Virus record (IMG/VR): IMGVR_UViG_3300017963_000003
Span: 1 to 64,000 of that record
Reading direction: 5' to 3' (one strand)
DNA: 64,000 nt
Source: a virus
This document shows, one piece after another, positions 1 to 64,000 of this stretch; position 1 is the first letter of the stretch; the number at the start of each line of letters is the position of its first letter. The notes beneath the pieces are model-generated. The model was not told the DNA's origin. It saw only the letters and a list, made by a program, of their open reading frames with translations, and did no database searches. The position numbers were made by a program, and so were the translations under genes.

Positions 1-170
1 GCCCATGGGAGGCGCGGCAGCCGGAGGAGCAGCGGCAGCCGGCGGTGCGCCCATGGGAGGCGCGGCAGCCGGAGGAGCAGCGGCAGCCGGAGGAGCAGCG
101 GCAGCCGGAGGAGCAGCGGCAGCCGGAGGAGCAGCGGCAGCCGGAGGAGCAGCGGCAGCCGGCGGTGCGC
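1..170. repeat. Coding tandem repeat, 18-bp unit GGAGGAGCAGCGGCAGCC (PPAAAA on the minus strand)
   Basis: Five perfect units at 71-160 and one at 23-40; bases 1-40 are duplicated at 49-88. Confidence 0.95.
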
Positions 171-1269
171 CAACGGGGGAAGCACCCACCGGAGGAGCGC
201 CCGCAGGCATACCAGCGGGAACACCGACAGGAGCACTCGAAGCGTCAGGGGCAGCGTTGTAATCCGCACCGGCCTGGGACTGTTGCTGCTGTGAGACGTA
301 GAACCGTCCCTCCTCGTACGAAAGGAGGTGAACGAAGTCCGTCGGGTCCACCATAGCCGACTGGTTCTGAATGTAGGCAAGCCACGCATCGTCGTAGGCG
401 TAGTACCGGTTGACGAACATGACGTCGTACTCCGTCTTCATCAGCGAGCCGGGCTTGCACTTCGAGGTGTCCTTGACCACAGAGAGAACCGGGAAGCCCT
501 GATCGGTAGGGCTGAAGAAAGCGAACCCTCCTCCACCCGCGACCTCAGCACTCGCCGTGTACAGGTTGAGAAGCTTTGCGTGGACCTTCTTCGGAGCGAA
601 CCAGATCTGGTGAGCGACCTGGGCCTCGTCACCCTCGTCGCGCGGACGAACCCCCAAGAACTTGTCGTGGTCGAACACCATGATGACGTACTTGCTGGCG
701 GCCTGCATGCTCCTGGCCATCTTGCGCTCGGCCGACAGGATGGGATCGTTGTCTACGTACTGCCAGTAGCCGTCCTTGGAGAGAGACTTCTTGTCGACGC
801 CACACGACTCCCACCGGGCGTTGTACGCATCCCAGTGGCGCTGCTCTTCCTCGCAAAACGCACACCGAACCGGCTGATCGAAGAGCGGTCCACAACCGAG
901 GCTCTCCACGAGGTACTTGTTCATCTCGATGGGACAGAGCACCGTGCTGTACCCGATTGTTCCATCAGGTCGAGAGAAGTTCTGGACGTTGTGCACCGGA
1001 AGCTTGAAGTAGAAGGTGTTGATGGGGTTGGACGCATCGAGCGCCACCAAACCACCTCCCGGTCCTACCATCCCGTACTTCTGAACCATCTCCGCCGTCG
1101 GGTTGAAAAGACGCCAGTAATGCGGAGAGAAGAGAGGGACGAGGATGTTGTTGGTGTGAGTGGCACCAGCCTTGTCCGGAAGAGGCTTCCACAACTCTCT
1201 CGGGGAGGAGCCGCCCTTCTTCGACTCTGCCTCCTGCTCACGCTGATAGGGCATAGAAAAACCGTTCAT
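1..1269 (-). CDS. Probable single-stranded DNA-binding protein (T4 gp32-like), 3'-truncated by the window edge, with a Pro/Ala low-complexity tail
   Basis: Absent from the ORF track because there is no stop in the window. Manual translation from ATG 1269 (ATGA overlap with the upstream stop) stays open to base 1: MNGFSMPYQREQEAESKKGGSSPRELWKPLPDK...YFKLPVHNVQNF...VLCPIEM...CAFCEEEQRHW...KYVIMVFD...QIWFAPKKV...TEYDV...(PPAAAA)n. This layout resembles gp32-like SSBs. Confidence 0.6.
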   Translation of the reverse strand, partial: MNGFSMPYQREQEAESKKGGSSPRELWKPLPDKAGATHTNNILVPLFSPHYWRLFNPTAEMVQKYGMVGPGGGLVALDASNPINTFYFKLPVHNVQNFSRPDGTIGYSTVLCPIEMNKYLVESLGCGPLFDQPVRCAFCEEEQRHWDAYNARWESCGVDKKSLSKDGYWQYVDNDPILSAERKMARSMQAASKYVIMVFDHDKFLGVRPRDEGDEAQVAHQIWFAPKKVHAKLLNLYTASAEVAGGGGFAFFSPTDQGFPVLSVVKDTSKCKPGSLMKTEYDVMFVNRYYAYDDAWLAYIQNQSAMVDPTDFVHLLSYEEGRFYVSQQQQSQAGADYNAAPDASSAPVGVPAGMPAGAPPVGASPVGAPPAAAAPPAAAAPPAAAAPPAAAAPPAAAAPPAAAPPMGAPPAAAAPPAAAPPMG

Positions 1270-1919
1270 GAACTTCCTCCCATTTGCCGCATCAAGGCGG
1301 CTTCGTCGAGGGCCATTGGCCCGATGTTCCCTTTTTTGGCCATCTGCATCTTGGCGTACAGATCCAGATGGAAGGATTGGCTGTTCAGCCGGTCCGCTAC
1401 CTTGTGTACGATCTCGAACTCTTCTTGAAGACGGCGCAAGGTATCCACCACCGTCTCGAAGTACCAAGCGCTCTCGCCCAGCAAGTACTTGTACATATCG
1501 GCGTAATACTCCTCTGCGGAACCCTTGTACCCCTTGCGGGATGCCAGGTTGAACGCCGCCGTACAGAACTTCATACGCTCATTATCGGACGCATCCGCAG
1601 TATAGATCTGGATGGCGGTATCCTGGATCACAGAAGCCGTCGGCTTGTTGTCGCCGTAAGAAGACAAGAGAGCCCGAGCATAGCTATTACTGTGCGCCCA
1701 CCACTTCCGTGACCAGTTCTCCTTGAAGCCCTCGTACCTACTCTTCAGACGAATCGCCAAGGCCTCCCAGTACGCCTGGATACCGGCATGCGTCTGAAGC
1801 ATCTCCTCCACGTCCTCCGGGCGAAACGTGAGCATCTGCTGTACGTCCTGCTCGGGCAGGTTCTCGTTCAGAGACACCGTGACGTAACCCCCGTTGACAC
1901 CTATGGAGAAGTTACCCAT
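1266..1919 (-). CDS. Hypothetical helical protein, possibly a UvsY-like recombination mediator
   Basis: 217-aa ORF coupled to both neighbours. The helical segment MLQTHAGIQAYWEALAIRLKSRYE and its position next to the SSB give only a weak functional hint. Confidence 0.6.
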   Translation of the reverse strand: MGNFSIGVNGGYVTVSLNENLPEQDVQQMLTFRPEDVEEMLQTHAGIQAYWEALAIRLKSRYEGFKENWSRKWWAHSNSYARALLSSYGDNKPTASVIQDTAIQIYTADASDNERMKFCTAAFNLASRKGYKGSAEEYYADMYKYLLGESAWYFETVVDTLRRLQEEFEIVHKVADRLNSQSFHLDLYAKMQMAKKGNIGPMALDEAALMRQMGGSS

Positions 1920-2570
1920 CTACTCACTGCCCTGAGAGCCGCCTTGCGGGAACTGGCCCGGCGTGAGACCCAAATTGTTGAGCCCCTGCACGTAATCCGA
2001 AGCGTCGTCCAAGCTCAGCCCCACCCCAGACGGGCCGATGATGCCCTGCGTCCAGAACACACCGAACTTGTGCAGAACCTTCGAAAAGTCCTGGGTATCG
2101 TGCCCGAGGTTGCCATCCATGCCGGGCTTGATGTGCAGCATCTCGTGGTAAAGCGTGATCGTCTCCAAGATATCGATCATCTTCTCGGACTCTTCGCCCG
2201 CACCGACCTTGGCACGGATGGCGCTGTCGTTGAGCGTAATGACGTACCGGGGATCGAGAAGACTGGCTTGACTCTTCACGAAAGACGTCAGATCGAGCAA
2301 CCCGGCGTGAACCAAAGAGGCGATGATGTGCCGGTAAACAGTAGGCTGGGACTTCGAACCCACGTAGCGGCATTCCCCGAGCCACTTGCCGTTATTTACC
2401 CCTATCGCCCTTACGAATACGACGCGCTGAAGGTCGATGTGCCCCAGGTCCTCCGAAAATTTCTCGACCAACGCTTCTGCTCGATCCCGAAGAGACTCTT
2501 CGAGCACCCACCGGTCGCCCTTCGGACCCACCAGCTCCAGCACCTCGTTCAACAGATCCCGTTCTTCCAT
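1920..2570 (-). CDS. Putative phage metallopeptidase (HExxH)
   Basis: LYHEMLHI zinc-binding motif followed by GHDTQDF. ATG 2570 has an AGGAG SD and is preferred over the track start at 2594. Confidence 0.7.
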   Translation of the reverse strand: MEERDLLNEVLELVGPKGDRWVLEESLRDRAEALVEKFSEDLGHIDLQRVVFVRAIGVNNGKWLGECRYVGSKSQPTVYRHIIASLVHAGLLDLTSFVKSQASLLDPRYVITLNDSAIRAKVGAGEESEKMIDILETITLYHEMLHIKPGMDGNLGHDTQDFSKVLHKFGVFWTQGIIGPSGVGLSLDDASDYVQGLNNLGLTPGQFPQGGSQGSE

Positions 2571-2757
2571 CTCTGAGACTCCTATACTCCTCAAGGGTCA
2601 ATTTGCGGATCTCAAAAAACCCACAGATACGGCACCACAGCTGAAGGTGACACGCCTCGTCTGTGACCACCGTCCCTCGTACCCGGAGGAAGCGATCTTC
2701 GCAGTTCGGACACCTCTGACGATCAAACCACGAATCTCTGTACTCCTCACTTCGCAA
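2392..2757 (-). CDS. Possible small zinc-ribbon protein (start uncertain)
   Basis: CPNC...CRIC pair fills the gap between dnaX and the peptidase, but there is no clear SD and the frame overlaps the next gene by about 180 nt. Confidence 0.3.
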   Translation of the reverse strand: MRSEEYRDSWFDRQRCPNCEDRFLRVRGTVVTDEACHLQLWCRICGFFEIRKLTLEEYRSLRDGRTGSVERGAGAGGSEGRPVGARRVSSGSSRSVGREIFGGPGAHRPSARRIRKGDRGK

Positions 2758-3829
2758 CGCTGCATACCTTGGCCGCGAACATGCTCCAAACAACCTTGGG
2801 GTCTGGAGCGTACCGCATGAGCTGGGAAGTCTCCTCCCACTCTCGAACCAGGTACCGAACGTCATCGAGACCTAACCTTAAATTACAAGAAAGGGACTCG
2901 TAGGGTAGCCCAGTTTTGTACGCCCCGGTATCTGCGGGGATACCCGACAGGTAGAGCATAAAATCGTGCAGCAGCGTAGGGATTCCGTCCAAAAACAGCG
3001 TACGCAGGTCCCGACCCTCAGAGTTCCACGAACGGATTTCCTCCATGAAGACCCGGAGATTTTTCTGATCGAGGACCTCAGCCATATCACCGAACTCCTC
3101 CCTCGAAACTACCCCCACAGCCTCCTTGAGAAGGTTGACGTCCAGAGGACCATCCCCGGAAGCGATAACCAGGGATTCCAAAATCTGCTGGGTATCCCTC
3201 AACGATCCACCGCCGAGCAGGCTCAGTCGCTCGACGAACTCCTCCGTATGCGACTTACCTTCGGTCTGGAGAATACGCCGTACCCCCTCTGCTACCTCGG
3301 AAGAAGTGAAGGACCTCAGCGGCATCGACAGACACCGTGACCGCAACGTGTCCGACAGCTTCTGGGGGTCTGTGGTTACGAGTAGGAAGACGGTGTTCCG
3401 AGGGGGCTCCTCTACAAGCTTCAACAAGGCTGCCTGGGCTCCTTTGGAGAGCATGTGACACTCGTCGAAAATGATCACCCGGTATCGGTGGACGATGACC
3501 TGCTTCAGCAGACCCTCTAGCTCGCGGACATCATCTACGCCGTTGTAGGTAGCAGCATCACGCTCCAGGATGGACTGGTGGCTATCGTAAAGCTCCCTAC
3601 ACGAGGAGCACACCCCACAGACATCCCCGGCTTGCATGAAGCTGTCGCAGTTCAAAGCCCGCGCGTACAAACGGGCCAAGGTGGTCTTCCCGGTCCCCCT
3701 GATTCCCGCAAAAAGTACCGCCCCCGGAACCCTGCCCATCAGGATCGAGTTCACCAGGATGCGCACAGACACCGGCTGTCCGATGACCTCTGAGAATGAC
3801 CGAGGACGGTACTTGATCGAGAACTGCAT
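2747..3829 (-). CDS. dnaX: Clamp loader, DNA polymerase III gamma/tau-like AAA+ subunit
   Basis: Starts MQFSIKYRPRSFSEVIGQ; Walker A GIRGTGKTT; zinc module C..CGVCSSC; Walker B IIFDECH; SRC motif. About 360 aa (gamma length). Confidence 0.93.
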   Translation of the reverse strand: MQFSIKYRPRSFSEVIGQPVSVRILVNSILMGRVPGAVLFAGIRGTGKTTLARLYARALNCDSFMQAGDVCGVCSSCRELYDSHQSILERDAATYNGVDDVRELEGLLKQVIVHRYRVIIFDECHMLSKGAQAALLKLVEEPPRNTVFLLVTTDPQKLSDTLRSRCLSMPLRSFTSSEVAEGVRRILQTEGKSHTEEFVERLSLLGGGSLRDTQQILESLVIASGDGPLDVNLLKEAVGVVSREEFGDMAEVLDQKNLRVFMEEIRSWNSEGRDLRTLFLDGIPTLLHDFMLYLSGIPADTGAYKTGLPYESLSCNLRLGLDDVRYLVREWEETSQLMRYAPDPKVVWSMFAAKVCSVAK

Positions 3830-3830
3830 G

Positions 3831-4754
3831 CTACTTGTAGTAGGAGAGGTCCCTCTCGTAGAACTCCTTGAACGCCTGCTTGATACGCACCACCCGAGGA
3901 GTCTTGTTCTCAGGCTTACCCCAACCCCAGTTGCCGAACTTGGACCGGTTGACGCGCTTCCACGCCTCCACGAAGACCTGCTCCGGCCAATCACCGATGC
4001 GCTTCTTGGAGTTCTGGAACAGCCGATAGGCCGCAGCAGGGTTGTTCTGCCACAGGTTCAAGAAGAGGGCCACGCAGCCGCTCGACCACCCCGCCTCCTG
4101 GTCCGCCATGACCAGATCATTGATCGTAGCTCCCCCAAGAGGGCTACGGGGGTGTTGCATCTGGCGTGAGAACTCCTGCTCCGCGAAATGGGCCTGGGCA
4201 GCGGCCATCCCGAACGCACAACCCATATCCGCGAACAGACGAGCGAGACGGAGAGCGAACCGCTTCTGGCTCTGGAAGCTGTCCGGGTGCGCAACACGAC
4301 CCATGCAGATGTCGACGATCTTCTTCTTCTGGGCTTTCTTACGAGGATCGAGCACCTGCGCTTGAACGCCCCCAGGTACCCACACGAACTTACCCCCAGT
4401 GATCCTGAAACCGAACTGCTCGAACTTCTGGCAACCAGTCTCTTCGTCACAGCAGATCACGTCGAAGAGGGTATCGTGATCGTCCTCCGCACCGTCAAAG
4501 TCGTAACAAGGGATCGACTTGAGGCTCTCCAGGAACTTCTGGAGTCGACCGCTCGTGAACGTCCACTGCATGAACCCAAAGGTGACTCCGGTCTCGTCAT
4601 ACATGACCACAGTGTCGTGCGCGCCCTCACACCGAGCCACGACACCGAGAACACGCTGCATCGGGGTAAGAGGCCCCGGAGGGTCGTAAAGGTTCTCCCC
4701 TCGTACACGAGGGCCTCCCCCGTCCTTCCACTTCACCCACGTCGCCTTAGCCAT
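3831..4754 (-). CDS. Probable lysozyme-like peptidoglycan hydrolase (endolysin candidate)
   Basis: VVARCEGAHDTVVMYDETGVTFGFMQWT resembles the EG..D....YD...SFG..QW signature of lysozyme-fold muralytic proteins. Confidence 0.5.
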   Translation of the reverse strand: MAKATWVKWKDGGGPRVRGENLYDPPGPLTPMQRVLGVVARCEGAHDTVVMYDETGVTFGFMQWTFTSGRLQKFLESLKSIPCYDFDGAEDDHDTLFDVICCDEETGCQKFEQFGFRITGGKFVWVPGGVQAQVLDPRKKAQKKKIVDICMGRVAHPDSFQSQKRFALRLARLFADMGCAFGMAAAQAHFAEQEFSRQMQHPRSPLGGATINDLVMADQEAGWSSGCVALFLNLWQNNPAAAYRLFQNSKKRIGDWPEQVFVEAWKRVNRSKFGNWGWGKPENKTPRVVRIKQAFKEFYERDLSYYK

Positions 4755-5571
4755 TGGAGGACCCCTTCTTCTTCGTGGCCTTCTTCTTCGTGGCCTTCTT
4801 CCCGTCCACCAGCAACGGCACCTTGCGCGTAGCGACCTTCTTCTTCGCGACCTTCTTCTTCGCGACCTTCTTCTTCGCGACCTTCTTCTTCGCGACCTTC
4901 TTCTTCGCGACCTTCTTCTTCGCGACCTTCTTCTCGTGCACCCGCATGTGAGCCTTCAATCCAGCGGCAGACTTAGCCTTGAAACCACAAACGGGGCAAC
5001 GGAGGGCCTTATCGGTCTCGATGGCCTCCTCGGCGGCCTTGCGCTTAGACCGGAAAGCGTCGTCTCCCGTGTATTCGCACTTCGTCTCCCTGTGGAGGTT
5101 GAAGTCGTCCTCGTCACGGAAACCGAGACCGCAATCGGGACACCAGAAGGGGATCTCATCCTCGGGAGCCGTAGAACGCTCCGGACGGAGTCCCTTCTTC
5201 TTCTGCATGAAGTACTGCAACCGCTCCATGAGCATCCGGTAGGACGTGTAGGAGGTACCATCCCGGTCGGTGAGGACGTCCCGGATAGAACGACGCATCA
5301 CGGATAGGTCAAAGAGATTCTCCTTCAAGAACGTCAAGACCCCCAAAATGGAACGCACGTTGTGCCGGCGAGCACGAGCCGACGCCAAAGCCCTCTCGTG
5401 GAACCGGATCTGTCCCTCCAGCTCCGCGTCTTCCTCTCGAAAAGACTCCAAGATGAGATCGAACTTCGTCAAGACAGCGCCCTTGAAGTCGTTGCTGGAC
5501 CCAAAAACTTCCTCAGCCATCTTTGCGTGAACGTCCTCGACGTCCAAGTTCTTCTTCTTCGATTCAGTCAT
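4747..5571 (-). CDS. Zinc-finger (C2HC + C2H2) protein with coiled coil and histone H1-like Lys-rich tail
   Basis: CPDC-x12-H-x4-C and CPVC-x12-H-x3-H fingers followed by (KKVAK)n and KKATKKK. ATG 5571 has a GAGGAGAGG SD. Confidence 0.8.
   Translation of the reverse strand: MTESKKKNLDVEDVHAKMAEEVFGSSNDFKGAVLTKFDLILESFREEDAELEGQIRFHERALASARARRHNVRSILGVLTFLKENLFDLSVMRRSIRDVLTDRDGTSYTSYRMLMERLQYFMQKKKGLRPERSTAPEDEIPFWCPDCGLGFRDEDDFNLHRETKCEYTGDDAFRSKRKAAEEAIETDKALRCPVCGFKAKSAAGLKAHMRVHEKKVAKKKVAKKKVAKKKVAKKKVAKKKVAKKKVATRKVPLLVDGKKATKKKATKKKGSSNG
4832..4934. repeat. Coding tandem repeat, 15-bp unit GCGACCTTCTTCTTC (KKVAK on the minus strand)
   Basis: Six perfect copies plus a 13/15 partial copy. 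Confidence 0.97.
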
Positions 5572-5581
5572 CCTCTCCTCC

Positions 5582-7789
5582 TTACACAGCGTCTTCTTGG
5601 ATGTGCTTGTCACTCCAACGCTGCACAATTTCAGTGTCCACCAACAACGGTACCCGGAACTGTGTCATCTCTCTGAGCCGGACAGTCATCGCGTCATCCA
5701 TGATCGCGCACACCTGATCGATGCAAGAAGTATGGGCGTACACTACCAATTCATCGTGGATATGCAAAATAGGTGCTGCGGGCAACTCGTGACGATGGAT
5801 CTCCTGGTTGATCCAGACCAGCGATAAGGAAGCCATGTCCACGGCAGTACCCTGAATAGGGCTGTTGACGGATTGACGCAGCGCGCGACCCACCTTGCCC
5901 TTCACGTAGCGAGCTTCCCTGTTGATGACGCACGAGTGGAGATGCGGGCACGCCTTGCACTTCTCGAACTGCCTGCTCTTGACTGCCCGCATGTGATCAC
6001 GAAGCTGCTCGGTAGTGATCTGATAGAGTTCCTGAGGATCGATGCCAAGCCATAGTGGGTACGGGCCGTCCTTGTAGCACGGAGGACGCGACTCCCACTT
6101 GGGAGCGGCTACGGTAGGCGGTACCTGTAGTTGAGCATCGGGAAGATGACGTCTACGCCCAAACAGGTTGTTCACGTACCCGTAAGCCTTAACGAACGCG
6201 TGCGTATCATCGATCCATTGACGAAGCACAGGGGCTGCCCCGAAGTAGTCGTCGTTTATAAGAGTGTGTGCCTCATCAGGGGTCATCCCGAGCCTCTCCG
6301 CCAAGGAGAACTCGCTCTGCCCGTAAATGATACCGAAGTTGACCGTCTTGGCCTTGGAGCGATCCGCCTTATGCTGCCGCTTCACCTCCTCGGGTGAGAG
6401 ATTCGGATGCCAGATCTTGGCAGCCATGGCCGCGTGCATGTCGTGCCCTGCGTTGAAACCATCGATCCAGACCGGCTCTCCTGATAAGTGAGCAGCCACC
6501 CGCAATTCGATCTGGGAGAAATCCTTGAAGATCAACCTGTAGTCATCCGCAGCGCACCACATCGACTTCACGATCAAGCCGCCGTTCTCTGGTCTGGGCA
6601 ACGTGGTGAGGTTCGGGTCGGCGCACTTCAGACGCCCAGTAGCAGAATCCATCCAGAACGTAGGGTGGACCCACCCCACTCGACCTCCATTGGTGACCTC
6701 CTCCACCTTGTCGAGAGCCGCCTCCGCGTACAAACCGTGGATCTGCTGCGCTCTACGGAAATTGAGCAAAGGTTCTCGAATAGGGTGCTCAAGACCCTTC
6801 AAGGCGTCTGCATCGGTAACCCACTCCTTATGCTTGTTCTTCTTCCCTGGCAGACCCAGCGTTTCGAAAAGCATCTGACCGAGCTGCTTGGGTGAACCCA
6901 CGTTGAACTTCGCCCCGCACATCTGGTGTACCGCTCGCTCAGAATCCAGGAGAACCTTCGCCTGCTCGTTGAGAACCTGACGCGCCACCTTGAGGTCGAG
7001 CGGAACCCCGTGCAGCTCCATCAAGGTCAGCGTGTGCTGGAGCGGCATGATGAGATTGTTGAAAACCCACGTCAGCCCCTCTTCCTCCAGCATGGGCGTG
7101 AAAACGAACTTGAGAGCCAACGTGAGGTCGGCATCAGCACAAGCGTAGGGGTATAGGACCTTCAACGGCACCTTGGAGTACCGCTTCATGTGCTGATCGT
7201 AGAACTGGAGAGCCTGCTGGAGGTCGTCCTTGAAGTAGCTAGCCCCTTGAGACAGGTACGCGTCCGAAATACCGAGCTTGATCACCTTTCCGTCGACGGA
7301 GAAATCGGACTTCAGCGCGTGAGAAGACACCAGCCGCTCCTCGTCGAGAAGAGCGTGAGCGAGCATGGTGTCGAACGTCAAGTTCCTAGTGTGGATGCCC
7401 ATCAGAGCGGCTAGCTGCCGAACATCGAACTTTCCGTTATGGGCGACCTTGGGAATGTCGGTCTCCAAGATCTCCTTGAGGGACCCCTCGGCGTTTTGTT
7501 GACGAGCACCCCAGTACGGGCCGTCGTCGGAACGACTCACCGGGACGTATGCCGCCGTACCCGCTTCCCACGGAAGTGCCTGGGTACGGCCCCATGCGAA
7601 CGAGATGCCCGCTACGCGGTGAACAAAGTCTTCGGGAAGCTTCTTCTTACCCTTCCAGGTAGGGTGGTTGGTCTCGATGTCGAAAGCGAATTCAGCAGAA
7701 CGCCCCAACTCCTCAAGAAGCCATGACAACTTCTTGGGGGTGTCGACGAGGTGGTAAGAAGGGGGCGCCTCTACCTTCGAGAAGAACAT
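5582..7789 (-). CDS. polA: Family A DNA polymerase (3'-5' exonuclease + polymerase, no 5' nuclease domain)
   Basis: ExoI FDIET, ExoII HNGKFD, ExoIII YACADAD; motif A DFSQIELR, motif B RSKAKTVNFGIIYG, motif C HDELV. Confidence 0.96.
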   Translation of the reverse strand: MFFSKVEAPPSYHLVDTPKKLSWLLEELGRSAEFAFDIETNHPTWKGKKKLPEDFVHRVAGISFAWGRTQALPWEAGTAAYVPVSRSDDGPYWGARQQNAEGSLKEILETDIPKVAHNGKFDVRQLAALMGIHTRNLTFDTMLAHALLDEERLVSSHALKSDFSVDGKVIKLGISDAYLSQGASYFKDDLQQALQFYDQHMKRYSKVPLKVLYPYACADADLTLALKFVFTPMLEEEGLTWVFNNLIMPLQHTLTLMELHGVPLDLKVARQVLNEQAKVLLDSERAVHQMCGAKFNVGSPKQLGQMLFETLGLPGKKNKHKEWVTDADALKGLEHPIREPLLNFRRAQQIHGLYAEAALDKVEEVTNGGRVGWVHPTFWMDSATGRLKCADPNLTTLPRPENGGLIVKSMWCAADDYRLIFKDFSQIELRVAAHLSGEPVWIDGFNAGHDMHAAMAAKIWHPNLSPEEVKRQHKADRSKAKTVNFGIIYGQSEFSLAERLGMTPDEAHTLINDDYFGAAPVLRQWIDDTHAFVKAYGYVNNLFGRRRHLPDAQLQVPPTVAAPKWESRPPCYKDGPYPLWLGIDPQELYQITTEQLRDHMRAVKSRQFEKCKACPHLHSCVINREARYVKGKVGRALRQSVNSPIQGTAVDMASLSLVWINQEIHRHELPAAPILHIHDELVVYAHTSCIDQVCAIMDDAMTVRLREMTQFRVPLLVDTEIVQRWSDKHIQEDAV

Positions 7790-8365
7790 CTACCACCTCC
7801 GCGCAGAAGCAGACGTGCTGTCACCCCAGTTGTCGCGCACGTACATCCACGCCCGGAGCAACACGATGATGAGATCACGGAGGTCCCGTTGCTGGATGAA
7901 GAACTCCCTCTCCCGATCTCCCGCTCCGTTAACGTACTCCCTCCAGCAACACACCGAGAAGGAGGTCACCTCTCCTTCCTCGGTGGCCACAAGCTCCGCG
8001 ACCACCGACCCTTTGCTGAACTCCTTGAGAGACGTAACGTCCTGCATGACCGCAGAGGGCTCAAGCTCCTTGAGACCTGAGCAGGAGCTGCCGGACATCT
8101 CCGGCACTTCACGTGCGCCGTCACCGTCACGCATCTCCTTGTGACGCTCAGAGATGTAGGTCATCGCTTCCACGACCGACATCACCATCAACGGAATATT
8201 GGGGACTCGGGTGAACGGAGAAAAATACCGAGCAGTACCCTCTACACACTCCGTGGCGCACACGACATCGAAGAACACCTTCTGCGCCGACCCTACATAC
8301 TTGTGGTAGACCTCGACAACCACCCCCGAATCACCAAACTCAGCGACTTTCACAGAATCCACCAT
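7790..8365 (-). CDS. Hypothetical protein
   Basis: 191-aa ORF abutting both neighbours in the replication operon; no motif recognised with confidence. Confidence 0.7.
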   Translation of the reverse strand: MVDSVKVAEFGDSGVVVEVYHKYVGSAQKVFFDVVCATECVEGTARYFSPFTRVPNIPLMVMSVVEAMTYISERHKEMRDGDGAREVPEMSGSSCSGLKELEPSAVMQDVTSLKEFSKGSVVAELVATEEGEVTSFSVCCWREYVNGAGDREREFFIQQRDLRDLIIVLLRAWMYVRDNWGDSTSASARRW

Positions 8366-9057
8366 CAGCCGTCACCCTTACCTTTACGGAGGTTCTCCAC
8401 ATCGACGCGTCGGACGTATGCGGCGCGATCTACGAGAATCTTCTCGATTTTCCCCTTCTTGACAAGGTTGAACATCGCCACATGAGTCAAACCTTGCATC
8501 CGGGCCGCTTCCGCAACAGTCACCAACTCGTTTCCGTCGTCGTCACGGAGCTTCTTAGGGGTTGATGGGGCAGCTTGAGCCTCTTCGGGTTCTTCGGTCT
8601 CTATCTCCAGGTCCATCTGCGCCTTGTCCTTGGGGGCTTCTTCGGACTCAACAACCTCAAGCTGACCCTCGCGAAGGACGTGACGCTCCATAACCAGATC
8701 GTACAACTCCTGGAAGCTCAGCTCTCGCAGGTTATGCTTAACGCATGACAAGAACTTCTTCCGCTTAGAAAAACCTATACCCAACCTCACGCCGTAAACG
8801 GCCAAACAGAAGTGGTGCACGTCACAGGTAATGTCGCAAGGACGACCTATGATGTTACCACACTTAGGACACTTCTGACCGCCGTCCATGGGGGCCAAGA
8901 TGTTACAGATGTGACTCTCTAGCTGAGGATCAGAGAAGCACTCCCGTCCGATGACTTCCTCCCCGAGCCTAGAGGAGTAGTGCCGGTTCATCTCCTTCAG
9001 CACATCCTCGTCGAGGAGTACTTTCGGTGCTACCTTGGGCTTCTCGTTGCTCGACAC
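8365..9057 (-). CDS. Cys-rich protein with C-terminal excisionase-like HTH
   Basis: Cys cluster CFSDP...C...CPKC...CDITCDVHHFC; C-terminal LVTVAEAARMQGLTHVAMFNLVKKGKI is a typical MerR/Xis-type HTH. Confidence 0.7.
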   Translation of the reverse strand: MSSNEKPKVAPKVLLDEDVLKEMNRHYSSRLGEEVIGRECFSDPQLESHICNILAPMDGGQKCPKCGNIIGRPCDITCDVHHFCLAVYGVRLGIGFSKRKKFLSCVKHNLRELSFQELYDLVMERHVLREGQLEVVESEEAPKDKAQMDLEIETEEPEEAQAAPSTPKKLRDDDGNELVTVAEAARMQGLTHVAMFNLVKKGKIEKILVDRAAYVRRVDVENLRKGKGDG

Positions 9058-9066
9058 GACTACCTC

Positions 9067-10215
9067 CTAGACGGGCGCCTTGATGAGAAGAGTAACGTCG
9101 GCTCCAGTCTCATCGGTGATGACCAGAGACGTCTCGTCCTTGTCATAGAAAACCAAATGCTCCTGATGGAGCTTCATCGAGTTGATCGCTCGGTTCTTGT
9201 GAACCCTGAAGGGGATCATGTCGGTCGCTCCCCCCACAAGGCACTCTACCAACTCCTGAACCTCGCACCCGTTGTGCGTCTTGGCGCTCACGCTCCACAC
9301 CGGGTTTCCGCTCGACCCTATACCGGACACCGAGAACACTACCAGCGACTCCTCGGTACCCACCACAGTCGACACCAGGTCCAGCACTTCCAAGAACCTC
9401 TTTTTGTTGAAAACGTACTTCCTGCCGGCAGGATCGATCTGCATTACCCCCGATTGAAGACCCAACGCGTCGGCGTAACATATTGGCAGATCGTCATAGA
9501 GCTTCGGGGTGAGTACGATCACGGAACTGCGTAACTGGTAGCCGAACATGTTCGAAGAGAAGAAAAAGTTCTGCACCTCGTCCTTGAACACTTGAAGTGC
9601 CTTCGACTGGGAGAACGGCAACACGTGCCGGGCACCCGACCACGGCGCATCGTCCCAGAGAGACAGAGTAGGGTGTGCGCACAACCGAACAGCGGTTTCG
9701 CTGAACTTGACGACACGGCACAGACCTTCAACGGTGTTGTCAATCAGTATGCCCGAAAACCTGGGCGTCTCACCGATAGATCCCCCGCAAGTCACAATAG
9801 ACTGAGCGAGCCACAGAATCGACTCAGTGTCCTCCTGACGGAGACACGACAGCTCCGGTAGAGCCGGCTGCTTGACGTACGACGCGGCAGGGAACTTGAC
9901 GGAGATGTTGTCCTCGACGACCAAGAGGAAGTTTTTACGAGGCGTGAACTTGATCTTACTCCCCTCGTAGAGCCTCTTGAAAAGAGCAACGAACTTGGGC
10001 GACTCGACCCCCATGTTGAAGGTCTTGCCACCTTCCACAGGGTGAGAGGCGAACACCACGGCTTCGGAGTCCTGGGAGAACAGGTAGAAGTTGGTACCAT
10101 CGTACGAGATGTACACATAGTCGTTCTTGGGACTACACTTCTCGATAGCCCGACAAAAATCAAAACCGAACTTGTAGTCGACAACGAAGCTGGAGCCGTC
10201 AACACTTACTAGCAT
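9067..10215 (-). CDS. Divergent DNA polymerase sliding clamp (beta-clamp-like)
   Basis: 382 aa, the beta-clamp size; FYLFSQDSEAVV and FSGILID...RVVKFSETAVRL echo the repeated clamp domains; a dnaX gene is nearby. Confidence 0.6.
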   Translation of the reverse strand: MLVSVDGSSFVVDYKFGFDFCRAIEKCSPKNDYVYISYDGTNFYLFSQDSEAVVFASHPVEGGKTFNMGVESPKFVALFKRLYEGSKIKFTPRKNFLLVVEDNISVKFPAASYVKQPALPELSCLRQEDTESILWLAQSIVTCGGSIGETPRFSGILIDNTVEGLCRVVKFSETAVRLCAHPTLSLWDDAPWSGARHVLPFSQSKALQVFKDEVQNFFFSSNMFGYQLRSSVIVLTPKLYDDLPICYADALGLQSGVMQIDPAGRKYVFNKKRFLEVLDLVSTVVGTEESLVVFSVSGIGSSGNPVWSVSAKTHNGCEVQELVECLVGGATDMIPFRVHKNRAINSMKLHQEHLVFYDKDETSLVITDETGADVTLLIKAPV

Positions 10216-11057
10216 ACCTGGTCTGCCTTGATGTAGATGGGCTCACAGCCCTTCTTCTCCGGATACAACTTGTGCACGACACTCACTGTCCTAGAGATCT
10301 CCCGACGAGCCACCTCGATCCTGCGGTAGGACATCCCTAAACGACGGGAAAGGGCCACGTCGGTCGCCCCAGGATCATCACAGAGGCTCTCCAGCACACC
10401 CTGCGCGGTCAAGGAGATGCGCTCAGAGATATTGCGGACCAAACGGGCTGCCTCGATCCTCACCTCCGGCTCAGGGCCACCGTCAGTCAAGTGCTCCAGC
10501 ACCTCGTCCCCCGTGGGGTGCTCGAAAGAACTCAGCCCACCCTCAGCCCGAGAGTCCCCGGCGTACTCCGGAAAGTCGACGTCTACGTGATGCGCGAACC
10601 CACCCTCCCCGGCATCGTAGCCGCGTTTTTCCGTCCGAGTCGACTTGACCAGGTTGAATGCCTTCCCGAGAAGACGGTTATATAGCAACGACTCTATTTT
10701 TGCGGTCTTCACGACCTCTACAGAGGACTCGTCCACCCAGATTTCCTCTGGGACCTTTGTCGTTCGGGGAGTAGAGAGGAGGACCGCGCGTCCGTCTTTG
10801 CGCAGCATGTGGTACAGGCGACGATTCCTCCGAAAAAGAGGGGATCTGTACAGCTCCATGACGTCTGCAACAGAAAGAAGCAGTTCACCGAGAACCTCCT
10901 CCTCTGGCAGAAACGTCGACTTCGCCGTGTCCACCGTCAACCTGAAGATCAGGCCACGCCACTTCTGGACCGCTAGAGCCAGACCAGGATGCTCGTCGTG
11001 TAGACGACGGATGACCTGATCGATGACTACCAAGGCAGAACGCTGACGATTCTTCAC
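10209..11057 (-). CDS. Sigma70-like transcription factor with C-terminal HTH
   Basis: Region-2-like VQKWRGLIFRL...EEEVLGELLLSVADVMELY and LLYNRLLGKAFNLVKSTRTEKRG; region-4-like ISLTAQGVL...TDVALSRRLGMSYRRIEVARREI. Confidence 0.55.
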   Translation of the reverse strand: MKNRQRSALVVIDQVIRRLHDEHPGLALAVQKWRGLIFRLTVDTAKSTFLPEEEVLGELLLSVADVMELYRSPLFRRNRRLYHMLRKDGRAVLLSTPRTTKVPEEIWVDESSVEVVKTAKIESLLYNRLLGKAFNLVKSTRTEKRGYDAGEGGFAHHVDVDFPEYAGDSRAEGGLSSFEHPTGDEVLEHLTDGGPEPEVRIEAARLVRNISERISLTAQGVLESLCDDPGATDVALSRRLGMSYRRIEVARREISRTVSVVHKLYPEKKGCEPIYIKADQVC

Positions 11058-12031
11058 AGTCCCTCCGTACGTGACCGCACCTGCGCCAACCTGGAAGCGG
11101 AGAGCGCCCCTGGGTCTTCGTCCTTCTCAAGATGAACCAAAGCAGGATCTAGCCCGAACGCACACAACTCGTCGTAGATCTTACGACCGTAGTCGACCAC
11201 CTTGCCGTTCCTCTTCTGAACAACAGCATCCCCGTCCATGCACACGACAAGCTTCACCCCGAGACGCACCGAAAGATCCCGCAACCGATTCAGCTGAGCT
11301 GCGCTGGCTTCCTTGGTGAACAACCCCACCGCTTCGCAACCCAGCTTCGCCATGTTCCAGACATCGCTCGGACCTTCTACGACCCACAGCTCACCAGACG
11401 TACCGGAGACGAGCCAACCTCCGTAGAGAACGTTCTGGATGGGGGAACCCGTTGGGGTTCTCCACCGCAGCTTGGCGTCAGGATTCAGATACCGGACCTG
11501 GAACGTGATGTACGCCCCGTTTAGATCGTAAACAGGAACCACGATGGAGTCCCCAATGAAGATGCCCGCACTGTCTCCGCTACGTCCGTACAAGAGACCA
11601 AAACGACCAACTATCTCCGGACCAATCCCCCTCTCGGTCAGGTACGCCACAGACACGATGGGTTCTACCTGGGGGGCCTGCGGAAACTCACTGATCCAGT
11701 AGTTTCGCTTCTTCTCCGGATGGGCAGCAAGGAGGGCTTCGATGTCTGGGGTGACCTGGGTGACACGGAGGTCCCGGTACACCTGAGCCCAGCTCTCGAT
11801 CCCCTCCATGAGCTTGTAGAAGTACGCGAACGACCCCCTGACGCCACAACGCGGAGAACCGCATACAAAAACGCCACGGTCTATATCTATGCTGAACGAC
11901 GGAGAATTGTCGTCATGGAAAGGGCACTGGGTGTGTAGCTGGCCGCCAGAACTAGGCGTTTTATCAGGGAACTTCGAAAGTATATACCCACGAACGTCCA
12001 AAAAACACCTACCAGACACGTAGAGACTCAC
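11054..12031 (-). CDS. dnaG: DNA primase (CHC2 zinc finger + Toprim)
   Basis: CPFHDDNSPSF...C...C zinc finger; VVEGPSD and MDGD Toprim motifs. Confidence 0.93.
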   Translation of the reverse strand: MSLYVSGRCFLDVRGYILSKFPDKTPSSGGQLHTQCPFHDDNSPSFSIDIDRGVFVCGSPRCGVRGSFAYFYKLMEGIESWAQVYRDLRVTQVTPDIEALLAAHPEKKRNYWISEFPQAPQVEPIVSVAYLTERGIGPEIVGRFGLLYGRSGDSAGIFIGDSIVVPVYDLNGAYITFQVRYLNPDAKLRWRTPTGSPIQNVLYGGWLVSGTSGELWVVEGPSDVWNMAKLGCEAVGLFTKEASAAQLNRLRDLSVRLGVKLVVCMDGDAVVQKRNGKVVDYGRKIYDELCAFGLDPALVHLEKDEDPGALSASRLAQVRSRTEGL

Positions 12032-12042
12032 ATAGCGTGAGC

Positions 12043-12076
12043 ACTATACCTAGCACATACAAAAAGGGGCTGTCAA
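12043..12076 (-). promoter_or_regulatory. Sigma70-like promoter elements upstream of the primase
   Basis: Minus strand T-tract-TTGACA and TATAGT in the only intergenic gap here, but the spacer is a non-canonical 22 nt. Confidence 0.45.
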
Positions 12077-12105
12077 GAAAAATCCACTGAACAAAAGAAC
12101 GGTAC

Positions 12106-13452
12106 CTAAGTACCCGTTATGTATGGATTTATCTTAACTGCATGAGCCCAGAGACGGTGAAGTTCCCTAGAAATCGTCATCCGGGGCAAATCCGCGTCCA
12201 AAACAACCTCCGGTATAGTGATAGACCCTCCCCGGACGAACTGAGGACTGAGAACGATGATCCCCTCCGCCTTCTCCTCATCGGTCTGATCGATGGCAAT
12301 ACTCAGATCGAGAGCCCTGGAGATGTCCGTGCTGAGACCACGATGCTTCAAGCCGATACGCTCGACCGTTGCGCCTTCCATGTTCGCCTGAGAGGCCACG
12401 AAAAGCGGAACCGAGAACTTCTCGGCATGCCGCTTGAGGTCCCACACGATCTGCTTTTGGTCACGGCGCTCTTCACGGAAAGAACGGCTAGGCGCAATAA
12501 TGTTCAGGTAGTCCCACACTTCGACATCCGGAATCCAACCTTCTTTCACGCGGAAGTGTTCCAGCTCTGACTCGATGTCCGGGACGGTCGTCTCCTCCGG
12601 AGTTGCCTTGATGACCTTCAGCCGATTACCCCACGTGCTCATCCACCGGAAGGTGGCATCCATGGCGTCCTTCTCTGCCTGTGTCAGCAGGAGGCCGGAG
12701 ACGCGTTCGTAGTTCAGCTCACTGAACATAGCGTCATAGCGGTCCATGGTCATCTCCTGGGAGTTCTCGTACGTCACATGCAGGACGTTGAAACCCTGCA
12801 AGAGCGTCGAGTACCCCATCGCGTTCAAGAAGATGGACTTGTACCGCTTGAAGGGGGCGAGAAAATCGACAAGCATCGGAGCGCGGATGGTGAACTGCGC
12901 GTCCAGACCTTGAATACCGGTAAGCACCCGTGGACTTGTCGCCGGGTTGTCACGGAGGACACGACGACGCTCGACACGCTCCTCGTAGGTCGACGCGTAG
13001 TCGACAATTTCCAACTGAGAACCCTCCACGACACGGCGACCTTCGAGGACAGCCTCGTGCAGCTCGTCGAAGAGAAAATCAATGCGAGAAGTCCGAGCGA
13101 ACCCCTCATAGGCCGACCGCGTCTTAGTGTTGGCGACACAGTACGCCACGTAGGCCCGGAATCGATCCGAAGCATCCTGCTCGAACGTAAGTTGCTTCGC
13201 GTACAGATTCCAGATCTGGAGACGGTGCTTCTCCCGAACGTCTTCGTCCTCAAGGGACAAAAACTCCTGCTCCATGAAGTCCCACACCGGAGGACTCCAG
13301 TCGCGCTCACGAAGGAGCTTCACCATCCACTGGTAGGACTCGACCTGGAAGTGCTCGGGCTGCGTAGAGTGAAGGACGTCCGGATCGATAACGCCTGACC
13401 GCTGAACAACGGCGGCCAGGAACTCCTCCTCTACGCGAACATCGATTTTCAT
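12106..13452 (-). CDS. dnaB: Replicative helicase, DnaB/gp41-like
   Basis: LAPFKRYKS (atypical P-loop), NVLHVTYENS, Walker B VWDYLNII, VASQAN, STDISRALD. ATG 13452 overlaps the upstream stop (ATGA). Confidence 0.82.
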   Translation of the reverse strand: MKIDVRVEEEFLAAVVQRSGVIDPDVLHSTQPEHFQVESYQWMVKLLRERDWSPPVWDFMEQEFLSLEDEDVREKHRLQIWNLYAKQLTFEQDASDRFRAYVAYCVANTKTRSAYEGFARTSRIDFLFDELHEAVLEGRRVVEGSQLEIVDYASTYEERVERRRVLRDNPATSPRVLTGIQGLDAQFTIRAPMLVDFLAPFKRYKSIFLNAMGYSTLLQGFNVLHVTYENSQEMTMDRYDAMFSELNYERVSGLLLTQAEKDAMDATFRWMSTWGNRLKVIKATPEETTVPDIESELEHFRVKEGWIPDVEVWDYLNIIAPSRSFREERRDQKQIVWDLKRHAEKFSVPLFVASQANMEGATVERIGLKHRGLSTDISRALDLSIAIDQTDEEKAEGIIVLSPQFVRGGSITIPEVVLDADLPRMTISRELHRLWAHAVKINPYITGT

Positions 13453-14192
13453 ACCGGCCACTCACTCATGCCATCAGCGGTTCTGAAGTCCTCGCCGCCC
13501 CCGACCTCTACCTGCCGAAAAACACGACCCCCAATGACGCCGTCAGGACGAATCTCCAGCACCGAGTCCAGAACACCACCGTAGAACCCCGAAAGACTCG
13601 ACGGGGCATAGTTGGAAGTGATGATGGTGGGGAGCCGATGATCGAGCCGGTGGTGCATGATACGGTGCAGCATCGTAATGTTGGACTCTTTTTTCCAGTC
13701 TGCACTACGGGACTCCGTCCCGAGGTCATCGATAACGAGGACAGACGCGCGCCACGTCTCTTCGTCCCAACCCCTGCGCTCTTTCTCGCACATGGCGTGA
13801 ATGTTCTCGAAAGCATAGGTACGGCGGGGATCGTAGTTCTCAGTCTTCGACAACGTCCACAAGAGCACGTACAGCAGGTAGTGCGCCAAGGTGGTCTTCC
13901 CGCGACCGTTCTCTTTCGAGAAGATGTACAGACACAGCCCCTTCGACATCACCTCGAAAGGGTTGTAGAGAAAGTACTGAACCGCTTCCGCACCGTTCTC
14001 TATCATCGGGAGTTGGTACTGAGGTGAGCTAACCAGGTCCAGGGTGTGCTCGTGGAAACCACCCCCTACGAGACGGTTGAACGCCCGAAACTTGATCGCA
14101 CACGCACACAGCTCGTCACCGAGGTAACCCGTACCTCGGCACGCAGGACAATCGCGCTGGATCTTGATTCGCAGCGGTGACCAGTCGCTCAT
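13449..14192 (-). CDS. DnaC/IstB-like helicase loader ATPase with N-terminal zinc module
   Basis: CPACRGTG...CAC; Walker A NGRGKTT; Walker B LVIDDLG; PTIITSN. Confidence 0.85.
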   Translation of the reverse strand: MSDWSPLRIKIQRDCPACRGTGYLGDELCACAIKFRAFNRLVGGGFHEHTLDLVSSPQYQLPMIENGAEAVQYFLYNPFEVMSKGLCLYIFSKENGRGKTTLAHYLLYVLLWTLSKTENYDPRRTYAFENIHAMCEKERRGWDEETWRASVLVIDDLGTESRSADWKKESNITMLHRIMHHRLDHRLPTIITSNYAPSSLSGFYGGVLDSVLEIRPDGVIGGRVFRQVEVGGGEDFRTADGMSEWPV

Positions 14193-14893
14193 TCCTCGGA
14201 CAACTCCTTCAGCGTCTTAGAAGACTCCGAGTGGGAGACTCCATGAGCTTCCTGCCACGCCACAAGCGCGTTCACAACGATCTGAGACCACCCCTCCAGA
14301 ACCCGCAAGCGGTGAAGTTCCTTCAACGGAAGCCACCGAAGGTTCTTCCCCTCAGACAGCATCTGTAGGCGCTGAGAGTCCCCCAGATCGACCTGTGCCT
14401 CCAATATGAGCCCAAGATGGACCCTCCCCACCTCGTCGCTCTCGTCATACAGGATACCCCTCACTCGCAGCTTATCGTGCAGAACAGAGCTGGCCGGAAA
14501 ATGCTTACCGCCGTCCACGTACACCAACTCCTCGTCGATCTCCCGGAGTGCCGCGTGGTACACCATCCGCTTCCAAAAAGTCTGCGCGTCGTCCTTGTTG
14601 ATGTGGCCCCCGATACCGATGGAGTGCTTGGCGTCCAGACGGGATTCTCGGCCACCGGACCGTTGGTAGGTCAGGAACATTCCGTCGCAGGAAATGACGT
14701 TGTACGGGATGACCTGCTTGTACTGCGGACTCTTCTCTGCCTCGTCCCGGTCCACGAAGAACGCCCCCGACAGGAGACCCCAAAAAGCCTCGACAGCCTC
14801 ATCCCCGAACACCAACGGGCTATCCGCGAGTCCCGGCACCAGATTCAGTTCACTCTCCTTGATCACCCACACCCACTCTCGCTCGTTGGTCAT
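14189..14893 (-). CDS. NUDIX-like predicted phosphoesterase
   Basis: AEKSPQYKQVIPY...YQRSGG.ESRL...SIGIGGHIN...ALREIDEEL...ILYDESDEVGRVHLG matches the MutT-family phosphoesterase pattern. ATG 14893 overlaps the upstream stop. Confidence 0.8.
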   Translation of the reverse strand: MTNEREWVWVIKESELNLVPGLADSPLVFGDEAVEAFWGLLSGAFFVDRDEAEKSPQYKQVIPYNVISCDGMFLTYQRSGGRESRLDAKHSIGIGGHINKDDAQTFWKRMVYHAALREIDEELVYVDGGKHFPASSVLHDKLRVRGILYDESDEVGRVHLGLILEAQVDLGDSQRLQMLSEGKNLRWLPLKELHRLRVLEGWSQIVVNALVAWQEAHGVSHSESSKTLKELSEE

Positions 14894-16041
14894 CCTCTTT
14901 TCCTCCATCGAACATCACGGATCGCCCGATACGGTGACACGTTGATCCCGACGTCGTTCCAGATGTCGGGATAAAGACCCCACTTGCTGTACTCCTCCCA
15001 CGTTGGCGAACCTGACAACAGCCGAGCGTCGTCCCACGAGTGCTTGAACTCCACAAAGTTCTCCGGGAGGCACGAAATGCACAGATACTTGTTGTTGGCG
15101 TAGTGACGCTTGCCCCGACGCTGCGTGCCATCCGAATAGTAATAGTACCCGTCCGCACGGATAGAAACTATCTGAGATGCGTCCTCGGAGTCGTCCGAAG
15201 AGGGCCTCCACCCCTTGGGGATGCAAGAATCTGGAAAGTCGCACTCAGCTGACAACCCCAAAAACTCCCGAATCGGGCGCCACGGATCGTTCTGGGTCTT
15301 CTTCAGAACTCTCATATCGGGGTCAAGGGCGTTGACGTTCACTATCGCCATGATGCCTACGTGATCGTCGGGACTGATCTCGACGCACCTAGAGAACTTC
15401 TGCTGAAGCCACCACAAGTAGTCGACACCCTCCGCTTTGAGAGAACGGATACGGTCGGTGATTCTGTGGTAGAGCACCAGGTACTTCTTCGGAGCACGTT
15501 TCCCGGAAGAAAACGACTTCGGCTCCGGACCCACAAAAACGCCTTTCCCGAAGTACGCCCGGCGTCGATGCTCGATCTGCAAGCGGATGAACTCCAGCAT
15601 GAAGAACGCCACCTCGTCGACAGCCTCCCGAGAACCAGCGTGCTCCCGGAATTTCTCGAACCACGTCCAGTGGATACGCTGGTTGAGAAGCAGCGTCGGA
15701 CGTTCCCACATCTCGTAGGGCGTCATCAAGCACGACAAGACCAGGTAGGACTTCCAGTGAACGTCCATCTCGTCCATCCGATAGAGGAACATCCGAAAGT
15801 TGTCGCGCTTGATCTTCAGGTACTTGTAAGGGTCCTCCTCGTGCCATGGCTTCATCAGCCCCGAGTACCCCATGTAGGCCCACATCTGCCCCGAGAGTTC
15901 GATGATCTCCGGAAAAATGGGGTCTGGGTCTGGGCGTGTGGTCTTGTCAAAATAGATCGGAGACAGCCCTTGCTCGGACGCCTTCAAAATAGGGTGACCG
16001 TGGAGATCAGTACGCACCATCTGGTCCAGGAACTCGTTCAC
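14890..16041 (-). CDS. Hypothetical protein
   Basis: 383-aa ORF coupled in the operon; aromatic-rich; no family recognised. Confidence 0.75.
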   Translation of the reverse strand: MNEFLDQMVRTDLHGHPILKASEQGLSPIYFDKTTRPDPDPIFPEIIELSGQMWAYMGYSGLMKPWHEEDPYKYLKIKRDNFRMFLYRMDEMDVHWKSYLVLSCLMTPYEMWERPTLLLNQRIHWTWFEKFREHAGSREAVDEVAFFMLEFIRLQIEHRRRAYFGKGVFVGPEPKSFSSGKRAPKKYLVLYHRITDRIRSLKAEGVDYLWWLQQKFSRCVEISPDDHVGIMAIVNVNALDPDMRVLKKTQNDPWRPIREFLGLSAECDFPDSCIPKGWRPSSDDSEDASQIVSIRADGYYYYSDGTQRRGKRHYANNKYLCISCLPENFVEFKHSWDDARLLSGSPTWEEYSKWGLYPDIWNDVGINVSPYRAIRDVRWRKRG

Positions 16042-16049
16042 ACTTCACC

Positions 16050-17861
16050 TCACAGAGACAAGTACCGCAAGAGGTCCTCACGTCCCATCTCTACCAGCTT
16101 TTCGTTACTCGTCGTGATCGCATCGGCCATGTCCTGCTTGCCCAGCAGCTTGTCCCGGATCAGCTCATCCACCGAGGCCACCACATCCAGAAAAACTACC
16201 GTCGCTGGTTTGGCGCGGATCATATCGAGCCTGGTCGGAGCGGACGCCGCTACCCGGCGGTGGATACGGTCCAGGGACTGCTTGTACAGAGTGAATGAGT
16301 ACGGACGGTCTATGTAGATCGACGTGCGGCCTCGCGCCAAGAAGTCGACCCCCGTCCCTGCCTTGGCCGGAATGCACACCGCGACCCTCGGAGACGCGGC
16401 GTTCTCGAACTGGTCTGCGATAACTGCCAGCTCGTCGTTACCCACCCCTCCGTAGATCTTGACCGCTCCGTAGGTGGAGTTGTAGCGCTCGTAGAGCAGC
16501 TCCACCCCCTTCCGGTACTCCGTCCACAAAACGACCTTGGCCTCTGGATCGGAAAGCACCTCTTCGAGGACCGAATCGCACTCCACGTACTTCGCAGACT
16601 CCCCCTCCTCGTCCAGAAGACTCGGATGGTTCATCACCTGACGTAGCCGCAAAACCGTCGAGTTGTCAGAGAGAAAGCGGTACAGGTTGACCATGCTGTC
16701 ACGAGGAAGATCGGCAACGATCTCCCCGCAAATGGTCTTGTACAGAGCCAGCTGCTTGCCTGACATCTCGACGTCTCTGACCATGAACACCCGGTCCGGG
16801 AACCCAGTCATGTCGTCCTTGGTGCGCCTGATCGACACCGCCTCCAGCAGACCCTTCAGCTCGTCGAGATTCTTGAAGCCCACCACCTTGCGGTGGGTCC
16901 CTCTATGCCCGTACGTGACGTTCTTCTTGACCACAAAATGGTTCTCGAACTTGTTCTGATGGGGAACCGTGTCCAGGGACAGAGAACGGAGGACGACGAA
17001 AGCGTTCAACGGGCTCTCGCTGACGGGAGTACCGGTCATCAGGATCGCACGAGGTCGATTACCCTCTCGATCCCTGGAGTCGTTCAGCAACGACAAAACA
17101 CACTTCGTACGCTTCGCGTCCGGGTTCTTGTACATGTGGAACTCGTCAACGATAATCATATCCCACTGCATATCCCGGAGGAGCTTCAAAATCTGGCCAC
17201 CCCACTGCTTGCCGCCCCCGATAAGGTTCTCCGGATGGATGAGCAAGACGTCCCACTCGGTGTCCTTGTTCCCTTGGATAAAGCTGAGCGCTCTCTTGCG
17301 TCCGTTCGGGACCGCCAAGGGCTTCAAATGTGTGTGCTTTTTGATCTCCTTCAGGAAACCGATCTGCACTGTGTAAGGGCAAATAAGGAGCGAACGACGT
17401 ACCTTCGGACCCAAGGCAACGACAGTCGCCAGGGCTTCCAAACTCTTGCCAACTCCCATCTCGTCGAAAATCCCCACACGCCGATTGTTGTACGCGAAGG
17501 AGATCGCAGAGAGCTGATCTTCGTACGGAACCGTCTTCAACTTACCGTCGAGAAGACCGCTCACGAACTGATTGTTGACGCCCTTCTTGATCTCTTCGTT
17601 GCGCACCCGCTGTGAGTGAATCCACGTGATCCACTGGAAAGCATCCTCGTGGATGGTTCGCCCCTCCACGAGACCCAGCATATCGAGACGGTGCCGGAGC
17701 ATCGCCATGTCGTAGTAAGAGATTGTCCAGGTGTTCTCGTCCACCTCGTACGACGACAGCAGACCACGCACTACCAGGTACACCCGCTCGTAGTAGGGAT
17801 GCCGGGGATCTAACTGAACGCAGATGCGTTTCCCCTTGAGAGAGATCTCAATCAAAATCAC
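16050..17861 (-). CDS. SNF2-family (SF2) helicase/ATPase
   Basis: DEMGVGKS, IIVDEFH, LMTGTP, RRTK, LRLRQ, KVVLW, QSLDRIHR. Confidence 0.92.
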   Translation of the reverse strand: MILIEISLKGKRICVQLDPRHPYYERVYLVVRGLLSSYEVDENTWTISYYDMAMLRHRLDMLGLVEGRTIHEDAFQWITWIHSQRVRNEEIKKGVNNQFVSGLLDGKLKTVPYEDQLSAISFAYNNRRVGIFDEMGVGKSLEALATVVALGPKVRRSLLICPYTVQIGFLKEIKKHTHLKPLAVPNGRKRALSFIQGNKDTEWDVLLIHPENLIGGGKQWGGQILKLLRDMQWDMIIVDEFHMYKNPDAKRTKCVLSLLNDSRDREGNRPRAILMTGTPVSESPLNAFVVLRSLSLDTVPHQNKFENHFVVKKNVTYGHRGTHRKVVGFKNLDELKGLLEAVSIRRTKDDMTGFPDRVFMVRDVEMSGKQLALYKTICGEIVADLPRDSMVNLYRFLSDNSTVLRLRQVMNHPSLLDEEGESAKYVECDSVLEEVLSDPEAKVVLWTEYRKGVELLYERYNSTYGAVKIYGGVGNDELAVIADQFENAASPRVAVCIPAKAGTGVDFLARGRTSIYIDRPYSFTLYKQSLDRIHRRVAASAPTRLDMIRAKPATVVFLDVVASVDELIRDKLLGKQDMADAITTSNEKLVEMGREDLLRYLSL

Positions 17862-18276
17862 CCCTCAAGAACTCGTCAACCTCAGACTCCCGCTTATCCT
17901 GCTCGGACACCGACGCCATCTCCAAGACACGACCCTTCAGGAGGGGGTACCCCTTGCACCCTACCCCCTTGACCTCGATCTCGCGTACAGGAGCCCCAGG
18001 GCTCAAGTAGTAGAGCGACTCGAACGTCCTACGCTCGTCCGCCCCCACGTTGACCAACGACGTCTTGACCGAGATCCGAATAACGTCACCCGAGTCGGCC
18101 TCACCCTTCCACAGGTACCACAGGATGCCCTTGGAAGACTCCAACCGCGACGTCAGGTACTTGCCGCACTTGTCCTGCCACGAACACTCCTCGTCGTTGA
18201 TCCACGCACGGATGAGCTGGCCCTCTCGACGTCGTTGAGCCGTCTTCTGGTAGCCAATCTGTACGATGAACTTCAC
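17848..18276 (-). CDS. Hypothetical protein
   Basis: 142-aa ORF overlapping both neighbours. Confidence 0.65.
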   Translation of the reverse strand: MKFIVQIGYQKTAQRRREGQLIRAWINDEECSWQDKCGKYLTSRLESSKGILWYLWKGEADSGDVIRISVKTSLVNVGADERRTFESLYYLSPGAPVREIEVKGVGCKGYPLLKGRVLEMASVSEQDKRESEVDEFLRGDFD

Positions 18277-18806
18277 TCGCCACCCTGCGGAGCTGTGCTG
18301 ACCTCCTCAACAACCTGCTGCCACTCGGCGTCGGCCTCATTGAGGGGCAAGCCGGTCTTCGCCGTCGGAGGAAGCTTGGCCTCCATCCACCGAACAACGA
18401 GATCTACGAGAGATTTCGCCACAGGAACATCAGGAACACCGCTGATGCCCGACGGCTGGAACTCTTGGTACTTGAACTTCTCGTAGACCTTCGCCGGAGG
18501 AACCCCGAACTGAAGAAGCAGCGAAAGGGCGATGGACCACATGTCCGCGAGACCATGCAACTCGTGCCCGTGCTTGCCCATCCGGATGAACACCTCGCCA
18601 GGGGTACCGTCGGGGTAGCAACCCACCGTGAAGTACCCCTTGATCTCCGTGATCTCCTTCTTCTCGTTCTCACGAGTCAGGGTGAACCGCACCGTACGGC
18701 TCTTGCGCTCATCGAGAAGGGGACGACGGATAGGCTCGTCCCCGTAGCACTCGTGGAGTCCAACCAGAGAGGTCTCGATGTCGACCGGCTGTTCTTTCTT
18801 GATCAT
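18273..18806 (-). CDS. Stand-alone TSCPD-like domain (C-terminal domain of class II ribonucleotide reductases)
   Basis: GYFTVGCYPDGTPGEVFI...SIALSLLLQFGVP...KFKYQEFQPSG...KSLVD. Confidence 0.75.
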   Translation of the reverse strand: MIKKEQPVDIETSLVGLHECYGDEPIRRPLLDERKSRTVRFTLTRENEKKEITEIKGYFTVGCYPDGTPGEVFIRMGKHGHELHGLADMWSIALSLLLQFGVPPAKVYEKFKYQEFQPSGISGVPDVPVAKSLVDLVVRWMEAKLPPTAKTGLPLNEADAEWQQVVEEVSTAPQGGE

Positions 18807-20347
18807 CGCGTCACCTTGTCCAGAAAAGTTCTGATCGTGGTCGCCGCGTAATCCATATCACGCGAGGTCTTGACAGACCGAAGTGCTCCCGAAGGGTGCA
18901 CGCAGATAGCCACCTTGGCGTCAACGTCCCCCACGAGACCAGTAGGGTTCTCCAGGATTTCCCCACAGTGCTTGGACACCCGGCTCCGATACGGCGTCAC
19001 CGCAGACATCGCTTCGTTCCCGAAGCAGATGATGAACTTGGGCTTGAGCAGATCCAGCTCGGCGCGCAGATACGGAAGGCACGCCATGACCTCGGGGTAC
19101 GTAGGGGGTCGATTGTTCTCCGAATAGCACTTGCAGGTGTTGGTGATCCAGCACTCCGACCGGCTAACACCGATCTGCTCAAGAAATCGATCCAACCGGG
19201 ACCCCGCAGGGGCCTCGGGGAAGAAGGGCACGCCGTTCTCCAGCTCCTGCGCCCCTGGGTTGCGACCGAGGAGAAGAATCTCGCGATCTTCCGCCCCCGA
19301 AGCGTACGTGGGGCCTTTATCCCCGCAATGAGACCTCAGCTCACAACGGTTGCACTCCGAGATGGCCCAATCGACCTCCCTCAGAGAGCCCCAGGACGGA
19401 TTCTGCGCGCCGTAAGCTTCCATGTAGTCCACCATGCCCGTCAGGTCCGTTACACGGTCTGGAAGGAGCCCTGACGGCACAGGATAGCGTCTCCCTATGT
19501 GCTCCGACAAGATCTGAACCCGCATAGGGTCCCTGTAGAGGGGTTTGGACACCTGTTCGAGGAGAACTTGGCGTTCCTTCTCAGAAAGACAGTGAATCGC
19601 CTCCCGTAGAGATGGAATCTTGACGAGCCGGTACATCTCGGCAAGAAAATCCCCCTCGGGGAGTATCTTGGAGGTGGATTTCTTCTCGTCGAGTTCCTTG
19701 GCGTGCTCCGGGTTGAGCAGCTCGCCAAGACTCCCGAACCGGCGCAACAAAGCAGACCCGGTTTTCGGCCCAACCCCCTTCACCCCCGGAAGATTGTCCG
19801 AGGCATCCCCAACGAGAGCCTTCAGATCGGGAATCTGAGCACAATCCACCTCGAAGTGAGCCTGCGCGGACGTCTGATCCACGAACAGCTCCTTCTGATG
19901 GTCGTAGACGTGGACCCGGTCGCTCACGAGCTGCCAGAGATCGCGATCTCCGGTCGCCAGGATGACTTCCCAGCCACCGAGGACGTACGCGAAGTACTCA
20001 GCGAGCCACGCCAATACGTCGTCGGCCTCCACCCCGTGGACAACTACCTGACGGACTCCGTACGCGTCGAGATACCGGCGTGCGAGCATCAACTGCTCGT
20101 CGAGGGCCTCCAGATCGATGGCAGAGTCCCTCTTTTTCTGCGCCCGGTGGGCTTTGTACTCCGAGTACAGCTCCGTCCGCCACCGAGATTTCCCCCTATC
20201 CCAGCACACCACAACATCCTGAGGCGTGAATTTCGACATCACCTCGAAGAAGTAAGTGATGACCTTCTGAGCGATGCCCTCGATGGGGCTGGAGTGGGCG
20301 GCACGCCACAGAAGAGGGTTACCGTCGATGAGAAGCACGCGACTCAT
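18803..20347 (-). CDS. Fusion of 5'-3' exonuclease/flap endonuclease and family-4-like uracil-DNA glycosylase
   Basis: N-half: LLIDGN, CWD, WRTELYSEYKAHR, EADD, TGDRD, GDASDNLPGVKGVGPKT. C-half: CNRCEL, GRNPGAQE, TNTCKC, RPPT..E..AC, HPS. ATG at 20347. Confidence 0.9.
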   Translation of the reverse strand: MSRVLLIDGNPLLWRAAHSSPIEGIAQKVITYFFEVMSKFTPQDVVVCWDRGKSRWRTELYSEYKAHRAQKKRDSAIDLEALDEQLMLARRYLDAYGVRQVVVHGVEADDVLAWLAEYFAYVLGGWEVILATGDRDLWQLVSDRVHVYDHQKELFVDQTSAQAHFEVDCAQIPDLKALVGDASDNLPGVKGVGPKTGSALLRRFGSLGELLNPEHAKELDEKKSTSKILPEGDFLAEMYRLVKIPSLREAIHCLSEKERQVLLEQVSKPLYRDPMRVQILSEHIGRRYPVPSGLLPDRVTDLTGMVDYMEAYGAQNPSWGSLREVDWAISECNRCELRSHCGDKGPTYASGAEDREILLLGRNPGAQELENGVPFFPEAPAGSRLDRFLEQIGVSRSECWITNTCKCYSENNRPPTYPEVMACLPYLRAELDLLKPKFIICFGNEAMSAVTPYRSRVSKHCGEILENPTGLVGDVDAKVAICVHPSGALRSVKTSRDMDYAATTIRTFLDKVTR

Positions 20348-20396
20348 GCTCTTAAAATACAAGATGGGGTTGAAGGTGGCAGAACTAGGGGTTGGG

Positions 20397-21716
20397 CTAC
20401 TCGGCTAGACGGTTCACCAGAAGTCGTTCCCTGTCGTCCTCCTTGCGAGGCTGCTCTACCTCACGAATGAACTCCGCAGGAACCAGCCTCTGGCCTTGAG
20501 TGTTCACCTCACCCTTCAAGGCATTCCACTTGGGAACGTCGAGAACAAGCCTGAGGCAGTCGTCGAACCCGTTGGCCGTGAGCCACTCGACGATGCGCGC
20601 CTCGTCCCGCTTGATCACCGTATCCCCGACCGAAACGACCACCTGAGCCGCAAAACCGCCGTCTTCTAGGTACTTGGAGGGCTTGCCCGGCTCCGACTCC
20701 ACTCCGTGCTCCTTCACGTAAGCCATGAGAGGTGCACGAAGCTCCTTCTGGACCTCCTCGAAGGCCTTCTTGTACTCAGCCTGGGCATCACGGGCCGCAG
20801 CGTACCTCTGAAGATCCTCGCAGTACTTCACGCGAAGCTGAGCCTGCTCCTCCTGGAGTCGCTGCTCCTCGAAGTAGTCGTACTCGGGCTCGTCGATATC
20901 TCGCTCACCGTCATCAGGCTTGAAGCCCAGCGCCCCCATCGAGGGCTCGACCGGAGACAGCTTGAGGACACGGACATGACCCGCCAGGACCTGCTTCTCC
21001 TGGACCGCCCAGAGCGCCTCTCCGCCTTCGGCACGACAGATCAGCATCACGTCTCCCTGCACGACCTCCTTCTGGAGCACCTGAACCGTCAGATCCTCGA
21101 CATCGACTGCCTGCCAGGAAGCCGTCTGGGGGTTCTGCCACCAGGTAGGGCCGTTCAGGATGAGAGCAGACCCCACGGGCACCGTCAGAATAACAGCAGG
21201 CGGCACTTCCGGAGGTGGAGGAGCGTCCGGAATCGGGTCCGCAGCCGGAGCGGTGATCGTCTGGTTCCCTTCGAGGGGAGGGGTGACCTCCACGGGCGTT
21301 GAGGTCGGGACAGTAGACGAGACATTCTCGGTCGACGGGACCTCCGGCTCCGCAGGAACCTCCTCGGTTTTCTCGGGAGCCTTCTCTGCCTCCTCAGGAG
21401 CAACAGGCTTCGTCGCAGTCGTCTTCTGAGGTGCCTTGCGGGCCGGGACTGCGGGAGCTGCCGGCGCGGCCTCCCCGTCATCGACCACAGGGTCCGGAGG
21501 GACGTTCCCCATCTTCTCCAGCTCCGCCTTATGCTTGAGCTTCATGTGGGTCTTCACGTACCTCTCGGCCTTGAAACCACCTTTTCCGCAAATCGCGCAC
21601 TTCCACTTGGTCCCCTCGGACATCATCTCCTCCTTGGCAGATCGTACCCTGTCTAAGGTCCTCTCAAGCGGAGGCGTGAGAGCCCTTTCTACAGCACCGA
21701 GAGCCTTTGCAAACAT
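20397..21716 (-). CDS. C2H2 zinc-finger protein with Pro/Ala/Glu linker and C-terminal coiled-coil domain
   Basis: CAIC-x13-H-x4-H finger. ATG 21716 has a GGAGG SD; an alternative start at 21626 has AGGAGGAG. Confidence 0.75.
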   Translation of the reverse strand: MFAKALGAVERALTPPLERTLDRVRSAKEEMMSEGTKWKCAICGKGGFKAERYVKTHMKLKHKAELEKMGNVPPDPVVDDGEAAPAAPAVPARKAPQKTTATKPVAPEEAEKAPEKTEEVPAEPEVPSTENVSSTVPTSTPVEVTPPLEGNQTITAPAADPIPDAPPPPEVPPAVILTVPVGSALILNGPTWWQNPQTASWQAVDVEDLTVQVLQKEVVQGDVMLICRAEGGEALWAVQEKQVLAGHVRVLKLSPVEPSMGALGFKPDDGERDIDEPEYDYFEEQRLQEEQAQLRVKYCEDLQRYAAARDAQAEYKKAFEEVQKELRAPLMAYVKEHGVESEPGKPSKYLEDGGFAAQVVVSVGDTVIKRDEARIVEWLTANGFDDCLRLVLDVPKWNALKGEVNTQGQRLVPAEFIREVEQPRKEDDRERLLVNRLAE

Positions 21717-21762
21717 CGATTGTCCTCCCGTACAGCCCACATACAAGCCAACGAGGCAACCT

Positions 21763-21787
21763 TACTATAGCATTGAGGCTCTGTCAA
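21763..21787 (-). promoter_or_regulatory. Extended -10 promoter candidate
   Basis: Minus strand TGCTATAGT, with TTGACA only 12 nt upstream of the hexamer. Confidence 0.55.
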
Positions 21788-21795
21788 TGAAAAAA

Positions 21796-22245
21796 TCAGG
21801 AGGCGTCTTCGGAGTCCGGCGGGGTGAGGTCAGCGAAGGGGTCCCGAATCGGGGAAAGGTTCTTGATCCCCGTGATGACCATGTTGACGACGAACGCGTT
21901 CTTGGACATCTCCGCGCGCTTGGAGAACTCGACAATACGGTCATGAACAGACGAAGGGAAGCTGACCAGCATCTTCCTCGGGATGTCCGGTGCGTACTCC
22001 GTCCCTGTCAACTTCCACTGGCGTACACCGCGCCGAACCTTGTCCTCGACCACCCGGTGCTCTCTCAAAACACGAAGATTGTTCCCCACCTTTGACAAGG
22101 TGTGAGTCTCCGCGAACTTCATCTCCAAGAACTTGACCACCATCTCGGTAGTCACCCACTCGTGCTCGCGCTCTAGGTACCCCAGAGCCTCGATGATCTT
22201 GTGACGCAGGACAATAAGGGGGTCTTCCTGCCGGCCCGTGCTCAT
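21796..22245 (-). CDS. Winged-helix + ribbon-helix-helix (Arc/CopG-like) regulator
   Basis: wHTH ...LSKVGNNLRVLREHRVVEDKVRRGVRQWKL; RHH MLVSFPSSVHDRIVEFSKRAEMSKNAFVVNMV; GGAGAGGAGG SD. Confidence 0.75.
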   Translation of the reverse strand: MSTGRQEDPLIVLRHKIIEALGYLEREHEWVTTEMVVKFLEMKFAETHTLSKVGNNLRVLREHRVVEDKVRRGVRQWKLTGTEYAPDIPRKMLVSFPSSVHDRIVEFSKRAEMSKNAFVVNMVITGIKNLSPIRDPFADLTPPDSEDAS

Positions 22246-22291
22246 GAGAATCCTCCTCTCCGGTATACACCGGAAGCCTTAACATCTTGAA

Positions 22292-22320
22292 GATATATCA
22301 CGAATCCCGGAGGCTGTCAA
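22292..22320 (-). promoter_or_regulatory. Sigma70-type promoter candidate at the start of the replication module
   Basis: TTGACA-N17-TATATC on the minus strand, directly after the tail fibre stop. Confidence 0.6.
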
Positions 22321-22333
22321 TAGAGGGGAGTCT

Positions 22334-25300
22334 CTATACCCAGGTGTAGATGGGGGGAGTACCGCCGTTATAAGACGTGAAGTTGGTGAAGGTCAACGTC
22401 TCATAGAAGCACCCGCCGTAGTAGTTTGAAGGCCAGCCGCCAGATTTCGCCAAGTAGACTTTAGGGGTATCGGAAAGCAGAGAAACGGATGCAACAACGT
22501 GAATGGCATTTCCGTTGAAGAAGAATTCCGGAAGCCTCCCCGCACCGCCCGTATTCAGCAGAGACTGCACGTGCATCACGTAAGGGTGGTTTGCGGAAAC
22601 TGCCCCTGAGTTCCCCTCCCAGTTGAACGCACTCGTACTCGTGCACGTGGTGTAGAAAGTATTCCCTTCTACGTGAACAAGAGGGTATTCCCCGTTAGCA
22701 GCATCCCACCCAGAAGCCGGGAGGATGTAGAGAGCATGGAGCGGAGTAGGAACTCCGGTGAACACGGAGTCCGTATCATCGAAAACACACCCCTTGATCG
22801 AATACTGGGAAGGGTACGACGTCGGCATCCTCAAGTAGCAGAGATAACCGTAAGTGGACGAACCATTCGTGCCTGCAACGGTCTGTACACCTCCCCCAGG
22901 ACCTGCCCTTGTCGTCAGGAGACAACCGTCGATGGTCACGTTAGCGCAGTCCCTGGCCTTGATGCACGCGCTACCCGCCGGAACGTCCAAAGTGGACCCA
23001 TTGAAGATCGGCTGGAGGAGCATCTTGTTGCCGCTTAGAGAAACCCCAGCGCAATCATCCCCGTACACCACGCAATGCGAGCCTGAACCACCCCCGAGGC
23101 TGCTATAGGGGTTCCCGTTGTACGCCGCAGCCACGACCACGTTGTCGCTGATCAGAGAAAGAGGGGTGGAGGTGGCGGCGTAGATCCCCGTCCCGTTCCC
23201 GTAGATGTAGTTGTTGTTCACGGAAACTTGATTGGCGATCTTTCCGAAGAAACCCGCCCGGAGACCGCTCAGCACGTTTCCGCTGACCGTGCAGTTGATC
23301 GGCACCCTGTCCGAAGAAGACGTACTCCCCATGTAGAGCGCCGCTCCGTTAGACGAGTTGTCCCCGTTCAGGATCACGGTATTACCGGACACCGCGCTGT
23401 CCGCCAAGGCGTGGTCCACGTCGATCCCAGCCACCCGGAAAGAGGTCGTCGACATCCCAGGAAGGATGACAACGTTATCGTTGATAGTGGCACCCTGGAT
23501 TCCCTGCGTGCCCACCACATAGCTAGTACCGCTGATGTAGATCCCGCGAGTGCTGTTACCACTGGACCTGAGACCGTACAGGATGTTCGCGTCCACAGTG
23601 AGGCCCCTGGTATGGTCTCCCCCGGAAGAGGTGTGGTCCAGGGTGATGCGGATACCACGAACCGACCCCTCGGACGACAGACCTCCCATCAGGTTCTCGC
23701 TCACAGAGATCATCGAGAGGTCGGGCTCCGTCACCGTCAAATCGCACTCGACGATGACCCCCGTCAGCTCGCTGCTCAAGTAGTGCCCGGAAGAAGTACC
23801 CTTCACGAAAGCCGTCATGAAGTTACCGTCGATCTTCAGAACACCAGCTGTGTTCAGGACCGGGAAGCTATTGATGTTGGCCCGAACACCCAAATGGTAG
23901 AGATACGTCATCGTGTTGCGGGAGATCTCCACCCCGTAACACGCCCCTTCCAGGAGAACACCCCCTCCAAGATACGAGAACGCGTTCCCCGTAACGGAAA
24001 TACCACCTCCGTCGAGGAGCAGCACCCCTGTGATGATCTGCGTCGACGATCCAGAGTGCCTATCAACGTTGTTCCCCTCGATATGCACTGAGAACAGCTG
24101 ATCGACGATGATGCCCGTAGGGGAGTTGAGTTGCGCTCCGTTGTTGCCGATCCTGATCGTGTTGTCCCTGATGTAGATGTCTCTCGTATCGATACTGGAA
24201 GAAGATGTATTCTGCACCAGAATACCAGCACCGATAGCAGAATCATTCGTGTCAGGAACCTCGATGTAGTTCCCCTCCAGGTGGAGGTCTGCCACATCGA
24301 AGAGCGAGATCGCTATCGGGTAGATCGAGGGGACGCTGTAGATTCGGTTGTTCCGGACCGACCAGCTCGTCATCCCGTCGGCCTTGAGACCTGCGCCAAA
24401 GATAAACGGACAACCGATGGATACGTTGTTCTCGATAGTGACGTTGTTGACAGACGTCTCACCGATCACAAGCAGCTCCCAGGCCACGAAAGGGGCTCCC
24501 GTGCTGAAGTGATAGCAATCCCGGATCGTGGTCAAGGAACCGGCAGCGAAAGTGATCGAAGTAGCATCGTTGTTGACGATGTTGACCCCTTCGACCACGC
24601 AACCCTGCTGGACGTGCCAGTTGTAATCAGCTGCGACGTTACACTGGACGACAGCGCCAACAGGGCTCACGGAGAGCCCCTTCACGCCGCGAACATTCAC
24701 ATACTGCGGCTGCCAGACCGGAAAATCGATGGTCACGCTGCCGATGATGTTGATCCAGTGGGCACCGAGATTCTCGGTGCCGGACATCGCGTGACGCGCA
24801 TACTCAAACGCCGCGAAGAGGTTGTCGTACGCCGCCTGCCCGTGGTGGGCAACGCTGGTAGCGATACGAGACGCTACCGACCACGGATCGGTGACGTGGT
24901 TCACGTTCTGGGTGAAGTCGACAATCCGCGTAATGTCAGTGGAATCCGTAGCCAGATAGTAGAGGAGAACCCCTCGTTCCGGAGGATCTCCCGGACCCGA
25001 GAAGTGGTAGGTATCCGAAACGTTCGGGATGTTCTCCGTCAGCCCAAGAACGTACCTCATAGCCGCAGAGACGTCACCGCCGTAGCCCCCTGTGATGTCG
25101 AGAACGTGATAGTTGCCCTCCATGTCAGCCCACACGAACTGAGACGTGCTGGGGAGAGCCGAAACCGTCTGCACGGAATCCGCCACGATCCTCTGCCCAC
25201 GGCAGTAATAGGCACCTCCGTTGATATCGATGCCGAACCCGGTGCCCCCGTAGTCGTACCCAAATTCGTTGTAGACACCGTTACGCCGCATCACGCAGCC

Positions 25301-27076
25301 CGAACGTCCAAGCTCGTTATTCGGGGAGTAGATGAGGTCCTGTAGCGCGCTATCCGCCATGTTGCGCTTACAGGTGTTGCCCCAGTGACGCTTGTCCACA
25401 GAGTTCCGGCTGGAGCTGAGAGGGTTGTACCCGAGAACCCAAGAAGGTCCCGTAGGCTCGTAGTAGTACACCAGGGACGCGATGTGCATGTACTCATCGG
25501 TACCGTCGGTGAGAGACGCGAAGATGGTAATCGTGTCCGAAGCATTCGCCAGAGGCAAAAACTCGTCAGAAGCCACAGCGGAGAACGTGGGGTTGACCCA
25601 CAGATCGATCCAGTGGACGCCGTCAGCGGCATAGAGCCTGATAGCCTGCGGAGGGACGGCAACCGAGGTCACCGTGACCGGCTTGCCTCCATCCCAGATG
25701 AACGTCCACGGCGCCCCTCCCGTGCACTGCACCTCCAACGTCGCGCTGCCGGAGGGGTAGTTGTCGCTCATGTCGACGATCCAACAGCCCGTGACGTTGC
25801 GAGAGTGGCCGGAAGGCGAACCAGGGAAGGCCGCCTTCATCTCGTGGATCATATCCCCTTCGTCGGTCACCAAGACCTCGTAGAGATACGCCGACTTGTC
25901 CGTCGGAGGCGTGATAGTGACAGCCGACGTAGGTTCGACGGTAGTCAGCTTCTGCCCGTTCACGTAGTAGGTGTCGCCGCCTACAGCACCTACGACAGTG
26001 TAGGTGTCCGGGGTCTGTGTCTCGTCGATACTCACGGAGAGGAAGTTGGGCTGCGATATCCACGAGATCCCATTACAGTGCATGAGGTTCTGATGCTCAT
26101 CCAGTAGCGAGAACGACTCCCCGGTGATGTCGTCCAAAGACAACGCATGGGGGTTGGTGGGGGATAGAACACCCGTACCAAGCATGTTTCGATGCAGGGA
26201 GTCCTCGCCCGTCAGCCTCGGGATGTCCTGGTAGTAGAGATTAGAGATCGTGATGGTCTCCGTCATCGGGAACGTACCCGACGTCGGAAGAACCGACGTG
26301 GCGACAGAAATCCTGATGTACTCACCTGCACCATCAGGGACATCGATGGTCGCGTCAGCGCTGATCGTCTGCGTGGCACCTGCTCCGTTGGAGGTGGTCC
26401 ACGTGAAGTCATAAGTACTCGGAGCCGTGTAATCGTACTCAAGCGTGCCATCACCGACCGGGGTGTCCGGAGAGACCGCCAAGACGTCCACACCGAGAAT
26501 CGTCGTCAAGGCCCGAGGAGTCGCGTACAGGATGTTGTTGAACTCCAACGGGTGCTGAATACTGCTCGCGGTCAAGTCCGAAGCCGGTCCGTTGGCGGTC
26601 ACCTTGGCCAGGATCATGCACCTGTCCTGCGCGTCGTTGGCCAGATTGTCGTCCGTGGCGGCAAGCGCCAAGAACTCCGCCTCGGTGTAAACCCGAAGAC
26701 GCCAACCCATCTCGGAGAAGATAGGGTAGGTGTGTTGATCGCTCTCGTGGGGCTGACTGTGAGTGTTGTTCTCGGTGTAGATGGCCAACACGTAGTTGAC
26801 CACGCCGCTCGTCTCGTCCGACAACGCGATGTCGAAGTAATCGCTGTCGCTCTCCAGGTACTCACCGTTAGGAGCGAAACCCCCAAACTGCGTCACGTCG
26901 ATGTGCGTGTACGGGCCTGGGCCAAAGGTATTCACCGACACTACACCGCCGTACAGGATGCCCCTGCTTGTCCAGTCCAGGCGATTCCTGAGAATCTCGG
27001 CAGCCTTGGTGGTCTCGGTACGACGCAGCGCAATGTGGTCAACAGTTACGCCATCAGGATAGAGAGAACCCAGCAT
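22334..27076 (-). CDS. Tail fibre / tailspike with parallel beta-helix repeats
   Basis: 1580 aa at the end of the tail module; the C-terminal half is built of repeats of the NVTIENN/ISVTGN/VTISGN type; AGGAGG SD. Confidence 0.8.
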   Translation of the reverse strand: MLGSLYPDGVTVDHIALRRTETTKAAEILRNRLDWTSRGILYGGVVSVNTFGPGPYTHIDVTQFGGFAPNGEYLESDSDYFDIALSDETSGVVNYVLAIYTENNTHSQPHESDQHTYPIFSEMGWRLRVYTEAEFLALAATDDNLANDAQDRCMILAKVTANGPASDLTASSIQHPLEFNNILYATPRALTTILGVDVLAVSPDTPVGDGTLEYDYTAPSTYDFTWTTSNGAGATQTISADATIDVPDGAGEYIRISVATSVLPTSGTFPMTETITISNLYYQDIPRLTGEDSLHRNMLGTGVLSPTNPHALSLDDITGESFSLLDEHQNLMHCNGISWISQPNFLSVSIDETQTPDTYTVVGAVGGDTYYVNGQKLTTVEPTSAVTITPPTDKSAYLYEVLVTDEGDMIHEMKAAFPGSPSGHSRNVTGCWIVDMSDNYPSGSATLEVQCTGGAPWTFIWDGGKPVTVTSVAVPPQAIRLYAADGVHWIDLWVNPTFSAVASDEFLPLANASDTITIFASLTDGTDEYMHIASLVYYYEPTGPSWVLGYNPLSSSRNSVDKRHWGNTCKRNMADSALQDLIYSPNNELGRSGCVMRRNGVYNEFGYDYGGTGFGIDINGGAYYCRGQRIVADSVQTVSALPSTSQFVWADMEGNYHVLDITGGYGGDVSAAMRYVLGLTENIPNVSDTYHFSGPGDPPERGVLLYYLATDSTDITRIVDFTQNVNHVTDPWSVASRIATSVAHHGQAAYDNLFAAFEYARHAMSGTENLGAHWINIIGSVTIDFPVWQPQYVNVRGVKGLSVSPVGAVVQCNVAADYNWHVQQGCVVEGVNIVNNDATSITFAAGSLTTIRDCYHFSTGAPFVAWELLVIGETSVNNVTIENNVSIGCPFIFGAGLKADGMTSWSVRNNRIYSVPSIYPIAISLFDVADLHLEGNYIEVPDTNDSAIGAGILVQNTSSSSIDTRDIYIRDNTIRIGNNGAQLNSPTGIIVDQLFSVHIEGNNVDRHSGSSTQIITGVLLLDGGGISVTGNAFSYLGGGVLLEGACYGVEISRNTMTYLYHLGVRANINSFPVLNTAGVLKIDGNFMTAFVKGTSSGHYLSSELTGVIVECDLTVTEPDLSMISVSENLMGGLSSEGSVRGIRITLDHTSSGGDHTRGLTVDANILYGLRSSGNSTRGIYISGTSYVVGTQGIQGATINDNVVILPGMSTTSFRVAGIDVDHALADSAVSGNTVILNGDNSSNGAALYMGSTSSSDRVPINCTVSGNVLSGLRAGFFGKIANQVSVNNNYIYGNGTGIYAATSTPLSLISDNVVVAAAYNGNPYSSLGGGSGSHCVVYGDDCAGVSLSGNKMLLQPIFNGSTLDVPAGSACIKARDCANVTIDGCLLTTRAGPGGGVQTVAGTNGSSTYGYLCYLRMPTSYPSQYSIKGCVFDDTDSVFTGVPTPLHALYILPASGWDAANGEYPLVHVEGNTFYTTCTSTSAFNWEGNSGAVSANHPYVMHVQSLLNTGGAGRLPEFFFNGNAIHVVASVSLLSDTPKVYLAKSGGWPSNYYGGCFYETLTFTNFTSYNGGTPPIYTWV

Positions 27077-27083
27077 GTATCAG

Positions 27084-27147
27084 CCTCCTGCTACATGCCC
27101 GTCGGTATCGAGGAGATGTGACCGACGGGCCTCGGAACACGTTTCCG
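27084..27147 (-). promoter_or_regulatory. Structured 5' leader of the tail fibre gene (perfect 10-bp hairpin next to the SD)
   Basis: Arms at 27121-27130 and 27097-27106 (GCCCGTCGGT/ACCGACGGGC); the 14-nt loop contains CTCCT, complementary to the SD at 27084-27089. Confidence 0.55.
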
Positions 27148-27156
27148 GTTCCACCC

Positions 27157-27187
27157 ACTCTACCATCTCGGAGGTGGGGATTCTAAA
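27157..27187 (-). promoter_or_regulatory. Putative late promoter, TTTAGAATCCC-N14-TAGAGT
   Basis: Exact 11-mer at 27177-27187, also found at 51565 and 58815. Confidence 0.7.
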
Positions 27188-27345
27188 CCCAAGGAACCTC
27201 CAAGAAGAAACCCTGCCAAACAGAGAATCCCTACGAAAAAGGACACAAGCAGGAACGCCAAGGAGACGTCCTCAGCGAAAGAATAATACGGCAATTTCGA
27301 ACCCTTAGGTGCTATAGGAGTAACCCCCACGACGCCCCTACACAT
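27160..27345 (-). CDS. Possible small membrane peptide
   Basis: 61 aa with one hydrophobic stretch; no clear SD, and it overlaps the promoter motif. Confidence 0.25.
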   Translation of the reverse strand: MCRGVVGVTPIAPKGSKLPYYSFAEDVSLAFLLVSFFVGILCLAGFLLGGSLGLESPPPRW

Positions 27346-30300
27346 TCGTCAAGCCGGGAACATACGCCCCCGGACCGAAGAGATGCAGACCCTTGAGCAA
27401 CACGGAGTGCATCCTGAAATCCCTCAGGTCTCGAACACCGCTCACCGACAACCGTAGCTGATGGATGACGTGGCCACCTGCGGGCTGGGTCACGTCGACG
27501 TTCTCGTTGCGCTCGATCTCTACCCAGGAAGCGGCCAAGCACGCCGAAGAGTCTACCCCGGAACGATGCTCGAACTTGATGGTCAGCTCGTTCTGGACGT
27601 ACATCCTGGCTTCCTGATGAGTCAGGAAGTACTGAGCACCCTCCAGGTACTGCGAGGAGTCCATGCTGACCGTAAAGGGATCAACGAACCGCCAGTTGGC
27701 CGGAGAGATTTCCCGACGCTCCTCGGGACCTTCGAAGTAGAGAGAAGCCTGCGCCTGGTCCATGTTCGAACGCCGGTCGAGTGCAGCACGCCGAGTCTCC
27801 CTGTTGAAGTACACCGGGACAGTGGCCTCTCGGGTGAGAACGTTGTGCTCCATCCGGTTCCACAAGAGGTAGTCTGCAAGCCACATGTAGTCCTGGTAGG
27901 GACTTCCTAGATCGAGAAGAGGTGTCGTGAGCTGGTAAACCGGATTGTAGTTCATCGTGTAAGACGACGACGGCTTGTAGTCGGCGGGGTTGATGAACTG
28001 GATCTGGTTGGACGAGTTGAACTGCCAGAGATCGTTCGGTACGGAGATGCCGTCTTCGAACAAGATCGCAGCTACCTGGTCCATGTCAGACTCGTAGAGA
28101 AGTGAAGCCGTGTAAGGTGCACCCGCACTGAACGTCAACTGCTCCCCTTTTACCGGCAGCAACGACGGAGACAAGAAGGAGTACCGGAACGGCGTCGTAG
28201 GGACGATATCCAGGTTGACCAAAGTGGCAACGGAGAAGTCGGCCTCACCGATAGAGCCGTGCACGTTCACCGGCACTCCGTTAGAGTCGAACTCCGTCAC
28301 ATCGAAGATATCGAGTGACGAATGCGCCGGCATGATGTCGCGCGTACGACCCTGCTGCACGGTGTTGTCGGTAATGGCGATGGTCTTGGAGGTAGTAACC
28401 GCTGGGGGACTGCCGGTGGGCAGCGGCAATAGCGAGTACACCACGTCTACCTCGATCTCAGAGCCATCGGGAGCCACCAAGATGTAGCTTCCATCACTGG
28501 GGATGGACACCCACCCGGCCCCTGGAGTCCACGACGTGCCGTAAGGAGTCCACCGGAACCGACGAAGGTCACCCACAGAGTTGTACTCGTACTCGAACGC
28601 TCCGTTCCCGGCTGGCGTGTCATCAGAGAGACGAATGATCTGGGCACCCGCGAACACCCTCTCGCGGCTCGCCTCCTTGAAGTGCAGACCGAGGTACTTC
28701 TGCGTCGTCGTCCGTAGTTCTTCCGGAGACCACGAGAAGACCAGCTCACCGAAGAACTGTCGGTGCCGATACCGGGGGACGGTGACCTCCCCGAGAGCCC
28801 TGGAAGTGATGTACTCGATGTCGATCCGAGGATCATCCACCGAGACCTCCATCCCTGGAGTTGCCTGAGCCATCTCCACGGACACCAGAACCTCGTTCGG
28901 GATCAATCCAGCGGGAATGATCTGCTCTACTTCCACGTAGGTAGCCTTTTCGATCCCCGTACCGCCAGCATCGGTGGCCACTGGAGTCAATGTGCCTGAA
29001 CGCCACGTAGCTCCACCGTCGAAGCTGAAGCTCAGAACAGCCTGAACAGCGGTGGCGTTGTGGGACAAAATCCACGCGGAGAACTTGGCCTTGAAGCCCT
29101 CGTAGTCGTAGAGGAGACCGGAGTTCTTCTGCGGGGACAACCCTCCGCGCTCCACCATAGGAGCCGGATACTGAAGGGCGCGACCCCTGAAGTTCACGTA
29201 GTCCCCGGCAGCGTCACGGTAGACGTACCTGAAAGCCGGACACGGGGCCAACGGATGTGTCCTGCCCCGTATCACACGAGAAGGTTCGATCCTGGAAGTT
29301 GCTCCCGCACCCCATCCGGTGAGGTACCACGCATCCGGTGTTTCAGGATCTCCTACCGACGTGTCATCGAAGATATCAACAAGACCTGCCGTGACAACCG
29401 CCGGTAGCGCAGAGGTGTCCACAGTCACCCAGGTCCCCTTCGTCGACGACAGCTGATGTGCTTTCTTGCTGTAGTTGGTCGAGAAAGCGTAGATGAAGCT
29501 GACCGTAGAGGACCCGTAGGTGGGGAGATCATCCAGGAACACGTGCACCGTCAGGGTATGCCCCAGGGCGTCCGTCAGCGTGTAGGTGCCGTCTTCGGTG
29601 ATCGTCACCCATCCGAGACCGGGTGCCCACGTACCACCTGGAGAACCCCATCTCAATCGTTGCACCGGGGGTGTGACGGTCCCGTCGTAGTAGTACTCCA
29701 AGGTGGAATCCGTATCGACCCGGATAGCACCCATGATGTTACGAAAGGTCACCCCCGCTAGCGTACCCGTAGGCGCAAATACGATGTCACCCGGCTCCAC
29801 GCCGAAGATCTCGACCGCCGCGTTCAGAGGTCCCGGCTCGACGCAGACCCAAGGCTTCGTGAACCCGTACGCAAACAGGACCTTGGAGTTGTAGGACGAG
29901 AAGATGGTCAAGCCCGCAGCGGCGTTCACAAACGCCACTACTTGCGCCACAGACGGAGTAGGGTAGCCGGGGATGGTGCTGAGATCGACCGTAAGGGTAC
30001 CATTCCCCCAGTTGAGGTAGAGATAACGAGTGGTCGCGTTCAAGACGAAAGGACCCGCTCGTCCGAGAATAGAAGGCGGATTGGTCTCCACCGGTCCAGG
30101 GAGGAACATCTCCCCGTCAACGGCTTTCACCGGAAGACCAGGGGTGAACAACGTGCCCCACCGAAGCTCCTGCGTGACAGGGTTGTACTGGAGCGCCATG
30201 GAAGGCGCACCGCCGGAAACGTCAGCCTCGGGCGTGCCGAGAACCACCCCAGGAACGCCAGCACCGCTGTACTGCGAGTACGCCGACCTCTCCAGGAATC

Positions 30301-30940
30301 GATGATTATCGAGCATCGACTGGTCTAGCACCCAGTTCGGCCCCCAGAACCGACGAGTGTATCCGAACGGAGGGATCTGAGTGAACGCGGCTACAGAGGT
30401 CTCCAAGCCGCGCACTTTTCCGCCATAGTTTCGATACGCATTATGCATCTCGTGCACTACGTACCGATACGTATCGAGGTCCTGACCCAAGTCGTTGTAG
30501 ACCCCGATATTCTTCCCGAAACGATCCTCGATACCGTTAATGGTAACCGTCTCGATGGACAGGTCGTCCTTGGCTTCTTGCCAGTCGTCGTCCATCCCCT
30601 CGAAGACCTCAGCATAAGCGACATGCCAGATCGCACTCTCGCGAACGGTGACCCAACTCGGGAGACGACGACCGTTAGCGAGATTCACGAGCAGGAACTC
30701 GTTCTCCCCCAGGTTGAGGTGGCGACTGAAAACCACGTTCCCTTGGCTGTCAGAGGTGACGTGTCCGGAGAAAAACTCGTTGATGTAGAGCCCGAACTGC
30801 GTGTTCGGATACGCCGTACGGAGACGAATATCCGTGTTCCCGTGCCGGTAGGGAATGATGGTACCCTTGGCCTCGTAGAAGGGACCATCGATGACAGCCT
30901 TGACCAGCTCAGCGTACCTGTTCACACCTTCGAGAGCCAT
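27338..30940 (-). CDS. Large baseplate wedge / fibre-attachment structural protein
   Basis: 1200 aa, beta-rich, downstream of baseplate J; contains internal repeated modules. Confidence 0.7.
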   Translation of the reverse strand: MALEGVNRYAELVKAVIDGPFYEAKGTIIPYRHGNTDIRLRTAYPNTQFGLYINEFFSGHVTSDSQGNVVFSRHLNLGENEFLLVNLANGRRLPSWVTVRESAIWHVAYAEVFEGMDDDWQEAKDDLSIETVTINGIEDRFGKNIGVYNDLGQDLDTYRYVVHEMHNAYRNYGGKVRGLETSVAAFTQIPPFGYTRRFWGPNWVLDQSMLDNHRFLERSAYSQYSGAGVPGVVLGTPEADVSGGAPSMALQYNPVTQELRWGTLFTPGLPVKAVDGEMFLPGPVETNPPSILGRAGPFVLNATTRYLYLNWGNGTLTVDLSTIPGYPTPSVAQVVAFVNAAAGLTIFSSYNSKVLFAYGFTKPWVCVEPGPLNAAVEIFGVEPGDIVFAPTGTLAGVTFRNIMGAIRVDTDSTLEYYYDGTVTPPVQRLRWGSPGGTWAPGLGWVTITEDGTYTLTDALGHTLTVHVFLDDLPTYGSSTVSFIYAFSTNYSKKAHQLSSTKGTWVTVDTSALPAVVTAGLVDIFDDTSVGDPETPDAWYLTGWGAGATSRIEPSRVIRGRTHPLAPCPAFRYVYRDAAGDYVNFRGRALQYPAPMVERGGLSPQKNSGLLYDYEGFKAKFSAWILSHNATAVQAVLSFSFDGGATWRSGTLTPVATDAGGTGIEKATYVEVEQIIPAGLIPNEVLVSVEMAQATPGMEVSVDDPRIDIEYITSRALGEVTVPRYRHRQFFGELVFSWSPEELRTTTQKYLGLHFKEASRERVFAGAQIIRLSDDTPAGNGAFEYEYNSVGDLRRFRWTPYGTSWTPGAGWVSIPSDGSYILVAPDGSEIEVDVVYSLLPLPTGSPPAVTTSKTIAITDNTVQQGRTRDIMPAHSSLDIFDVTEFDSNGVPVNVHGSIGEADFSVATLVNLDIVPTTPFRYSFLSPSLLPVKGEQLTFSAGAPYTASLLYESDMDQVAAILFEDGISVPNDLWQFNSSNQIQFINPADYKPSSSYTMNYNPVYQLTTPLLDLGSPYQDYMWLADYLLWNRMEHNVLTREATVPVYFNRETRRAALDRRSNMDQAQASLYFEGPEERREISPANWRFVDPFTVSMDSSQYLEGAQYFLTHQEARMYVQNELTIKFEHRSGVDSSACLAASWVEIERNENVDVTQPAGGHVIHQLRLSVSGVRDLRDFRMHSVLLKGLHLFGPGAYVPGLTNV

Positions 30941-30942
30941 CT

Positions 30943-31944
30943 CTAGTATCCTCCACCGAGACCCTTCGACGCATCACTGGGAGTGACGAGCTGGGTATCG
31001 TTCACGATGTCCATCTCTACCCCGGATTGAGCGCTGTTGATCGATCTCAAGCCGTCCACATAGTAGTACCTGTACGAATCCCTGGAGGTGGCCTTGTCGT
31101 TACCCACAACGGAGACGTCCACCTCCCCCTCGTAGGCCGCCGACTGCCACGCATCGTCCCGGCTCGCCGGCACCAGACCGCGTACTCGTTTATCGGAGAC
31201 CACCACAGTGTCATGCACAGGCTGGTTCTGAAAAACCGCGAACGGTCTGTAGTAGAACCACTCCACACGAGCCACGTCGACGTCGTAAGAAGCTGACCCG
31301 TTGAAAGAGTAGATGACGAAATGCGCTGGGTTAACGATGTACCTCACAGAGCGCATCACTACCGAACCGTTCGCGATGAAGTACACGTCGGTTCCCCAAC
31401 GCAGTATCTTGAACATCGAGAGACCGGTCGTCCAGGGAAGCTCGATCTTCAACAGATCTACCGGAGAGCCTCCGACGTAGACTCCACATTCCAGACGAAG
31501 GTTCCCTTCATCTGAGAGATAGACAACCATGGCCGCGAAGTTAGAAGAGTCCACAAACAGGTTGAGGGCAAACAGAGCGACATTGCTCGAAGGGTTCGCA
31601 GTCGGAGCAGACAAGGACATACGGACTTCACCTTGGGTATCGCCCCACTGCTTCACCGACTGAACACCAGCGATGCTTGCCGGAGTAGTTCCGGTGGACA
31701 TCTGCAAGTGATCGGCCCCTACCGTGATCGAACCGCTCCCCGTCGAAGCGTCCGTCCACTTGAGGGGGTCAAGAACCGCTCCAGTGAAGTAGTCATCCCA
31801 CTGACGAGGATCGAACCCCTCACCGAGGATGACGAAGCGGTTACCTCCCGGAGCAGGGCCTTCGAGAGGGTCCACCGAGTGAACCACGGCCTGCGGGCCG
31901 TACAGGACCCCGCTACCGTACTTGAATAGCTGATAGTAGCCCAT
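30943..31944 (-). CDS. Baseplate-associated protein with an IPT/TIG-like start
   Basis: VHSVDPLEGPAPGGNRFVILGEGF is a typical IPT/TIG opening; located in the baseplate cluster. Confidence 0.65.
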   Translation of the reverse strand: MGYYQLFKYGSGVLYGPQAVVHSVDPLEGPAPGGNRFVILGEGFDPRQWDDYFTGAVLDPLKWTDASTGSGSITVGADHLQMSTGTTPASIAGVQSVKQWGDTQGEVRMSLSAPTANPSSNVALFALNLFVDSSNFAAMVVYLSDEGNLRLECGVYVGGSPVDLLKIELPWTTGLSMFKILRWGTDVYFIANGSVVMRSVRYIVNPAHFVIYSFNGSASYDVDVARVEWFYYRPFAVFQNQPVHDTVVVSDKRVRGLVPASRDDAWQSAAYEGEVDVSVVGNDKATSRDSYRYYYVDGLRSINSAQSGVEMDIVNDTQLVTPSDASKGLGGGY

Positions 31945-33374
31945 TACGACACCAAGCTGACCACGAGGTCTGCGTCCTCGATGAAAGCGTGTTCGTATGG
32001 TCCGATTTCGATGTCCGACACCCCCGTACCGTCTTTCTCAGCCAAGGTCACGTAGACCCAGTTGTCCACACCGAAGATCTCAGCCACCTGAGCATCGATA
32101 TCAAACTCCTCCAGATTCTCCCCAAGCTTCAACCCGTTGATGTAGCTGATGACGCGCTCCCTGACCAAGTTGAGGACCGTAGTCGGGTTACCCGACTTCA
32201 CCTTCAGTTCCGCCTCGATCTCCACCAGCTTCGGCTGCGCCCACCGGAACAAGACGTCGGAGCCCATCACGAAGTACTCGGGCTGCGTGTAGTAAGAAGT
32301 GACGATGGTGATCATCGAGTTGTAGTTGTAGACAATCCGCAACGGGTCCCCGAGAGCAGGTGCCGTCCCTCCAAGGATGAACCGGATACCGTCCTGACCC
32401 CGGTCGCTGTAGGCGTAGATCCCTTCCCCGGTGACGACTTCGTAGTCAGTCCCTTCGGTATACACGGTCACGCCGCTCGAAACCGTCAAGACCGACATCA
32501 ACGGTTGCTTGGGAACCGGTATCAGCTCCCCCAGACCGGGATAGGTAGTGTCGAACGTGTCGTTGAGGGGAGCCTCTGCCATCAGCCAGACGTCGACTGC
32601 CCCGGCGTCGTCGGTATGCCGGGTCAGGTTGACGTCATTGCCGTACACAACATACACATCCTCGATATTGTTAAAGTTGTCCAACCCAAAAAGCGACAAA
32701 CCCGCCGGAGTCGACCCCTGATTCCCCCGCACTTGCATCAAGTAGCGCTCAGCAAGATCGCTATTGGTTTCTCGACCAAGACCACTGGTGGTGGCTTCCT
32801 TATTCGTCACGTACTCGAACGAAGAAAACGCACGGCGAAATTGAACAATCGTGTTCGCCCCCACCATCGAAGCTTCTCCGGCGAGAACACTCGCCACCGC
32901 AACATCAATTTCGTACCTCTCGGTCGCGGCGTTGTAATAGCTAGACGAGGGGACAGTCAGAGGACCGTACATCACCGCTGACTCAATCGTCCTGAAGTTG
33001 ATGACGTTCCCCGTCTGAGGGTTTGCTGTCGTAGCCAAAGGGAAATTGACGGGTATATGGATATCAGTCGTCGGAGGCTGAAGTCGGGAAAACGTCACTG
33101 TGGTCACTGCCGGAGAACCAGACCAGCGGATCATCCCTTCGTTGAACACAAACGCGTCCAGATCATCCGGGTTGAAGCGCTCCGCGTACCTCATGCTCAT
33201 CAGCTGGCTGAGATAGACGGTGTTGTCGTGCATGTCCTTCATCACCGACGCCGGAGGGGTGACGAAGAGGTCCTTGACCGGACCTATCGAAGTGTCGAGG
33301 TTACCATCCCTCGCTGCCGCTGCATCGGAGATCTCACCTTCGAACTGAGCTACTGTTTTTCGTTGAATAACCAT
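31944..33374 (-). CDS. Baseplate J-like wedge protein
   Basis: IGPVKDLF, GSPAVTTVTF, VTNKEATTSGLGRETNSDLAERY, YINGLKLGE. Confidence 0.85.
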   Translation of the reverse strand: MVIQRKTVAQFEGEISDAAAARDGNLDTSIGPVKDLFVTPPASVMKDMHDNTVYLSQLMSMRYAERFNPDDLDAFVFNEGMIRWSGSPAVTTVTFSRLQPPTTDIHIPVNFPLATTANPQTGNVINFRTIESAVMYGPLTVPSSSYYNAATERYEIDVAVASVLAGEASMVGANTIVQFRRAFSSFEYVTNKEATTSGLGRETNSDLAERYLMQVRGNQGSTPAGLSLFGLDNFNNIEDVYVVYGNDVNLTRHTDDAGAVDVWLMAEAPLNDTFDTTYPGLGELIPVPKQPLMSVLTVSSGVTVYTEGTDYEVVTGEGIYAYSDRGQDGIRFILGGTAPALGDPLRIVYNYNSMITIVTSYYTQPEYFVMGSDVLFRWAQPKLVEIEAELKVKSGNPTTVLNLVRERVISYINGLKLGENLEEFDIDAQVAEIFGVDNWVYVTLAEKDGTGVSDIEIGPYEHAFIEDADLVVSLVS

Positions 33375-33377
33375 GAT

Positions 33378-33815
33378 CTACCTCGTAGTACCCCCCAAAG
33401 AAAAATTAGGAAGATTACCCAACGTGTAAAAATCTACACGCCAACGGAAATTGCGAGGATCAGTCTCATCGCCCCACACCTGTATAGGCGAGAATGAATC
33501 CAGCAGCTCTCTGTAGGTACGCCGACTATACTGTTTGTGGCGCTGAGTCCACTGATACCGATTCAGGGAGTTCCTAAGGAGAGTCTGGAACTGGAACAAC
33601 GCAGGCATGCTCCAACCCAGCTCGGGCTCCCCATCTACGGCCCTCCCGACGACACGATTGAGCCCGGCACCGATCCCATCAGCGCGCACCCCCGTAGTGA
33701 GCACCATCCGACATTCCTGGCGTAGCTTCTCCTCGCCCGTGATAGTCTCGTACCCGTTGTTATCGTGGTACCGAACGATGTCACCATTTTCGATTTTCAG
33801 AGTCCAACTCATCAC
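33378..33815 (-). CDS. gp25-like baseplate wedge / sheath initiator
   Basis: 145 aa directly before baseplate J; TLKIENGDI...ITGEEKLRQE..MVLTT..GAGL. Confidence 0.65.
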   Translation of the reverse strand: MMSWTLKIENGDIVRYHDNNGYETITGEEKLRQECRMVLTTGVRADGIGAGLNRVVGRAVDGEPELGWSMPALFQFQTLLRNSLNRYQWTQRHKQYSRRTYRELLDSFSPIQVWGDETDPRNFRWRVDFYTLGNLPNFSLGGTTR

Positions 33816-34312
33816 GGCACCGCCGATGCTGCTTCCATCATGGCCCAGTAATGAGCGTCATCGACAGACTCTACTAGGGCCACGAGTTCGTTCTTGATAC
33901 CCTCCCAGTACTGAAGAAGCACTTCCAGCTCGTCCGTGAAGGATACCACGTTCTTGTACCGTTCCCTCCAGACCGTGAGCGCAGACGTTGCGGTGTCGAA
34001 CAGCAACAGCGCAGGGTCGGTGATCATCTGGTAGAACTCCGGGCACAGTTCTTTCAAAGGGCCGTCCGGTATGTTCGTCAACGCGTCCCTGACCTGATCA
34101 ATGATCGTCTGGACAATCGCCCACGCAGCCTCCTCCAGAGCCTTCAAGATGTCGAACTGCGCCAACCAAGCCACGAGCCACTGAATCTGTAGATCGATGT
34201 ACTCGATGATGGCCAACAAGATGGCCTTCAGCGCCTCAAGCAGAGGAGCCACCTGTGCGTAGAGCCATCTCAAGATGCACAACGCGATAGTCCCTGCGCC
34301 TGTTAGAGCCAT
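33812..34312 (-). CDS. Hypothetical amphipathic helical protein in the baseplate cluster
   Basis: 166 aa between spike and gp25-like genes; AGGAGG SD. Confidence 0.7.
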   Translation of the reverse strand: MALTGAGTIALCILRWLYAQVAPLLEALKAILLAIIEYIDLQIQWLVAWLAQFDILKALEEAAWAIVQTIIDQVRDALTNIPDGPLKELCPEFYQMITDPALLLFDTATSALTVWRERYKNVVSFTDELEVLLQYWEGIKNELVALVESVDDAHYWAMMEAASAVP

Positions 34313-34321
34313 CCTGTCCTC

Positions 34322-35839
34322 CTACAACGTCATCGACTTCGTGGACAACGTACCGCTCAAGGCAGACAACAAGGTCTGCGCCGCTGTAGCCAATGTCTGG
34401 AAAGGAACAGACAGTGGCGTCAAGGGCGGAGATGATGTCGCCGTAGAAAGCGCCTGGAACGTCGTCGCCGTGAGAGTCAAGTATGCCGTCAACGCCGTGT
34501 TGAAAGTAGTACCCTTGATCAGCGGCTCTACCGCACCTGTTCCGAGCTGCAAAAGAGGAGCTTCGAAAGTCAAGTTGCCCAGACAAGTCACCACGGCAGG
34601 GCTTGCCCCAAGACTGATCGACCCCGACGCTAGGGAGATCGAAGGTGCCGTAAGAGTCATCGCCCCTGCGGAAGTGAGGTCCATGACGCCACCAGCAGTA
34701 AGACCTAGAAGACCGCCCACGGTTATGTCCCCGAGACCGCCAACAGCGACCCCGTAGTCACCACCCACATTCAAGGAGTACGAACCCCCAACAGTCAAAT
34801 CGTAGGTCCCCGTCGAAGTCCAGCTCGTAGAGGTGTTGAGAACAGTCCACGTCGAGACCGGGGTGAACCATTGGAAACCGGTAACCAACGGAGCGGAGAC
34901 TCCGTAGTTCCCCAGATTGTCTACAAGTTCCGTCCACAAGGCAACCTGGCCCGTCGCGTCGTCAAAAGTACGACGAAGAACGCGCGTAGCGGTGCCGGTC
35001 ATGGCCACCGATAGGTCCGGAGAAAAGACTTGGGGACCAACGATCTGCTTAGTCGTGTCGTCGACAACCTGACCCTCGGAGGTACGCACCATCAGGAGAC
35101 CGTTTTGGTCCACAGAAGTCAGCGAAGCGCGCCTAATGTAGTTGGTGTGCTCCTGCCCGACATTGCCAGCGCCCGGAGTGACCAAATCGTAGATGTAGCT
35201 CTCCTGGGAATCCACGCCGGGAACGAGGATGCGCCGGGCCGACCCAGCCCTGATCTCGGAAGAGTCTCCGTACCGGGTGTGCACGAGGTCGGATTGGATG
35301 CGTACCTCGCCGTTAGGCTTATCGAGAGTCACCGAGTGGGGACCTGCTGTCAGGGACGCTCGGTCCCCCAAGTAGAGAGCGCAATTCCGCGCGCTCTTGA
35401 ACGACCAGTCCCCCGGACGTAGCCGCTTACCCGAAGCATCCCCCCACCCGATGCCGCCCCTCTCTTCGTTAGCGTCATCGTACCTCTTAAAAGCAGAAAA
35501 ATCTATCGTGTGGTAGCTAAGGGAGAACGCATTCCCCATTGCGTCGAAACCCACCAACAGGGTATCGCCTATCTGGGGTAGATAGACACCCCACGAAGAA
35601 CGAAGATAGTTCTTGTCCGTATCACTTTGCTTCGGAGGGAAAGACCACCCCGCAAGAGGTATCGGGACTTCAGGACGCGGATGACCCCCTCCTTTCAGGA
35701 ACTCCACGCTCACCGTACCACGCTCCAAGTGCAAGTCCTTTACACGAACCATATGTATGGTTGAGTAAAACTCCCGGTAAAGACGTCTTTCCTCCAAGAT
35801 CGGAGAAGTACTGGGATTCATGTTGGAGCGGCCAGACAT
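34322..35839 (-). CDS. Baseplate central spike (gpV/gp5-like)
   Basis: N-terminal OB-fold ending YLPQIGDTLLVGF; C-terminal beta-repeats YDLTVGGSYSLNVGGDYGVAVGG; apex EPLIKGTTF. Confidence 0.8.
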   Translation of the reverse strand: MSGRSNMNPSTSPILEERRLYREFYSTIHMVRVKDLHLERGTVSVEFLKGGGHPRPEVPIPLAGWSFPPKQSDTDKNYLRSSWGVYLPQIGDTLLVGFDAMGNAFSLSYHTIDFSAFKRYDDANEERGGIGWGDASGKRLRPGDWSFKSARNCALYLGDRASLTAGPHSVTLDKPNGEVRIQSDLVHTRYGDSSEIRAGSARRILVPGVDSQESYIYDLVTPGAGNVGQEHTNYIRRASLTSVDQNGLLMVRTSEGQVVDDTTKQIVGPQVFSPDLSVAMTGTATRVLRRTFDDATGQVALWTELVDNLGNYGVSAPLVTGFQWFTPVSTWTVLNTSTSWTSTGTYDLTVGGSYSLNVGGDYGVAVGGLGDITVGGLLGLTAGGVMDLTSAGAMTLTAPSISLASGSISLGASPAVVTCLGNLTFEAPLLQLGTGAVEPLIKGTTFNTALTAYLTLTATTFQALSTATSSPPLTPLSVPFQTLATAAQTLLSALSGTLSTKSMTL

Positions 35840-35842
35840 TTT

Positions 35843-38353
35843 CTAACCCTTCGCGTTCTCTGACAAAAGCCTCGCGTAGTTGAACGGCGTCTCTCCTCCG
35901 AAATGCTGAAAGTCCTCTAGCTTAGGGGAAGTCCCTTCCTTGTAGACGCCTTTCCACCCCCTAGCCAGATTAACGTTAACCGTCGTATCGCAAGCGCTGT
36001 TGACGACCATGCTGTGCTGACAACTAACGATATTCGCCACGTAGTTCCTCTGCCTCCAGTACAACGGACGGTTCACCATGAGTCCAAAATGAGGGAGAGT
36101 CTGTAACCCGATATTACGAGCCTCCGCATTCGTCTTCCTTAGCTCCACCGCAGCAAAAAGACGGGCAGCCTCTTCAGAAGTGACCTCCGTCCAAGGACCT
36201 TTATCAGCTGCGGGGCGTACACCAAGCAGAGGAACAAGGCCGTGGGCTGCCGCCCACTGAAAGCGCCGAGAGTTGATGTCGTTGGCCTCTTCAACACGAG
36301 CGATGTTGTTCGGAGCTATTCGAGCCAACGTCTTGAGACCGTTATCGTTCAGCGAACTGCTGAAACCGAAGGTTTCGTGACGGTTAATAGTAAAGTAGTC
36401 AGAATAGTTAAAATTCTGCGCGTTGTAGGAACCACCGAACCCCTCCAACGTGAGCTGAAGATCCGAAGACAGCTCCATCATCTCCAAAATATCAGACTCC
36501 GTGTAGTCCCCGCTCGCAGCAGACCACTCCGACACCCATTCACGAAGCGGCTTCTCCCCTTCCTTTCGCAAACCCTGCAAACCTGCACGACCTTCGATCT
36601 CCGCATTCGTGATATGGGAGTCCTCTCCATCGAACATCCAAGGATCGAAATCGTAGAAAGGCATCTCGAAAACAAGGTCCCCCCTACCTGTGGAGTAAAA
36701 ACAGAACTGAATCTGCTCCGCCAAATCGTAAATGTAGGTAAGACGGTCACGAAAATCGGAATGGAGATCCCCCTGAGCCCCACTAACCATCTCGTTCATT
36801 ACGCCTGCGGAGAGACCGAGACCCAGACGCGTCGGGGCCACGTAAAACACACGACCACCCCCTACTGGATAGGTGTCTATGTCCGACCCAATGATGCTGA
36901 CAACGTCCACCACGCCGAGACCGTCAGAATTAGGGGCGGAGGTCTCGTCGGCAGCCATATCGGTTAGATCGTCAACACGAACCCGACTGTGCAACATGTC
37001 GTTGAGCTGACGCAGATTCCCCATCGTGATCGGACTTCCTGTGGCCTTCTCTAAACCGTCTAGCTCGGCGTCCCCGATGTAATATGCGTACACCCCCTTG
37101 GACTCTTCTTTGCGCTTAAACGTTACCCCGTGAGGAGCATACACCGGAGGGAAGAAGGACCCCTGGAACCTACTCTGCTTAGCGCCAATCAGGTACTCTT
37201 CCAAGGATGACCGCCGTTGAGTATCGGTCATCTTGTTGATTTCATCCAAACTCTTATAAACACCGTGCTTCTGAAGGAAGACCTGCACCTCTGAGTCACT
37301 GAAAGCCTCTACAGCCCGATTGGTCAACTCAGTCATGACCCCCTCGTAGGCTTCCTTACCGAAGAAGAGCATCTCCAGAATCTCGTACGCAGTAAAATGA
37401 GCAAATAGCTCCTGATACGCAACCCAGTTCAACGCGGCTACGTCGCCCGCACCCTCGAACGCAGGATCAAACTTGAAGATCTCCTGAATGCTCTTGTCGA
37501 GCCCAGCGTCTACGTTGAGCTGGAAATAAGAGTACCGAAGTGTTTTACTGACGTCAGTCCCTACGATAGTAACCGTGGACTCCTGATTCACCCCAACGTC
37601 TTCGGTGAAACCGTCTACAAAGCCGGAAAACATCCAGTACCATATGGTCGGGACAAAAGGATCGCGAAACGCAATTCTTATAGGATCGTTCGGATGGAAG
37701 ATGCAGTCACCTTCAGTAAAAGGGTACGTGTATATGTAATCTTCCAAAAAAATAGGAAACGCGTCCCAATCCTCTCCCAAGGCGTCTATGACCTTCTGAG
37801 ACTCCGGGGCATACTGCGTGGCCTTCTTTTCCACTACCGTCTTCTTTATGGAATCGGGGACAGAACCCTCCTCCCAGTTCTCCTGGAACCAACCCGAGGC
37901 AGCTCTCAACTCGTCATTGAATGCGCTAACCACGTCCACAAAAGACTGCCCCACCTGCTCATTGGCGAATGCCCCAAAAAAAGCCTCTAGTACATCTACG
38001 TCCTCCCCCGCTTCGTCGCGAAAGTACTGCTGCAACCCTGCGAAGAGGGTAACGTTGTCTTTAAGGTAGTTGACAAGCTGTTCCCGGCTGTCGCTAAGCG
38101 CAACCATATCGGTATGATCGATGATGTATTTGTCCAACGGGTTATGCAGAGTGATTGAACACGTAGAAGGAGCGCGATCCATGCTGCCCCCGGATTGGTT
38201 GACACGCACGTCTATAACGTCCCCCGACACCTCCTGCCCGTAAATGAAAACACGGAACGCCGGAAAAGCGGCGCGGTAGATGCCTTCTTGAGACGAGAGG
38301 ACCGACTGCTCCGTCCAGAGTTTTTCACCCAGTTTACCCAGTTCAACCATCAC
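35843..38353 (-). CDS. Baseplate hub (gp27/gpD-like) with large insertions
   Basis: STCSITLHNP, DPIRIAF..FSGFVD..T..V..ESTVTIVGTD, FYSTGRGDLVFEMP, RPLY; located between the tube initiator and the spike. Confidence 0.75.
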   Translation of the reverse strand: MMVELGKLGEKLWTEQSVLSSQEGIYRAAFPAFRVFIYGQEVSGDVIDVRVNQSGGSMDRAPSTCSITLHNPLDKYIIDHTDMVALSDSREQLVNYLKDNVTLFAGLQQYFRDEAGEDVDVLEAFFGAFANEQVGQSFVDVVSAFNDELRAASGWFQENWEEGSVPDSIKKTVVEKKATQYAPESQKVIDALGEDWDAFPIFLEDYIYTYPFTEGDCIFHPNDPIRIAFRDPFVPTIWYWMFSGFVDGFTEDVGVNQESTVTIVGTDVSKTLRYSYFQLNVDAGLDKSIQEIFKFDPAFEGAGDVAALNWVAYQELFAHFTAYEILEMLFFGKEAYEGVMTELTNRAVEAFSDSEVQVFLQKHGVYKSLDEINKMTDTQRRSSLEEYLIGAKQSRFQGSFFPPVYAPHGVTFKRKEESKGVYAYYIGDAELDGLEKATGSPITMGNLRQLNDMLHSRVRVDDLTDMAADETSAPNSDGLGVVDVVSIIGSDIDTYPVGGGRVFYVAPTRLGLGLSAGVMNEMVSGAQGDLHSDFRDRLTYIYDLAEQIQFCFYSTGRGDLVFEMPFYDFDPWMFDGEDSHITNAEIEGRAGLQGLRKEGEKPLREWVSEWSAASGDYTESDILEMMELSSDLQLTLEGFGGSYNAQNFNYSDYFTINRHETFGFSSSLNDNGLKTLARIAPNNIARVEEANDINSRRFQWAAAHGLVPLLGVRPAADKGPWTEVTSEEAARLFAAVELRKTNAEARNIGLQTLPHFGLMVNRPLYWRQRNYVANIVSCQHSMVVNSACDTTVNVNLARGWKGVYKEGTSPKLEDFQHFGGETPFNYARLLSENAKG

Positions 38354-39102
38354 ACCAACTCGTTAAAAAACTCAGTCCCCAGCGTGAGGGAAATGTACCT
38401 AAAAATGTCATCCATTGAAGGAATCGTTTCTGTCGCCACGAAAGAAAAAGAGTACGTCTTGCTGAAAGGGTTAGCCGCGTCGTCGGTAAACTCCAGCACA
38501 CGGTCAAAATGACCGATGAACTGAATCAACGCATTGGCCAACATAGGGCTACTGTACATGAAATAAAAACGATTAGGGTACCCCCCGAACGGATCAATAA
38601 CAGGCTCCCGCGTGAGGCTGTACAGGTTCCAGAAGTTCACGAGCTTCGAAGCACCTTGCAACGCCTCGATATCAAGCCCCTCCTGGTTCGTGACCGACTT
38701 CACCCAGTCCCGGAACTTCTTGATATTCTCAGAGAGATACTTGCTGTTGCGCTGCATCCCAGTACGGATGTTGATGTTCCCCGTCGCCCCAGCAAAACTG
38801 ATGTTGATGACGTCGTTGTTGCGACCCTTCGCGTTCGTCCAGTGATAGAACACAGCACCGGACTGCGTATCTCGCCTCGTAATCCTCTTGTTCTGCGAAA
38901 AGGTCACAGTCTCCGGATTCATCTTCATGCGCACAGGATCAATGCCGTTGTTCATACGTTGATCCGAAGTGAACATAAAAGGAACTCGATACGCAACATC
39001 CTCGTAGGGGTTGAGTATCCGATCAAGAATACGTTCTGTAGAAGGTGTAGGAGTCGTCTCCCCACCAAACGTATTACGCAAATTTTCCAAAAATGTCGCC
39101 AT
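38350..39102 (-). CDS. Tail tube initiator / baseplate protein (gp48/gp54-like)
   Basis: MKMNPETVTFSQNK..TR..TQSG, ISFAGATG, FIGHF...FTDDAANPFSKTYSFSF; directly after the tape measures. Confidence 0.65.
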   Translation of the reverse strand: MATFLENLRNTFGGETTPTPSTERILDRILNPYEDVAYRVPFMFTSDQRMNNGIDPVRMKMNPETVTFSQNKRITRRDTQSGAVFYHWTNAKGRNNDVINISFAGATGNINIRTGMQRNSKYLSENIKKFRDWVKSVTNQEGLDIEALQGASKLVNFWNLYSLTREPVIDPFGGYPNRFYFMYSSPMLANALIQFIGHFDRVLEFTDDAANPFSKTYSFSFVATETIPSMDDIFRYISLTLGTEFFNELV

Positions 39103-39110
39103 TACCTACC

Positions 39111-41906
39111 TCAGCCCGGAGCGAGCCCCAGCGCAGCAAGCTGGTTAGCCTGCTCCCCTTGGCGCTTCTTGGTTCGCTCTCGATGTTGCTTTCCGGTTGC
39201 CCATTCACGCGCCTCGCGACCAGCAGCGGTATCAGCTCCTGGCCTCCAGAAGAGGGCACGCTCGTAGTTCCGTCCTCCAGAAGGAATGGAACCTAAGAGA
39301 CCCCCACCCCTCATGAACGGCGGAAGTCCCTCGCCCTCGTTGGCGTGAATGAACCCCGTCGCACCCTTCGTCCAGTCCTGTGTCCCGGAATCACCTCTCA
39401 AGATGCTGCGCGCGAAATCAATCGTAGCCTGCGAGGGGCGACGGCGCGTAGCGTACTGGCGGTTGTACCGCTTATTGTTGTTCTGCTTCCCCCACCCCTT
39501 ACCGGAAGTGGCCTTGTTCTTGAGAGCACCCCCACCCCTGCCCTTGGCACGATTGATCAGAGTGTGCGCGATACCTACCAGCTCCTTCTTGCGCGCAGGA
39601 CTGTACCCTCCAGCTTCGCTCTGAAGGACACGAGCCAGCGCCTCCACGTCGTCCCCGGTGTACTTGCCCTCACTGGCAAGAGCCATACTGCTGAACTCTC
39701 CCTCCAGCTCCGCTTCCTCGGAAGCGAAGGAAAGCCCACAACGAGGGCAGTTGCCGCCGATCTCGAATGAAATGTTGCCCTGGGTGTCTACACCGCCCAC
39801 TTCGAGAGTGACTCCGCCTCCAGCCCACGGGCCGTCCCATTCCGACTGCGCAGCCTGAGGGTCCTTCTTTACCGAAGCAGGTGCCTTCGCCATCTGCTTG
39901 GGAGCCATCGAAGATTGACCCGACTGGAGCGATGCCACGGGGATCTGCACCACTTGAGACGGAGCGAACGCGTTGCCCGCACCCCGACCCTTGGTACCCG
40001 GCATCGATCTGAGTCGAGAAGACGCAGGATCGAAGTTCCAGGCCTCCTGGAGGGTCTTCATCGAGGTCCCCAGGACGTCAGAACCCATGCGCTTCATCGC
40101 CTTTGTCATCTGGGACAGACCCCGGTTCATCTTGCGCTTGTGCTCTTCCGTGTTCCCGAACAAGGCGTTGATGTCAGCCGCCAACCGATTATTGTCCTGC
40201 TGATCGCCGCTGATGCCGTTCACAATGAACTCAGGGAGGGCCTTGAAGAACGCAATCAGCCACGACACGGCCTGGATGACCATGCCCATGATACCCTGCC
40301 CTACCTTGGCCAGTCCCTTCATCCACGAGTTCATCGTGCGCTCGAATTTGCTGCGCTTGGTGGCCTCCACGCCAAACGACTTGGACAGGATCTCGGAATT
40401 CTGCTTGGCCGCCGTGGCTGCCTCTACGGTCTTCCCCTCCTTCATCTTGGAACCGATCTCGGCTATCAGACGGGCACCCTCAAACCCGAGACCCATCTGC
40501 TTCTCCATGTAGAACCGCGCGGTCTCCTCGTCCCCTCCAGTGGCCTCCATGGCGATGTCGTAGACGGCCTCGACGATTCGCGTGACTTCTCCACTGTTGT
40601 TGCCCTCGGCAACACGGCGGAATGCGTCCATCATCTTCTGCCGTGCTTCGAGTCCTCGACCGTAGCCGAGCCGTTCCCCGAGAATGATCTTCCAGGAATC
40701 CGACATCTTGGCGATCCCAGACGCCATCTGCTGTATCCCCATCGCGGCCTGCTTTCCCGCGAACTGCTTGGGAACACCCATCTTGGAGAACTGCTCCGTA
40801 ACGTGCGAGTAGATGTCCACGACGTTATCGATGTCGTACCCCATCTTGGCCAGCTCCTTGCCAGCATCCTCCACGTTCTTCACGTACTGCATCGCACCGA
40901 TACCGGAATCCCGACCCACCATGTACATCCGGGTCAAGGACTCCCTGGCCTCGTCAGTGGTCTTGCCGTAGTCGGCCATCAGGCCCACCATCCGCTTAGC
41001 GCTCTCCCCACCTCCCAGCTCGAACATCTTGTCCAGAGCCAGAGTCACCGTGACGGCACTGCTGTGGACGCCCTTGAGCCGCGTATCGACAGTCCGCGTC
41101 ATCTGATCGACGCTGACACCGCCGTCGACAAAAGCCTGGGCAACCGACTGAATCTGTTCCCGGTTGATCCCCATGTACTGCTGCAACGACTCCTGGATCG
41201 AGGACAGGTGACGAGTTCCAGAACGTACAGCCCCCTTCACCCCGTCATCGTAGGCGGCGATGAGGATGTTCTTCATCTCCCCGGCCTGGGCACGAACCCT
41301 GTCGCGGTCCATGTAGCCGTGGATCATGATGCCGATACCACCCGCTGCAAGGGCCTTCCACTTCGGCACCTTGAGCTTCTGCATCATGCCGCCGATCTTA
41401 CCCTTCAGCGTCCTCCACTCTGACCGAACCACCTGCTTGGACTTGTTGGCCGCCCAAGCACGCGCACCGCTCTTCTTACGGCCCTTGCTGTCACGCCCCT
41501 TAGCGCCTCCTCCGCCGTCCTCGGCGTCCACCTGACCCGCAACAGCGTCTGCCTTGTCTACAAGCCCCCTTGCGCCCGCTGAGAGGCTCTCAAAGTCCTT
41601 CTCGGCGGCCTTGACCGTCTTCTCCAGCTCGTCGAAGGACTTACCCATGCTCCCCGCGAGCTTCTCGAACTTCTGAGAAACCCCCTGGACGTACTCCTGC
41701 CCCATACCGGTCAGCTTCGACCCCTCCTTGAGGGTGGGATCGTTCTCCAGATCCGAGAACACGGTCTTGAAGCTGTCGCGTAGAGACGCACCGAGCGCAT
41801 CGATCATCTCAGTGTTGCGCTGAGATACCTCACTGATGGCGTCACCGAGTTCGGTGAACTTGAACCGAGCAGCATCGAGATGCTGTATGTCAACGATATC
41901 GGTCAT
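39111..41906 (-). CDS. Tape-measure-like protein 3 with C-terminal SleB/Hydrolase_2-like cell-wall hydrolase
   Basis: Helical core paralogous to the two upstream genes; C-terminal DDVEALARVLQSEAGG...HTLINRA...WTKGATGFIH. Confidence 0.8.
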   Translation of the reverse strand: MTDIVDIQHLDAARFKFTELGDAISEVSQRNTEMIDALGASLRDSFKTVFSDLENDPTLKEGSKLTGMGQEYVQGVSQKFEKLAGSMGKSFDELEKTVKAAEKDFESLSAGARGLVDKADAVAGQVDAEDGGGGAKGRDSKGRKKSGARAWAANKSKQVVRSEWRTLKGKIGGMMQKLKVPKWKALAAGGIGIMIHGYMDRDRVRAQAGEMKNILIAAYDDGVKGAVRSGTRHLSSIQESLQQYMGINREQIQSVAQAFVDGGVSVDQMTRTVDTRLKGVHSSAVTVTLALDKMFELGGGESAKRMVGLMADYGKTTDEARESLTRMYMVGRDSGIGAMQYVKNVEDAGKELAKMGYDIDNVVDIYSHVTEQFSKMGVPKQFAGKQAAMGIQQMASGIAKMSDSWKIILGERLGYGRGLEARQKMMDAFRRVAEGNNSGEVTRIVEAVYDIAMEATGGDEETARFYMEKQMGLGFEGARLIAEIGSKMKEGKTVEAATAAKQNSEILSKSFGVEATKRSKFERTMNSWMKGLAKVGQGIMGMVIQAVSWLIAFFKALPEFIVNGISGDQQDNNRLAADINALFGNTEEHKRKMNRGLSQMTKAMKRMGSDVLGTSMKTLQEAWNFDPASSRLRSMPGTKGRGAGNAFAPSQVVQIPVASLQSGQSSMAPKQMAKAPASVKKDPQAAQSEWDGPWAGGGVTLEVGGVDTQGNISFEIGGNCPRCGLSFASEEAELEGEFSSMALASEGKYTGDDVEALARVLQSEAGGYSPARKKELVGIAHTLINRAKGRGGGALKNKATSGKGWGKQNNNKRYNRQYATRRRPSQATIDFARSILRGDSGTQDWTKGATGFIHANEGEGLPPFMRGGGLLGSIPSGGRNYERALFWRPGADTAAGREAREWATGKQHRERTKKRQGEQANQLAALGLAPG

Positions 41907-44212
41907 CGTGCGCCCATCCGGGTAGAGCTATTCTGAGAAACCCGTTTCCTCGATTCTATCAGAGAAGATGTCGTTCCTTTTTTACCCACAGCGGGTTTTG
42001 AAATACCGTCAGAAGACTCACTCACGTTGGAGTTCATCGTGCGGTCCTTGGCACGAGCCTCCCTGCGAACCTTCTGCGGAGAGCGGCGTCTAGACTTTCT
42101 ACCAGCCTGCGGTTTGTCTGCGGAGGAGACTGCCTTCTGGACCTTCCCTCGACGTTCCGTCTGATCAGGAACCGCCGCGTCCAGCTCCACGTCGGCGTCC
42201 GTATCGACATCGAGATCGTAGTCTCCGCTAGACAGAATATCCGGGTCTTCGTCGATCAGGTCCTCCCGAACCCTTTCCTCGTCAACGTCCATACCCCCAC
42301 CGTACCCAGGAGCCATCGGAGCCTCTACCGGGGCTTGATCACGCAAAACATCCAAGAGAGGGCCAAACGTCTCCCGAAACTCACCACCCAAGGCCTGTCC
42401 GGCGATCTCGAAACCACCGATGAGCTTCTCCCAGCTACCGGCCATCGTGTTGAAGACCTTGTTCTGCTGAGCGTAGATGCGGTGATACACCTCTTGACGC
42501 TCAGAAACAGGAGTCAAGAGAATCTGAGCCTCCCCTTTGAGGCCGACCATCAACACCGAGACCAGGTCCACCAGGATCGCCAGGATCGCCTCACCGATAC
42601 GCGCCATCCCGCGAATCAGCTCTCTCCGAGTACGGTGCAAAGAGGAGACACGCTCGCTCTCCGTCTGGAAAGCCTTGCGAAGCTCTTTTCGCTCTTTCTC
42701 GGACAGGTCCTCCAGCTTGCCACCCTCAGCTAGCTTCTCCCCCGCGTCCCAAACCAACTGAGCAGTCCGGTTCTTGACGTTCAGAAGCTTCGAAGTGGCG
42801 TAGATCCCCCGACTCCGCGACGTAGAGGTCTTGGACTTCAGAGTACGTACGGTGGAACGGATGAGATTCTCCAAAAACTGGTCATCATCCCCCTTAGAGA
42901 TGCGGCGCAGACCGTCGTCGAACCTCAGCATCAACGAAACCGCATCCGCCTCCTGGTCCTGGTACATGTCCCTAGCAAGAACGATCTTGAGCTGATCGTC
43001 CAGCTTCGTAAACGACGTCATCAGATCGGCTACAACACCTTCGGCCTGCTTCCCCGCGTACCTCTCGGACAACCCATGCGCGGAGTAGAAATCGATCACC
43101 TTCCCCGCGAAAACAGCAGCCGTCTCCGCCTGTACGCCCATTCGCGAAAGAGGATCAGCAGCAGACATAACGATGCGCGTGAAGTTACGAACACCGATAG
43201 CGCTCCGAGCACCGGCAGCGGTCAACCGAGTGTAGAACCCCGCAGCGTCATCCAACTTCATCCCGTAGTCGCGAACGAGACTCGTGATGTCCCCCATGGC
43301 CTCCGCCGTGGCGAAGTTGAAGTGCTTCCCTATACCCAGCGCCAGGGTGACGACGTTCTTCCCCACCTTCCCCAACCCATCATCAAAGGTCTTCAACATG
43401 TCAGAAGCGCGGAAGCCATTGTCGACCATCAACTTCACCGCGCCCTGGGTTTCTTTCCGACCCACACCCCATTGCCACTGGGCACGCTCACCCCAGTTGG
43501 CAAACCACCGAGTGGCTCTCCGGGAACTCGCTGAGAACAGCGAGTCCACACTACCCTCGAAGAGGTTGGCCATCTCGGACATCTCAGCACGCCGACGGTC
43601 ACGCTCTGTGTACCCGAGAACCATCGCCCCGATGAGACCACCGACAAAACCCGTAGCCACTCCCCCTGGAATCTTGCGCAGAACGCTCTGTAGCTGTTTC
43701 TTGACCGAAGCTGCCTCTTTGCCAACAAACTTCGCAAGACGTGATTGCCGCTCTTCGGCCTCATCAGTGGCGCTGTCTGCCTCCTGGGCCACCTTCTCGG
43801 TCGACTTCAGGGCCTCCTCGGCATCGTTCTTAGCCCCTGCCGTATCCGGGACCGGCGGAAGAGGTTGCGTCTTCTCGGGGGCTTCCCCTCGGGGGTCCTC
43901 GTTACCGAGAAAGTTTTCGATCTTCAACGACCGGAGCTTGTCGAGAGCGCTGCTCATGGTGCGCTCCTGTCGGTCGTACGCGCTGAGGCTGCTCTCAATC
44001 TTGGACACCGAGGCATCCGTCATGGGAAGAATCAACGGAGGAGGATCACCCACTGAACCGGAACCCAACGTGATGTCGTCCGATGCACGCATAACGCGCG
44101 CTGAAAGCATCTGAATCGTGTTCCCCAGCTCAGTGTATGCTCGCGTGGTACCCTCTAGCTGAGAACTCAGCCAAGGGAGATCAACTACGAGCCGTGGAAT
44201 ACCGTCGGTCAT
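41903..44212 (-). CDS. Tape-measure-like protein 2
   Basis: 769 aa, helical and Ala/Gly-rich; shares the GY.ERDR, GKNV..., YAG.QA and TES.RVSSLH blocks with TMP1. Confidence 0.8.
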   Translation of the reverse strand: MTDGIPRLVVDLPWLSSQLEGTTRAYTELGNTIQMLSARVMRASDDITLGSGSVGDPPPLILPMTDASVSKIESSLSAYDRQERTMSSALDKLRSLKIENFLGNEDPRGEAPEKTQPLPPVPDTAGAKNDAEEALKSTEKVAQEADSATDEAEERQSRLAKFVGKEAASVKKQLQSVLRKIPGGVATGFVGGLIGAMVLGYTERDRRRAEMSEMANLFEGSVDSLFSASSRRATRWFANWGERAQWQWGVGRKETQGAVKLMVDNGFRASDMLKTFDDGLGKVGKNVVTLALGIGKHFNFATAEAMGDITSLVRDYGMKLDDAAGFYTRLTAAGARSAIGVRNFTRIVMSAADPLSRMGVQAETAAVFAGKVIDFYSAHGLSERYAGKQAEGVVADLMTSFTKLDDQLKIVLARDMYQDQEADAVSLMLRFDDGLRRISKGDDDQFLENLIRSTVRTLKSKTSTSRSRGIYATSKLLNVKNRTAQLVWDAGEKLAEGGKLEDLSEKERKELRKAFQTESERVSSLHRTRRELIRGMARIGEAILAILVDLVSVLMVGLKGEAQILLTPVSERQEVYHRIYAQQNKVFNTMAGSWEKLIGGFEIAGQALGGEFRETFGPLLDVLRDQAPVEAPMAPGYGGGMDVDEERVREDLIDEDPDILSSGDYDLDVDTDADVELDAAVPDQTERRGKVQKAVSSADKPQAGRKSRRRSPQKVRREARAKDRTMNSNVSESSDGISKPAVGKKGTTSSLIESRKRVSQNSSTRMGAR

Positions 44213-46578
44213 TCGCTGTTCGGCCTCTTGAGGATATTCTTCTGGGCTTCCTGGTTGGCAGTCCCGGCGTCACCGGCACTGAGCACCGTCTTGCCTTTGC
44301 TGGCACCCACCTGCTGGTCCACCTGGGAGCGCTTCTTCTGTCTCTTGTAAGCACGGCGTATACGAGCCAACTCTTTCTTCTGCAAATGCCCCTCTACGGC
44401 GCTCGCCCTCTCTTCCAGTGCCTGAGTGCGCCTACTCCACTTCTGGAAGTCTTCGCTCGGTGCCTCGCCTTCTTCAGGAGCGTGCATGAGCTTCATCATC
44501 TCCGACGCCCACGCAGCGTTCTTCAAGAAGTCGACCGTCATCTGGTCCTTGACCTGACGACGAAAGTCCTCGTCCCCCGCCAGGTCACTAAAAACACTCC
44601 CTAGCTCCTTGGCAGCCGCATCCGCATCCTCCAGAGAGGTAATAGGCCTCATGCCGCCGCCCGTAGGAACCTTGTAGTTCAGTGCGTCCAAAAGGGGCTT
44701 GAAGTCCCGTCCGAACTCCTTACCCAAGATGCCGGGAACCATACCCGCGCCCTTCATGATCTGGTCCACACCGGTACCCATGTGCGCGTTCAGCGTGTCG
44801 AGTTGATCACTGATGCGACTCAGCTCGGTCTGCACCTGACCGGGGCTACCTGAAACCGCAGCGGAAACGATATCCGGGAGCGCACGGATACCTGTCACGA
44901 TAACCCCTAGCAGCCCCACGAGAACCTTGATCAAGCCGCGACCGATCTCACCTATCGCACGGTAGAGACGACGCTGCGTCTTGTGCAACGATGATACCCG
45001 CTGACTCTCCGTCATGAAGGCACGACGCAGGTGCTTCGTCTCATCCTTCGACAGCTCGGACAAATCGTTGGTCCGCGCGAGCTTCTCCCCCAGATCGTAC
45101 AACGTCGCCGCCGTACGGTTATCCATACCCTGGTACTCCATGACACGGATGGATTGAGCACGACTACGACCACCGCGACTGGACCACTGAGTGAAAAGCA
45201 CCAACGCCTTCTGCATGAAGTCGTCGCCCCCACCCTCAGCAACACGAAGAAAACCGTCCTCCCACTTCTGGAGGGCGTCCAGCGCGTTCAGCTCAGGGAA
45301 CATCTGCTGCGCCAGAACAGCCTTCATGCTCGGGTTGAGGTTCGCGAGACCTGCGGACATGCCACCGATGACCTGCGAGGCCTGATTGCCCGCGTATCGG
45401 GGATCGAGCCCCATGTCCTCGTAGTGCTTCCGGATGGTCTCCATGACGGACGCAACGTTGGACACGTCAACGCCGTACTGCTGCATCGCGGAGGAGCCTG
45501 AGATGACAGAATCGACGAACCTACCGATACCCATCGCGCTACGCTGCCCCGCGAAAGCCAGCTTGACGTACTTGTCCGTAGCGGTATCGAGAGAATCACC
45601 AAGCTCAGTAGTGATCTTGATGATGTTGCTCATGGAGGTACCGGTCTTCTGGTTGAAGTGCTTGTCCACGGCGATGGACGCAACAGTCACGTTCTTGCCA
45701 ACAAGACCCAAGTCTTTGTTGTACGTGGTCATGAAGTCCTTCGACCGGTACCCAGCGTCAACCATGCTCTTCAGTACAGCCTGCGTTTCCTCCTTGGCCA
45801 CCCCGTAGAACCACTGCGCGGTCTCTTGGAACCCAGAGAAGAACCGAGTAGCTCGCTTCGATGCTTTCGAAGAAAGCGCCTCTCCGGTAGCTTCGAAGAC
45901 ATTCAGAATCTCTCCCGATTGCCACCGAAGACGGTCCCTCTCCTGATACCCCATGACCATCGCAGCCAGGAGACCCCCAGCGATGCCCCCGGCAGTCATA
46001 ACGCCGCCAGGAACATGACTGAGCACGCTCTTGACCTGACCCTTGGCGGCGTCCAGCTCAGACTTCAAGTACCGCTTAGCGCGGTTGATAACCATCACCG
46101 AGGCCTTATCGGCCTCCTGAATCTTCTTGATCGACTCCAAAGCCGCATGCTTGACCTCGTCGGAGGACATGCTGGCCAGGCGAACGCTCTCCTTGACGAT
46201 TTCCGCCTTGGCCTCCGCTGCGCTGAGCTGAGGAGGTGTGGGGTCCTTGGTAGCGGCCCCCATCTTGACCCCCGACAGGCGAGTCATGTCGTTAGCGATC
46301 TTCTCGCTATGACGTGACATCTCTTCGAGGAGGTTGGACGTAGAGCCTACCCCGGACTCCATGATCTGGACCGACCGCTCCATCTGCGGAGTGATCGAAG
46401 AGAGACTGACATTGACCGACGCCGCCTGCTCCTGGAGAGAGACCAGCTCTTCGTCCGTACGGGAAATGAGACCCTGAAGAGACCTGCCGAAATCCGTGTA
46501 GGTCCTCCGAACGTCGTCGATCTGAGCCTGGAACTTATCCAGGTCGAATCGAAGCAGGTACTCTTCAGTGGTCGCCAT
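44209..46578 (-). CDS. Tape-measure-like protein 1
   Basis: About 789 aa directly after the tail chaperones, the canonical TMP position. ATG 46578 overlaps the chaperone stop (TGATG). Confidence 0.8.
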   Translation of the reverse strand: MATTEEYLLRFDLDKFQAQIDDVRRTYTDFGRSLQGLISRTDEELVSLQEQAASVNVSLSSITPQMERSVQIMESGVGSTSNLLEEMSRHSEKIANDMTRLSGVKMGAATKDPTPPQLSAAEAKAEIVKESVRLASMSSDEVKHAALESIKKIQEADKASVMVINRAKRYLKSELDAAKGQVKSVLSHVPGGVMTAGGIAGGLLAAMVMGYQERDRLRWQSGEILNVFEATGEALSSKASKRATRFFSGFQETAQWFYGVAKEETQAVLKSMVDAGYRSKDFMTTYNKDLGLVGKNVTVASIAVDKHFNQKTGTSMSNIIKITTELGDSLDTATDKYVKLAFAGQRSAMGIGRFVDSVISGSSAMQQYGVDVSNVASVMETIRKHYEDMGLDPRYAGNQASQVIGGMSAGLANLNPSMKAVLAQQMFPELNALDALQKWEDGFLRVAEGGGDDFMQKALVLFTQWSSRGGRSRAQSIRVMEYQGMDNRTAATLYDLGEKLARTNDLSELSKDETKHLRRAFMTESQRVSSLHKTQRRLYRAIGEIGRGLIKVLVGLLGVIVTGIRALPDIVSAAVSGSPGQVQTELSRISDQLDTLNAHMGTGVDQIMKGAGMVPGILGKEFGRDFKPLLDALNYKVPTGGGMRPITSLEDADAAAKELGSVFSDLAGDEDFRRQVKDQMTVDFLKNAAWASEMMKLMHAPEEGEAPSEDFQKWSRRTQALEERASAVEGHLQKKELARIRRAYKRQKKRSQVDQQVGASKGKTVLSAGDAGTANQEAQKNILKRPNSE

Positions 46579-47405
46579 CAATCACTCTCCACGATCACAG
46601 TCGGCCTGTCGAGGCTCGGTTCTGCCTCCACGGACTTGTCCGATGTGACTTGGACCGACACCAAATCAACGTGCTCCACAATGTGCTGCTGAGAATGCTC
46701 GCGCTTCATGTCATGCCGGGCTTGACCGATAGTGCGCGCAGCGACATCCGACAGGGAGTTTTCCTCGATGTCGTCTTTGTTGAGAACCAGAGACTCCAGA
46801 AGGGCCTGGTTGTCCCGACCACCCCAGGACATCATCCGTTGCAGCTCCTCAGGGGTGCTGTCGCACTCGACGTCGCCGTCGTCCTCCATGAAGGCTTCCA
46901 GCTCGTCGGGGGTCATCTCCACGACACCGGTATCGACGGGGCGACCGTCGTCACCAACCTGGCCCGATGCAGCGAGCTGACCCGCCACCTCCTGCTGGGT
47001 ATGGAGCTGTTCGGTACGGTCTTTGATCATCGAGAGGACGTCATCACGCCCAGTCATCACAGAAAGTGGCATGATCTCGTCAGGAGTAGGCATCCGAAGC
47101 AACCCCGTCTCCTCGTCCTCCACCGGACACAGGTTGAGGCCCAACATGCTCACCACCTGGTCTTTCACTATGTCCGCCATCAGCTCGATGTCCTTGTACC
47201 GATCCAAGTCCTCCTTGTTCATCGCCTCAAGCTCAAACACCCACTGGGTATCGTTCATCCCCTTGATACGGGGGTCCCCGATGGGGATCTGTCGCTTCGT
47301 CAAGACCTTGGCCTTGATCCGAAGGCGAGAAGCTATTCGTCGCCAGACGGGGAAGACTCGGTCCCAGTGGGCTTCTCGCCCTCTTCCGAACCCTCCCCGG
47401 AGGAT
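46578..47405 (-). CDS. Tail assembly chaperone T segment, translated via -1 frameshift as a GT fusion of about 430 aa
   Basis: The -1 frame is open from the slip site (ILRGGFGRGREAHWDRVFPVWRRIASRLRIKAKVLTKRQIP...) into the track ORF 47303-46578, which has no SD or ATG of its own near its start. Confidence 0.75.
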   Translation of the reverse strand: MLRGGFGRGREAHWDRVFPVWRRIASRLRIKAKVLTKRQIPIGDPRIKGMNDTQWVFELEAMNKEDLDRYKDIELMADIVKDQVVSMLGLNLCPVEDEETGLLRMPTPDEIMPLSVMTGRDDVLSMIKDRTEQLHTQQEVAGQLAASGQVGDDGRPVDTGVVEMTPDELEAFMEDDGDVECDSTPEELQRMMSWGGRDNQALLESLVLNKDDIEENSLSDVAARTIGQARHDMKREHSQQHIVEHVDLVSVQVTSDKSVEAEPSLDRPTVIVESD

Positions 47406-47869
47406 TTTTTTGCTGCGTCCTGGGCGTCCTCCCTACGCTGTTCGAGAGACTCCCAGAAACCCCACATCTCCTCCAGACGCTCCGGAGGACGCTCCGCCAG
47501 GTACTGCATCAGGTACTCGGCCGCGAAGTACTTCTGATTGTAACGCCCCCGACCATCGACGAGCTGCACGATCTGACGTCCCTCCTCGGTGCTCTCCCAC
47601 TCCTCGCGGAAGAACTCGAAGACAGGAATTCCGTTGATGGCGCGAATGCCGATGGACAGTGTGGGCAACCTCCAGGAAGAAACCGTCGAGATGCGCGACC
47701 CGGTGTTGATGAACGAGTTACGCCAGTTCGACTCTTCCTCCGTCAGCAGACGTATCGTCCACTCACGGCCCATCCACAGGAAAGTATCCTCGATGGTCTC
47801 GCCATCGAGTTCCCGAGCAAGGTCCAGCAACATCTTTTTGGGACTTTGATTGTCGTTTGAAGGCAACAC
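47333..47869 (-). CDS. Tail assembly chaperone G
   Basis: GTG 47869 follows a GGAGGAGGAG SD; 178 aa between tube and TMP genes; LPTLSIGIRAINGIP core. Confidence 0.8.
   Translation of the reverse strand: MLPSNDNQSPKKMLLDLARELDGETIEDTFLWMGREWTIRLLTEEESNWRNSFINTGSRISTVSSWRLPTLSIGIRAINGIPVFEFFREEWESTEEGRQIVQLVDGRGRYNQKYFAAEYLMQYLAERPPERLEEMWGFWESLEQRREDAQDAAKKSSGEGSEEGEKPTGTESSPSGDE
47405..47411 (-). promoter_or_regulatory. Programmed -1 frameshift heptamer A AAA AAA
   Basis: GCA AAA AAA in the G frame; a -1 shift lands in the T frame (102 nt upstream of 47303, in phase). Confidence 0.8.
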
Positions 47870-47928
47870 GGCTTTCGCTCCTCCTCCCGCTACGCGGGGT
47901 CTAATTGTGAGTCGCTTTCGCGACAAAC

Positions 47929-48534
47929 CTACAACAGAGGTCTCACCTTGGTGTAGACCATCGTTGCGTTGACTGAGACGATACGGTCTCCTTGCGCTTG
48001 CATGTTCCGACCCAGACTGGTGAACCAGCAACCCGAGTACCAGAGCTTCTCCACGCTCACTTCCATCCCCTGAGGGACGGCCCCGGTGTCGATACCATCG
48101 AGGTCGTTCTCGGTCCCGATACCCAGTGCACCCCCGACCTTAGTGTTGCCGAGAGTGTTGAGCATGCTGTCGCTGACCGACTGAAGCCACGGGGTGAACG
48201 GGGAGTCGTCCTTCTTCCCGTACCTGACCCATTTCTCCTCAACGTCGAACGGGTTGTGCTGGTCGGTGAGCATGTAGAGTGCCTTGTCGGTCCCCCAGAT
48301 CTCCTCCATCTTCTTCGTGAAGAGATCGTACCTCGCCACCTGAACGGTCTGGGAAGACGAGATGCCGGCAACGTGCTCGATGGGCGCCCCGAGACCGACA
48401 GCGTTGATCTCGTACTTCGGCTTGACGTCCCTCGCCTGGGAAGGAGCCCACGTCTGGATATGTCCGATGGTCTTCCCGCCCGCTCTGATAGAGATCGCAT
48501 GGCTAGTGCGTACTTGCGTGACGGGTACTGGCAT
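47929..48534 (-). CDS. Tail tube paralog 2 with an insertion of about 50 aa
   Basis: Clear paralog of 48542-48988 (RTSHAISI, IQTWAP, VQVARYDLF, GCWF..GRNMQAQGDRIV). Confidence 0.85.
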   Translation of the reverse strand: MPVPVTQVRTSHAISIRAGGKTIGHIQTWAPSQARDVKPKYEINAVGLGAPIEHVAGISSSQTVQVARYDLFTKKMEEIWGTDKALYMLTDQHNPFDVEEKWVRYGKKDDSPFTPWLQSVSDSMLNTLGNTKVGGALGIGTENDLDGIDTGAVPQGMEVSVEKLWYSGCWFTSLGRNMQAQGDRIVSVNATMVYTKVRPLL

Positions 48535-48541
48535 GTGAGGC

Positions 48542-48988
48542 CTAGAGCGGTCGGATCTTGACGTAGTTGAGGGTCGCGTTGACCATCACGATACGGTCGC
48601 CCTGAGCTTGCATGTTGCGACCGATCTGCGAGAACCAGCAACCCTCGTAGTGGTAGAACTCGGTAGCGCCGTCCGGGTTTCTCCACTTCTCGCGCAGCTC
48701 CAAGGGATTGAGCTGGTCGGACAGCATCCAGAGAGCCTTCGCCGTACCCCAGACCTCCTCCATCTTGGAAGCAAAGAGGTCGTAACGCGCCACCTGGACG
48801 GTCAGGCCGGTGATGTTCCCCGGAACGTTCTCCGTCACCTCACCACTCGTCTCCGACCGCAACTCGTACGTTGGCGTTATGGTACGAGACTGGTTGGGCG
48901 CCCACGTCTGGATCTGCCCAATGGGCACCCCTCCTGCCAGGATCGATATTGCATGGCTGGTGCGGATGTTTGTCTGCGGAACTGGCAT
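48542..48988 (-). CDS. Tail tube protein
   Basis: 148 aa directly after the sheath; tube-like beta pattern IGQIQTW...TYEL...ENVPG...YEGCWF. Confidence 0.85.
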   Translation of the reverse strand: MPVPQTNIRTSHAISILAGGVPIGQIQTWAPNQSRTITPTYELRSETSGEVTENVPGNITGLTVQVARYDLFASKMEEVWGTAKALWMLSDQLNPLELREKWRNPDGATEFYHYEGCWFSQIGRNMQAQGDRIVMVNATLNYVKIRPL

Positions 48989-49011
48989 CTCTTAGCCTCC
49001 TCCCCTCTCGC

Positions 49012-51513
49012 CTACGCTGCCACGCTGAAGAAGGGGTTGTCGACGGAGAACTCACCGAAGAACCGCTTGGCCGGGTACTTCAGGTTGTACCAGTACTTGA
49101 AGTAGAACGTCCTCGGATCGGTCGAGGACTGGTACACCTGGATGTCCGTGGTGGCGTCGATGTCCCTCGGGAGACCGGAAGAATCGCGGTAAGCCGCGAT
49201 GGAACCGTTGTTGATGTTCGCCAGGATACCGAGCAGAATCCACTTCTTGCAGTCTGTGATGAAGTCCGCGAGGTCGTCCGGAACGATACCCACAACGTTG
49301 CTCGTGAGCAACGTATCGACAGTCTTGGTGACAGCGTCCTTCTGCGCACTCGCTGAAGGCTCCTCGAACTGCACCACCTTGCCCCCGCCGGCCTCGGTGG
49401 TGAGAGGATCGAGCATGACGAAGCGACCTGCGTCGTAGGTGACTACGAGGACACCTTTGTCCGCCAGAGCGTGCCGCTCCCCGCGCAGGTAGGTCCCGAA
49501 ACCGTCAGCGGTGAAGCCGGTGATCTGGAGACCGATGAGCGCCGACGAGGGACTCGGGAGACCCGCATAGATGGACGCCACCGCCGCCGCGATGTAGGTC
49601 CCGTCTAGATCGACGTTGACCTCCTGTCCCGTATCCAGGGTGAGGGTACGGGTAGCGTTCGGCGGAGCGATAAGGTGCATGCGCCCGCGCCCCGGAGAGT
49701 TGTTGCCCGGCTGGAGCGTCTGGGTGGACGCGAAGATCAAGGTCCCCGGCGTATCGGGATCACCGACGTCGGTGTCCCTGGCCATGCCGAACCAGCCGCG
49801 ACGATAGTGCTTCTCCAGCATCGACGACTCGCTGGACACATGGTTCATCTGGTAAACCATCGTCTCCAGCGCCGTATCGAGGGTCAACACTTCGGTGATG
49901 TTGACGTACTCCTTGGCCACGTCGATAGCAGAGTTGATCTGGGTCTGCGTGGGAGAACCCGGCACCGTGGCATCGTTGACCTGGACCAAGTAGAGCGAAG
50001 ACGCTCCGTTCTCGAAAGCAATCTCACCTGCGATACACAGATGGTTGCGGATGTAGTTGCTCAGGTTGAGCTGCGTCGTATACGCGTAGAGCTGGTCGAC
50101 ATCGAAGACCCGGTGAGCGGTGGAGTAGTCCGTGGAAGGCCGGGTGTAGTCGTAAGTGCTGTAGAAGGAGGTCCCGTAAGCGGGACGCTGTCCGGTCCCG
50201 TTCACGATGTAGGGCTGCGTGATGTTGCCGAAGATGGTCGTGAAGGCGTCGGTGGCGTTCGACAGGAACATGATCGAGGACGCGGCGCCCTTCTCGGCCG
50301 GCGTGTTCTCGAACGCATCCGGAGCTGTCAGCACCACCGTGTTGCCCAACACCTGCGCCACATGGCTGAACTCGGGACCGTAGGCGGTAGCGATGCTGTT
50401 CAGTGCCGTGTTGATGTCATCCGCCACCGTGGTCACGTTGGTCGGAGCGCCTGGGGTTAGCGTAACCGCCACCTGGGTGAGACCGTTGATCTGGATGAGC
50501 AACTGGTCGTTCACGCCGGCCACAATCGTCGGAGGAGACGCAACGAAGTCAACCGAAGTCACCGTAGCCTGCGACCACGAAGTGGTGTCCCAATCAAGAT
50601 CGTTGGAAGCACCATTCTCGTAATCGTAGTTCTTGATGTAGTCGATACCGCCCGGATACGAACCCACGCTGACAATGTCGGACAGCGGCGTCGAAGTGCC
50701 GGCTCCGGACAGAGCGTCTGTGAGCGTCTCGATTGAGATGTACTCGATGGTGTAGGTGGCGGCGGAGTTGTAAGCGGCGTCAGCAACCGTGATGGACGTC
50801 GCGGCCTGCACCCCACCCGAAGCCGCCGGAACCCACGCAGCGTTTGAAATGATGGACGCGGCGTCTTCTTCCATCGACAGGAAGACCTTCACGTCACTGG
50901 CAGACTCCGTCGAGGGAGACGTGAGAGTGATGTACTTCTGCGTCACACCAGCGACCGCCGCTGCCACCGCAGAGTATGCAGCACCGTAAGTGCTGTAGTA
51001 GGTCCCCAAGGGATTACCCAACTCGTAGTTGACGTATGCCGCGACCTCGTCCGCAGTCGCCGTAGCAGGGGCCGCGATGATGCCAACCGGGGCAACACCG
51101 AAATCGATGGTCACCGCGCGCTTCCCATCGAGAGACACGGTGAAGTTGTGAGTACCGCCAGCGGTGGATACGTCCACCGTGGCAGCGCCCCACTCCGAGC
51201 CGGTCAAGACCGCCGGGTTGAACGACCAATCTCCGAGACCCAGCTCGTTGTCGTTCATATACAGGACGGCCTCGTTGCGGGATCTGTTCGAAGCGTTCGA
51301 CAGAGTAGCCGTATGAGGGCTAGAAGACGCCACGGTCAAGGTCTCGTCGTACACCTTTCCGCGAACGATCTCCTCGTCGACGCTACGACGAGTCCGGGGC
51401 GCAATCCCGACCAGAGCGAGCGTTCTCTCGGACGTCACCGAAACGGAACCCGGAGTGATTACCTCCGAGATATATACGCCAGGGTCAACGTATCGTGAAA
51501 TCGAGATTGCCAT
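49012..51513 (-). CDS. Contractile tail sheath protein with inserted domains
   Basis: N-terminal YVDPGVYISE; C-terminal YIAAAVA, GVLVV, DPLTT, FYFKYWYNLKYPAKRFFGEFSV. Confidence 0.92.
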   Translation of the reverse strand: MAISISRYVDPGVYISEVITPGSVSVTSERTLALVGIAPRTRRSVDEEIVRGKVYDETLTVASSSPHTATLSNASNRSRNEAVLYMNDNELGLGDWSFNPAVLTGSEWGAATVDVSTAGGTHNFTVSLDGKRAVTIDFGVAPVGIIAAPATATADEVAAYVNYELGNPLGTYYSTYGAAYSAVAAAVAGVTQKYITLTSPSTESASDVKVFLSMEEDAASIISNAAWVPAASGGVQAATSITVADAAYNSAATYTIEYISIETLTDALSGAGTSTPLSDIVSVGSYPGGIDYIKNYDYENGASNDLDWDTTSWSQATVTSVDFVASPPTIVAGVNDQLLIQINGLTQVAVTLTPGAPTNVTTVADDINTALNSIATAYGPEFSHVAQVLGNTVVLTAPDAFENTPAEKGAASSIMFLSNATDAFTTIFGNITQPYIVNGTGQRPAYGTSFYSTYDYTRPSTDYSTAHRVFDVDQLYAYTTQLNLSNYIRNHLCIAGEIAFENGASSLYLVQVNDATVPGSPTQTQINSAIDVAKEYVNITEVLTLDTALETMVYQMNHVSSESSMLEKHYRRGWFGMARDTDVGDPDTPGTLIFASTQTLQPGNNSPGRGRMHLIAPPNATRTLTLDTGQEVNVDLDGTYIAAAVASIYAGLPSPSSALIGLQITGFTADGFGTYLRGERHALADKGVLVVTYDAGRFVMLDPLTTEAGGGKVVQFEEPSASAQKDAVTKTVDTLLTSNVVGIVPDDLADFITDCKKWILLGILANINNGSIAAYRDSSGLPRDIDATTDIQVYQSSTDPRTFYFKYWYNLKYPAKRFFGEFSVDNPFFSVAA

Positions 51514-51544
51514 CTGGAATCCTCCCTTAGATTCGTTGTGACCT

Positions 51545-51575
51545 AGTATAGCGTGCCCGGCCTCGGGATTCTAAA
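51545..51575 (-). promoter_or_regulatory. Putative late promoter, TTTAGAATCCC-N14-TATACT
   Basis: Intergenic, upstream of the sheath gene and its GGGAGG SD. Confidence 0.75.
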
Positions 51576-51584
51576 GACAAGGGG

Positions 51585-52742
51585 TCAACCTATCTTCAAG
51601 TAATTGGCACCGAAATAGTCCCCTTGGGGCAGCTCCTCGGTACTCACCAGATCCGTCTCGCGGATAAAGGTGTACTCGCCTCTGTTGAAGGGCCGATCCA
51701 CGAAGTCCGCCGTCACCACAGGCACGCTACCCCGGATGGAGTGGATAAACGCCTGCTGCTCTCCGCCCTGTCGGGGTACGTTGTACTCGCCAGCCCAGGT
51801 GAATTCTCTCTTCAAGATGATCTGGAACCACTCCGGAGGGCTCAACTCGGGGTCGTCGTATGAACGCCCGAGCATCTGGAAGAACTGACGTGACATGTAA
51901 AAAGTGAAAAAATCGTACACCAGATCGGCCAAAGCCGTACGGGTGTTCAAGCTGTCCGCGACCACATCGATGTTGATGGTGAGATCGGCAGCCACGGCAT
52001 ACCTACGATACGGAGGGTTGACCTCGTAGTCGAGGTACGTGACGTACTGACCGGTCTTGTACCCCAACGCCAACAAGCAATCAGGGGTACCTCCGATGAC
52101 CTCCATAGCGTTCGGAGTTCCGTGAGCGGCAGGTCCCCCGCTGACGATCTGAAGCTGTCCGGTACCGTTCTTCTGCGCGTGAGTATACAGGACCTGGGCG
52201 TTGATGGCTTGGATGACATCGTCCACCGTAGCGCTGTGGATATCCGGGAACAGGATGTCCTCGAACAGAATCACAGTATCCACAGGATCGTTGTCCAGCC
52301 CGAGAGGCCACGTACGGATATGAAGCTCCCACCCCGGTGAGAGGTCGTAAGGACCCCCATTCTCAGCGGTCAGGCGAGGAAGAGTCTGATTCGTCACCGC
52401 GTGAACATCACCAAGACCCAACGCCTTCTCTTTGGCGTTGGCAGACGTAATCACCACCATCGGAAACTTGTCCGGAGTGTCCCCAAAGCTCATGATGAAG
52501 TTCATCACGGTCTCCATGGACTGCGTGGTGTTGTTGGTTCCCATGTGAGCGAACTTCTCGATGGCCGGGAACTCTCCGATCTTAGCCCGGATGTCATCCG
52601 AACGGTAATCGAAGAAACGACGAATCTCGGACGCGAAGGCGTCCTTGGTCGTCTCGATCAGCTGACCAAACCTGGGCGGATCGTCAGGATCGAACGGCTG
52701 CGTGGGTCGGTACTCGCGCGGCCCTGAGAAGTCATCAACCAT
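51585..52742 (-). CDS. Probable tail terminator / completion protein
   Basis: Directly before the sheath; FPMVVITS...LTINIDVVADSLNTRTALADLV pattern with an inserted domain. Confidence 0.6.
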   Translation of the reverse strand: MVDDFSGPREYRPTQPFDPDDPPRFGQLIETTKDAFASEIRRFFDYRSDDIRAKIGEFPAIEKFAHMGTNNTTQSMETVMNFIMSFGDTPDKFPMVVITSANAKEKALGLGDVHAVTNQTLPRLTAENGGPYDLSPGWELHIRTWPLGLDNDPVDTVILFEDILFPDIHSATVDDVIQAINAQVLYTHAQKNGTGQLQIVSGGPAAHGTPNAMEVIGGTPDCLLALGYKTGQYVTYLDYEVNPPYRRYAVAADLTINIDVVADSLNTRTALADLVYDFFTFYMSRQFFQMLGRSYDDPELSPPEWFQIILKREFTWAGEYNVPRQGGEQQAFIHSIRGSVPVVTADFVDRPFNRGEYTFIRETDLVSTEELPQGDYFGANYLKIG

Positions 52743-53458
52743 TAGGCCCTCTCGTCCATATCCGGATCATACGTGTACGGGCGCATGTACTCGTCCCTCA
52801 GGGTATCCATGGCATCCCGCCAGTCGGACTCCTGCTGCTCCAGCGCGCGAACCCTCCGAGCCACCTCGGAGGTGTCGACCCCGAACATCTTGGCTGCGAT
52901 GTGGATCGACAGCCCCCGACCCTGATCCCGAGCAGCCATGTCCTGTAGAGCCCACGCCGCAGCGTCCTCTACAGGATCGGTAGACGCGTACTTCTCCTCC
53001 ATCTCGTTGAGATGAGTGTAGTACTTGGGGTCCTCGACCAGGTGGTCGAGGGCGATCTCCAGCGCGAGCTTGGGGTCGTCGGTGTGCTCCATCTCCACGC
53101 GAACACCCTCGAAGACCTGACACAGGCAGAAATCGCTCGGGTACATATCGTCCCCGAGACCACCGTCGAGACGATCACCTTCAGCGGCACGACGACGGAG
53201 CGCAACCTTGATCATCGAGTCCAGGTACCCAAGCACCTTCTCTGCGTTGTGCTCGTACGCCAACTCGTAGATCTCCTCAACGTCAGCCCCGGCATCCATG
53301 AGCCGGTCAACGTAGCTCACATCGTCGGACATCACAGCATCCCAGAGGTACTGGTGGTACTCCGGAGGAAGGGCGGCTTTGCGCTTCTCCATGAAAGACG
53401 CCATGCGGACTTCCGCACCCTCCAAGAAACCGCGCTTCATCAGGCTTCGAGTGAACAT
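52742..53458 (-). CDS. Protein with a DUF5661-like segment and a short ankyrin-like helical segment
   Basis: GVRVEMEHTDDPKLALEIALDHLVEDPKYYTHL; LWDAVMSDDVSYVDRLMDAGADV. Confidence 0.7.
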   Translation of the reverse strand: MFTRSLMKRGFLEGAEVRMASFMEKRKAALPPEYHQYLWDAVMSDDVSYVDRLMDAGADVEEIYELAYEHNAEKVLGYLDSMIKVALRRRAAEGDRLDGGLGDDMYPSDFCLCQVFEGVRVEMEHTDDPKLALEIALDHLVEDPKYYTHLNEMEEKYASTDPVEDAAAWALQDMAARDQGRGLSIHIAAKMFGVDTSEVARRVRALEQQESDWRDAMDTLRDEYMRPYTYDPDMDERA

Positions 53459-53467
53459 TCTGTCCTC

Positions 53468-54580
53468 CTACCAAACGAGACTCATGGGCTCGACCGGGTC
53501 TGCAATACGAATCTTGAACGTCTGTGACGTGATGATGTACCCAAAGGGATCGGAGTTCTTCCAGGTCGTGGTCACGTACCGGTTGCCTGCACGCGCGCCA
53601 TCGAGAACCTCGATCAGCACGTTCGGACCCTTGATCATCTCTTCCTCGCTCCCCACGGTGATCGTGGGATCGAACAAGGACAATCCGGCTGTCCAGAACT
53701 CCAACCCGTCCTCCAGCGGGATGTCACCGTACTCCTGCTTCTTGTACCCCGTCGTCGGAGGCTCTCGCATGATGAGAATCCAGGGACCCATCCTGTAGGA
53801 GCCGCCAACGTCCTCCCTGCTGAGAGCGATGGTGGCGTACCTGGCCCGGACGACCTCGAAAAAAGGCGACAGAACGTTCGCGGTATCCCTGGTCAAGGTA
53901 GCCCGGAAACGGATGTTGCCGCTGCTCGGGTTGACCGTCAGCAAGTCACAGATCGGGCTCCAGCTACCGCCAGAGTCCAGAGAGAACTCCACAACGACGT
54001 CAGAGACGCCGTCCTCGCGCACCAGAGACCAGTAGTCGGCTTCCCAGGTAGAACCCAGGACGTCACGGATAAACGGCTTGTCAGCGCTCTCGATAGTACC
54101 TGAGAGTGCATCATCTACGAGTTCGAGCTTGGCCGATTTGAAATTCTTGGACAGGCGCAGGTTCGTCAACGTCGCGTCAACGTCCATGCCGGTCATCCAG
54201 AGGGTTTCGTAGCCGAACTTGAAGAACCCAGGAACCTTTCCCACTCCGTGACAGGCAGAGCACTTCCGATCCGGTTGCTGGTTCGACTCCTTGTAGCACC
54301 CGCACTTGACGCCGTCCTCGACACCCTGCCAGAGATCAGCACGAATACTACCGGCGAGAATCTGCTCGATCAGGAGCGCCCTCTCCTTGGAGAGTTGCTG
54401 CTCACCGAAGACGTGGGAATGAATGTCGCGACCCCAGTAGCCGACGGCCATGTGTCCCAGGTCCATACAACCCGGACGCTTCGGCCCGCACACACCTTGG
54501 TCGCCGTCACCGTTGCCGTTCGAGCCGTTCCCGTTTCCGGAACCGTTGCCGTTAAGGCCACTGGGAGTACACGTGGTCAC
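53468..54580 (-). CDS. Probable head closure / neck protein
   Basis: KCGCY...CSACHGVG..PG zinc motif and C-terminal NVLIEV..G.RY.TTT typical of large-phage neck proteins; Gly/Asn-rich N-terminus. Confidence 0.55.
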   Translation of the reverse strand: MTTCTPSGLNGNGSGNGNGSNGNGDGDQGVCGPKRPGCMDLGHMAVGYWGRDIHSHVFGEQQLSKERALLIEQILAGSIRADLWQGVEDGVKCGCYKESNQQPDRKCSACHGVGKVPGFFKFGYETLWMTGMDVDATLTNLRLSKNFKSAKLELVDDALSGTIESADKPFIRDVLGSTWEADYWSLVREDGVSDVVVEFSLDSGGSWSPICDLLTVNPSSGNIRFRATLTRDTANVLSPFFEVVRARYATIALSREDVGGSYRMGPWILIMREPPTTGYKKQEYGDIPLEDGLEFWTAGLSLFDPTITVGSEEEMIKGPNVLIEVLDGARAGNRYVTTTWKNSDPFGYIITSQTFKIRIADPVEPMSLVW

Positions 54581-54759
54581 CGTCCCTCCAAAAGCTCCTC
54601 GAACAACTCATCGAGCGGCCGACCCTGTCCGCCGTCGTACTCATCGATCAGCTTCCGCCACCGTCCATCATCGAAAAGGTTGACCGTCTTCTGGTTGTCC
54701 TTCTTGGCAGGATCGAAGAGGTCTGCTCGGATCTCTTCGGTCATCAGCTCGAACTCCAC
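54577..54759 (-). CDS. Small hypothetical protein
   Basis: About 55-60 aa, acidic, filling the gap with coupled overlaps; the start may be ATG 54744. Confidence 0.5.
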   Translation of the reverse strand: MEFELMTEEIRADLFDPAKKDNQKTVNLFDDGRWRKLIDEYDGGQGRPLDELFEELLEGR

Positions 54760-55652
54760 AGGTTACGGAACAAGGACCCTGGAGGTGCACTGGCCAGCAT
54801 CATCGAGAACGCCATGTCCATACGAACCTCGACACCTATGGTACCGGAGTTGATGAAGTGTCGCTTGAAGTTGGGAACACGCTCCTCCAGCTCAGCGCGG
54901 AGCTGCTGGATGTACCCCGCCAGAGGCGTGGCGTGTTGCAGAACAAAGCTGTGACCGGAATCCGAGAAGTTCGGAACGTCGGTGTCGATGGAGAACAGGA
55001 GCTGACTCGTGATTCCCTGGTAGAGCGCAGCCCGGAGTAGGATGTCCGAATGCAGCTCAATGGGGAAGTAATCGATATTGTGCCACATCGGATAGGGCTG
55101 GAAGGTGTTGATGTACGCCAACCCCAGCTTGAGGAAGAGAGCCAGCATGCCGTCGGTGTACCCGATGAAGCAGTACTTCTCTGGCAGGTTGGGCTTGACC
55201 GTCTTGTCGATGAGCAAACGAAGAGCCGGCAGCAACGACAAGGTTCTCGGCGTAACCACCTCTACAACCTGCGTACGGTATGCATCCTCGGAGGTAGCGT
55301 TCTGCCGCGAGTGCCAATTGAACAACAACGTCTGCGCCGTGTCCGTCTCGCCGTCCTCGGAACCAAACCTGAGATAGTACTTTCCCGTAGTGAGGTTCTT
55401 CAAACGCCGTTGATCGGGATCGGCCAACGGCGGGTTGTAGGCCTCGGAGTAGATGACGTTGCCGCCAACATCCGTGACCTCGACCTCCAGCTCGCCTTTG
55501 GGATCTCCAGCCGCGTCAACACCCGTCTCAATGTCAATGACGGACCCCGTGGAGTCTTGCAGCTCTATGTCTATTCGACGCACCGCATTCGTACGAACAA
55601 GCTCCGTCATGTTCGCCACGGACGGGTGCTCAGCTCCGGGCTGGATGATCAA
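54744..55652 (-). CDS. Probable head-tail adaptor with N-terminal Ig-like domain
   Basis: GKYYLRF..LLFNW beta domain followed by LRLLIDK...YTDGMLALFL.LGL..IN..P adaptor-like helices. Confidence 0.55.
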   Translation of the reverse strand: MIIQPGAEHPSVANMTELVRTNAVRRIDIELQDSTGSVIDIETGVDAAGDPKGELEVEVTDVGGNVIYSEAYNPPLADPDQRRLKNLTTGKYYLRFGSEDGETDTAQTLLFNWHSRQNATSEDAYRTQVVEVVTPRTLSLLPALRLLIDKTVKPNLPEKYCFIGYTDGMLALFLKLGLAYINTFQPYPMWHNIDYFPIELHSDILLRAALYQGITSQLLFSIDTDVPNFSDSGHSFVLQHATPLAGYIQQLRAELEERVPNFKRHFINSGTIGVEVRMDMAFSMMLASAPPGSLFRNLWSSS

Positions 55653-55653
55653 C

Positions 55654-56040
55654 CTACTCTCCTACGATCAGGACGTACACGTTCGCGTCGAGGACACCAG
55701 GATTGGTGATCTCCAACGCTGTCAAGGTCGCGCCGTTCCACATGATGAAACCGCCCTCAGCGAGGTTAAAGACCTCCGTGCCGCCATTGACCTTGTACGT
55801 GACCGCCTTGTCGGTCCCCACATAGACGAACTTGCCGTCCGCGACGGTACCGAAGTTCACCGGCTGGATACCGGCAGGCGCGATGGTGTACTCGAACACC
55901 ACCTTCTCGGCGTAAGTCACCTCAACGCCAGTGTCAGAGTCGTCAGGGGTCACTTCCGGGGTTCCGATGATGATCGGCGTGGTGGAACCGCCCGGAGAGT
56001 TCGGAAGGGTCATGCGCCCCGTCACCGCCAGAGTTGCCAT
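55654..56040 (-). CDS. Small beta-rich structural protein
   Basis: 128 aa; AGGAGA SD; located in the head/neck cluster. Confidence 0.65.
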   Translation of the reverse strand: MATLAVTGRMTLPNSPGGSTTPIIIGTPEVTPDDSDTGVEVTYAEKVVFEYTIAPAGIQPVNFGTVADGKFVYVGTDKAVTYKVNGGTEVFNLAEGGFIMWNGATLTALEITNPGVLDANVYVLIVGE

Positions 56041-56052
56041 GTCGTGTCTCCT

Positions 56053-56505
56053 CTATCTCGTTTCGGCCAAACCGAAATTCAAACCCACAGCGAGCGCAGC
56101 AGCACCCACAAAACCGACACTGAACCAAAGAATGGGAGATCGATACCACTTCCGCAAAGACTCGATCTCGCTCTCGTAGTAGTCTTGCTGAGCCTCTGTC
56201 ACCGAGACCTGATCGTTGAAAGCCTTTTCCCACTTGCCGGAGATCTTCTCAGTGATCTCTATGTCACGCTTCAGCAGTAACGTGTAGTCCTCGAACTTCT
56301 CAACCTTCAGCTCCAGCTTCGATACCTTGAGACGGAGCGGAGGAAGCTCCTTGAGGTCCTTGAGCATCCGGGTCGCGCTCTCTTCGGGGAACCAGAAACC
56401 CGGATGGCCCTCGTGCTCCAGCTCGACACTCTCCACGTCCTCCGCGAGAACAACTGACGGTGTCAGCAGGGTGATGAAGACGAAGACGAGAAGGAGCAGC
56501 CTCAT
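56053..56505 (-). CDS. Exported coiled-coil protein with C-terminal TM (spanin-like candidate)
   Basis: N-terminal signal peptide without a lipobox Cys, a coiled coil, and C-terminal KWYRSPILWFSVGFVGAAALAVGL. Confidence 0.6.
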   Translation of the reverse strand: MRLLLLVFVFITLLTPSVVLAEDVESVELEHEGHPGFWFPEESATRMLKDLKELPPLRLKVSKLELKVEKFEDYTLLLKRDIEITEKISGKWEKAFNDQVSVTEAQQDYYESEIESLRKWYRSPILWFSVGFVGAAALAVGLNFGLAETR

Positions 56506-56510
56506 GGCGA

Positions 56511-56816
56511 CTAAAGACCCTTAGGGGCACCGGACGGTGTCGTGTCTATCGCAGTGAACTCTTCCACGATGCGCTCTACGGCATCCAACCGCTCAGAGGC
56601 TTCCTCGTGTTTCCCCTCATCAGCGAGCCTGTGCGCCTGGTCCCAAGCGTCCCACGCCATATCGTACCAGTACCCACCCGTATCGAGGAGCCGGTCCTCT
56701 ATCGCCGCCAGCTCCTCTTTCCAGTAGTGAAGAGAATCCCACGCCAGGTATTCTTCCTGCGCGGTCTTGCTGGCAATACGATAAAGGGAATCATCGCTGA
56801 AAGTGGTATTCCTCAT
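56511..56816 (-). CDS. Hypothetical acidic helical protein
   Basis: 101 aa between the two membrane genes. Confidence 0.6.
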   Translation of the reverse strand: MRNTTFSDDSLYRIASKTAQEEYLAWDSLHYWKEELAAIEDRLLDTGGYWYDMAWDAWDQAHRLADEGKHEEASERLDAVERIVEEFTAIDTTPSGAPKGL

Positions 56817-56817
56817 G

Positions 56818-57168
56818 CTAGTACCTCAGCTTTCTGAACTCTTCGAGCTTCTCCTTCGAAGAGAGACGGTCTACCTCGTCCCGCTCGTTCTTAATCTTCT
56901 CGTTGAGCTTCTCAATGTCTGCATCAATGGCTTTGATCTCTTCCTCTACGTCGCCCTCGCGCTCGCGAATGATGTCGCGCTTCCCTTCGAGACGCGCAAC
57001 CTCTCGCTCGGCCTTGAGCACCTTAACCTTGTGCTGCTGAATGAGGCGCTTCTTCTGATCTCGGATAATGGTCGCCCCGAAAAACGCAGCGAAAAGGAGC
57101 ACGACAGTACCCGCGATCCACTCCCAGTTACGCTTCAACCAGCGCCAAGCTTTCTTCAGCCAAGACAT
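56818..57168 (-). CDS. N-terminal TM + coiled-coil protein (i-spanin-like candidate)
   Basis: WLKKAWRWLKRNWEWIAGTVVLLFAAFFGA followed by a long heptad region. Confidence 0.6.
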   Translation of the reverse strand: MSWLKKAWRWLKRNWEWIAGTVVLLFAAFFGATIIRDQKKRLIQQHKVKVLKAEREVARLEGKRDIIREREGDVEEEIKAIDADIEKLNEKIKNERDEVDRLSSKEKLEEFRKLRY

Positions 57169-57950
57169 CAGCGGTTACGACCAACAGCGTCCTCTGCACC
57201 TTCAAGTCCCTCAACAATCAGTTCCAGCGCGTCCCAGTCATTCAGCATATAGTGCACAGAGTAATCCAGAAGATTCTGCGCGTAAAACAACGCTTCCGGG
57301 GCCGTCAAATTGGCCGTATGCGCGTTCCTATTGATGAATCTGGAAATATAGCTCAAGAGTTCCGTCCAGTCCAAAACCCCAGGGACTCCGCCATGCATAA
57401 GAGCGTCTACGCGATCCTCGTCCATGACAGGAGCGTCCTCCTGCGCCACTCTATCGAGAGACCTTCCACCCTTACGTTCGTGCGGTCGCTGACCGTAGAT
57501 GTCGCTCTGGCAATACGGACATTCTCCGTACTCCTCCAGCTCACCGCTCCACTCCCCGCAATACGGACACCGACGCTCCTCCTCTGACTCCTCGTGCTGG
57601 CGCTCCGCCTCTTCGAGCCAGTCACCCCACGACGAGATGAAAAAACCCTCCGCGTCCGTATACATCAGGGTAGGGACATAGGTATCTCCGGCGTTGAGAT
57701 AAAGGACCTCCTGATCCCTGAGAGGGCCGCCGCTCTCGTACGGCAGCACCTCCACGCCGAAACTCATGACGTCATTCTCGTTCAGGTATTTATCCGCCTC
57801 TTCGAGCGCCGCATGCGGAGGAAGAGCACTCTCCTCGACGATCCCCAGAGCCTCGTTCAACACACGCAACTCATCGCCATGTCCGGCGCGCTTGGGTCCG
57901 TACTGCTTGGCCAGCCGCTTCAACCCGGCATCCTTGATCGCACGTTCCAT
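57168..57950 (-). CDS. Hypothetical multi-module protein with zinc ribbon
   Basis: SFGVEVL...YLNAGDTYVPTLMY...SSWGDWLE module followed by CPYC...CPYC. Confidence 0.7.
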   Translation of the reverse strand: MERAIKDAGLKRLAKQYGPKRAGHGDELRVLNEALGIVEESALPPHAALEEADKYLNENDVMSFGVEVLPYESGGPLRDQEVLYLNAGDTYVPTLMYTDAEGFFISSWGDWLEEAERQHEESEEERRCPYCGEWSGELEEYGECPYCQSDIYGQRPHERKGGRSLDRVAQEDAPVMDEDRVDALMHGGVPGVLDWTELLSYISRFINRNAHTANLTAPEALFYAQNLLDYSVHYMLNDWDALELIVEGLEGAEDAVGRNR

Positions 57951-57953
57951 GAC

Positions 57954-58274
57954 TCAACCCTCCCGAGAACCGGCCTTAGCCATCAGCTTGGCCTTGCTGG
58001 CAAACGTACGAGTAAGAGCCTTGTAGATCAGGCTCGAACACGTACCGAGCGCACCACCGATGAGCAGCTTGTCCGCGAAGGACTCCGGAGGAAGCAGTAA
58101 TCCCCCAACCATGCCCAAGAGAATCGGGATGAACGGAAGGATGCGCATCCCGACATGATGCTTGGTGAAAAACTTCTTGAAGCCCTGCTTGAACGCCTGC
58201 ACGACTCCAGCCACTACCACAGCGAGACCCACGTAAGGGCCATACTCGGTCAGAATGACGATGAACTCTTCCAC
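57954..58274 (-). CDS. Holin-like membrane protein
   Basis: 106 aa with 2-3 hydrophobic segments and a basic C-terminal tail. Confidence 0.6.
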   Translation of the reverse strand: MEEFIVILTEYGPYVGLAVVVAGVVQAFKQGFKKFFTKHHVGMRILPFIPILLGMVGGLLLPPESFADKLLIGGALGTCSSLIYKALTRTFASKAKLMAKAGSREG

Positions 58275-58283
58275 GATGTCCTC

Positions 58284-58754
58284 CTAGCCCGACTCGGAGA
58301 CGGTCTCCGACACGAAGACAACCTTGCACCGGAGGGGGGCTCCGCCGCCACAGTTGTTGTAGATGTGCAACGCACGCGCCCGGTTACCGTCCTCCCGAAC
58401 ACGCCAACCATCCCGGACTCGGTCAGCCGGGAAGATCTCCAGGTTGGTAGAACCCTGAAAAACAGTCAGCGGAAACGTAATAGTGTTCGCCGGAAGAGTA
58501 ACCGTCGACCCCTGCTGAATACCCGTCTCGTAGTTCGGGACAGCGTAAGCCTTGGCTGGTTGACCGTAGCCGCCGCCGTAGAAGGTCTTGACGATGACGT
58601 TACCCGCACCAGCCGGAGTCTTCGGACCGTCGTAGAGCGGAATGATGTCGATGGTCAGGTTCTTGATCGGCTCGCTGACAGGGGCATCCGTCACCCTGAT
58701 CTCCTGACCATCAGGGAGATCGATCTCGATCTCTCGCTGCCTGTATCTTCCCAT
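58284..58754 (-). CDS. Hypothetical beta-rich protein
   Basis: 156 aa; GAGGTG SD; first gene after the putative late promoter. Confidence 0.7.
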   Translation of the reverse strand: MGRYRQREIEIDLPDGQEIRVTDAPVSEPIKNLTIDIIPLYDGPKTPAGAGNVIVKTFYGGGYGQPAKAYAVPNYETGIQQGSTVTLPANTITFPLTVFQGSTNLEIFPADRVRDGWRVREDGNRARALHIYNNCGGGAPLRCKVVFVSETVSESG

Positions 58755-58793
58755 GATTCACCTCTTTAGACGTACGTGTCCTGGTGACTATAT

Positions 58794-58825
58794 ACGATAG
58801 CATAGTCGAATGTGGGGATTCTAAA
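58794..58825 (-). promoter_or_regulatory. Putative late promoter, TTTAGAATCCC-N15-TATCGT (TATAGT also present at N22)
   Basis: Intergenic; third exact copy of the 11-mer at 58815-58825. Confidence 0.7.
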
Positions 58826-58854
58826 ATTGAAGAGGAAGTTCTCAGAAGGAGGAG

Positions 58855-59700
58855 CTAGAAGCGCGCACCCAACTCACGCTCTGCCCACTTCTTCACCGAC
58901 GGGTAGAAACCGTGTCCGAGCAAGTACTCCAGATCTCCCCGCGTGAGCTGCTGCCCCTCGTCGAGATCCCGCAACTCGTCCAACATCGGCCCGGCCTTCA
59001 TCCGGTCCTTCTCCTCGACGTCGTCCCCCACGCTGTTGCAGATGCCCACTACACGCGCCGTGACCTTGTCCTGGGGGTCCATGGGCTCCGCCTCACGCTC
59101 CTCGGCCATCTGCTCGATGGTCTTGCGCGGCTCCGGAGAGGGCTTCGTGAAAGTGCGTCGGTTCTGGAGGTCAGACTGCTCCTGGTGAGCCATGTCGATG
59201 GCCTCCTCAGCCGAGATACCGTACTGAGCACCGAGCTTCTCGTAGTACTCCAAGTACTCCCCCTCGTCCATGAGGACGAGTACCGGCGGACGGCGGTTGA
59301 CCATCTTGCGCAGGTCCGTGGACGCCTTGATGGCGTGGAACGGAACGAGCTGCGTCAAGTTGATCGGCTTCTTCCCCTTCGGGATGAGGATCGACTCGGT
59401 GCGACCCACGATAAGCTCGAACTGGAGCGACACCTGAGTGTTACTGCGGTTCTGCACGTAGACGTCGCGCTCCTCACGGAAGTACTCCGTGAAGTTGGTG
59501 ATGATCGGAACCCTGTTACCTTGACCGTTCATGACAACCTCCCTGGGATCTCTCGCCAGTTTGATGATGAAAGGCTCTCGCTTCACCACGACAGCCTTCC
59601 CCTTCTTGACCAGTTTTCTCGCCCTGGCGGGATGGGTGTACGACAGGACGGACCCGGACGTGTCCAAAACCGGGACCCGCGAACCTGTCGTACGTACCAT
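58855..59700 (-). CDS. Capsid-cluster protein with N-terminal IscB-type PLMP domain
   Basis: RVPVLDTSGSVLSYTHPARARKLVKKGKAVVVKREPFIIKL matches the PLMP consensus VFVLD..GKPLMP.HPARARKLLK.GKA.V....PFTI.L; internal GGGAGG + ATG at 59532. Confidence 0.8.
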   Translation of the reverse strand: MVRTTGSRVPVLDTSGSVLSYTHPARARKLVKKGKAVVVKREPFIIKLARDPREVVMNGQGNRVPIITNFTEYFREERDVYVQNRSNTQVSLQFELIVGRTESILIPKGKKPINLTQLVPFHAIKASTDLRKMVNRRPPVLVLMDEGEYLEYYEKLGAQYGISAEEAIDMAHQEQSDLQNRRTFTKPSPEPRKTIEQMAEEREAEPMDPQDKVTARVVGICNSVGDDVEEKDRMKAGPMLDELRDLDEGQQLTRGDLEYLLGHGFYPSVKKWAERELGARF

Positions 59701-59814
59701 CAGTGACCTTCAGGTGTGCCAGGGTGTTACCCTACCTCCCGCCGAAGCGGGGTTCATCGGATTAGGCGGCGGCGCGCGATGCGCCGCCGCCTGCACCTGC
59801 TTCCACGTCACGCG
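59701..59814 (-). other. Hairpin-dense intergenic element between the capsid gene and the PLMP gene
   Basis: 12-bp perfect stem at 59764-59792, a CCCGC-UUCG-GCGGG tetraloop hairpin at about 59738-59751, and AGGGT-AAC-ACCCT at 59721-59733; no U-tract. Confidence 0.55.
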
Positions 59815-61077
59815 CTACTTCTGGCCCTTGGCGCAGGAGCGAGCGTTGGCAATCGCGAACCCGACCATCTCGATGAAGGCCCAGCCCTTGACCGTCTCCT
59901 GGTGGCTGTACTTGTTGTACGGCTCGGAGAACAGCTCGATCCTGACACCCATCTCGCCCATGTAATCCGCGCCCGTCGTGGCATAGAAGCTTCCGGGCTC
60001 GATCACCTCTTCAACCCCCGTGCCTGCGGCGGTCAGAATCTGGGCGTTCAGGACGTTGCCGATGTAGCCCGCGAGGATCAACTCGCGCTCCGTCACCGGG
60101 TCCACGCTGGTCGACATGGTCTTGACGATGTCGCTCAGCTCGGACCGCGAGATCAGGAAGTTCTCGACCATCAGACGATGGCGCTCGACCTGGAACCGGA
60201 CGTCCTCGAAGGCGCCGATGCCCAACGTCGCGAACGTGGTCACGGCGTTGTCGGTCTGCGCGGCCTCGTCGATGAGGCTGATCGCAGCCTTGTCCTCCTG
60301 AAGCTCGATCTCCTGACGCGCGGTGTCCTGCGCCCGGTCGAGGACATCGAAGTTCATCTGGTAGATGTCCATGATGTCGATGGCCGGGAAGCTCGTCACC
60401 TTCCACTCGGGCGGGGTGATCCACTTCGTCTTGATGCGGCTCTCGGGGGACTGACCGTCCTGGCCGATGACCCACGCCGTCGAACGGATGTCCAGCGGGA
60501 TACGGAACAGCTCGGCCTGGGCCAGCTTCCGAACCCGGTAGATCTTCCGCGCGAAGCCCTCGTAGTCGAGGATCGCCTTGATCGGGAGCGCCAGCTCCTG
60601 ACCGACGATGTGGAAGCCCTGTCCGGTCGGGTCGGTGAGCGCGGCGGCGAGAATGTCGCGCCGAGCTTCCTTGCTGATCGAGGTCTCCGTGTCGGGACGG
60701 TAGAAGGAGAGCGCCTGAGCGTTCTTCTTCGTGACCTCGTTCATCAGCTGATGGATCTGCGTCATCGCCTCGCGCTTGTCGTGCGCGTTGATCTCACCCC
60801 TGCCGTCGAACATGCGACGGTCGGTGCTGCTGGCGGTGGCGCGACGGCTCGACGGAAGGTCGTACCGCTGCGGGTTGAACGTGCCGTTGCCCTCGAAGAG
60901 GCCCTCGTCGCGCTTGTTGGCGAAGCGGCCCGGACGTACGGCCATGCGGTCACGCGGCTGCTCGGAAGCCTCGCGACGGGGAGCGCGCTGTCGCCGGGTC
61001 TGGTCGCCATTCCTCTGCGCGGACCGCGAGGGGCCGGGGCGACGATTCTTGCTGATGCTCTTGAACGGATTGGACAT
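59815..61077 (-). CDS. Major capsid protein (HK97-like fold) with Arg-rich N-terminal extension
   Basis: GQELALPIKAILDYEGFARKI, VTSFPAIDI, DVLDRAQD.ARQEI..QED, AGYIGNVLNAQI; AGGAGG SD. Confidence 0.88.
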   Translation of the reverse strand: MSNPFKSISKNRRPGPSRSAQRNGDQTRRQRAPRREASEQPRDRMAVRPGRFANKRDEGLFEGNGTFNPQRYDLPSSRRATASSTDRRMFDGRGEINAHDKREAMTQIHQLMNEVTKKNAQALSFYRPDTETSISKEARRDILAAALTDPTGQGFHIVGQELALPIKAILDYEGFARKIYRVRKLAQAELFRIPLDIRSTAWVIGQDGQSPESRIKTKWITPPEWKVTSFPAIDIMDIYQMNFDVLDRAQDTARQEIELQEDKAAISLIDEAAQTDNAVTTFATLGIGAFEDVRFQVERHRLMVENFLISRSELSDIVKTMSTSVDPVTERELILAGYIGNVLNAQILTAAGTGVEEVIEPGSFYATTGADYMGEMGVRIELFSEPYNKYSHQETVKGWAFIEMVGFAIANARSCAKGQK

Positions 61078-61091
61078 CGTCAGCCTCCTTC

Positions 61092-61871
61092 CTAGCTGGT
61101 GGGTCCGCCGGCATACTGGACGCCGAGGAACGGGTCATCGGGGGTCGGGACCTGGTAGACGCGGCCGATGTACGGACCGGCGCCACCCTTCGTCACGAGA
61201 CCCTCCATGTTGGCAGCCGAAGTGCCAGCGGTGAGGGCATCGTTGACCGCGAAGGTCTGGGCGACATCGTACTGGGTCGTAAAGATCAGTGACCAGTCGT
61301 TGATCACGGTGATCTTCCGATCCTGAATGTCAACGTCATTCAGGAAGTTCCAGAAGTTGCGGCCCTCGAACTTCAGCTCCTGCTCGGTCACCGTGTACTG
61401 GTAGTCCACGCCGACGATCTCGCCGTCAGCGATGGTACCGCCAGCCACGCGGGTGATCTGACCGTTGGTGTAGTTCGCCGTGTAGTCGCTACCGGCGCCC
61501 TCGGTGTAGACCGTACCCGTGGTCAGGTTGTAGACCCGAACACCGCCCGTCGCGCCCGGAACCCACAGGTTCGAATGCGCGAGATTGGTGGCGGCTACGC
61601 CAACGAGCTGGATCTGCTCGCCAACGACAGACGCGTAGAGCGTGTTCGCCTTCGTGTACTTCGCGAAGCCGAAGGGATTCGTCGCGCCGCCGTTACCACA
61701 GATCTCGATCTCCTGGCTGCTGTTCAACTGAACGAGCATCCCGGCCCGGAACGTGGAAGAAGCGGAAGCGACGAAATGCCCCAGGTTCCGCGTGTACTGG
61801 GAGCGCATCAGGTCGATACCGATTGCTCGGCTCGATACCCGAAACGCCTCCATGCGCGGTGAGAAAGACAT
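61092..61871 (-). CDS. Probable capsid decoration / cement protein with inserted Ig-like domain
   Basis: Directly upstream of the MCP; FRAGMLVQL...PFGFA, KITV...IFTTQYD, IGRVYQVPT..DPFLGV; insert VYTEG..DYTANYTNGQITRVAGGTIADGEIVGVDYQY. Confidence 0.65.
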   Translation of the reverse strand: MSFSPRMEAFRVSSRAIGIDLMRSQYTRNLGHFVASASSTFRAGMLVQLNSSQEIEICGNGGATNPFGFAKYTKANTLYASVVGEQIQLVGVAATNLAHSNLWVPGATGGVRVYNLTTGTVYTEGAGSDYTANYTNGQITRVAGGTIADGEIVGVDYQYTVTEQELKFEGRNFWNFLNDVDIQDRKITVINDWSLIFTTQYDVAQTFAVNDALTAGTSAANMEGLVTKGGAGPYIGRVYQVPTPDDPFLGVQYAGGPTS

Positions 61872-61903
61872 TCGTTTGCTCCTCTGCTTTGCCTACTTCG
61901 AAG

Positions 61904-63871
61904 CTACTGGCCCTGGACCCCGCCGAGACGTCCGAGTCTACGTCCCAGAAGAGTGCTTCCACCAATAGCGCTACGAAGATCAGCGACACCTGAAGATTGC
62001 GGAGGGCTGGATGCAGGAGCCCCATCGACCTCGAAATTGCCCTCGGCGGCTTCCCTACGAACCAGAGAAGCGCGACGAGAGGTACGTCGCATATCAGTCG
62101 CCTCGGCAGATCCCCTCACAGCAACCGGAGCGAGGTTCCTGAGGTCCTCCTCCGCGTCCTTGAGGTACGAGGCGTCCTTGGCCATCAGGTCGGCGGCTTT
62201 CTCCAAGAGAGCCTCCACGAACCTGTCATGACCTTCTGCGGTAATCAGCTCCGTCAGATCGACGGCGGCGGAAACGTCCATACCCGAATAGACGTCACCG
62301 TTGGCGAACTCGATGTCACCGGACTCCGCCGACAGGACGTCGACGGCGGCAACCTTGATCGGGTGCTCCTCATGGTTGAGGCGCATCCGCGACGACGCCA
62401 CCCGGACCGCACGAGCGAACTTCCGGACGAAGTCCTCCTTGGCCTCAGCGACAGCCTTCTTCGTCCGCTCGTCGTAGAGCTTCTTGAAGTTGGCGTGCGC
62501 CGAACGAATCACGTCATCTCCGCCCGAGAGAACATCACCTTCGGAACCGTTGTGCTGCTCCTGGGCGTTGGTGTCGGCGTCGGAAGTGGAGTCCATGGAC
62601 GGCTTGGAGGGCTTCTTCTCCTCGATGACGTTCTCGGCTTCGTCGAGGATGTCCTTGGTCTCGCCCTCAGCCTTCTTGCGAGCTTCGAAAGTAAGGCGCG
62701 CTCGCCGCAGGACAGCCCTGCGCTCACCGCTCAGGGTGCGCGGGGTCACCTTGTCGGGCTTCTCCCTGGTATCAACCTCGCCACCGGGAAGCGCCGAGTC
62801 CGGATCGGAGTCGTCGTACTCCTGACGGTTGACGTCCTCGGCGTCCGCGAGGATGCCCTGATTCTTCGGCTCGACTTCCTCGGCGCTGTTCAGCTCGATG
62901 TCATCGTCGACACCGGCAGCCCGCAGCATCTTCGCGTTACAGAACTCAGCGGCCTTGCTAAACCCCTGGTAAACAGCGAGCCCGTACACACGGTTGGCCA
63001 AACGCCGAAGAGCTTCGGGGTCGTTGCGATACTTGTCAGCAGGAACTGCGTGGAAGATCGCGCCATGATCCTCGTGATGCGCGACCAGCGTACGGCTTCG
63101 GGTGATGGCGATCTTGATCTTCTTCGCCCTGGCAGGCATCGTAGTGTCCTCGTGAGCCATCGAACCCTCCCCGGCATCCGAGATGCCCATCTCCTCCGCT
63201 GAAGGAGAAGTGCCGGCTTCCTCTGCGCGCTCCTGAAGCTCCTGGATGTCTCCGTGCTCCTGCTCCTGCGCACGCCGCAACGTGGCCTCGCGCTCCTTGG
63301 AGAGGTCCGGCTTGTCGTCCTTCTTTTCCTCGGGCTTGTCGTCCTTCTTTTCCTCGGGCTTGTCGTCCTTCTTGGGAGGCTTCTCCTCGCCGGACTCGTC
63401 CTTCTTGGGAGGCTTCTCCTCGTCGGGCTTTCCACCCATCGAGGGCACCGGCTTGTCGTCGAGCTTGACCTCGATGGGATCGCCGCCACCCATCTCCTTG
63501 ACCTTCTCCGTGATCGGAGACGAGGGACCATCGGTAGCCTTCTCCTTGACGTCCGCCAGCTCGTCTTCCAGAATCTCGGCCTCCTCAGCCCTCTCGATCT
63601 CTTCCTTGATGATTCCCTCGGTCTTCAGGAAGTCGACGATCACGTTGTACGCCGCGTCGGCATCGGGAGCCTTCTCCAGCTCCATGAGAACCTTCTCGAA
63701 CCCCGGAGGGGCGGACATGGCCGTCCGGTTCAATACCGACTTACGAACGAGATCCATGGTCTCGGATTCGATGCGCTCCTGGTCTGATGCCGAGAGGTTG
63801 ATCGTGCCCTTGGCGTGAAGATCCGCCACGGTCTTGAAGAGCTTGAATCGTTCGGTAAACGGCATTGTCAT
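61904..63871 (-). CDS. Probable capsid scaffold / assembly protein
   Basis: 655 aa, highly charged and low-complexity (DDKPEEKK x2, KPPKKD x2), with helical C-terminus; canonical position upstream of the decoration and MCP genes. Confidence 0.6.
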   Translation of the reverse strand: MTMPFTERFKLFKTVADLHAKGTINLSASDQERIESETMDLVRKSVLNRTAMSAPPGFEKVLMELEKAPDADAAYNVIVDFLKTEGIIKEEIERAEEAEILEDELADVKEKATDGPSSPITEKVKEMGGGDPIEVKLDDKPVPSMGGKPDEEKPPKKDESGEEKPPKKDDKPEEKKDDKPEEKKDDKPDLSKEREATLRRAQEQEHGDIQELQERAEEAGTSPSAEEMGISDAGEGSMAHEDTTMPARAKKIKIAITRSRTLVAHHEDHGAIFHAVPADKYRNDPEALRRLANRVYGLAVYQGFSKAAEFCNAKMLRAAGVDDDIELNSAEEVEPKNQGILADAEDVNRQEYDDSDPDSALPGGEVDTREKPDKVTPRTLSGERRAVLRRARLTFEARKKAEGETKDILDEAENVIEEKKPSKPSMDSTSDADTNAQEQHNGSEGDVLSGGDDVIRSAHANFKKLYDERTKKAVAEAKEDFVRKFARAVRVASSRMRLNHEEHPIKVAAVDVLSAESGDIEFANGDVYSGMDVSAAVDLTELITAEGHDRFVEALLEKAADLMAKDASYLKDAEEDLRNLAPVAVRGSAEATDMRRTSRRASLVRREAAEGNFEVDGAPASSPPQSSGVADLRSAIGGSTLLGRRLGRLGGVQGQ

Positions 63872-63881
63872 CAGACCTCTC

Positions 63882-64000
63882 CTAACGTCCCGCCAAAGCT
63901 GAGTTAATCAGCCCAGCCAGGGACTCCGGGATCTTACTGGCGTTCTTCGCAACGTAGGTGGTGATCTCACGCACCTGATCTTCTGTCAAGGAATGAGCCT
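63882..64000 (-). CDS. 3' end of an upstream gene (partial)
   Basis: Open frame AHSLTEDQVREITTYVAKNASKIPESLAGLINSALAGR* ending just before the scaffold SD. Confidence 0.5.
   Translation of the reverse strand, partial: AHSLTEDQVREITTYVAKNASKIPESLAGLINSALAGR

Follow-up and report, generated by a model that had tools for sequence, protein, structure and literature searches.

The tape measure protein is the classic single-gene molecular ruler: its length sets the length of the tail, at roughly 0.15 nm per residue, and three to six copies occupy the lumen of the tail tube. To our knowledge, all solved tape measures are homo-oligomeric. Those seen by cryo-EM are homotrimers that extend along the tube, namely diffocin CD1366, resolved at full length (PMC11329794), and JBD30 gp46, T5 pb2, and 80alpha, seen at their C-termini (PMC11445458). 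Some tape measures carry a wall hydrolase, i.e., phage G gp183 as well as T5 pb2, TM4, and phiIPLA35, which are named in citing passages of PMC11445458, PMC12619734, and PMC11329794. Duplication of tape-measure sequence has also been described, within one reading frame, such that a single protein is lengthened (PMC3271669). In Bacillus phage G (gp178 to gp183; PMC8570332; NC_023719), the tail genes run from the sheath through two small tube-like virion proteins and a frameshifted chaperone pair to a tape measure that ends in muralytic domains.

Here we describe an uncultured 192-kb contractile-tailed phage in which three adjacent genes on the minus strand, A, B, and C, encode tape measure proteins. 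The window, by which we mean the whole stretch of DNA that was analyzed, is 64,000 nucleotides long. As in the homotrimeric systems, the predicted products are all-helical with hydrophobic segments, would fill the lumen, and would place a C-terminus at the hub, and the number of genes, taken by itself, matches the three chains of a known tube. Unlike those systems, where one product is present three times, we propose three diverged products (23-33% identity), one of them with an enzyme. The locus also shares with the hydrolase-bearing tape measures a muralytic domain that would be delivered at ejection and whose type is swapped between lineages. There, however, the enzyme is on every chain, whereas in the arrays checked here it is only on the last paralog.

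The tail module and its three paralogous genes

The module consists of the sheath, two tube paralogs, the chaperone pair G/G-T with a -1 frameshift, the genes A, B, and C, a tube-initiator-like gene, and a hub-like gene (Table 1). The genes stand in the same order as in phage G, and the two sheaths are homologous. In contrast to the single 2893-aa gp183 of phage G, there are three paralogous genes of 789, 769, and 931 aa, and hidden Markov models (HMMs) of A, B, C, and the whole triplet gave no significant match to gp183. The original prediction described three consecutive, overlapping genes with shared motifs. We recovered all three open reading frames on the minus strand, with the junctions as claimed (TGATG where the chaperone gene meets A, and ATGA at both the A/B and the B/C junction), and every quoted motif is present in the three proteins. 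For gene A, the ATG at 46578 yields 789 aa and a TTG at 46581 yields 790 aa. From the slippery heptamer, the -1 frame reads without a stop into the next reading frame (T), and both A_AAA_AAA and the downstream hairpin are kept in the relatives L005, L007, L009, and L010 (five genomes with the window).

Table 1. Features of the tail module, in window coordinates
Feature	Position	Strand	Basis or remark
Tail sheath protein, 833 aa	49012..51513	-	By tblastn, 26% identical to the tail sheath gp178 of Bacillus phage G (E 3e-9) and 40% to Virus Rctr197k_065
Tail tube paralog 1, 148 aa	48542..48988	-	Matches phrog_985 (virion structural protein) at E 2.7e-7; placed like gp179 in phage G
Tail tube paralog 2, 201 aa	47929..48534	-	Matches phrog_985 at E 4.8e-6; placed like gp180 in phage G
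Tail assembly chaperone G, 178 aa	47333..47869	-	Directly upstream of the tape-measure genes; orthologs in all related loci
Slippery heptamer A_AAA_AAA, -1 frameshift from G to G-T, then CCTCCGGGGAGG hairpin	47405..47411	-	Sequence reading
T part of G-T chaperone, reached in the -1 frame	46578..47432	-	Its stop codon is shared with the start codon of A in TGATG
Tape measure paralog A, 789 aa, without enzyme domain	44209..46578	-	Paralogy; ESM Atlas neighbors are PhageMin_Tail/TMP_3 clusters
Tape measure paralog B, 769 aa, without enzyme domain	41903..44212	-	Paralogy; AF2 model; Foldseek against BFVD
Tape measure paralog C, 931 aa, core and C-terminal enzyme module	39111..41906	-	Paralogy
C-terminal module of C, residues 694-931: beta element with GNCPRCG, then SleB/Hydrolase_2-like domain (about 39267-39674)	39114..39827	-	Alignment A5, ortholog PF07486 matches, weak SleB fold matches
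250-aa protein, possibly tube initiator or distal tube protein	38350..39102	-	Adjoins the tape-measure genes in all loci; ESM Atlas offers tube initiator, CIS_tube, and Dit-like as leads
836-aa protein, by position a probable hub component of the baseplate	35843..38353	-	Kept downstream of the tape-measure genes in all loci

We take A, B, and C as tape measures because of their position in a module ordered as in phage G and because the model of B matches tape measures in BFVD. The AF2 model of B, in which all secondary structure is helix, has pLDDT > 90 over residues 190-620, and its core is a compact helical domain. Foldseek matched this model to 85 BFVD entries at E ≤ 0.001 (best 1.1e-7); among the best 50, nearly every entry with a name is a tape measure or minor tail protein. 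The ESM Atlas places A close to PhageMin_Tail (PF10145), to which 25 of its 30 nearest named clusters belong. Family searches by sequence were less telling, with the Pfam matches of B to TMP_3 (PF20155) and PhageMin_Tail falling below the cut-off (17 and 16 bits vs 41 and 33), and the best PF10145 match among distant members at E 2.2e-4. PHROGs and NCBIfam held no significant family for A, B, C, or their neighbors, except phrog_985 for the tube paralogs. A tblastn search with B found no match in 50,697 phage records, and a single-protein scan of IMG/VR found none either, although a profile scan of IMG/VR did give matches. PDB matches, by sequence and by Foldseek of the B model, were only generic coiled coils and helical repeats, and we set them aside.

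The three proteins are collinear paralogs over about 620 residues, far beyond chance, as had been proposed. By BLASTP, A and B are 33% identical over 650 aa (E 1e-102), A and C 23% over 589 aa (E 1e-43), and B and C 25% over 431 aa (E 2e-43); in the joint alignment, the collinearity reaches from the first residue to about residue 640. The distance from the N-terminus to a conserved 'PLL' anchor is 625 residues in A and 615 in both B and C. The original prediction also held that C without its hydrolase is about as long as A and B; removal of residues 694-931 leaves 693 aa, which is somewhat shorter than A and B and so not equal. Measured from an N-terminal anchor to 'PLL', the common core spans 587-624 residues in every paralog at 13 loci, whatever the copy number. 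Core lengths thus barely vary across genomes, and two inner anchor spacings, of 94 and 91 residues, are near-invariant. A T-x-L/F-G motif near the N-terminus is common to A, B, and C, and hydropathy peaks lie at matching positions across the paralogs. The strongest two hydrophobic segments occur in A (Gly-rich, residues 192-210 and 549-567) and in B (residues 181-199 and 539-557), and C has one hydrophobic Gly-rich helix. Toward their C-termini, A and B have tails of low conservation that are modeled as disordered.

A single-copy homolog is found in the distant Virus Rctr197k, where gene 071 (KX853510.1) likewise follows the sheath, tube, and chaperone genes. Its product is homologous to both C (E 8e-13) and A (E 6e-11), and its core has the same length, at 593 residues compared to 592-601. 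Unlike the genes of the triplet, it stands alone, and at 669 aa it has just 76 residues past the last anchor, which leaves no room for the beta element and hydrolase of C.

The enzyme module and the history of the copies

Among A, B, and C, only C carries a predicted wall hydrolase, in agreement with the earlier reading of this DNA. The C-terminal domain encoded in the window has no Pfam match at E ≤ 0.01, and its SleB-like label is suggested mainly by orthologs. One of these, L023_D2, passes the curated cut-off of PF07486 (33.2 bits vs 27), one member of the ortholog alignment A1 matches the same family at E 1.4e-6, and the L005 copy matches weakly. The window's domain is 33-47% identical to the orthologs that match PF07486. 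Alignment A5 has an invariant W, GG, NCPRCG, the E of an 'SE' motif, N, T, and H; the invariant Glu of the 'SE' motif is the putative catalytic residue. The fold model of the domain gave a weak SleB match (4fet_B, TM 0.49, rmsd 4.1 Å, E 3.3). In every multi-copy locus checked, an enzyme domain is found only on the last copy, and its type is swapped among lineages (SleB-like, M23, CHAP, or SLT).

The family is large, with 377 clusters at 50% identity in a profile search. Triplets are intact in L005, L007, L009, L010 (where the third gene is cut by the contig end), L016-L022, and L028. The original prediction would have been undermined by degenerate copies in relatives or by an absence of homology; no degenerate copy was seen in any three-copy relative examined, and homology by HMM and BLAST is strong. 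Each of the three genes is under purifying selection (dN/dS 0.11-0.35), with B as the fastest-evolving copy, and A, B, and C are each monophyletic in trees. One tree analysis used the 836-aa hub-like protein as an independent phylogenetic marker. Sister lineages L023/24, L025/27, and L026 have two copies, one short and one enzyme-tipped, so three copies are not obligatory. Whole genes with their own start and stop codons have been duplicated here, unlike the duplications within one frame described previously (PMC3271669), though duplication of tape-measure sequence is the mechanism in both.

In the distant L013/L015 lineage, all three paralogs group together (99% SH-aLRT), and here too the enzyme is found only on the last copy. 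A single clade of all enzyme-bearing copies was rejected by an AU test on the larger data set (p = 0.0021) and marginally by an earlier one on a smaller tree (p = 0.028), in both cases with the group named after the first tree had been seen. This clustering and the rejection indicate that the L013/L015 lineage reached three copies independently, but an old gene conversion in its ancestor could mimic an independent origin. A second origin with the enzyme again on the last copy only argues for selection for a multi-chain core in which one chain bears the enzyme.

How the three chains may be arranged

The likeliest reading, which we put at about even odds, is a mixed tape measure whose three different chains run next to each other within a single tail. 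A, B, and C would be translated in a coupled manner, straight after the G/G-T chaperones, and their TP901-type helical cores would run side by side and in register inside the same tail tube, forming a 1:1:1 trimer or, if the bundle is hexameric, a 2:2:2 assembly. Such a mixed bundle would specify a single tail length, roughly 115 nm. The end of C, with its small CxxC beta element and SleB-type peptidoglycan hydrolase, would be located at the hub, where it would cut the wall during ejection, and a membrane channel would be formed by two hydrophobic Gly-rich helices each from A and B and one from C. We infer the presence of all three proteins in the same virion, their stoichiometry, and their side-by-side geometry.

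The constant core length favors side-by-side chains in one tail. Parallel chains need equal core lengths and matching landmarks, and both are present at the 13 loci, which is necessary for such a bundle, not sufficient. A duplicate that entered the same bundle would leave tail length unchanged, so that this is the simplest way to pass from one copy to two and then three. The ATGA overlaps, which would link translation of B to that of A and translation of C to that of B, also count for the mixed core. Against it, two-copy lineages could fill a trimer only at a 2:1 ratio, although their genes are coupled. A complex prediction for the N-terminal parts of the three proteins (212-225 residues) scored 0.07 and speaks for neither side.

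The other consideration against a mixed core is one of length. A, B, and C add up to 2489 aa, close to the 2893 aa of the tape measure in the distantly related phage G, whose tail is 450 nm long (PMC8570332), and the only lysin is encoded by the last gene of the array. This is what would be predicted if homo-oligomers of A, B, and C were instead stacked in series, with A nearest the head and the lysin of C at the tip, giving a tail of about 370 nm. The genes are ordered as the segments of one long tape measure would be from N- to C-terminus, with the lysin last, lengthening by internal duplication is known for tape measures (PMC3271669), and copy numbers of one, two, and three could equal three tail lengths. 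However, all three proteins have the same N-terminal motif and hydrophobic positions, though serial ends would meet different partners, and the variable, disordered-modeled tails of A and B are unlike a specific head-to-tail joint. Non-covalent serial tape measures are also without precedent in the literature searched, and we consider an end-to-end arrangement unlikely.

We also think it improbable that there is a single ruler, most likely C, with A and B as tape-measure-derived cargo, i.e., ejected pore-forming or pilot proteins that do not set length. The two strong hydrophobic segments of both A and B and the fast evolution of B would fit such a role, and the compact helical core in the AF2 model could be a membrane form adopted after ejection, as proposed for diffocin (PMC11329794). 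Yet the collinear core is complete in A and B and as long as in C and in the single-copy homolog, neither of which cargo would need, and their genes immediately follow those for G/G-T and are coupled to the gene for C. That each tail holds a homo-oligomer of one paralog or a random mixture, with or without the wall enzyme, is very improbable: a common core length and anchors would let any paralog fit the same tube, but coupling and long retention under purifying selection fit obligate joint use better, the hydrolase would be absent from two thirds of virions, and the pattern of an enzyme on one copy appears to have arisen twice.

As for the heterotrimeric tape measure with one enzyme-tipped chain that was originally predicted, its genetic part stands, in that there are three homologous, coupled, intact genes, one with a hydrolase; its chain-level part is the mixed core as weighed above. 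We advance more tentatively, as quite possible, the fuller claim that across this large clade of uncultured phages the mixed core is an obligate hetero-oligomer with exactly one enzyme-tipped chain type, which evolved stepwise from one to two to three copies with at least two independent origins.

Implications for the tape measure

The original prediction knew of no described example, and this agrees with the literature searched, in which we found no two-copy, three-copy, duplicated, paralogous, or heterotrimeric tape-measure arrays. SuMu, Streptomyces phage Shady, and the diffocin 'heterotrimer' were considered as precedents, but these concern other things. In the sources examined, genes of the A, B, and C type are labeled 'hypothetical proteins'. 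A tail core of three different chains is not known from any phage, and there may be one here. The clade has natural one-, two-, and three-copy states, which makes the idea of a mixed core directly testable. If the fuller claim is true, the threefold symmetry of the tube lumen would be broken, and this would be the first asymmetric tape measure, a case of subfunctionalization inside a molecular ruler. If the mixed core itself is true, then different chains can make up the bundle in the lumen; the roles of ruler, membrane channel, and wall cutting would be divisible among them, with one copy of the enzyme per tail.

Three tandem genes behind a tail module

The window is the opening 64 kb of a record of 192,260 bp with direct terminal repeats, rated complete in IMG/VR, and nearly all of its genes here are encoded on the minus strand. 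Three consecutive genes, A, B and C in order of transcription, are joined end to end: TGATG links the upstream gene to A, and ATGA links A to B and B to C. The original prediction had described three overlapping ORFs with shared motifs; the coordinates and junctions bear this out, and every motif it quoted is found in A, B and C. The predicted homology also holds. Pairwise BLASTP gives 33% identity over 650 residues for A/B (E 1e-102), 23% over 589 for A/C (E 1e-43) and 25% over 431 for B/C (E 2e-43), and an alignment of 15 sequences (A, B and C of the window and of four relatives) is collinear from residue 1 to ~640, with 25 invariant columns.

The genes preceding A encode a tail sheath (26% identical to phage G gp178 and 40% to Virus Rctr197k_065), tandem tail-tube paralogs, and a chaperone pair. 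Near the end of chaperone gene G, a slippery heptamer is followed by a hairpin, and the −1 frame continues into the following ORF; the stop codon of that ORF overlaps the start codon of A. The heptamer and TCCTCCGGGGAGG-type hairpin are kept almost base for base in L005, L007, L009 and L010, four related phages with just 40-60% protein identity. Such a frameshifted G/G-T pair is the classical signature preceding tape-measure genes.

The gene order matches that of Bacillus phage G: sheath gp178, two virion structural proteins (gp179 and gp180, in the position of our tube paralogs), frameshifted chaperones gp181/182, and tape measure gp183 (PMC8570332). However, gp183 is a single tape measure of 2893 aa with lysin domains at its end (PMC8570332), where the window has three separate genes. 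In Virus Rctr197k, a putative homing endonuclease gene sits immediately upstream of the sheath gene, and many tail genes, including tape-measure homolog 071, carry only misc_feature annotation.

B has sub-threshold Pfam matches to TMP_3 and PhageMin_Tail. With 85 homologs as input, AF2 models B as entirely helical (pLDDT >90 over residues 190-620), and the model has 85 BFVD matches at E <= 0.001; nearly every named protein among the best 50 of these is a tape measure or a minor tail protein. In the ESM Atlas, PhageMin_Tail occurs in 25 of the 30 named clusters closest to A. Hydrophobic Gly-rich segments occur at corresponding positions, two in A, two in B and one in C. Given the sheath, tube and G/G-T context, the structural and Atlas matches, and these segments, we file A, B and C as tape measure proteins with a TP901-type core.

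Coordinates of features in the window and in related phages
Genome	Feature	Position	Strand	Details
Window	A	44209-46578	-	789 aa from ATG; 790 aa from TTG one codon upstream
Window	B	41903-44212	-	769 aa
Window	C	39111-41906	-	931 aa
Window	Tandem tail-tube paralogs	47929-48988	-	148 + 201 aa; both match phrog_985
Window	Slippery heptamer A_AAA_AAA	47411-47405	-	just before end of 178-aa G
Window	Beta element of C	39735-39830	-	residues about 694-727; W-x-GG ... D-x-x-G ... GNCPRCG-x-x-F invariant
Window	C-terminal Met-Gly-Ala-like motif	41903-41925; 44209-44230	-	alignment A1 columns about 1020-1030
Window	250-aa gene	38350-39102	-	
L013	250-aa gene homolog	9235-10017		34% identity to window's
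L015	250-aa gene homolog	12380-13168		34% identity to window's
L013	Last-copy enzyme	13999-15306		
L015	Last-copy enzyme	16900-18141		
L023	Last-copy enzyme	14000-15427		
L025	Last-copy enzyme	13702-15015		
L001 (KX853510.1)	Putative homing endonuclease	14047-14934		Virus Rctr197k

Copy number and history in relatives

Against 1.84 billion representative proteins, a profile search returned 377 clusters at E <= 0.001, of which 187 reached E <= 1e-30, with median lengths, by best-scoring paralog HMM, of 778 aa (A-like), 769 aa (B-like) and 922 aa (C-like). Intact triplets are present in L005, L007, L009, L010 (where the contig end cuts the third gene), L016-L022 and L028. Each of A, B and C is under purifying selection (dN/dS 0.11-0.35, B being fastest), and the copies are not degenerate in relatives, a possibility that the original prediction had named as counting against it. 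Three further lineages have two copies, a short one of 768-826 aa and a long one of 887-993 aa, the latter bearing Hydrolase_2 in L023 and M23 in L025; a Pfam search gave no match for that of L026. Virus Rctr197k, a more distant phage, carries just one homolog (669 aa), at the corresponding position.

Across the triplet phages, each of the three paralogs forms a monophyletic group. In a 34-sequence tree, the short doublet copy groups with A+B (97%) and the long copy with C (100%), and all six paralogs of the distant triplet loci L013 and L015 form a separate clade (99%). A tree of the neighboring 836-aa protein recovers the same phage history as the tape measures, with Rctr197k outside, L013/L015 next, and the doublets outside a monophyletic triplet clade. 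A single clade of all enzyme-bearing copies was rejected (AU p = 0.0021; 0.028 in a smaller test), this group having been chosen after inspecting a first tree. In L013/L015, the homolog of the 250-aa gene separates the first copy from the second; in the window this gene follows the third. The simplest reading of these sequences is that, in the window's lineage, one copy would have given rise to a short and an enzyme-tipped copy, followed by duplication of the short copy, and that the L013/L015 lineage would have risen to three copies separately. Ancient gene conversion could mimic such a second origin of the triplet.

The enzyme end of the last copy

Beyond the shared core, C runs on into a short beta element with an invariant GNCPRCG. 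Such an element precedes the hydrolase in 8 of 8 aligned orthologs, one of them the long copy of the L023 doublet; a CxxC on its own, as found here, is insufficient to bind zinc. The putative domain that follows in C has a SleB/CwlJ hydrolase pattern. The window's own copy has no Pfam match at E <= 0.01, and a fold model of its end weakly matches SleB catalytic domains (4fet_B, TM 0.49). Aligned orthologs do match PF07486: the long L023 copy (L023_D2) exceeds the curated cut-off (33.2 bits vs 27), one member of paralog alignment A1 has E 1.4e-6, and the L005 copy has a weak match. In a Pfam scan of the 15 aligned A/B/C proteins, just one showed an enzyme family. Peptidase_M23, CHAP or SLT occupies the corresponding position in other lineages, and in L013/L015, too, an enzyme domain was seen on the last copy only. 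The enzyme of the last tape-measure copy is swapped between lineages (Peptidase_M23, CHAP, SLT, Hydrolase_2). Glucosaminidase is also present in distant family members.

A short Met-Gly-Ala-like motif forms the extreme C-terminus of several orthologs of A and B (...TRMGAR in B). In the tape measure of JBD30, the C-terminal methionines of the three chains coordinate an ion lying on the axis of the tail (PMC11445458).

Possible arrangement of the chains

From the N-terminal anchor to the 'PLL' anchor, every paralog at every locus examined spans 587-624 residues (593 in the single-copy homolog), and two inner spacings hardly vary (94 and 91 residues). From N-terminus to last anchor, A, B and C measure 625, 615 and 615 residues. 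Tape measures with solved structures are trimers that extend through the tube (PMC11329794, PMC11445458). The N-terminal motif common to A, B and C, together with the matching hydrophobic segments, is also compatible with three chains in one environment. Given the constant anchor distance, the trimer precedent and these common landmarks, we tentatively favor a mixed core with chains side by side, as a 1:1:1 trimer or, in the case of a hexameric bundle, at 2:2:2. Doublets, too, would fit a hexamer, at 3:3. A duplicate chain entering an existing bundle would keep tail length, so copy number could increase stepwise, from one through two to three, with no change in tail design.

An end-to-end ruler, with A, B and C in series, seems unlikely; we retain it because together they would form a ruler of 2489 aa that carries the lysin at its far end, similar to the single long one of phage G. 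It is slightly less probable still that A and B are ejected cargo derived from a ruler, and tails built on alternative homo-oligomers are the least probable arrangement.

A, B and C belong to a known kind of protein, tape measures; enzyme-bearing tape measures and G/G-T frameshifting are already known, as are internal duplications inside a tape measure (PMC3271669). A full-text literature search found no account of paralogous tape-measure genes in tandem, nor of any mixed tape measure, in agreement with the original prediction, which knew of no such example. What is new is a natural one-, two- and three-copy series inside one family, evidence that the triplet arose independently, and the finding of enzyme domains, which differ in type, on the last copy only.

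What the first reader, a model, noticed from the sequence alone, without database searches (positions are those of the whole stretch)
58855..59814. IscB PLMP domain grafted onto a capsid-cluster gene, preceded by a compact structured element and followed by an internal start
Seen: the first 56 codons match the PLMP domain, with no RuvC, bridge helix or HNH following. The domain ends exactly at a strong internal SD+ATG (59532) that would give a 225-aa protein, and the 114-nt gap upstream holds three hairpins and no U-tract. Known: in IscB/IsrB the PLMP domain is N-terminal and contacts the omega-RNA encoded just upstream. Inference: a domesticated OMEGA fragment (mini RNA + RNA-binding domain) making long and short isoforms, possibly autoregulating read-through from the capsid gene or tethering RNA to the head. 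The simpler alternative is a neutral scar of an IS200/605 insertion that happened to stay in frame.
Basis: partly seen in the sequence, partly recalled or inferred. Interest (0 to 1): 0.7.

Follow-up and report, generated by a model that had tools for sequence, protein, structure and literature searches.

The report
IscB-type PLMP domain on phage protein
A family of large phages carries, right after the capsid gene, a gene in which the small RNA-hairpin-binding PLMP domain (so far described only in the RNA-guided nucleases IscB/IsrB) is fused to an unrelated phage protein; the gene keeps a second internal start and a conserved two-hairpin leader RNA, which points to a selected, probably regulatory module and not a transposon scar.

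Summary
Window 58855-59700 (-) encodes a 281-aa protein. Residues 9-54 are a true PLMP domain: Pfam RRXRR 40.4 bits, positions 1-46 of 174 only; structural Z 6-8 to solved IscB/IsrB N-termini. No RuvC, bridge helix or HNH follows. The domain ends at a strong internal SD+ATG (59532), and a structured 114-nt gap precedes the gene.

The fusion is not a scar. All 36 related viral loci and Virus Rctr197k keep PLMP in frame with the C-domain, down to about 30% identity. dN/dS of the PLMP codons is 0.01-0.34. The phage has no IscB, TnpA or HEARO RNA.

The internal start is conserved in 24/24 loci, usually with a much stronger SD than the first start, so long and short isoforms are likely. Two leader hairpins just 5' of the first start are conserved with compensatory changes and occur once in the genome. 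They match no omega-RNA model, but their layout resembles the tandem terminal hairpins that PLMP binds in IsrB.

Best reading (about 40%): the basic PLMP head of a minor long isoform binds its own leader. RNA binding, isoform production and the C-domain's function are untested. Head tethering has no support.

The parts
58855..59700 (-). Long isoform CDS, 281 aa: PLMP domain + linker + C-domain
   Evidence: ORF. An in-frame stop lies 3 codons upstream of ATG 59700, so this is the only start that includes a whole PLMP domain. Homologs of 262-304 aa carry PF14239.
59539..59676 (-). PLMP domain (residues 9-54); net charge +8, pI 11.1
   Evidence: Pfam; six-frame HMM search of the phage's own genome; structural matches to IscB/IsrB; phmmer to 9k30; charge.
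59538..59544 (-). Internal Shine-Dalgarno sequence AGGGAGG embedded in the linker codons (P-R-E)
   Evidence: Sequence. Conserved as AGGGAGG, AAGGAGG or AGGAG in relatives. Duplex energy -11.8. Synonymous divergence is lowered in the linker.
58855..59532 (-). Short isoform CDS, 225 aa (C-domain only), from the internal ATG at 59532
   Evidence: Equals the public gene call P0001. The ATG is conserved in 24/24 loci examined. It is similar in size and fold to stand-alone 203-246 aa proteins of jumbo phages.
59764..59792 (-). HP1: 12-bp GC-rich hairpin just after the capsid gene stop; no U-tract here
   Evidence: Fold. The sequence varies but a strong hairpin is present at this place in all relatives. 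It is followed by a U-tract in L012, L029 and L031. The terminator scan is negative in the window.
59738..59751 (-). HP2: CCCGC-UUCG-GCGGG, flanked by a 5' AAC (U-rich + AAC in most relatives) and a 3' AGG, so the 3' arm reads GGGAGG (SD-like)
   Evidence: The covariation count shows 100% of cells paired, and the top pair changes on both sides. Longer stems with compensatory changes occur in L008, L020, L029 and L031.
59722..59732 (-). HP3: GGGU-AAC-ACCC, followed by the conserved UGGCAC (59716-59721)
   Evidence: Three of its 4 pairs change on both sides among 9 relatives (GGGU/ACCC, GAGC/GCUC, GGAU/AUCC).
59698..59758 (-). Conserved leader element (HP2+HP3+first-start region) as matched by covariance model R1
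   Evidence: 67.8 bits, E=3.6e-16. It is the only significant copy in the 192-kb phage genome.
59707..59711 (-). Weak SD (GAAGG) of the long isoform, 6 nt before ATG 59700
   Evidence: Duplex energy is -3.5 here. The family mean is -5.6 against -9.05 for the internal start, and 7 of 23 relatives with an identified first start use GTG or TTG.
59815..61077 (-). Major head protein gene directly upstream
   Evidence: phrog_2522 major head protein, E=1.7e-58. The order capsid gene then PLMP gene is kept in nearly all relatives examined and in Rctr197k.
58755..58854 (-). 100-nt AT-richer spacer after the gene with a promoter-like site (58818-58845), suggesting the gene ends the capsid transcription unit
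   Evidence: consensus match only.

Best explanation
This is a conserved late gene of a lineage of large (about 140-210 kb) phages. It makes two in-frame proteins.

The strong internal SD+ATG (59532) gives the abundant 225-aa form. This is an acidic protein of unknown function, and its distant stand-alone relatives occur in jumbo phages. The weaker first start (59700) gives a minor 281-aa form that carries a very basic IscB/IsrB-type PLMP domain at its N-terminus.

PLMP is a small IF3-N-like domain. In IsrB and IscB it clamps two tandem hairpins of their own 5' leader, directly upstream of the start codon. I propose that the phage long isoform likewise binds the two conserved hairpins (HP2, HP3) in its own leader. 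That binding would feed back on initiation at the first start and fix a low long:short ratio, while HP1 attenuates or stabilises the capsid message.

Shown: domain identity, conservation and purifying selection of the fusion, conservation of both initiation sites, and covariation in HP2 and HP3.

Inferred: that both isoforms are made, that PLMP binds RNA here, and that the leader is its target.
For: PLMP identity.

The fusion is universal. All 36 viral loci match from query residue 1-11 through 273-281. The PLMP reading frame is open in all of them. Rctr197k has it too. The 'short' database proteins are start-site choices, for example P0015 against locus L009.

Purifying selection on the PLMP codons: L030/L032 have 14 synonymous against 1 nonsynonymous change, and omega is 0.01-0.34 wherever dS is not saturated, similar to the C-domain.

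Internal start: an ATG in 24/24 loci, mean anti-SD energy -9.05 against -2.9 for the background and -5.6 for the first start (Wilcoxon p=7e-4). First starts are often GTG or TTG. The linker has lowered synonymous divergence.

Leader: HP2 and HP3 are 98.8% paired, 4 of 9 pairs change on both sides, and 0 of 500 shuffles reach this. There is a single copy in the genome.

The PLMP part is basic in every member (net +3 to +8), and the rest is acidic.

Published structures: the IsrB PLMP binds the tandem hairpins SL7/SL8 and contacts the SD just upstream of isrB (PMC9581776). The IscB terminal hairpins are recognised by PLMP mainly without sequence specificity (PMC9640706). An IsrB relative shows a 5-bp hairpin (4-nt loop) followed by a 4-bp hairpin (5-nt loop) right before its AUG, sizes like HP2 and HP3.

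A second phage protein (P0086) has PLMP, the same linker and an internal AGGAG-ATG fused to an unrelated C-terminus. Two small hairpins also lie in its leader.
Against: There is no experimental or expression evidence for either isoform or for RNA binding.

The leader matches no omega-RNA model, although the HEARO model stops short of the terminal hairpins. Covariance model R1 does not find the IscB, IsrB or P0086 leaders, so the likeness to SL7/SL8 is one of layout and size only.

Short GC hairpins with stable tetraloops after capsid genes are common. They could equally be processing or stability elements.

HP3 lies 21 nt from the start codon in the window, further than in IsrB.

The PLMP motif itself is replaced by L-S-Y-T, so the binding surface may have changed.
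Confidence: 0.4

Rival explanations
1. The PLMP fusion and the two isoforms are functional, but PLMP has a different partner: phage DNA, another RNA, or a protein, as in its contact with RuvC in IscB. The leader hairpins are then an ordinary intercistronic module. HP1 would be the 3' stabiliser or attenuator of the abundant capsid mRNA. The U-rich UUUAA stretch in most relatives would be a nuclease cleavage site. HP2 and HP3 would be a 5' protective structure for the downstream message.
For: HP1 behaves like a terminator in lower-GC relatives, with a U-tract in L012, L029 and L031. A U-rich + AAC stretch precedes HP2 in most relatives. In P0086 the hairpins start about 10 nt after a sigma-70-like promoter, as 5' stabilisers do. 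There is no omega-RNA homology. In IscB/IsrB, PLMP also packs against protein domains (PMC9581776).
Against: It does not explain why the 3' arm of HP2 stays SD-like (GGGAG or GGAG) across subfamilies. It also does not explain why the element occurs only at this gene in a 192-kb genome with many operon junctions.
Confidence: 0.35
2. Only one protein is made. Either the internal SD+ATG is a fossil of the ancestral gene start and only the 281-aa form exists, or only the 225-aa form is made and the upstream frame is untranslated leader.
For: There are no protein data. Gene callers disagree between the two starts.
Against: The internal SD is kept at the nucleotide level, while the linker's amino acids vary, across relatives of 35-69% protein identity. 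Synonymous change is reduced there. The PLMP codons evolve under amino-acid-level constraint and the frame is never broken. That is not expected of an untranslated leader.
Confidence: 0.12
3. The region is a neutral in-frame scar of an IS200/605 (IscB) insertion.
For: The PLMP sequence is close to IscB PLMPs: 43-64% identity over about 45 aa to IscB fragments, and E=1.9e-6 to TbaIscB.
Against: The fusion is present in every one of 36+ loci, down to 30% identity. dN/dS is well below 1. The complete phage genome has no RuvC or HNH remnant, no TnpA and no HEARO RNA. Some members have even duplicated the domain.
Confidence: 0.02

Closest known systems
PLMP domain of IscB/IsrB (OMEGA nucleases) with the terminal hairpins of omega-RNA
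   Same: Same domain by sequence (Pfam above cut-off) and by fold. The basic helix HPARARKL-x3-GKA and the PF-I-L strand are conserved. It is N-terminal, and its start codon is preceded by two small tandem hairpins, one of which has an SD-like 3' arm.
   Different: No RuvC, bridge helix, HNH, TI or WED domains. No guide or omega-RNA scaffold (HEARO negative). No transposon context. The PLMP motif is replaced by L-S-Y-T. The domain is fused to an unrelated acidic phage protein, and a second start lies right after it.
[quoted passage not shown]
   Same: Same small alpha/beta fold. Foldseek lists 1tif and 6o6d below the IscB hits. Hirano et al. noted the same likeness for the IsrB PLMP.
   Different: No Pfam IF3_N match. 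The sequence is clearly of the IscB type.
Nested in-frame genes of phages (lambda C/Nu3, T7 gene 4A/4B, lambda S107/S105; from general knowledge)
   Same: One reading frame with an internal SD+start gives a long and a short protein that share the C-terminal part.
   Different: Here the extra N-terminal part is a borrowed nucleic-acid-binding domain. Production of both forms has not been shown.
Translational operators bound by the gene's own product (MS2 coat protein hairpin, T4 RegA/gp32, ribosomal protein operons; from general knowledge)
   Same: Conserved small hairpins close to the initiation region of a gene whose product carries an RNA-binding domain.
   Different: Binding is untested. 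Only the long isoform would be controlled.
Stand-alone C-domain proteins of jumbo phages (PaBG O152_gp154, Motura, BcepSaruman, phiRSL1)
   Same: Foldseek E 4e-8 to 1e-2 over about 200-230 columns. The profile hits PaBG gp154 at E=3e-5. Their size equals that of the short isoform.
   Different: They have no PLMP and no leader. In PaBG the gene overlaps its neighbour and lies beside a RuvC resolvase and a primase, not the capsid gene. Their function is unknown.

Membership tests
PLMP domain (N-terminal part of Pfam RRXRR, PF14239) | Sequence match above the curated cut-off | tested here: met
   40.4 bits against a cut-off of 25, E=3.6e-10, residues 9-54. The six-frame search of the phage's own genome gives 40.5 bits.
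PLMP domain (N-terminal part of Pfam RRXRR, PF14239) | Fold: small beta-sheet plus one helix that superposes on solved PLMP domains | tested here: met
   VIA Z 6.1-8.0, rmsd 2.2-3.7 over 48-51 residues, to 9k2z, 9k30, 8dmb, 9nvu and 9liq. Foldseek 9liq rmsd 1.5 over 45 columns.
PLMP domain (N-terminal part of Pfam RRXRR, PF14239) | The eponymous P-L-M-P motif | tested here: not met
   The aligned positions read V-L-S-Y in the window, and L-S-Y-T-H-P is the family consensus. The rest of the conserved core (HPARARKL, GKA, PF-I-L) is kept.
IscB / IsrB OMEGA effector | Split RuvC nuclease domain with a bridge helix after PLMP | tested here: not met
   Only profile positions 1-46 of 174 match. The structural alignments to IscB/IsrB stop at model residue 54-58. 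The remaining residues form a different beta/helical domain.
IscB / IsrB OMEGA effector | HNH domain (IscB) | tested here: not met
   No HNH family appears in the Pfam scan at E<=1.
IscB / IsrB OMEGA effector | Omega-RNA (Rfam HEARO) encoded upstream | tested here: not met
   No RF02033 match in the window region at E<=10, in eight relatives' leaders or in the whole phage genome. Four IscB/IsrB control loci matched at E 3e-14 to 6e-5.
IscB / IsrB OMEGA effector | IS200/605 context (TnpA, transposon ends) | tested here: not met
   No Y1 transposase in the complete 192-kb genome. The gene sits in a conserved capsid-gene synteny.
In-frame dual-start (nested) gene | Internal start codon with its own Shine-Dalgarno sequence, conserved among relatives | tested here: met
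   ATG in 24/24 loci. SD energy falls in the top 5% of the gene background in 19 of 24.
In-frame dual-start (nested) gene | Both proteins detected | not testable with these tools
No proteomic data are at hand.
Intrinsic terminator (HP1) | GC-rich stem followed by a U-tract | tested here: not met
   The stem is present (12 bp) but the window has no U-tract. Relatives L012, L029 and L031 do have one.
Autoregulatory leader operator | Conserved structured RNA next to the initiation site, supported by covariation | tested here: met
   98.8% of cells paired, 4 pairs with changes on both sides, 0 of 500 shuffles. The slid controls give 40-52% paired.
Autoregulatory leader operator | The gene product binds the operator | not testable with these tools
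   This needs EMSA or reporter assays.

The most novel reading that the evidence does not exclude
PLMP together with a pair of small leader hairpins is a self-contained, portable RNA-protein cassette that exists outside OMEGA systems. It has been placed in frame in front of the intact start sites of at least two unrelated phage proteins, and PLMP alone occurs in plasmid and pilus-locus proteins. In each phage case it creates a minor RNA-binding isoform that controls its own synthesis. The PLMP-SL7/SL8 contact of IscB/IsrB would then be the same module, so these phage and plasmid proteins would mark either the source of the domain that RuvC nucleases acquired or its first known exaptation.
Probability: 0.2. 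Interest if true: 0.8.

Novelty: new variant of a known kind. Interest (0 to 1): 0.6.

Why it matters
PLMP has been discussed only as an accessory domain of IscB/IsrB that Cas9 later lost. Its function has been inferred from its contacts with RuvC and the last hairpins of omega-RNA.

Here the same domain is stripped of the nuclease, conserved under selection in a whole lineage of large phages, and paired with conserved leader hairpins and a dual-start design. This gives a simple, nuclease-free system for asking what PLMP does by itself: hairpin binding, translational feedback, or something else.

It also bears on where IscB/IsrB got the domain. On the practical side, public gene calls for this family are split between two starts, so many database entries lack the PLMP domain.

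Tried and rejected
- **Omega-RNA homology.** Rfam scans of the window, of eight relatives' leaders and of the whole genome found no HEARO or other family. IscB/IsrB control loci were positive.
- **R1 on other leaders.** Covariance model R1 was searched with filters off against IscB, IsrB and other PLMP-gene leaders. There were no matches.
- **Closing helix.** The helix that encloses all three hairpins in the window (CAGGUG/CACCUG, GUGAC/GUCAC) was tested in 19 relatives. Duplex z-scores ranged from -2.8 to +2.0, so it is not a family feature.
- **C-domain function.** Pfam and PHROGs give only the unknown-function phrog_17686. Foldseek against the PDB has no hit at E<=0.001. VIA-wide gives only generic helical-repeat matches, Z<=6.4, to the last 70 residues. 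The protein atlas shows only viral hypothetical clusters.
- **Homodimer of the short isoform.** The complex prediction gave no verdict.
- **Erwinia phage Y3.** Its gene two places after the capsid gene (224 aa) is not related by BLASTP.
- **PaBG paper.** It says nothing about gp154.
- **Literature.** The library holds no paper that combines PLMP with phage and capsid.
- **Second RNA model.** A trimmed alignment for a hairpin-only model was mis-registered in HP3 and was dropped.

Full report
**1. What is there**

On the minus strand, an ORF runs from ATG 59700 to TAG 58855 and encodes 281 aa. It lies 114 nt downstream of a 420-aa major head protein gene (phrog_2522, E=1.7e-58). A 100-nt AT-richer spacer with a promoter-like site follows it. 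The window belongs to a complete 192,260-bp phage genome with direct terminal repeats. Other first-reader notes place tail tube, chaperone and tape-measure genes further downstream on the same strand. I did not check those notes.

**2. The PLMP domain is real and alone**

- Pfam RRXRR (PF14239) matches residues 9-54 at 40.4 bits (cut-off 25). Only profile positions 1-46 of 174 are covered, which is the PLMP part.
- No HNH family or any other nuclease family is found.
- phmmer against PDB sequences finds TbaIscB (9k30) at E=1.9e-6.
- An AlphaFold model built on 34 homologs has a confident N-terminal domain (strands at 9-12, 18-22, 36-40 and 45-48; helix 24-32). A low-confidence linker (52-66) and a confident C-domain follow.
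- The N-domain superposes on the first 50 residues of five solved IscB/IsrB structures, with VIA Z 6.1-8.0. Foldseek also lists IF3 N-terminal domains below them, as Hirano et al. reported for the IsrB PLMP (PMC9581776).
- The eponymous P-L-M-P motif is replaced by (V/I)-L-S-Y. The basic helix HPARARKL-x3-GKA and the PF-I-(K/Q)-L strand are kept.
- The phage genome has no second PLMP, no Y1 transposase and no HEARO RNA.

**3. The fusion is ancient and selected**

- A protein search found 43 clusters. Those of 262-304 aa carry PF14239.
- Those of about 221-226 aa start at the internal Met. Wherever I could see the DNA, these are start-site choices and not PLMP-less genes.
- All 36 IMG/VR loci found with the family profile match from query residue 1-11 to 273-281 in one frame. 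Their translations show the PLMP sequence. This includes L009, whose public protein P0015 is 'short'.
- The only relative in the phage collection, Virus Rctr197k, has an intact 379-aa ORF with PLMP plus the C-domain after its capsid gene.
- Three distant loci (L034, L035, L037) carry two PLMP domains in tandem.
- Nei-Gojobori counts give dN/dS of 0.01-0.34 for the PLMP codons wherever dS is not saturated. For example, L030/L032 have 14 synonymous changes against 1 nonsynonymous, and L009/L016 give 0.16. The C-domain behaves the same way.
- A neutral scar is therefore excluded.

**4. Two starts**

- The PLMP domain ends at residue 54. Residue 57 is an ATG (59532) preceded by AGGGAGG with a 5-nt spacer.
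- In 24 non-redundant loci an ATG is always present 3-14 residues before the conserved NFTEYF motif.
- Its anti-SD duplex energy averages -9.05 kcal/mol. Codon positions elsewhere in the genes average -2.9, and the first start averages -5.6 (Wilcoxon p=7e-4).
- Seven of the 23 loci with an identified first start use GTG or TTG there.
- The SD is written into variable linker residues (PRE, PKE, GGGD, LEG, RRR...). The linker also shows lowered synonymous divergence, for example pS 0.28-0.39 against 0.6-0.9 elsewhere.
- The loci are related, so these are not independent samples. Even so, the signal holds across subfamilies of 35-69% protein identity to the window.
- The first start is the only one that can include the whole PLMP domain. 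In the window an in-frame stop lies three codons upstream.
- I conclude that both starts are under selection and that the long form is probably the minor one. No protein or RNA data were obtainable.

**5. The leader**

- The 114-nt gap folds at -63.5 kcal/mol (z=-3.7).
- HP1 (59764-59792, 12 bp) has no U-tract here. Its sequence varies among relatives, but a strong hairpin is always present. It is followed by a U-tract in the lower-GC relatives L012, L029 and L031. It looks like a terminator, attenuator or 3' stabiliser of the capsid message.
- HP2 (59738-59751, CCCGC-UUCG-GCGGG followed by AGG) and HP3 (59722-59732, GGGU-AAC-ACCC followed by UGGCAC) are conserved in sequence and structure.
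- On a MAFFT alignment of nine relatives, 98.8% of cells pair and 4 of 9 pairs change on both sides. None of 500 shuffles reaches these values, and slid registers give 40-52% pairing.
- More distant members keep the plan with longer or different stems: L008, L018, L020, L024, L029 and L031.
- One subgroup (L022, L023, L025-L028, L030, L032) has an expanded 150-200-nt leader with five or six hairpins. Its first hairpin again reads ACCUCC...GGAGAG.
- A covariance model finds the element once in the phage genome.
- The helix that closes the whole multibranch in the window is not conserved.

**6. Relation to omega-RNA**

- Rfam's HEARO model hits the four IscB/IsrB loci I fetched as controls. It hits none of the eight relatives' leaders tested, and it does not hit the window. 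My model does not hit the IscB or IsrB leaders. There is therefore no detectable homology.
- The HEARO match ends about 30 nt before the IsrB start in L045. The terminal hairpins are thus outside that test.
- The published structures say that the IsrB PLMP binds the tandem hairpins SL7/SL8 and contacts the SD just upstream of isrB. They also say that the IscB terminal hairpins are recognised by PLMP mainly without sequence specificity.
- In a Desulforudis IsrB relative these are CUCCU-ACAA-AGGAG and GCGG-UGUAU-CCGC right before the AUG.
- The phage HP2 and HP3 have the same sizes, the same order and an SD-like 3' arm. That is a resemblance of layout, not proof of common descent.

**7. The rest of the protein**

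- The short isoform was modelled alone at pLDDT 88.9. It has a small beta domain, helices, an acidic disordered stretch and a C-terminal helical bundle. There is no convincing PDB match.
- BFVD gives matches to uncharacterised 203-246-aa proteins of jumbo phages: PaBG, Motura, BcepSaruman and phiRSL1 (E 4e-8 to 1e-2).
- The family profile finds PaBG O152_gp154 at E=3e-5. That gene lies beside a RuvC resolvase and a primase. A head-associated role therefore cannot be assumed from the gene's position in this phage.
- The PLMP part is basic in all members (net +3 to +8, pI 9.6-11.9). The rest is acidic (net -2 to -14).

**8. PLMP elsewhere**

- An exhaustive phmmer search with the 59-aa domain found 62 proteins. 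Some are repetitive false positives. Besides IscB fragments, they include other non-IscB architectures.
- P0086 (324 aa) and P0104 come from a 79-kb phage contig, two genes upstream of an HK97-type capsid gene. They consist of PLMP, a similar linker, an internal AGGAG-7 nt-ATG and an unrelated C-terminus. A sigma-70-like promoter and two small hairpins lie in the leader.
- P0064 lies next to TraL/TraE genes.
- P0056, with two PLMPs, lies next to tad-pilus genes.
- A FastTree of the roughly 45-aa domains separates the phage family and these proteins from the IscB/IsrB cluster, but resolution is low.
- The direction of transfer is therefore open. PLMP may be a free-standing module that IscB/IsrB also acquired.

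**9. Verdict**

- Firm: a selected PLMP fusion, dual initiation signals and a covarying leader.
- Inferred: RNA binding and feedback.
- Not shown: descent from an OMEGA element.
- Without support: head tethering.

The library I searched holds no description of PLMP in such a context.

Noticed in passing
L034, L035 and L037 (for example L035:2698-4005): Distant members of the family carry two PLMP domains in tandem before the internal Met and the C-domain.
   Followed up: partly
L054:3870-4975 (protein P0086; relative P0104): Another phage protein has PLMP, a similar linker and an internal AGGAG-ATG fused to an unrelated C-terminus, two genes upstream of an HK97 capsid gene. Its leader has a TTGACA-17-TATGAT promoter-like site and two small hairpins (CUUACA-UCU-UGUAAG and UUGGC-UAAC-GCCAA).
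   Followed up: partly
L055:491-973 (P0064) and L057:860-1444 (P0056): PLMP domains also occur in a 160-aa protein next to conjugation genes TraL/TraE and, doubled, in a 194-aa protein next to tad-pilus genes (RcpC, TadZ-like, TadA-like).
   Followed up: no
L053:5348-6019 (PaBG O152_gp154): The stand-alone homolog of the C-domain in Pseudomonas phage PaBG lies beside a RuvC Holliday-junction resolvase and a primase, not in the structural module.
   Followed up: partly
L024:1442-1518: In one relative a tRNA-Met gene lies between the capsid gene and the PLMP gene, upstream of its leader hairpins.
   Followed up: yes
window 58755-58854: A 100-nt AT-richer spacer after the gene holds a promoter-like site (58818-58845) and the string CGTATATAG. 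It may be a phage promoter that starts the next unit.
   Followed up: no
window 61904-63871 (-): A 655-aa acidic protein with KPEEKKDD-type repeats lies two genes upstream of the capsid gene. It is scaffold-like by position and composition only.
   Followed up: no
window 59716-59721 and relatives: The hexamer UGGCAC directly after HP3 is conserved in the close relatives. It is not explained by the hairpins, and it is not a complete sigma-54 promoter (no TTGC at the right spacing).
   Followed up: no
L001:4839-5978 (Virus Rctr197k): The homolog is annotated only as a misc_feature 'similar to hypothetical protein', yet it is an intact 379-aa ORF with PLMP and a C-domain that carries a Q/G-rich insertion.
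   Followed up: partly
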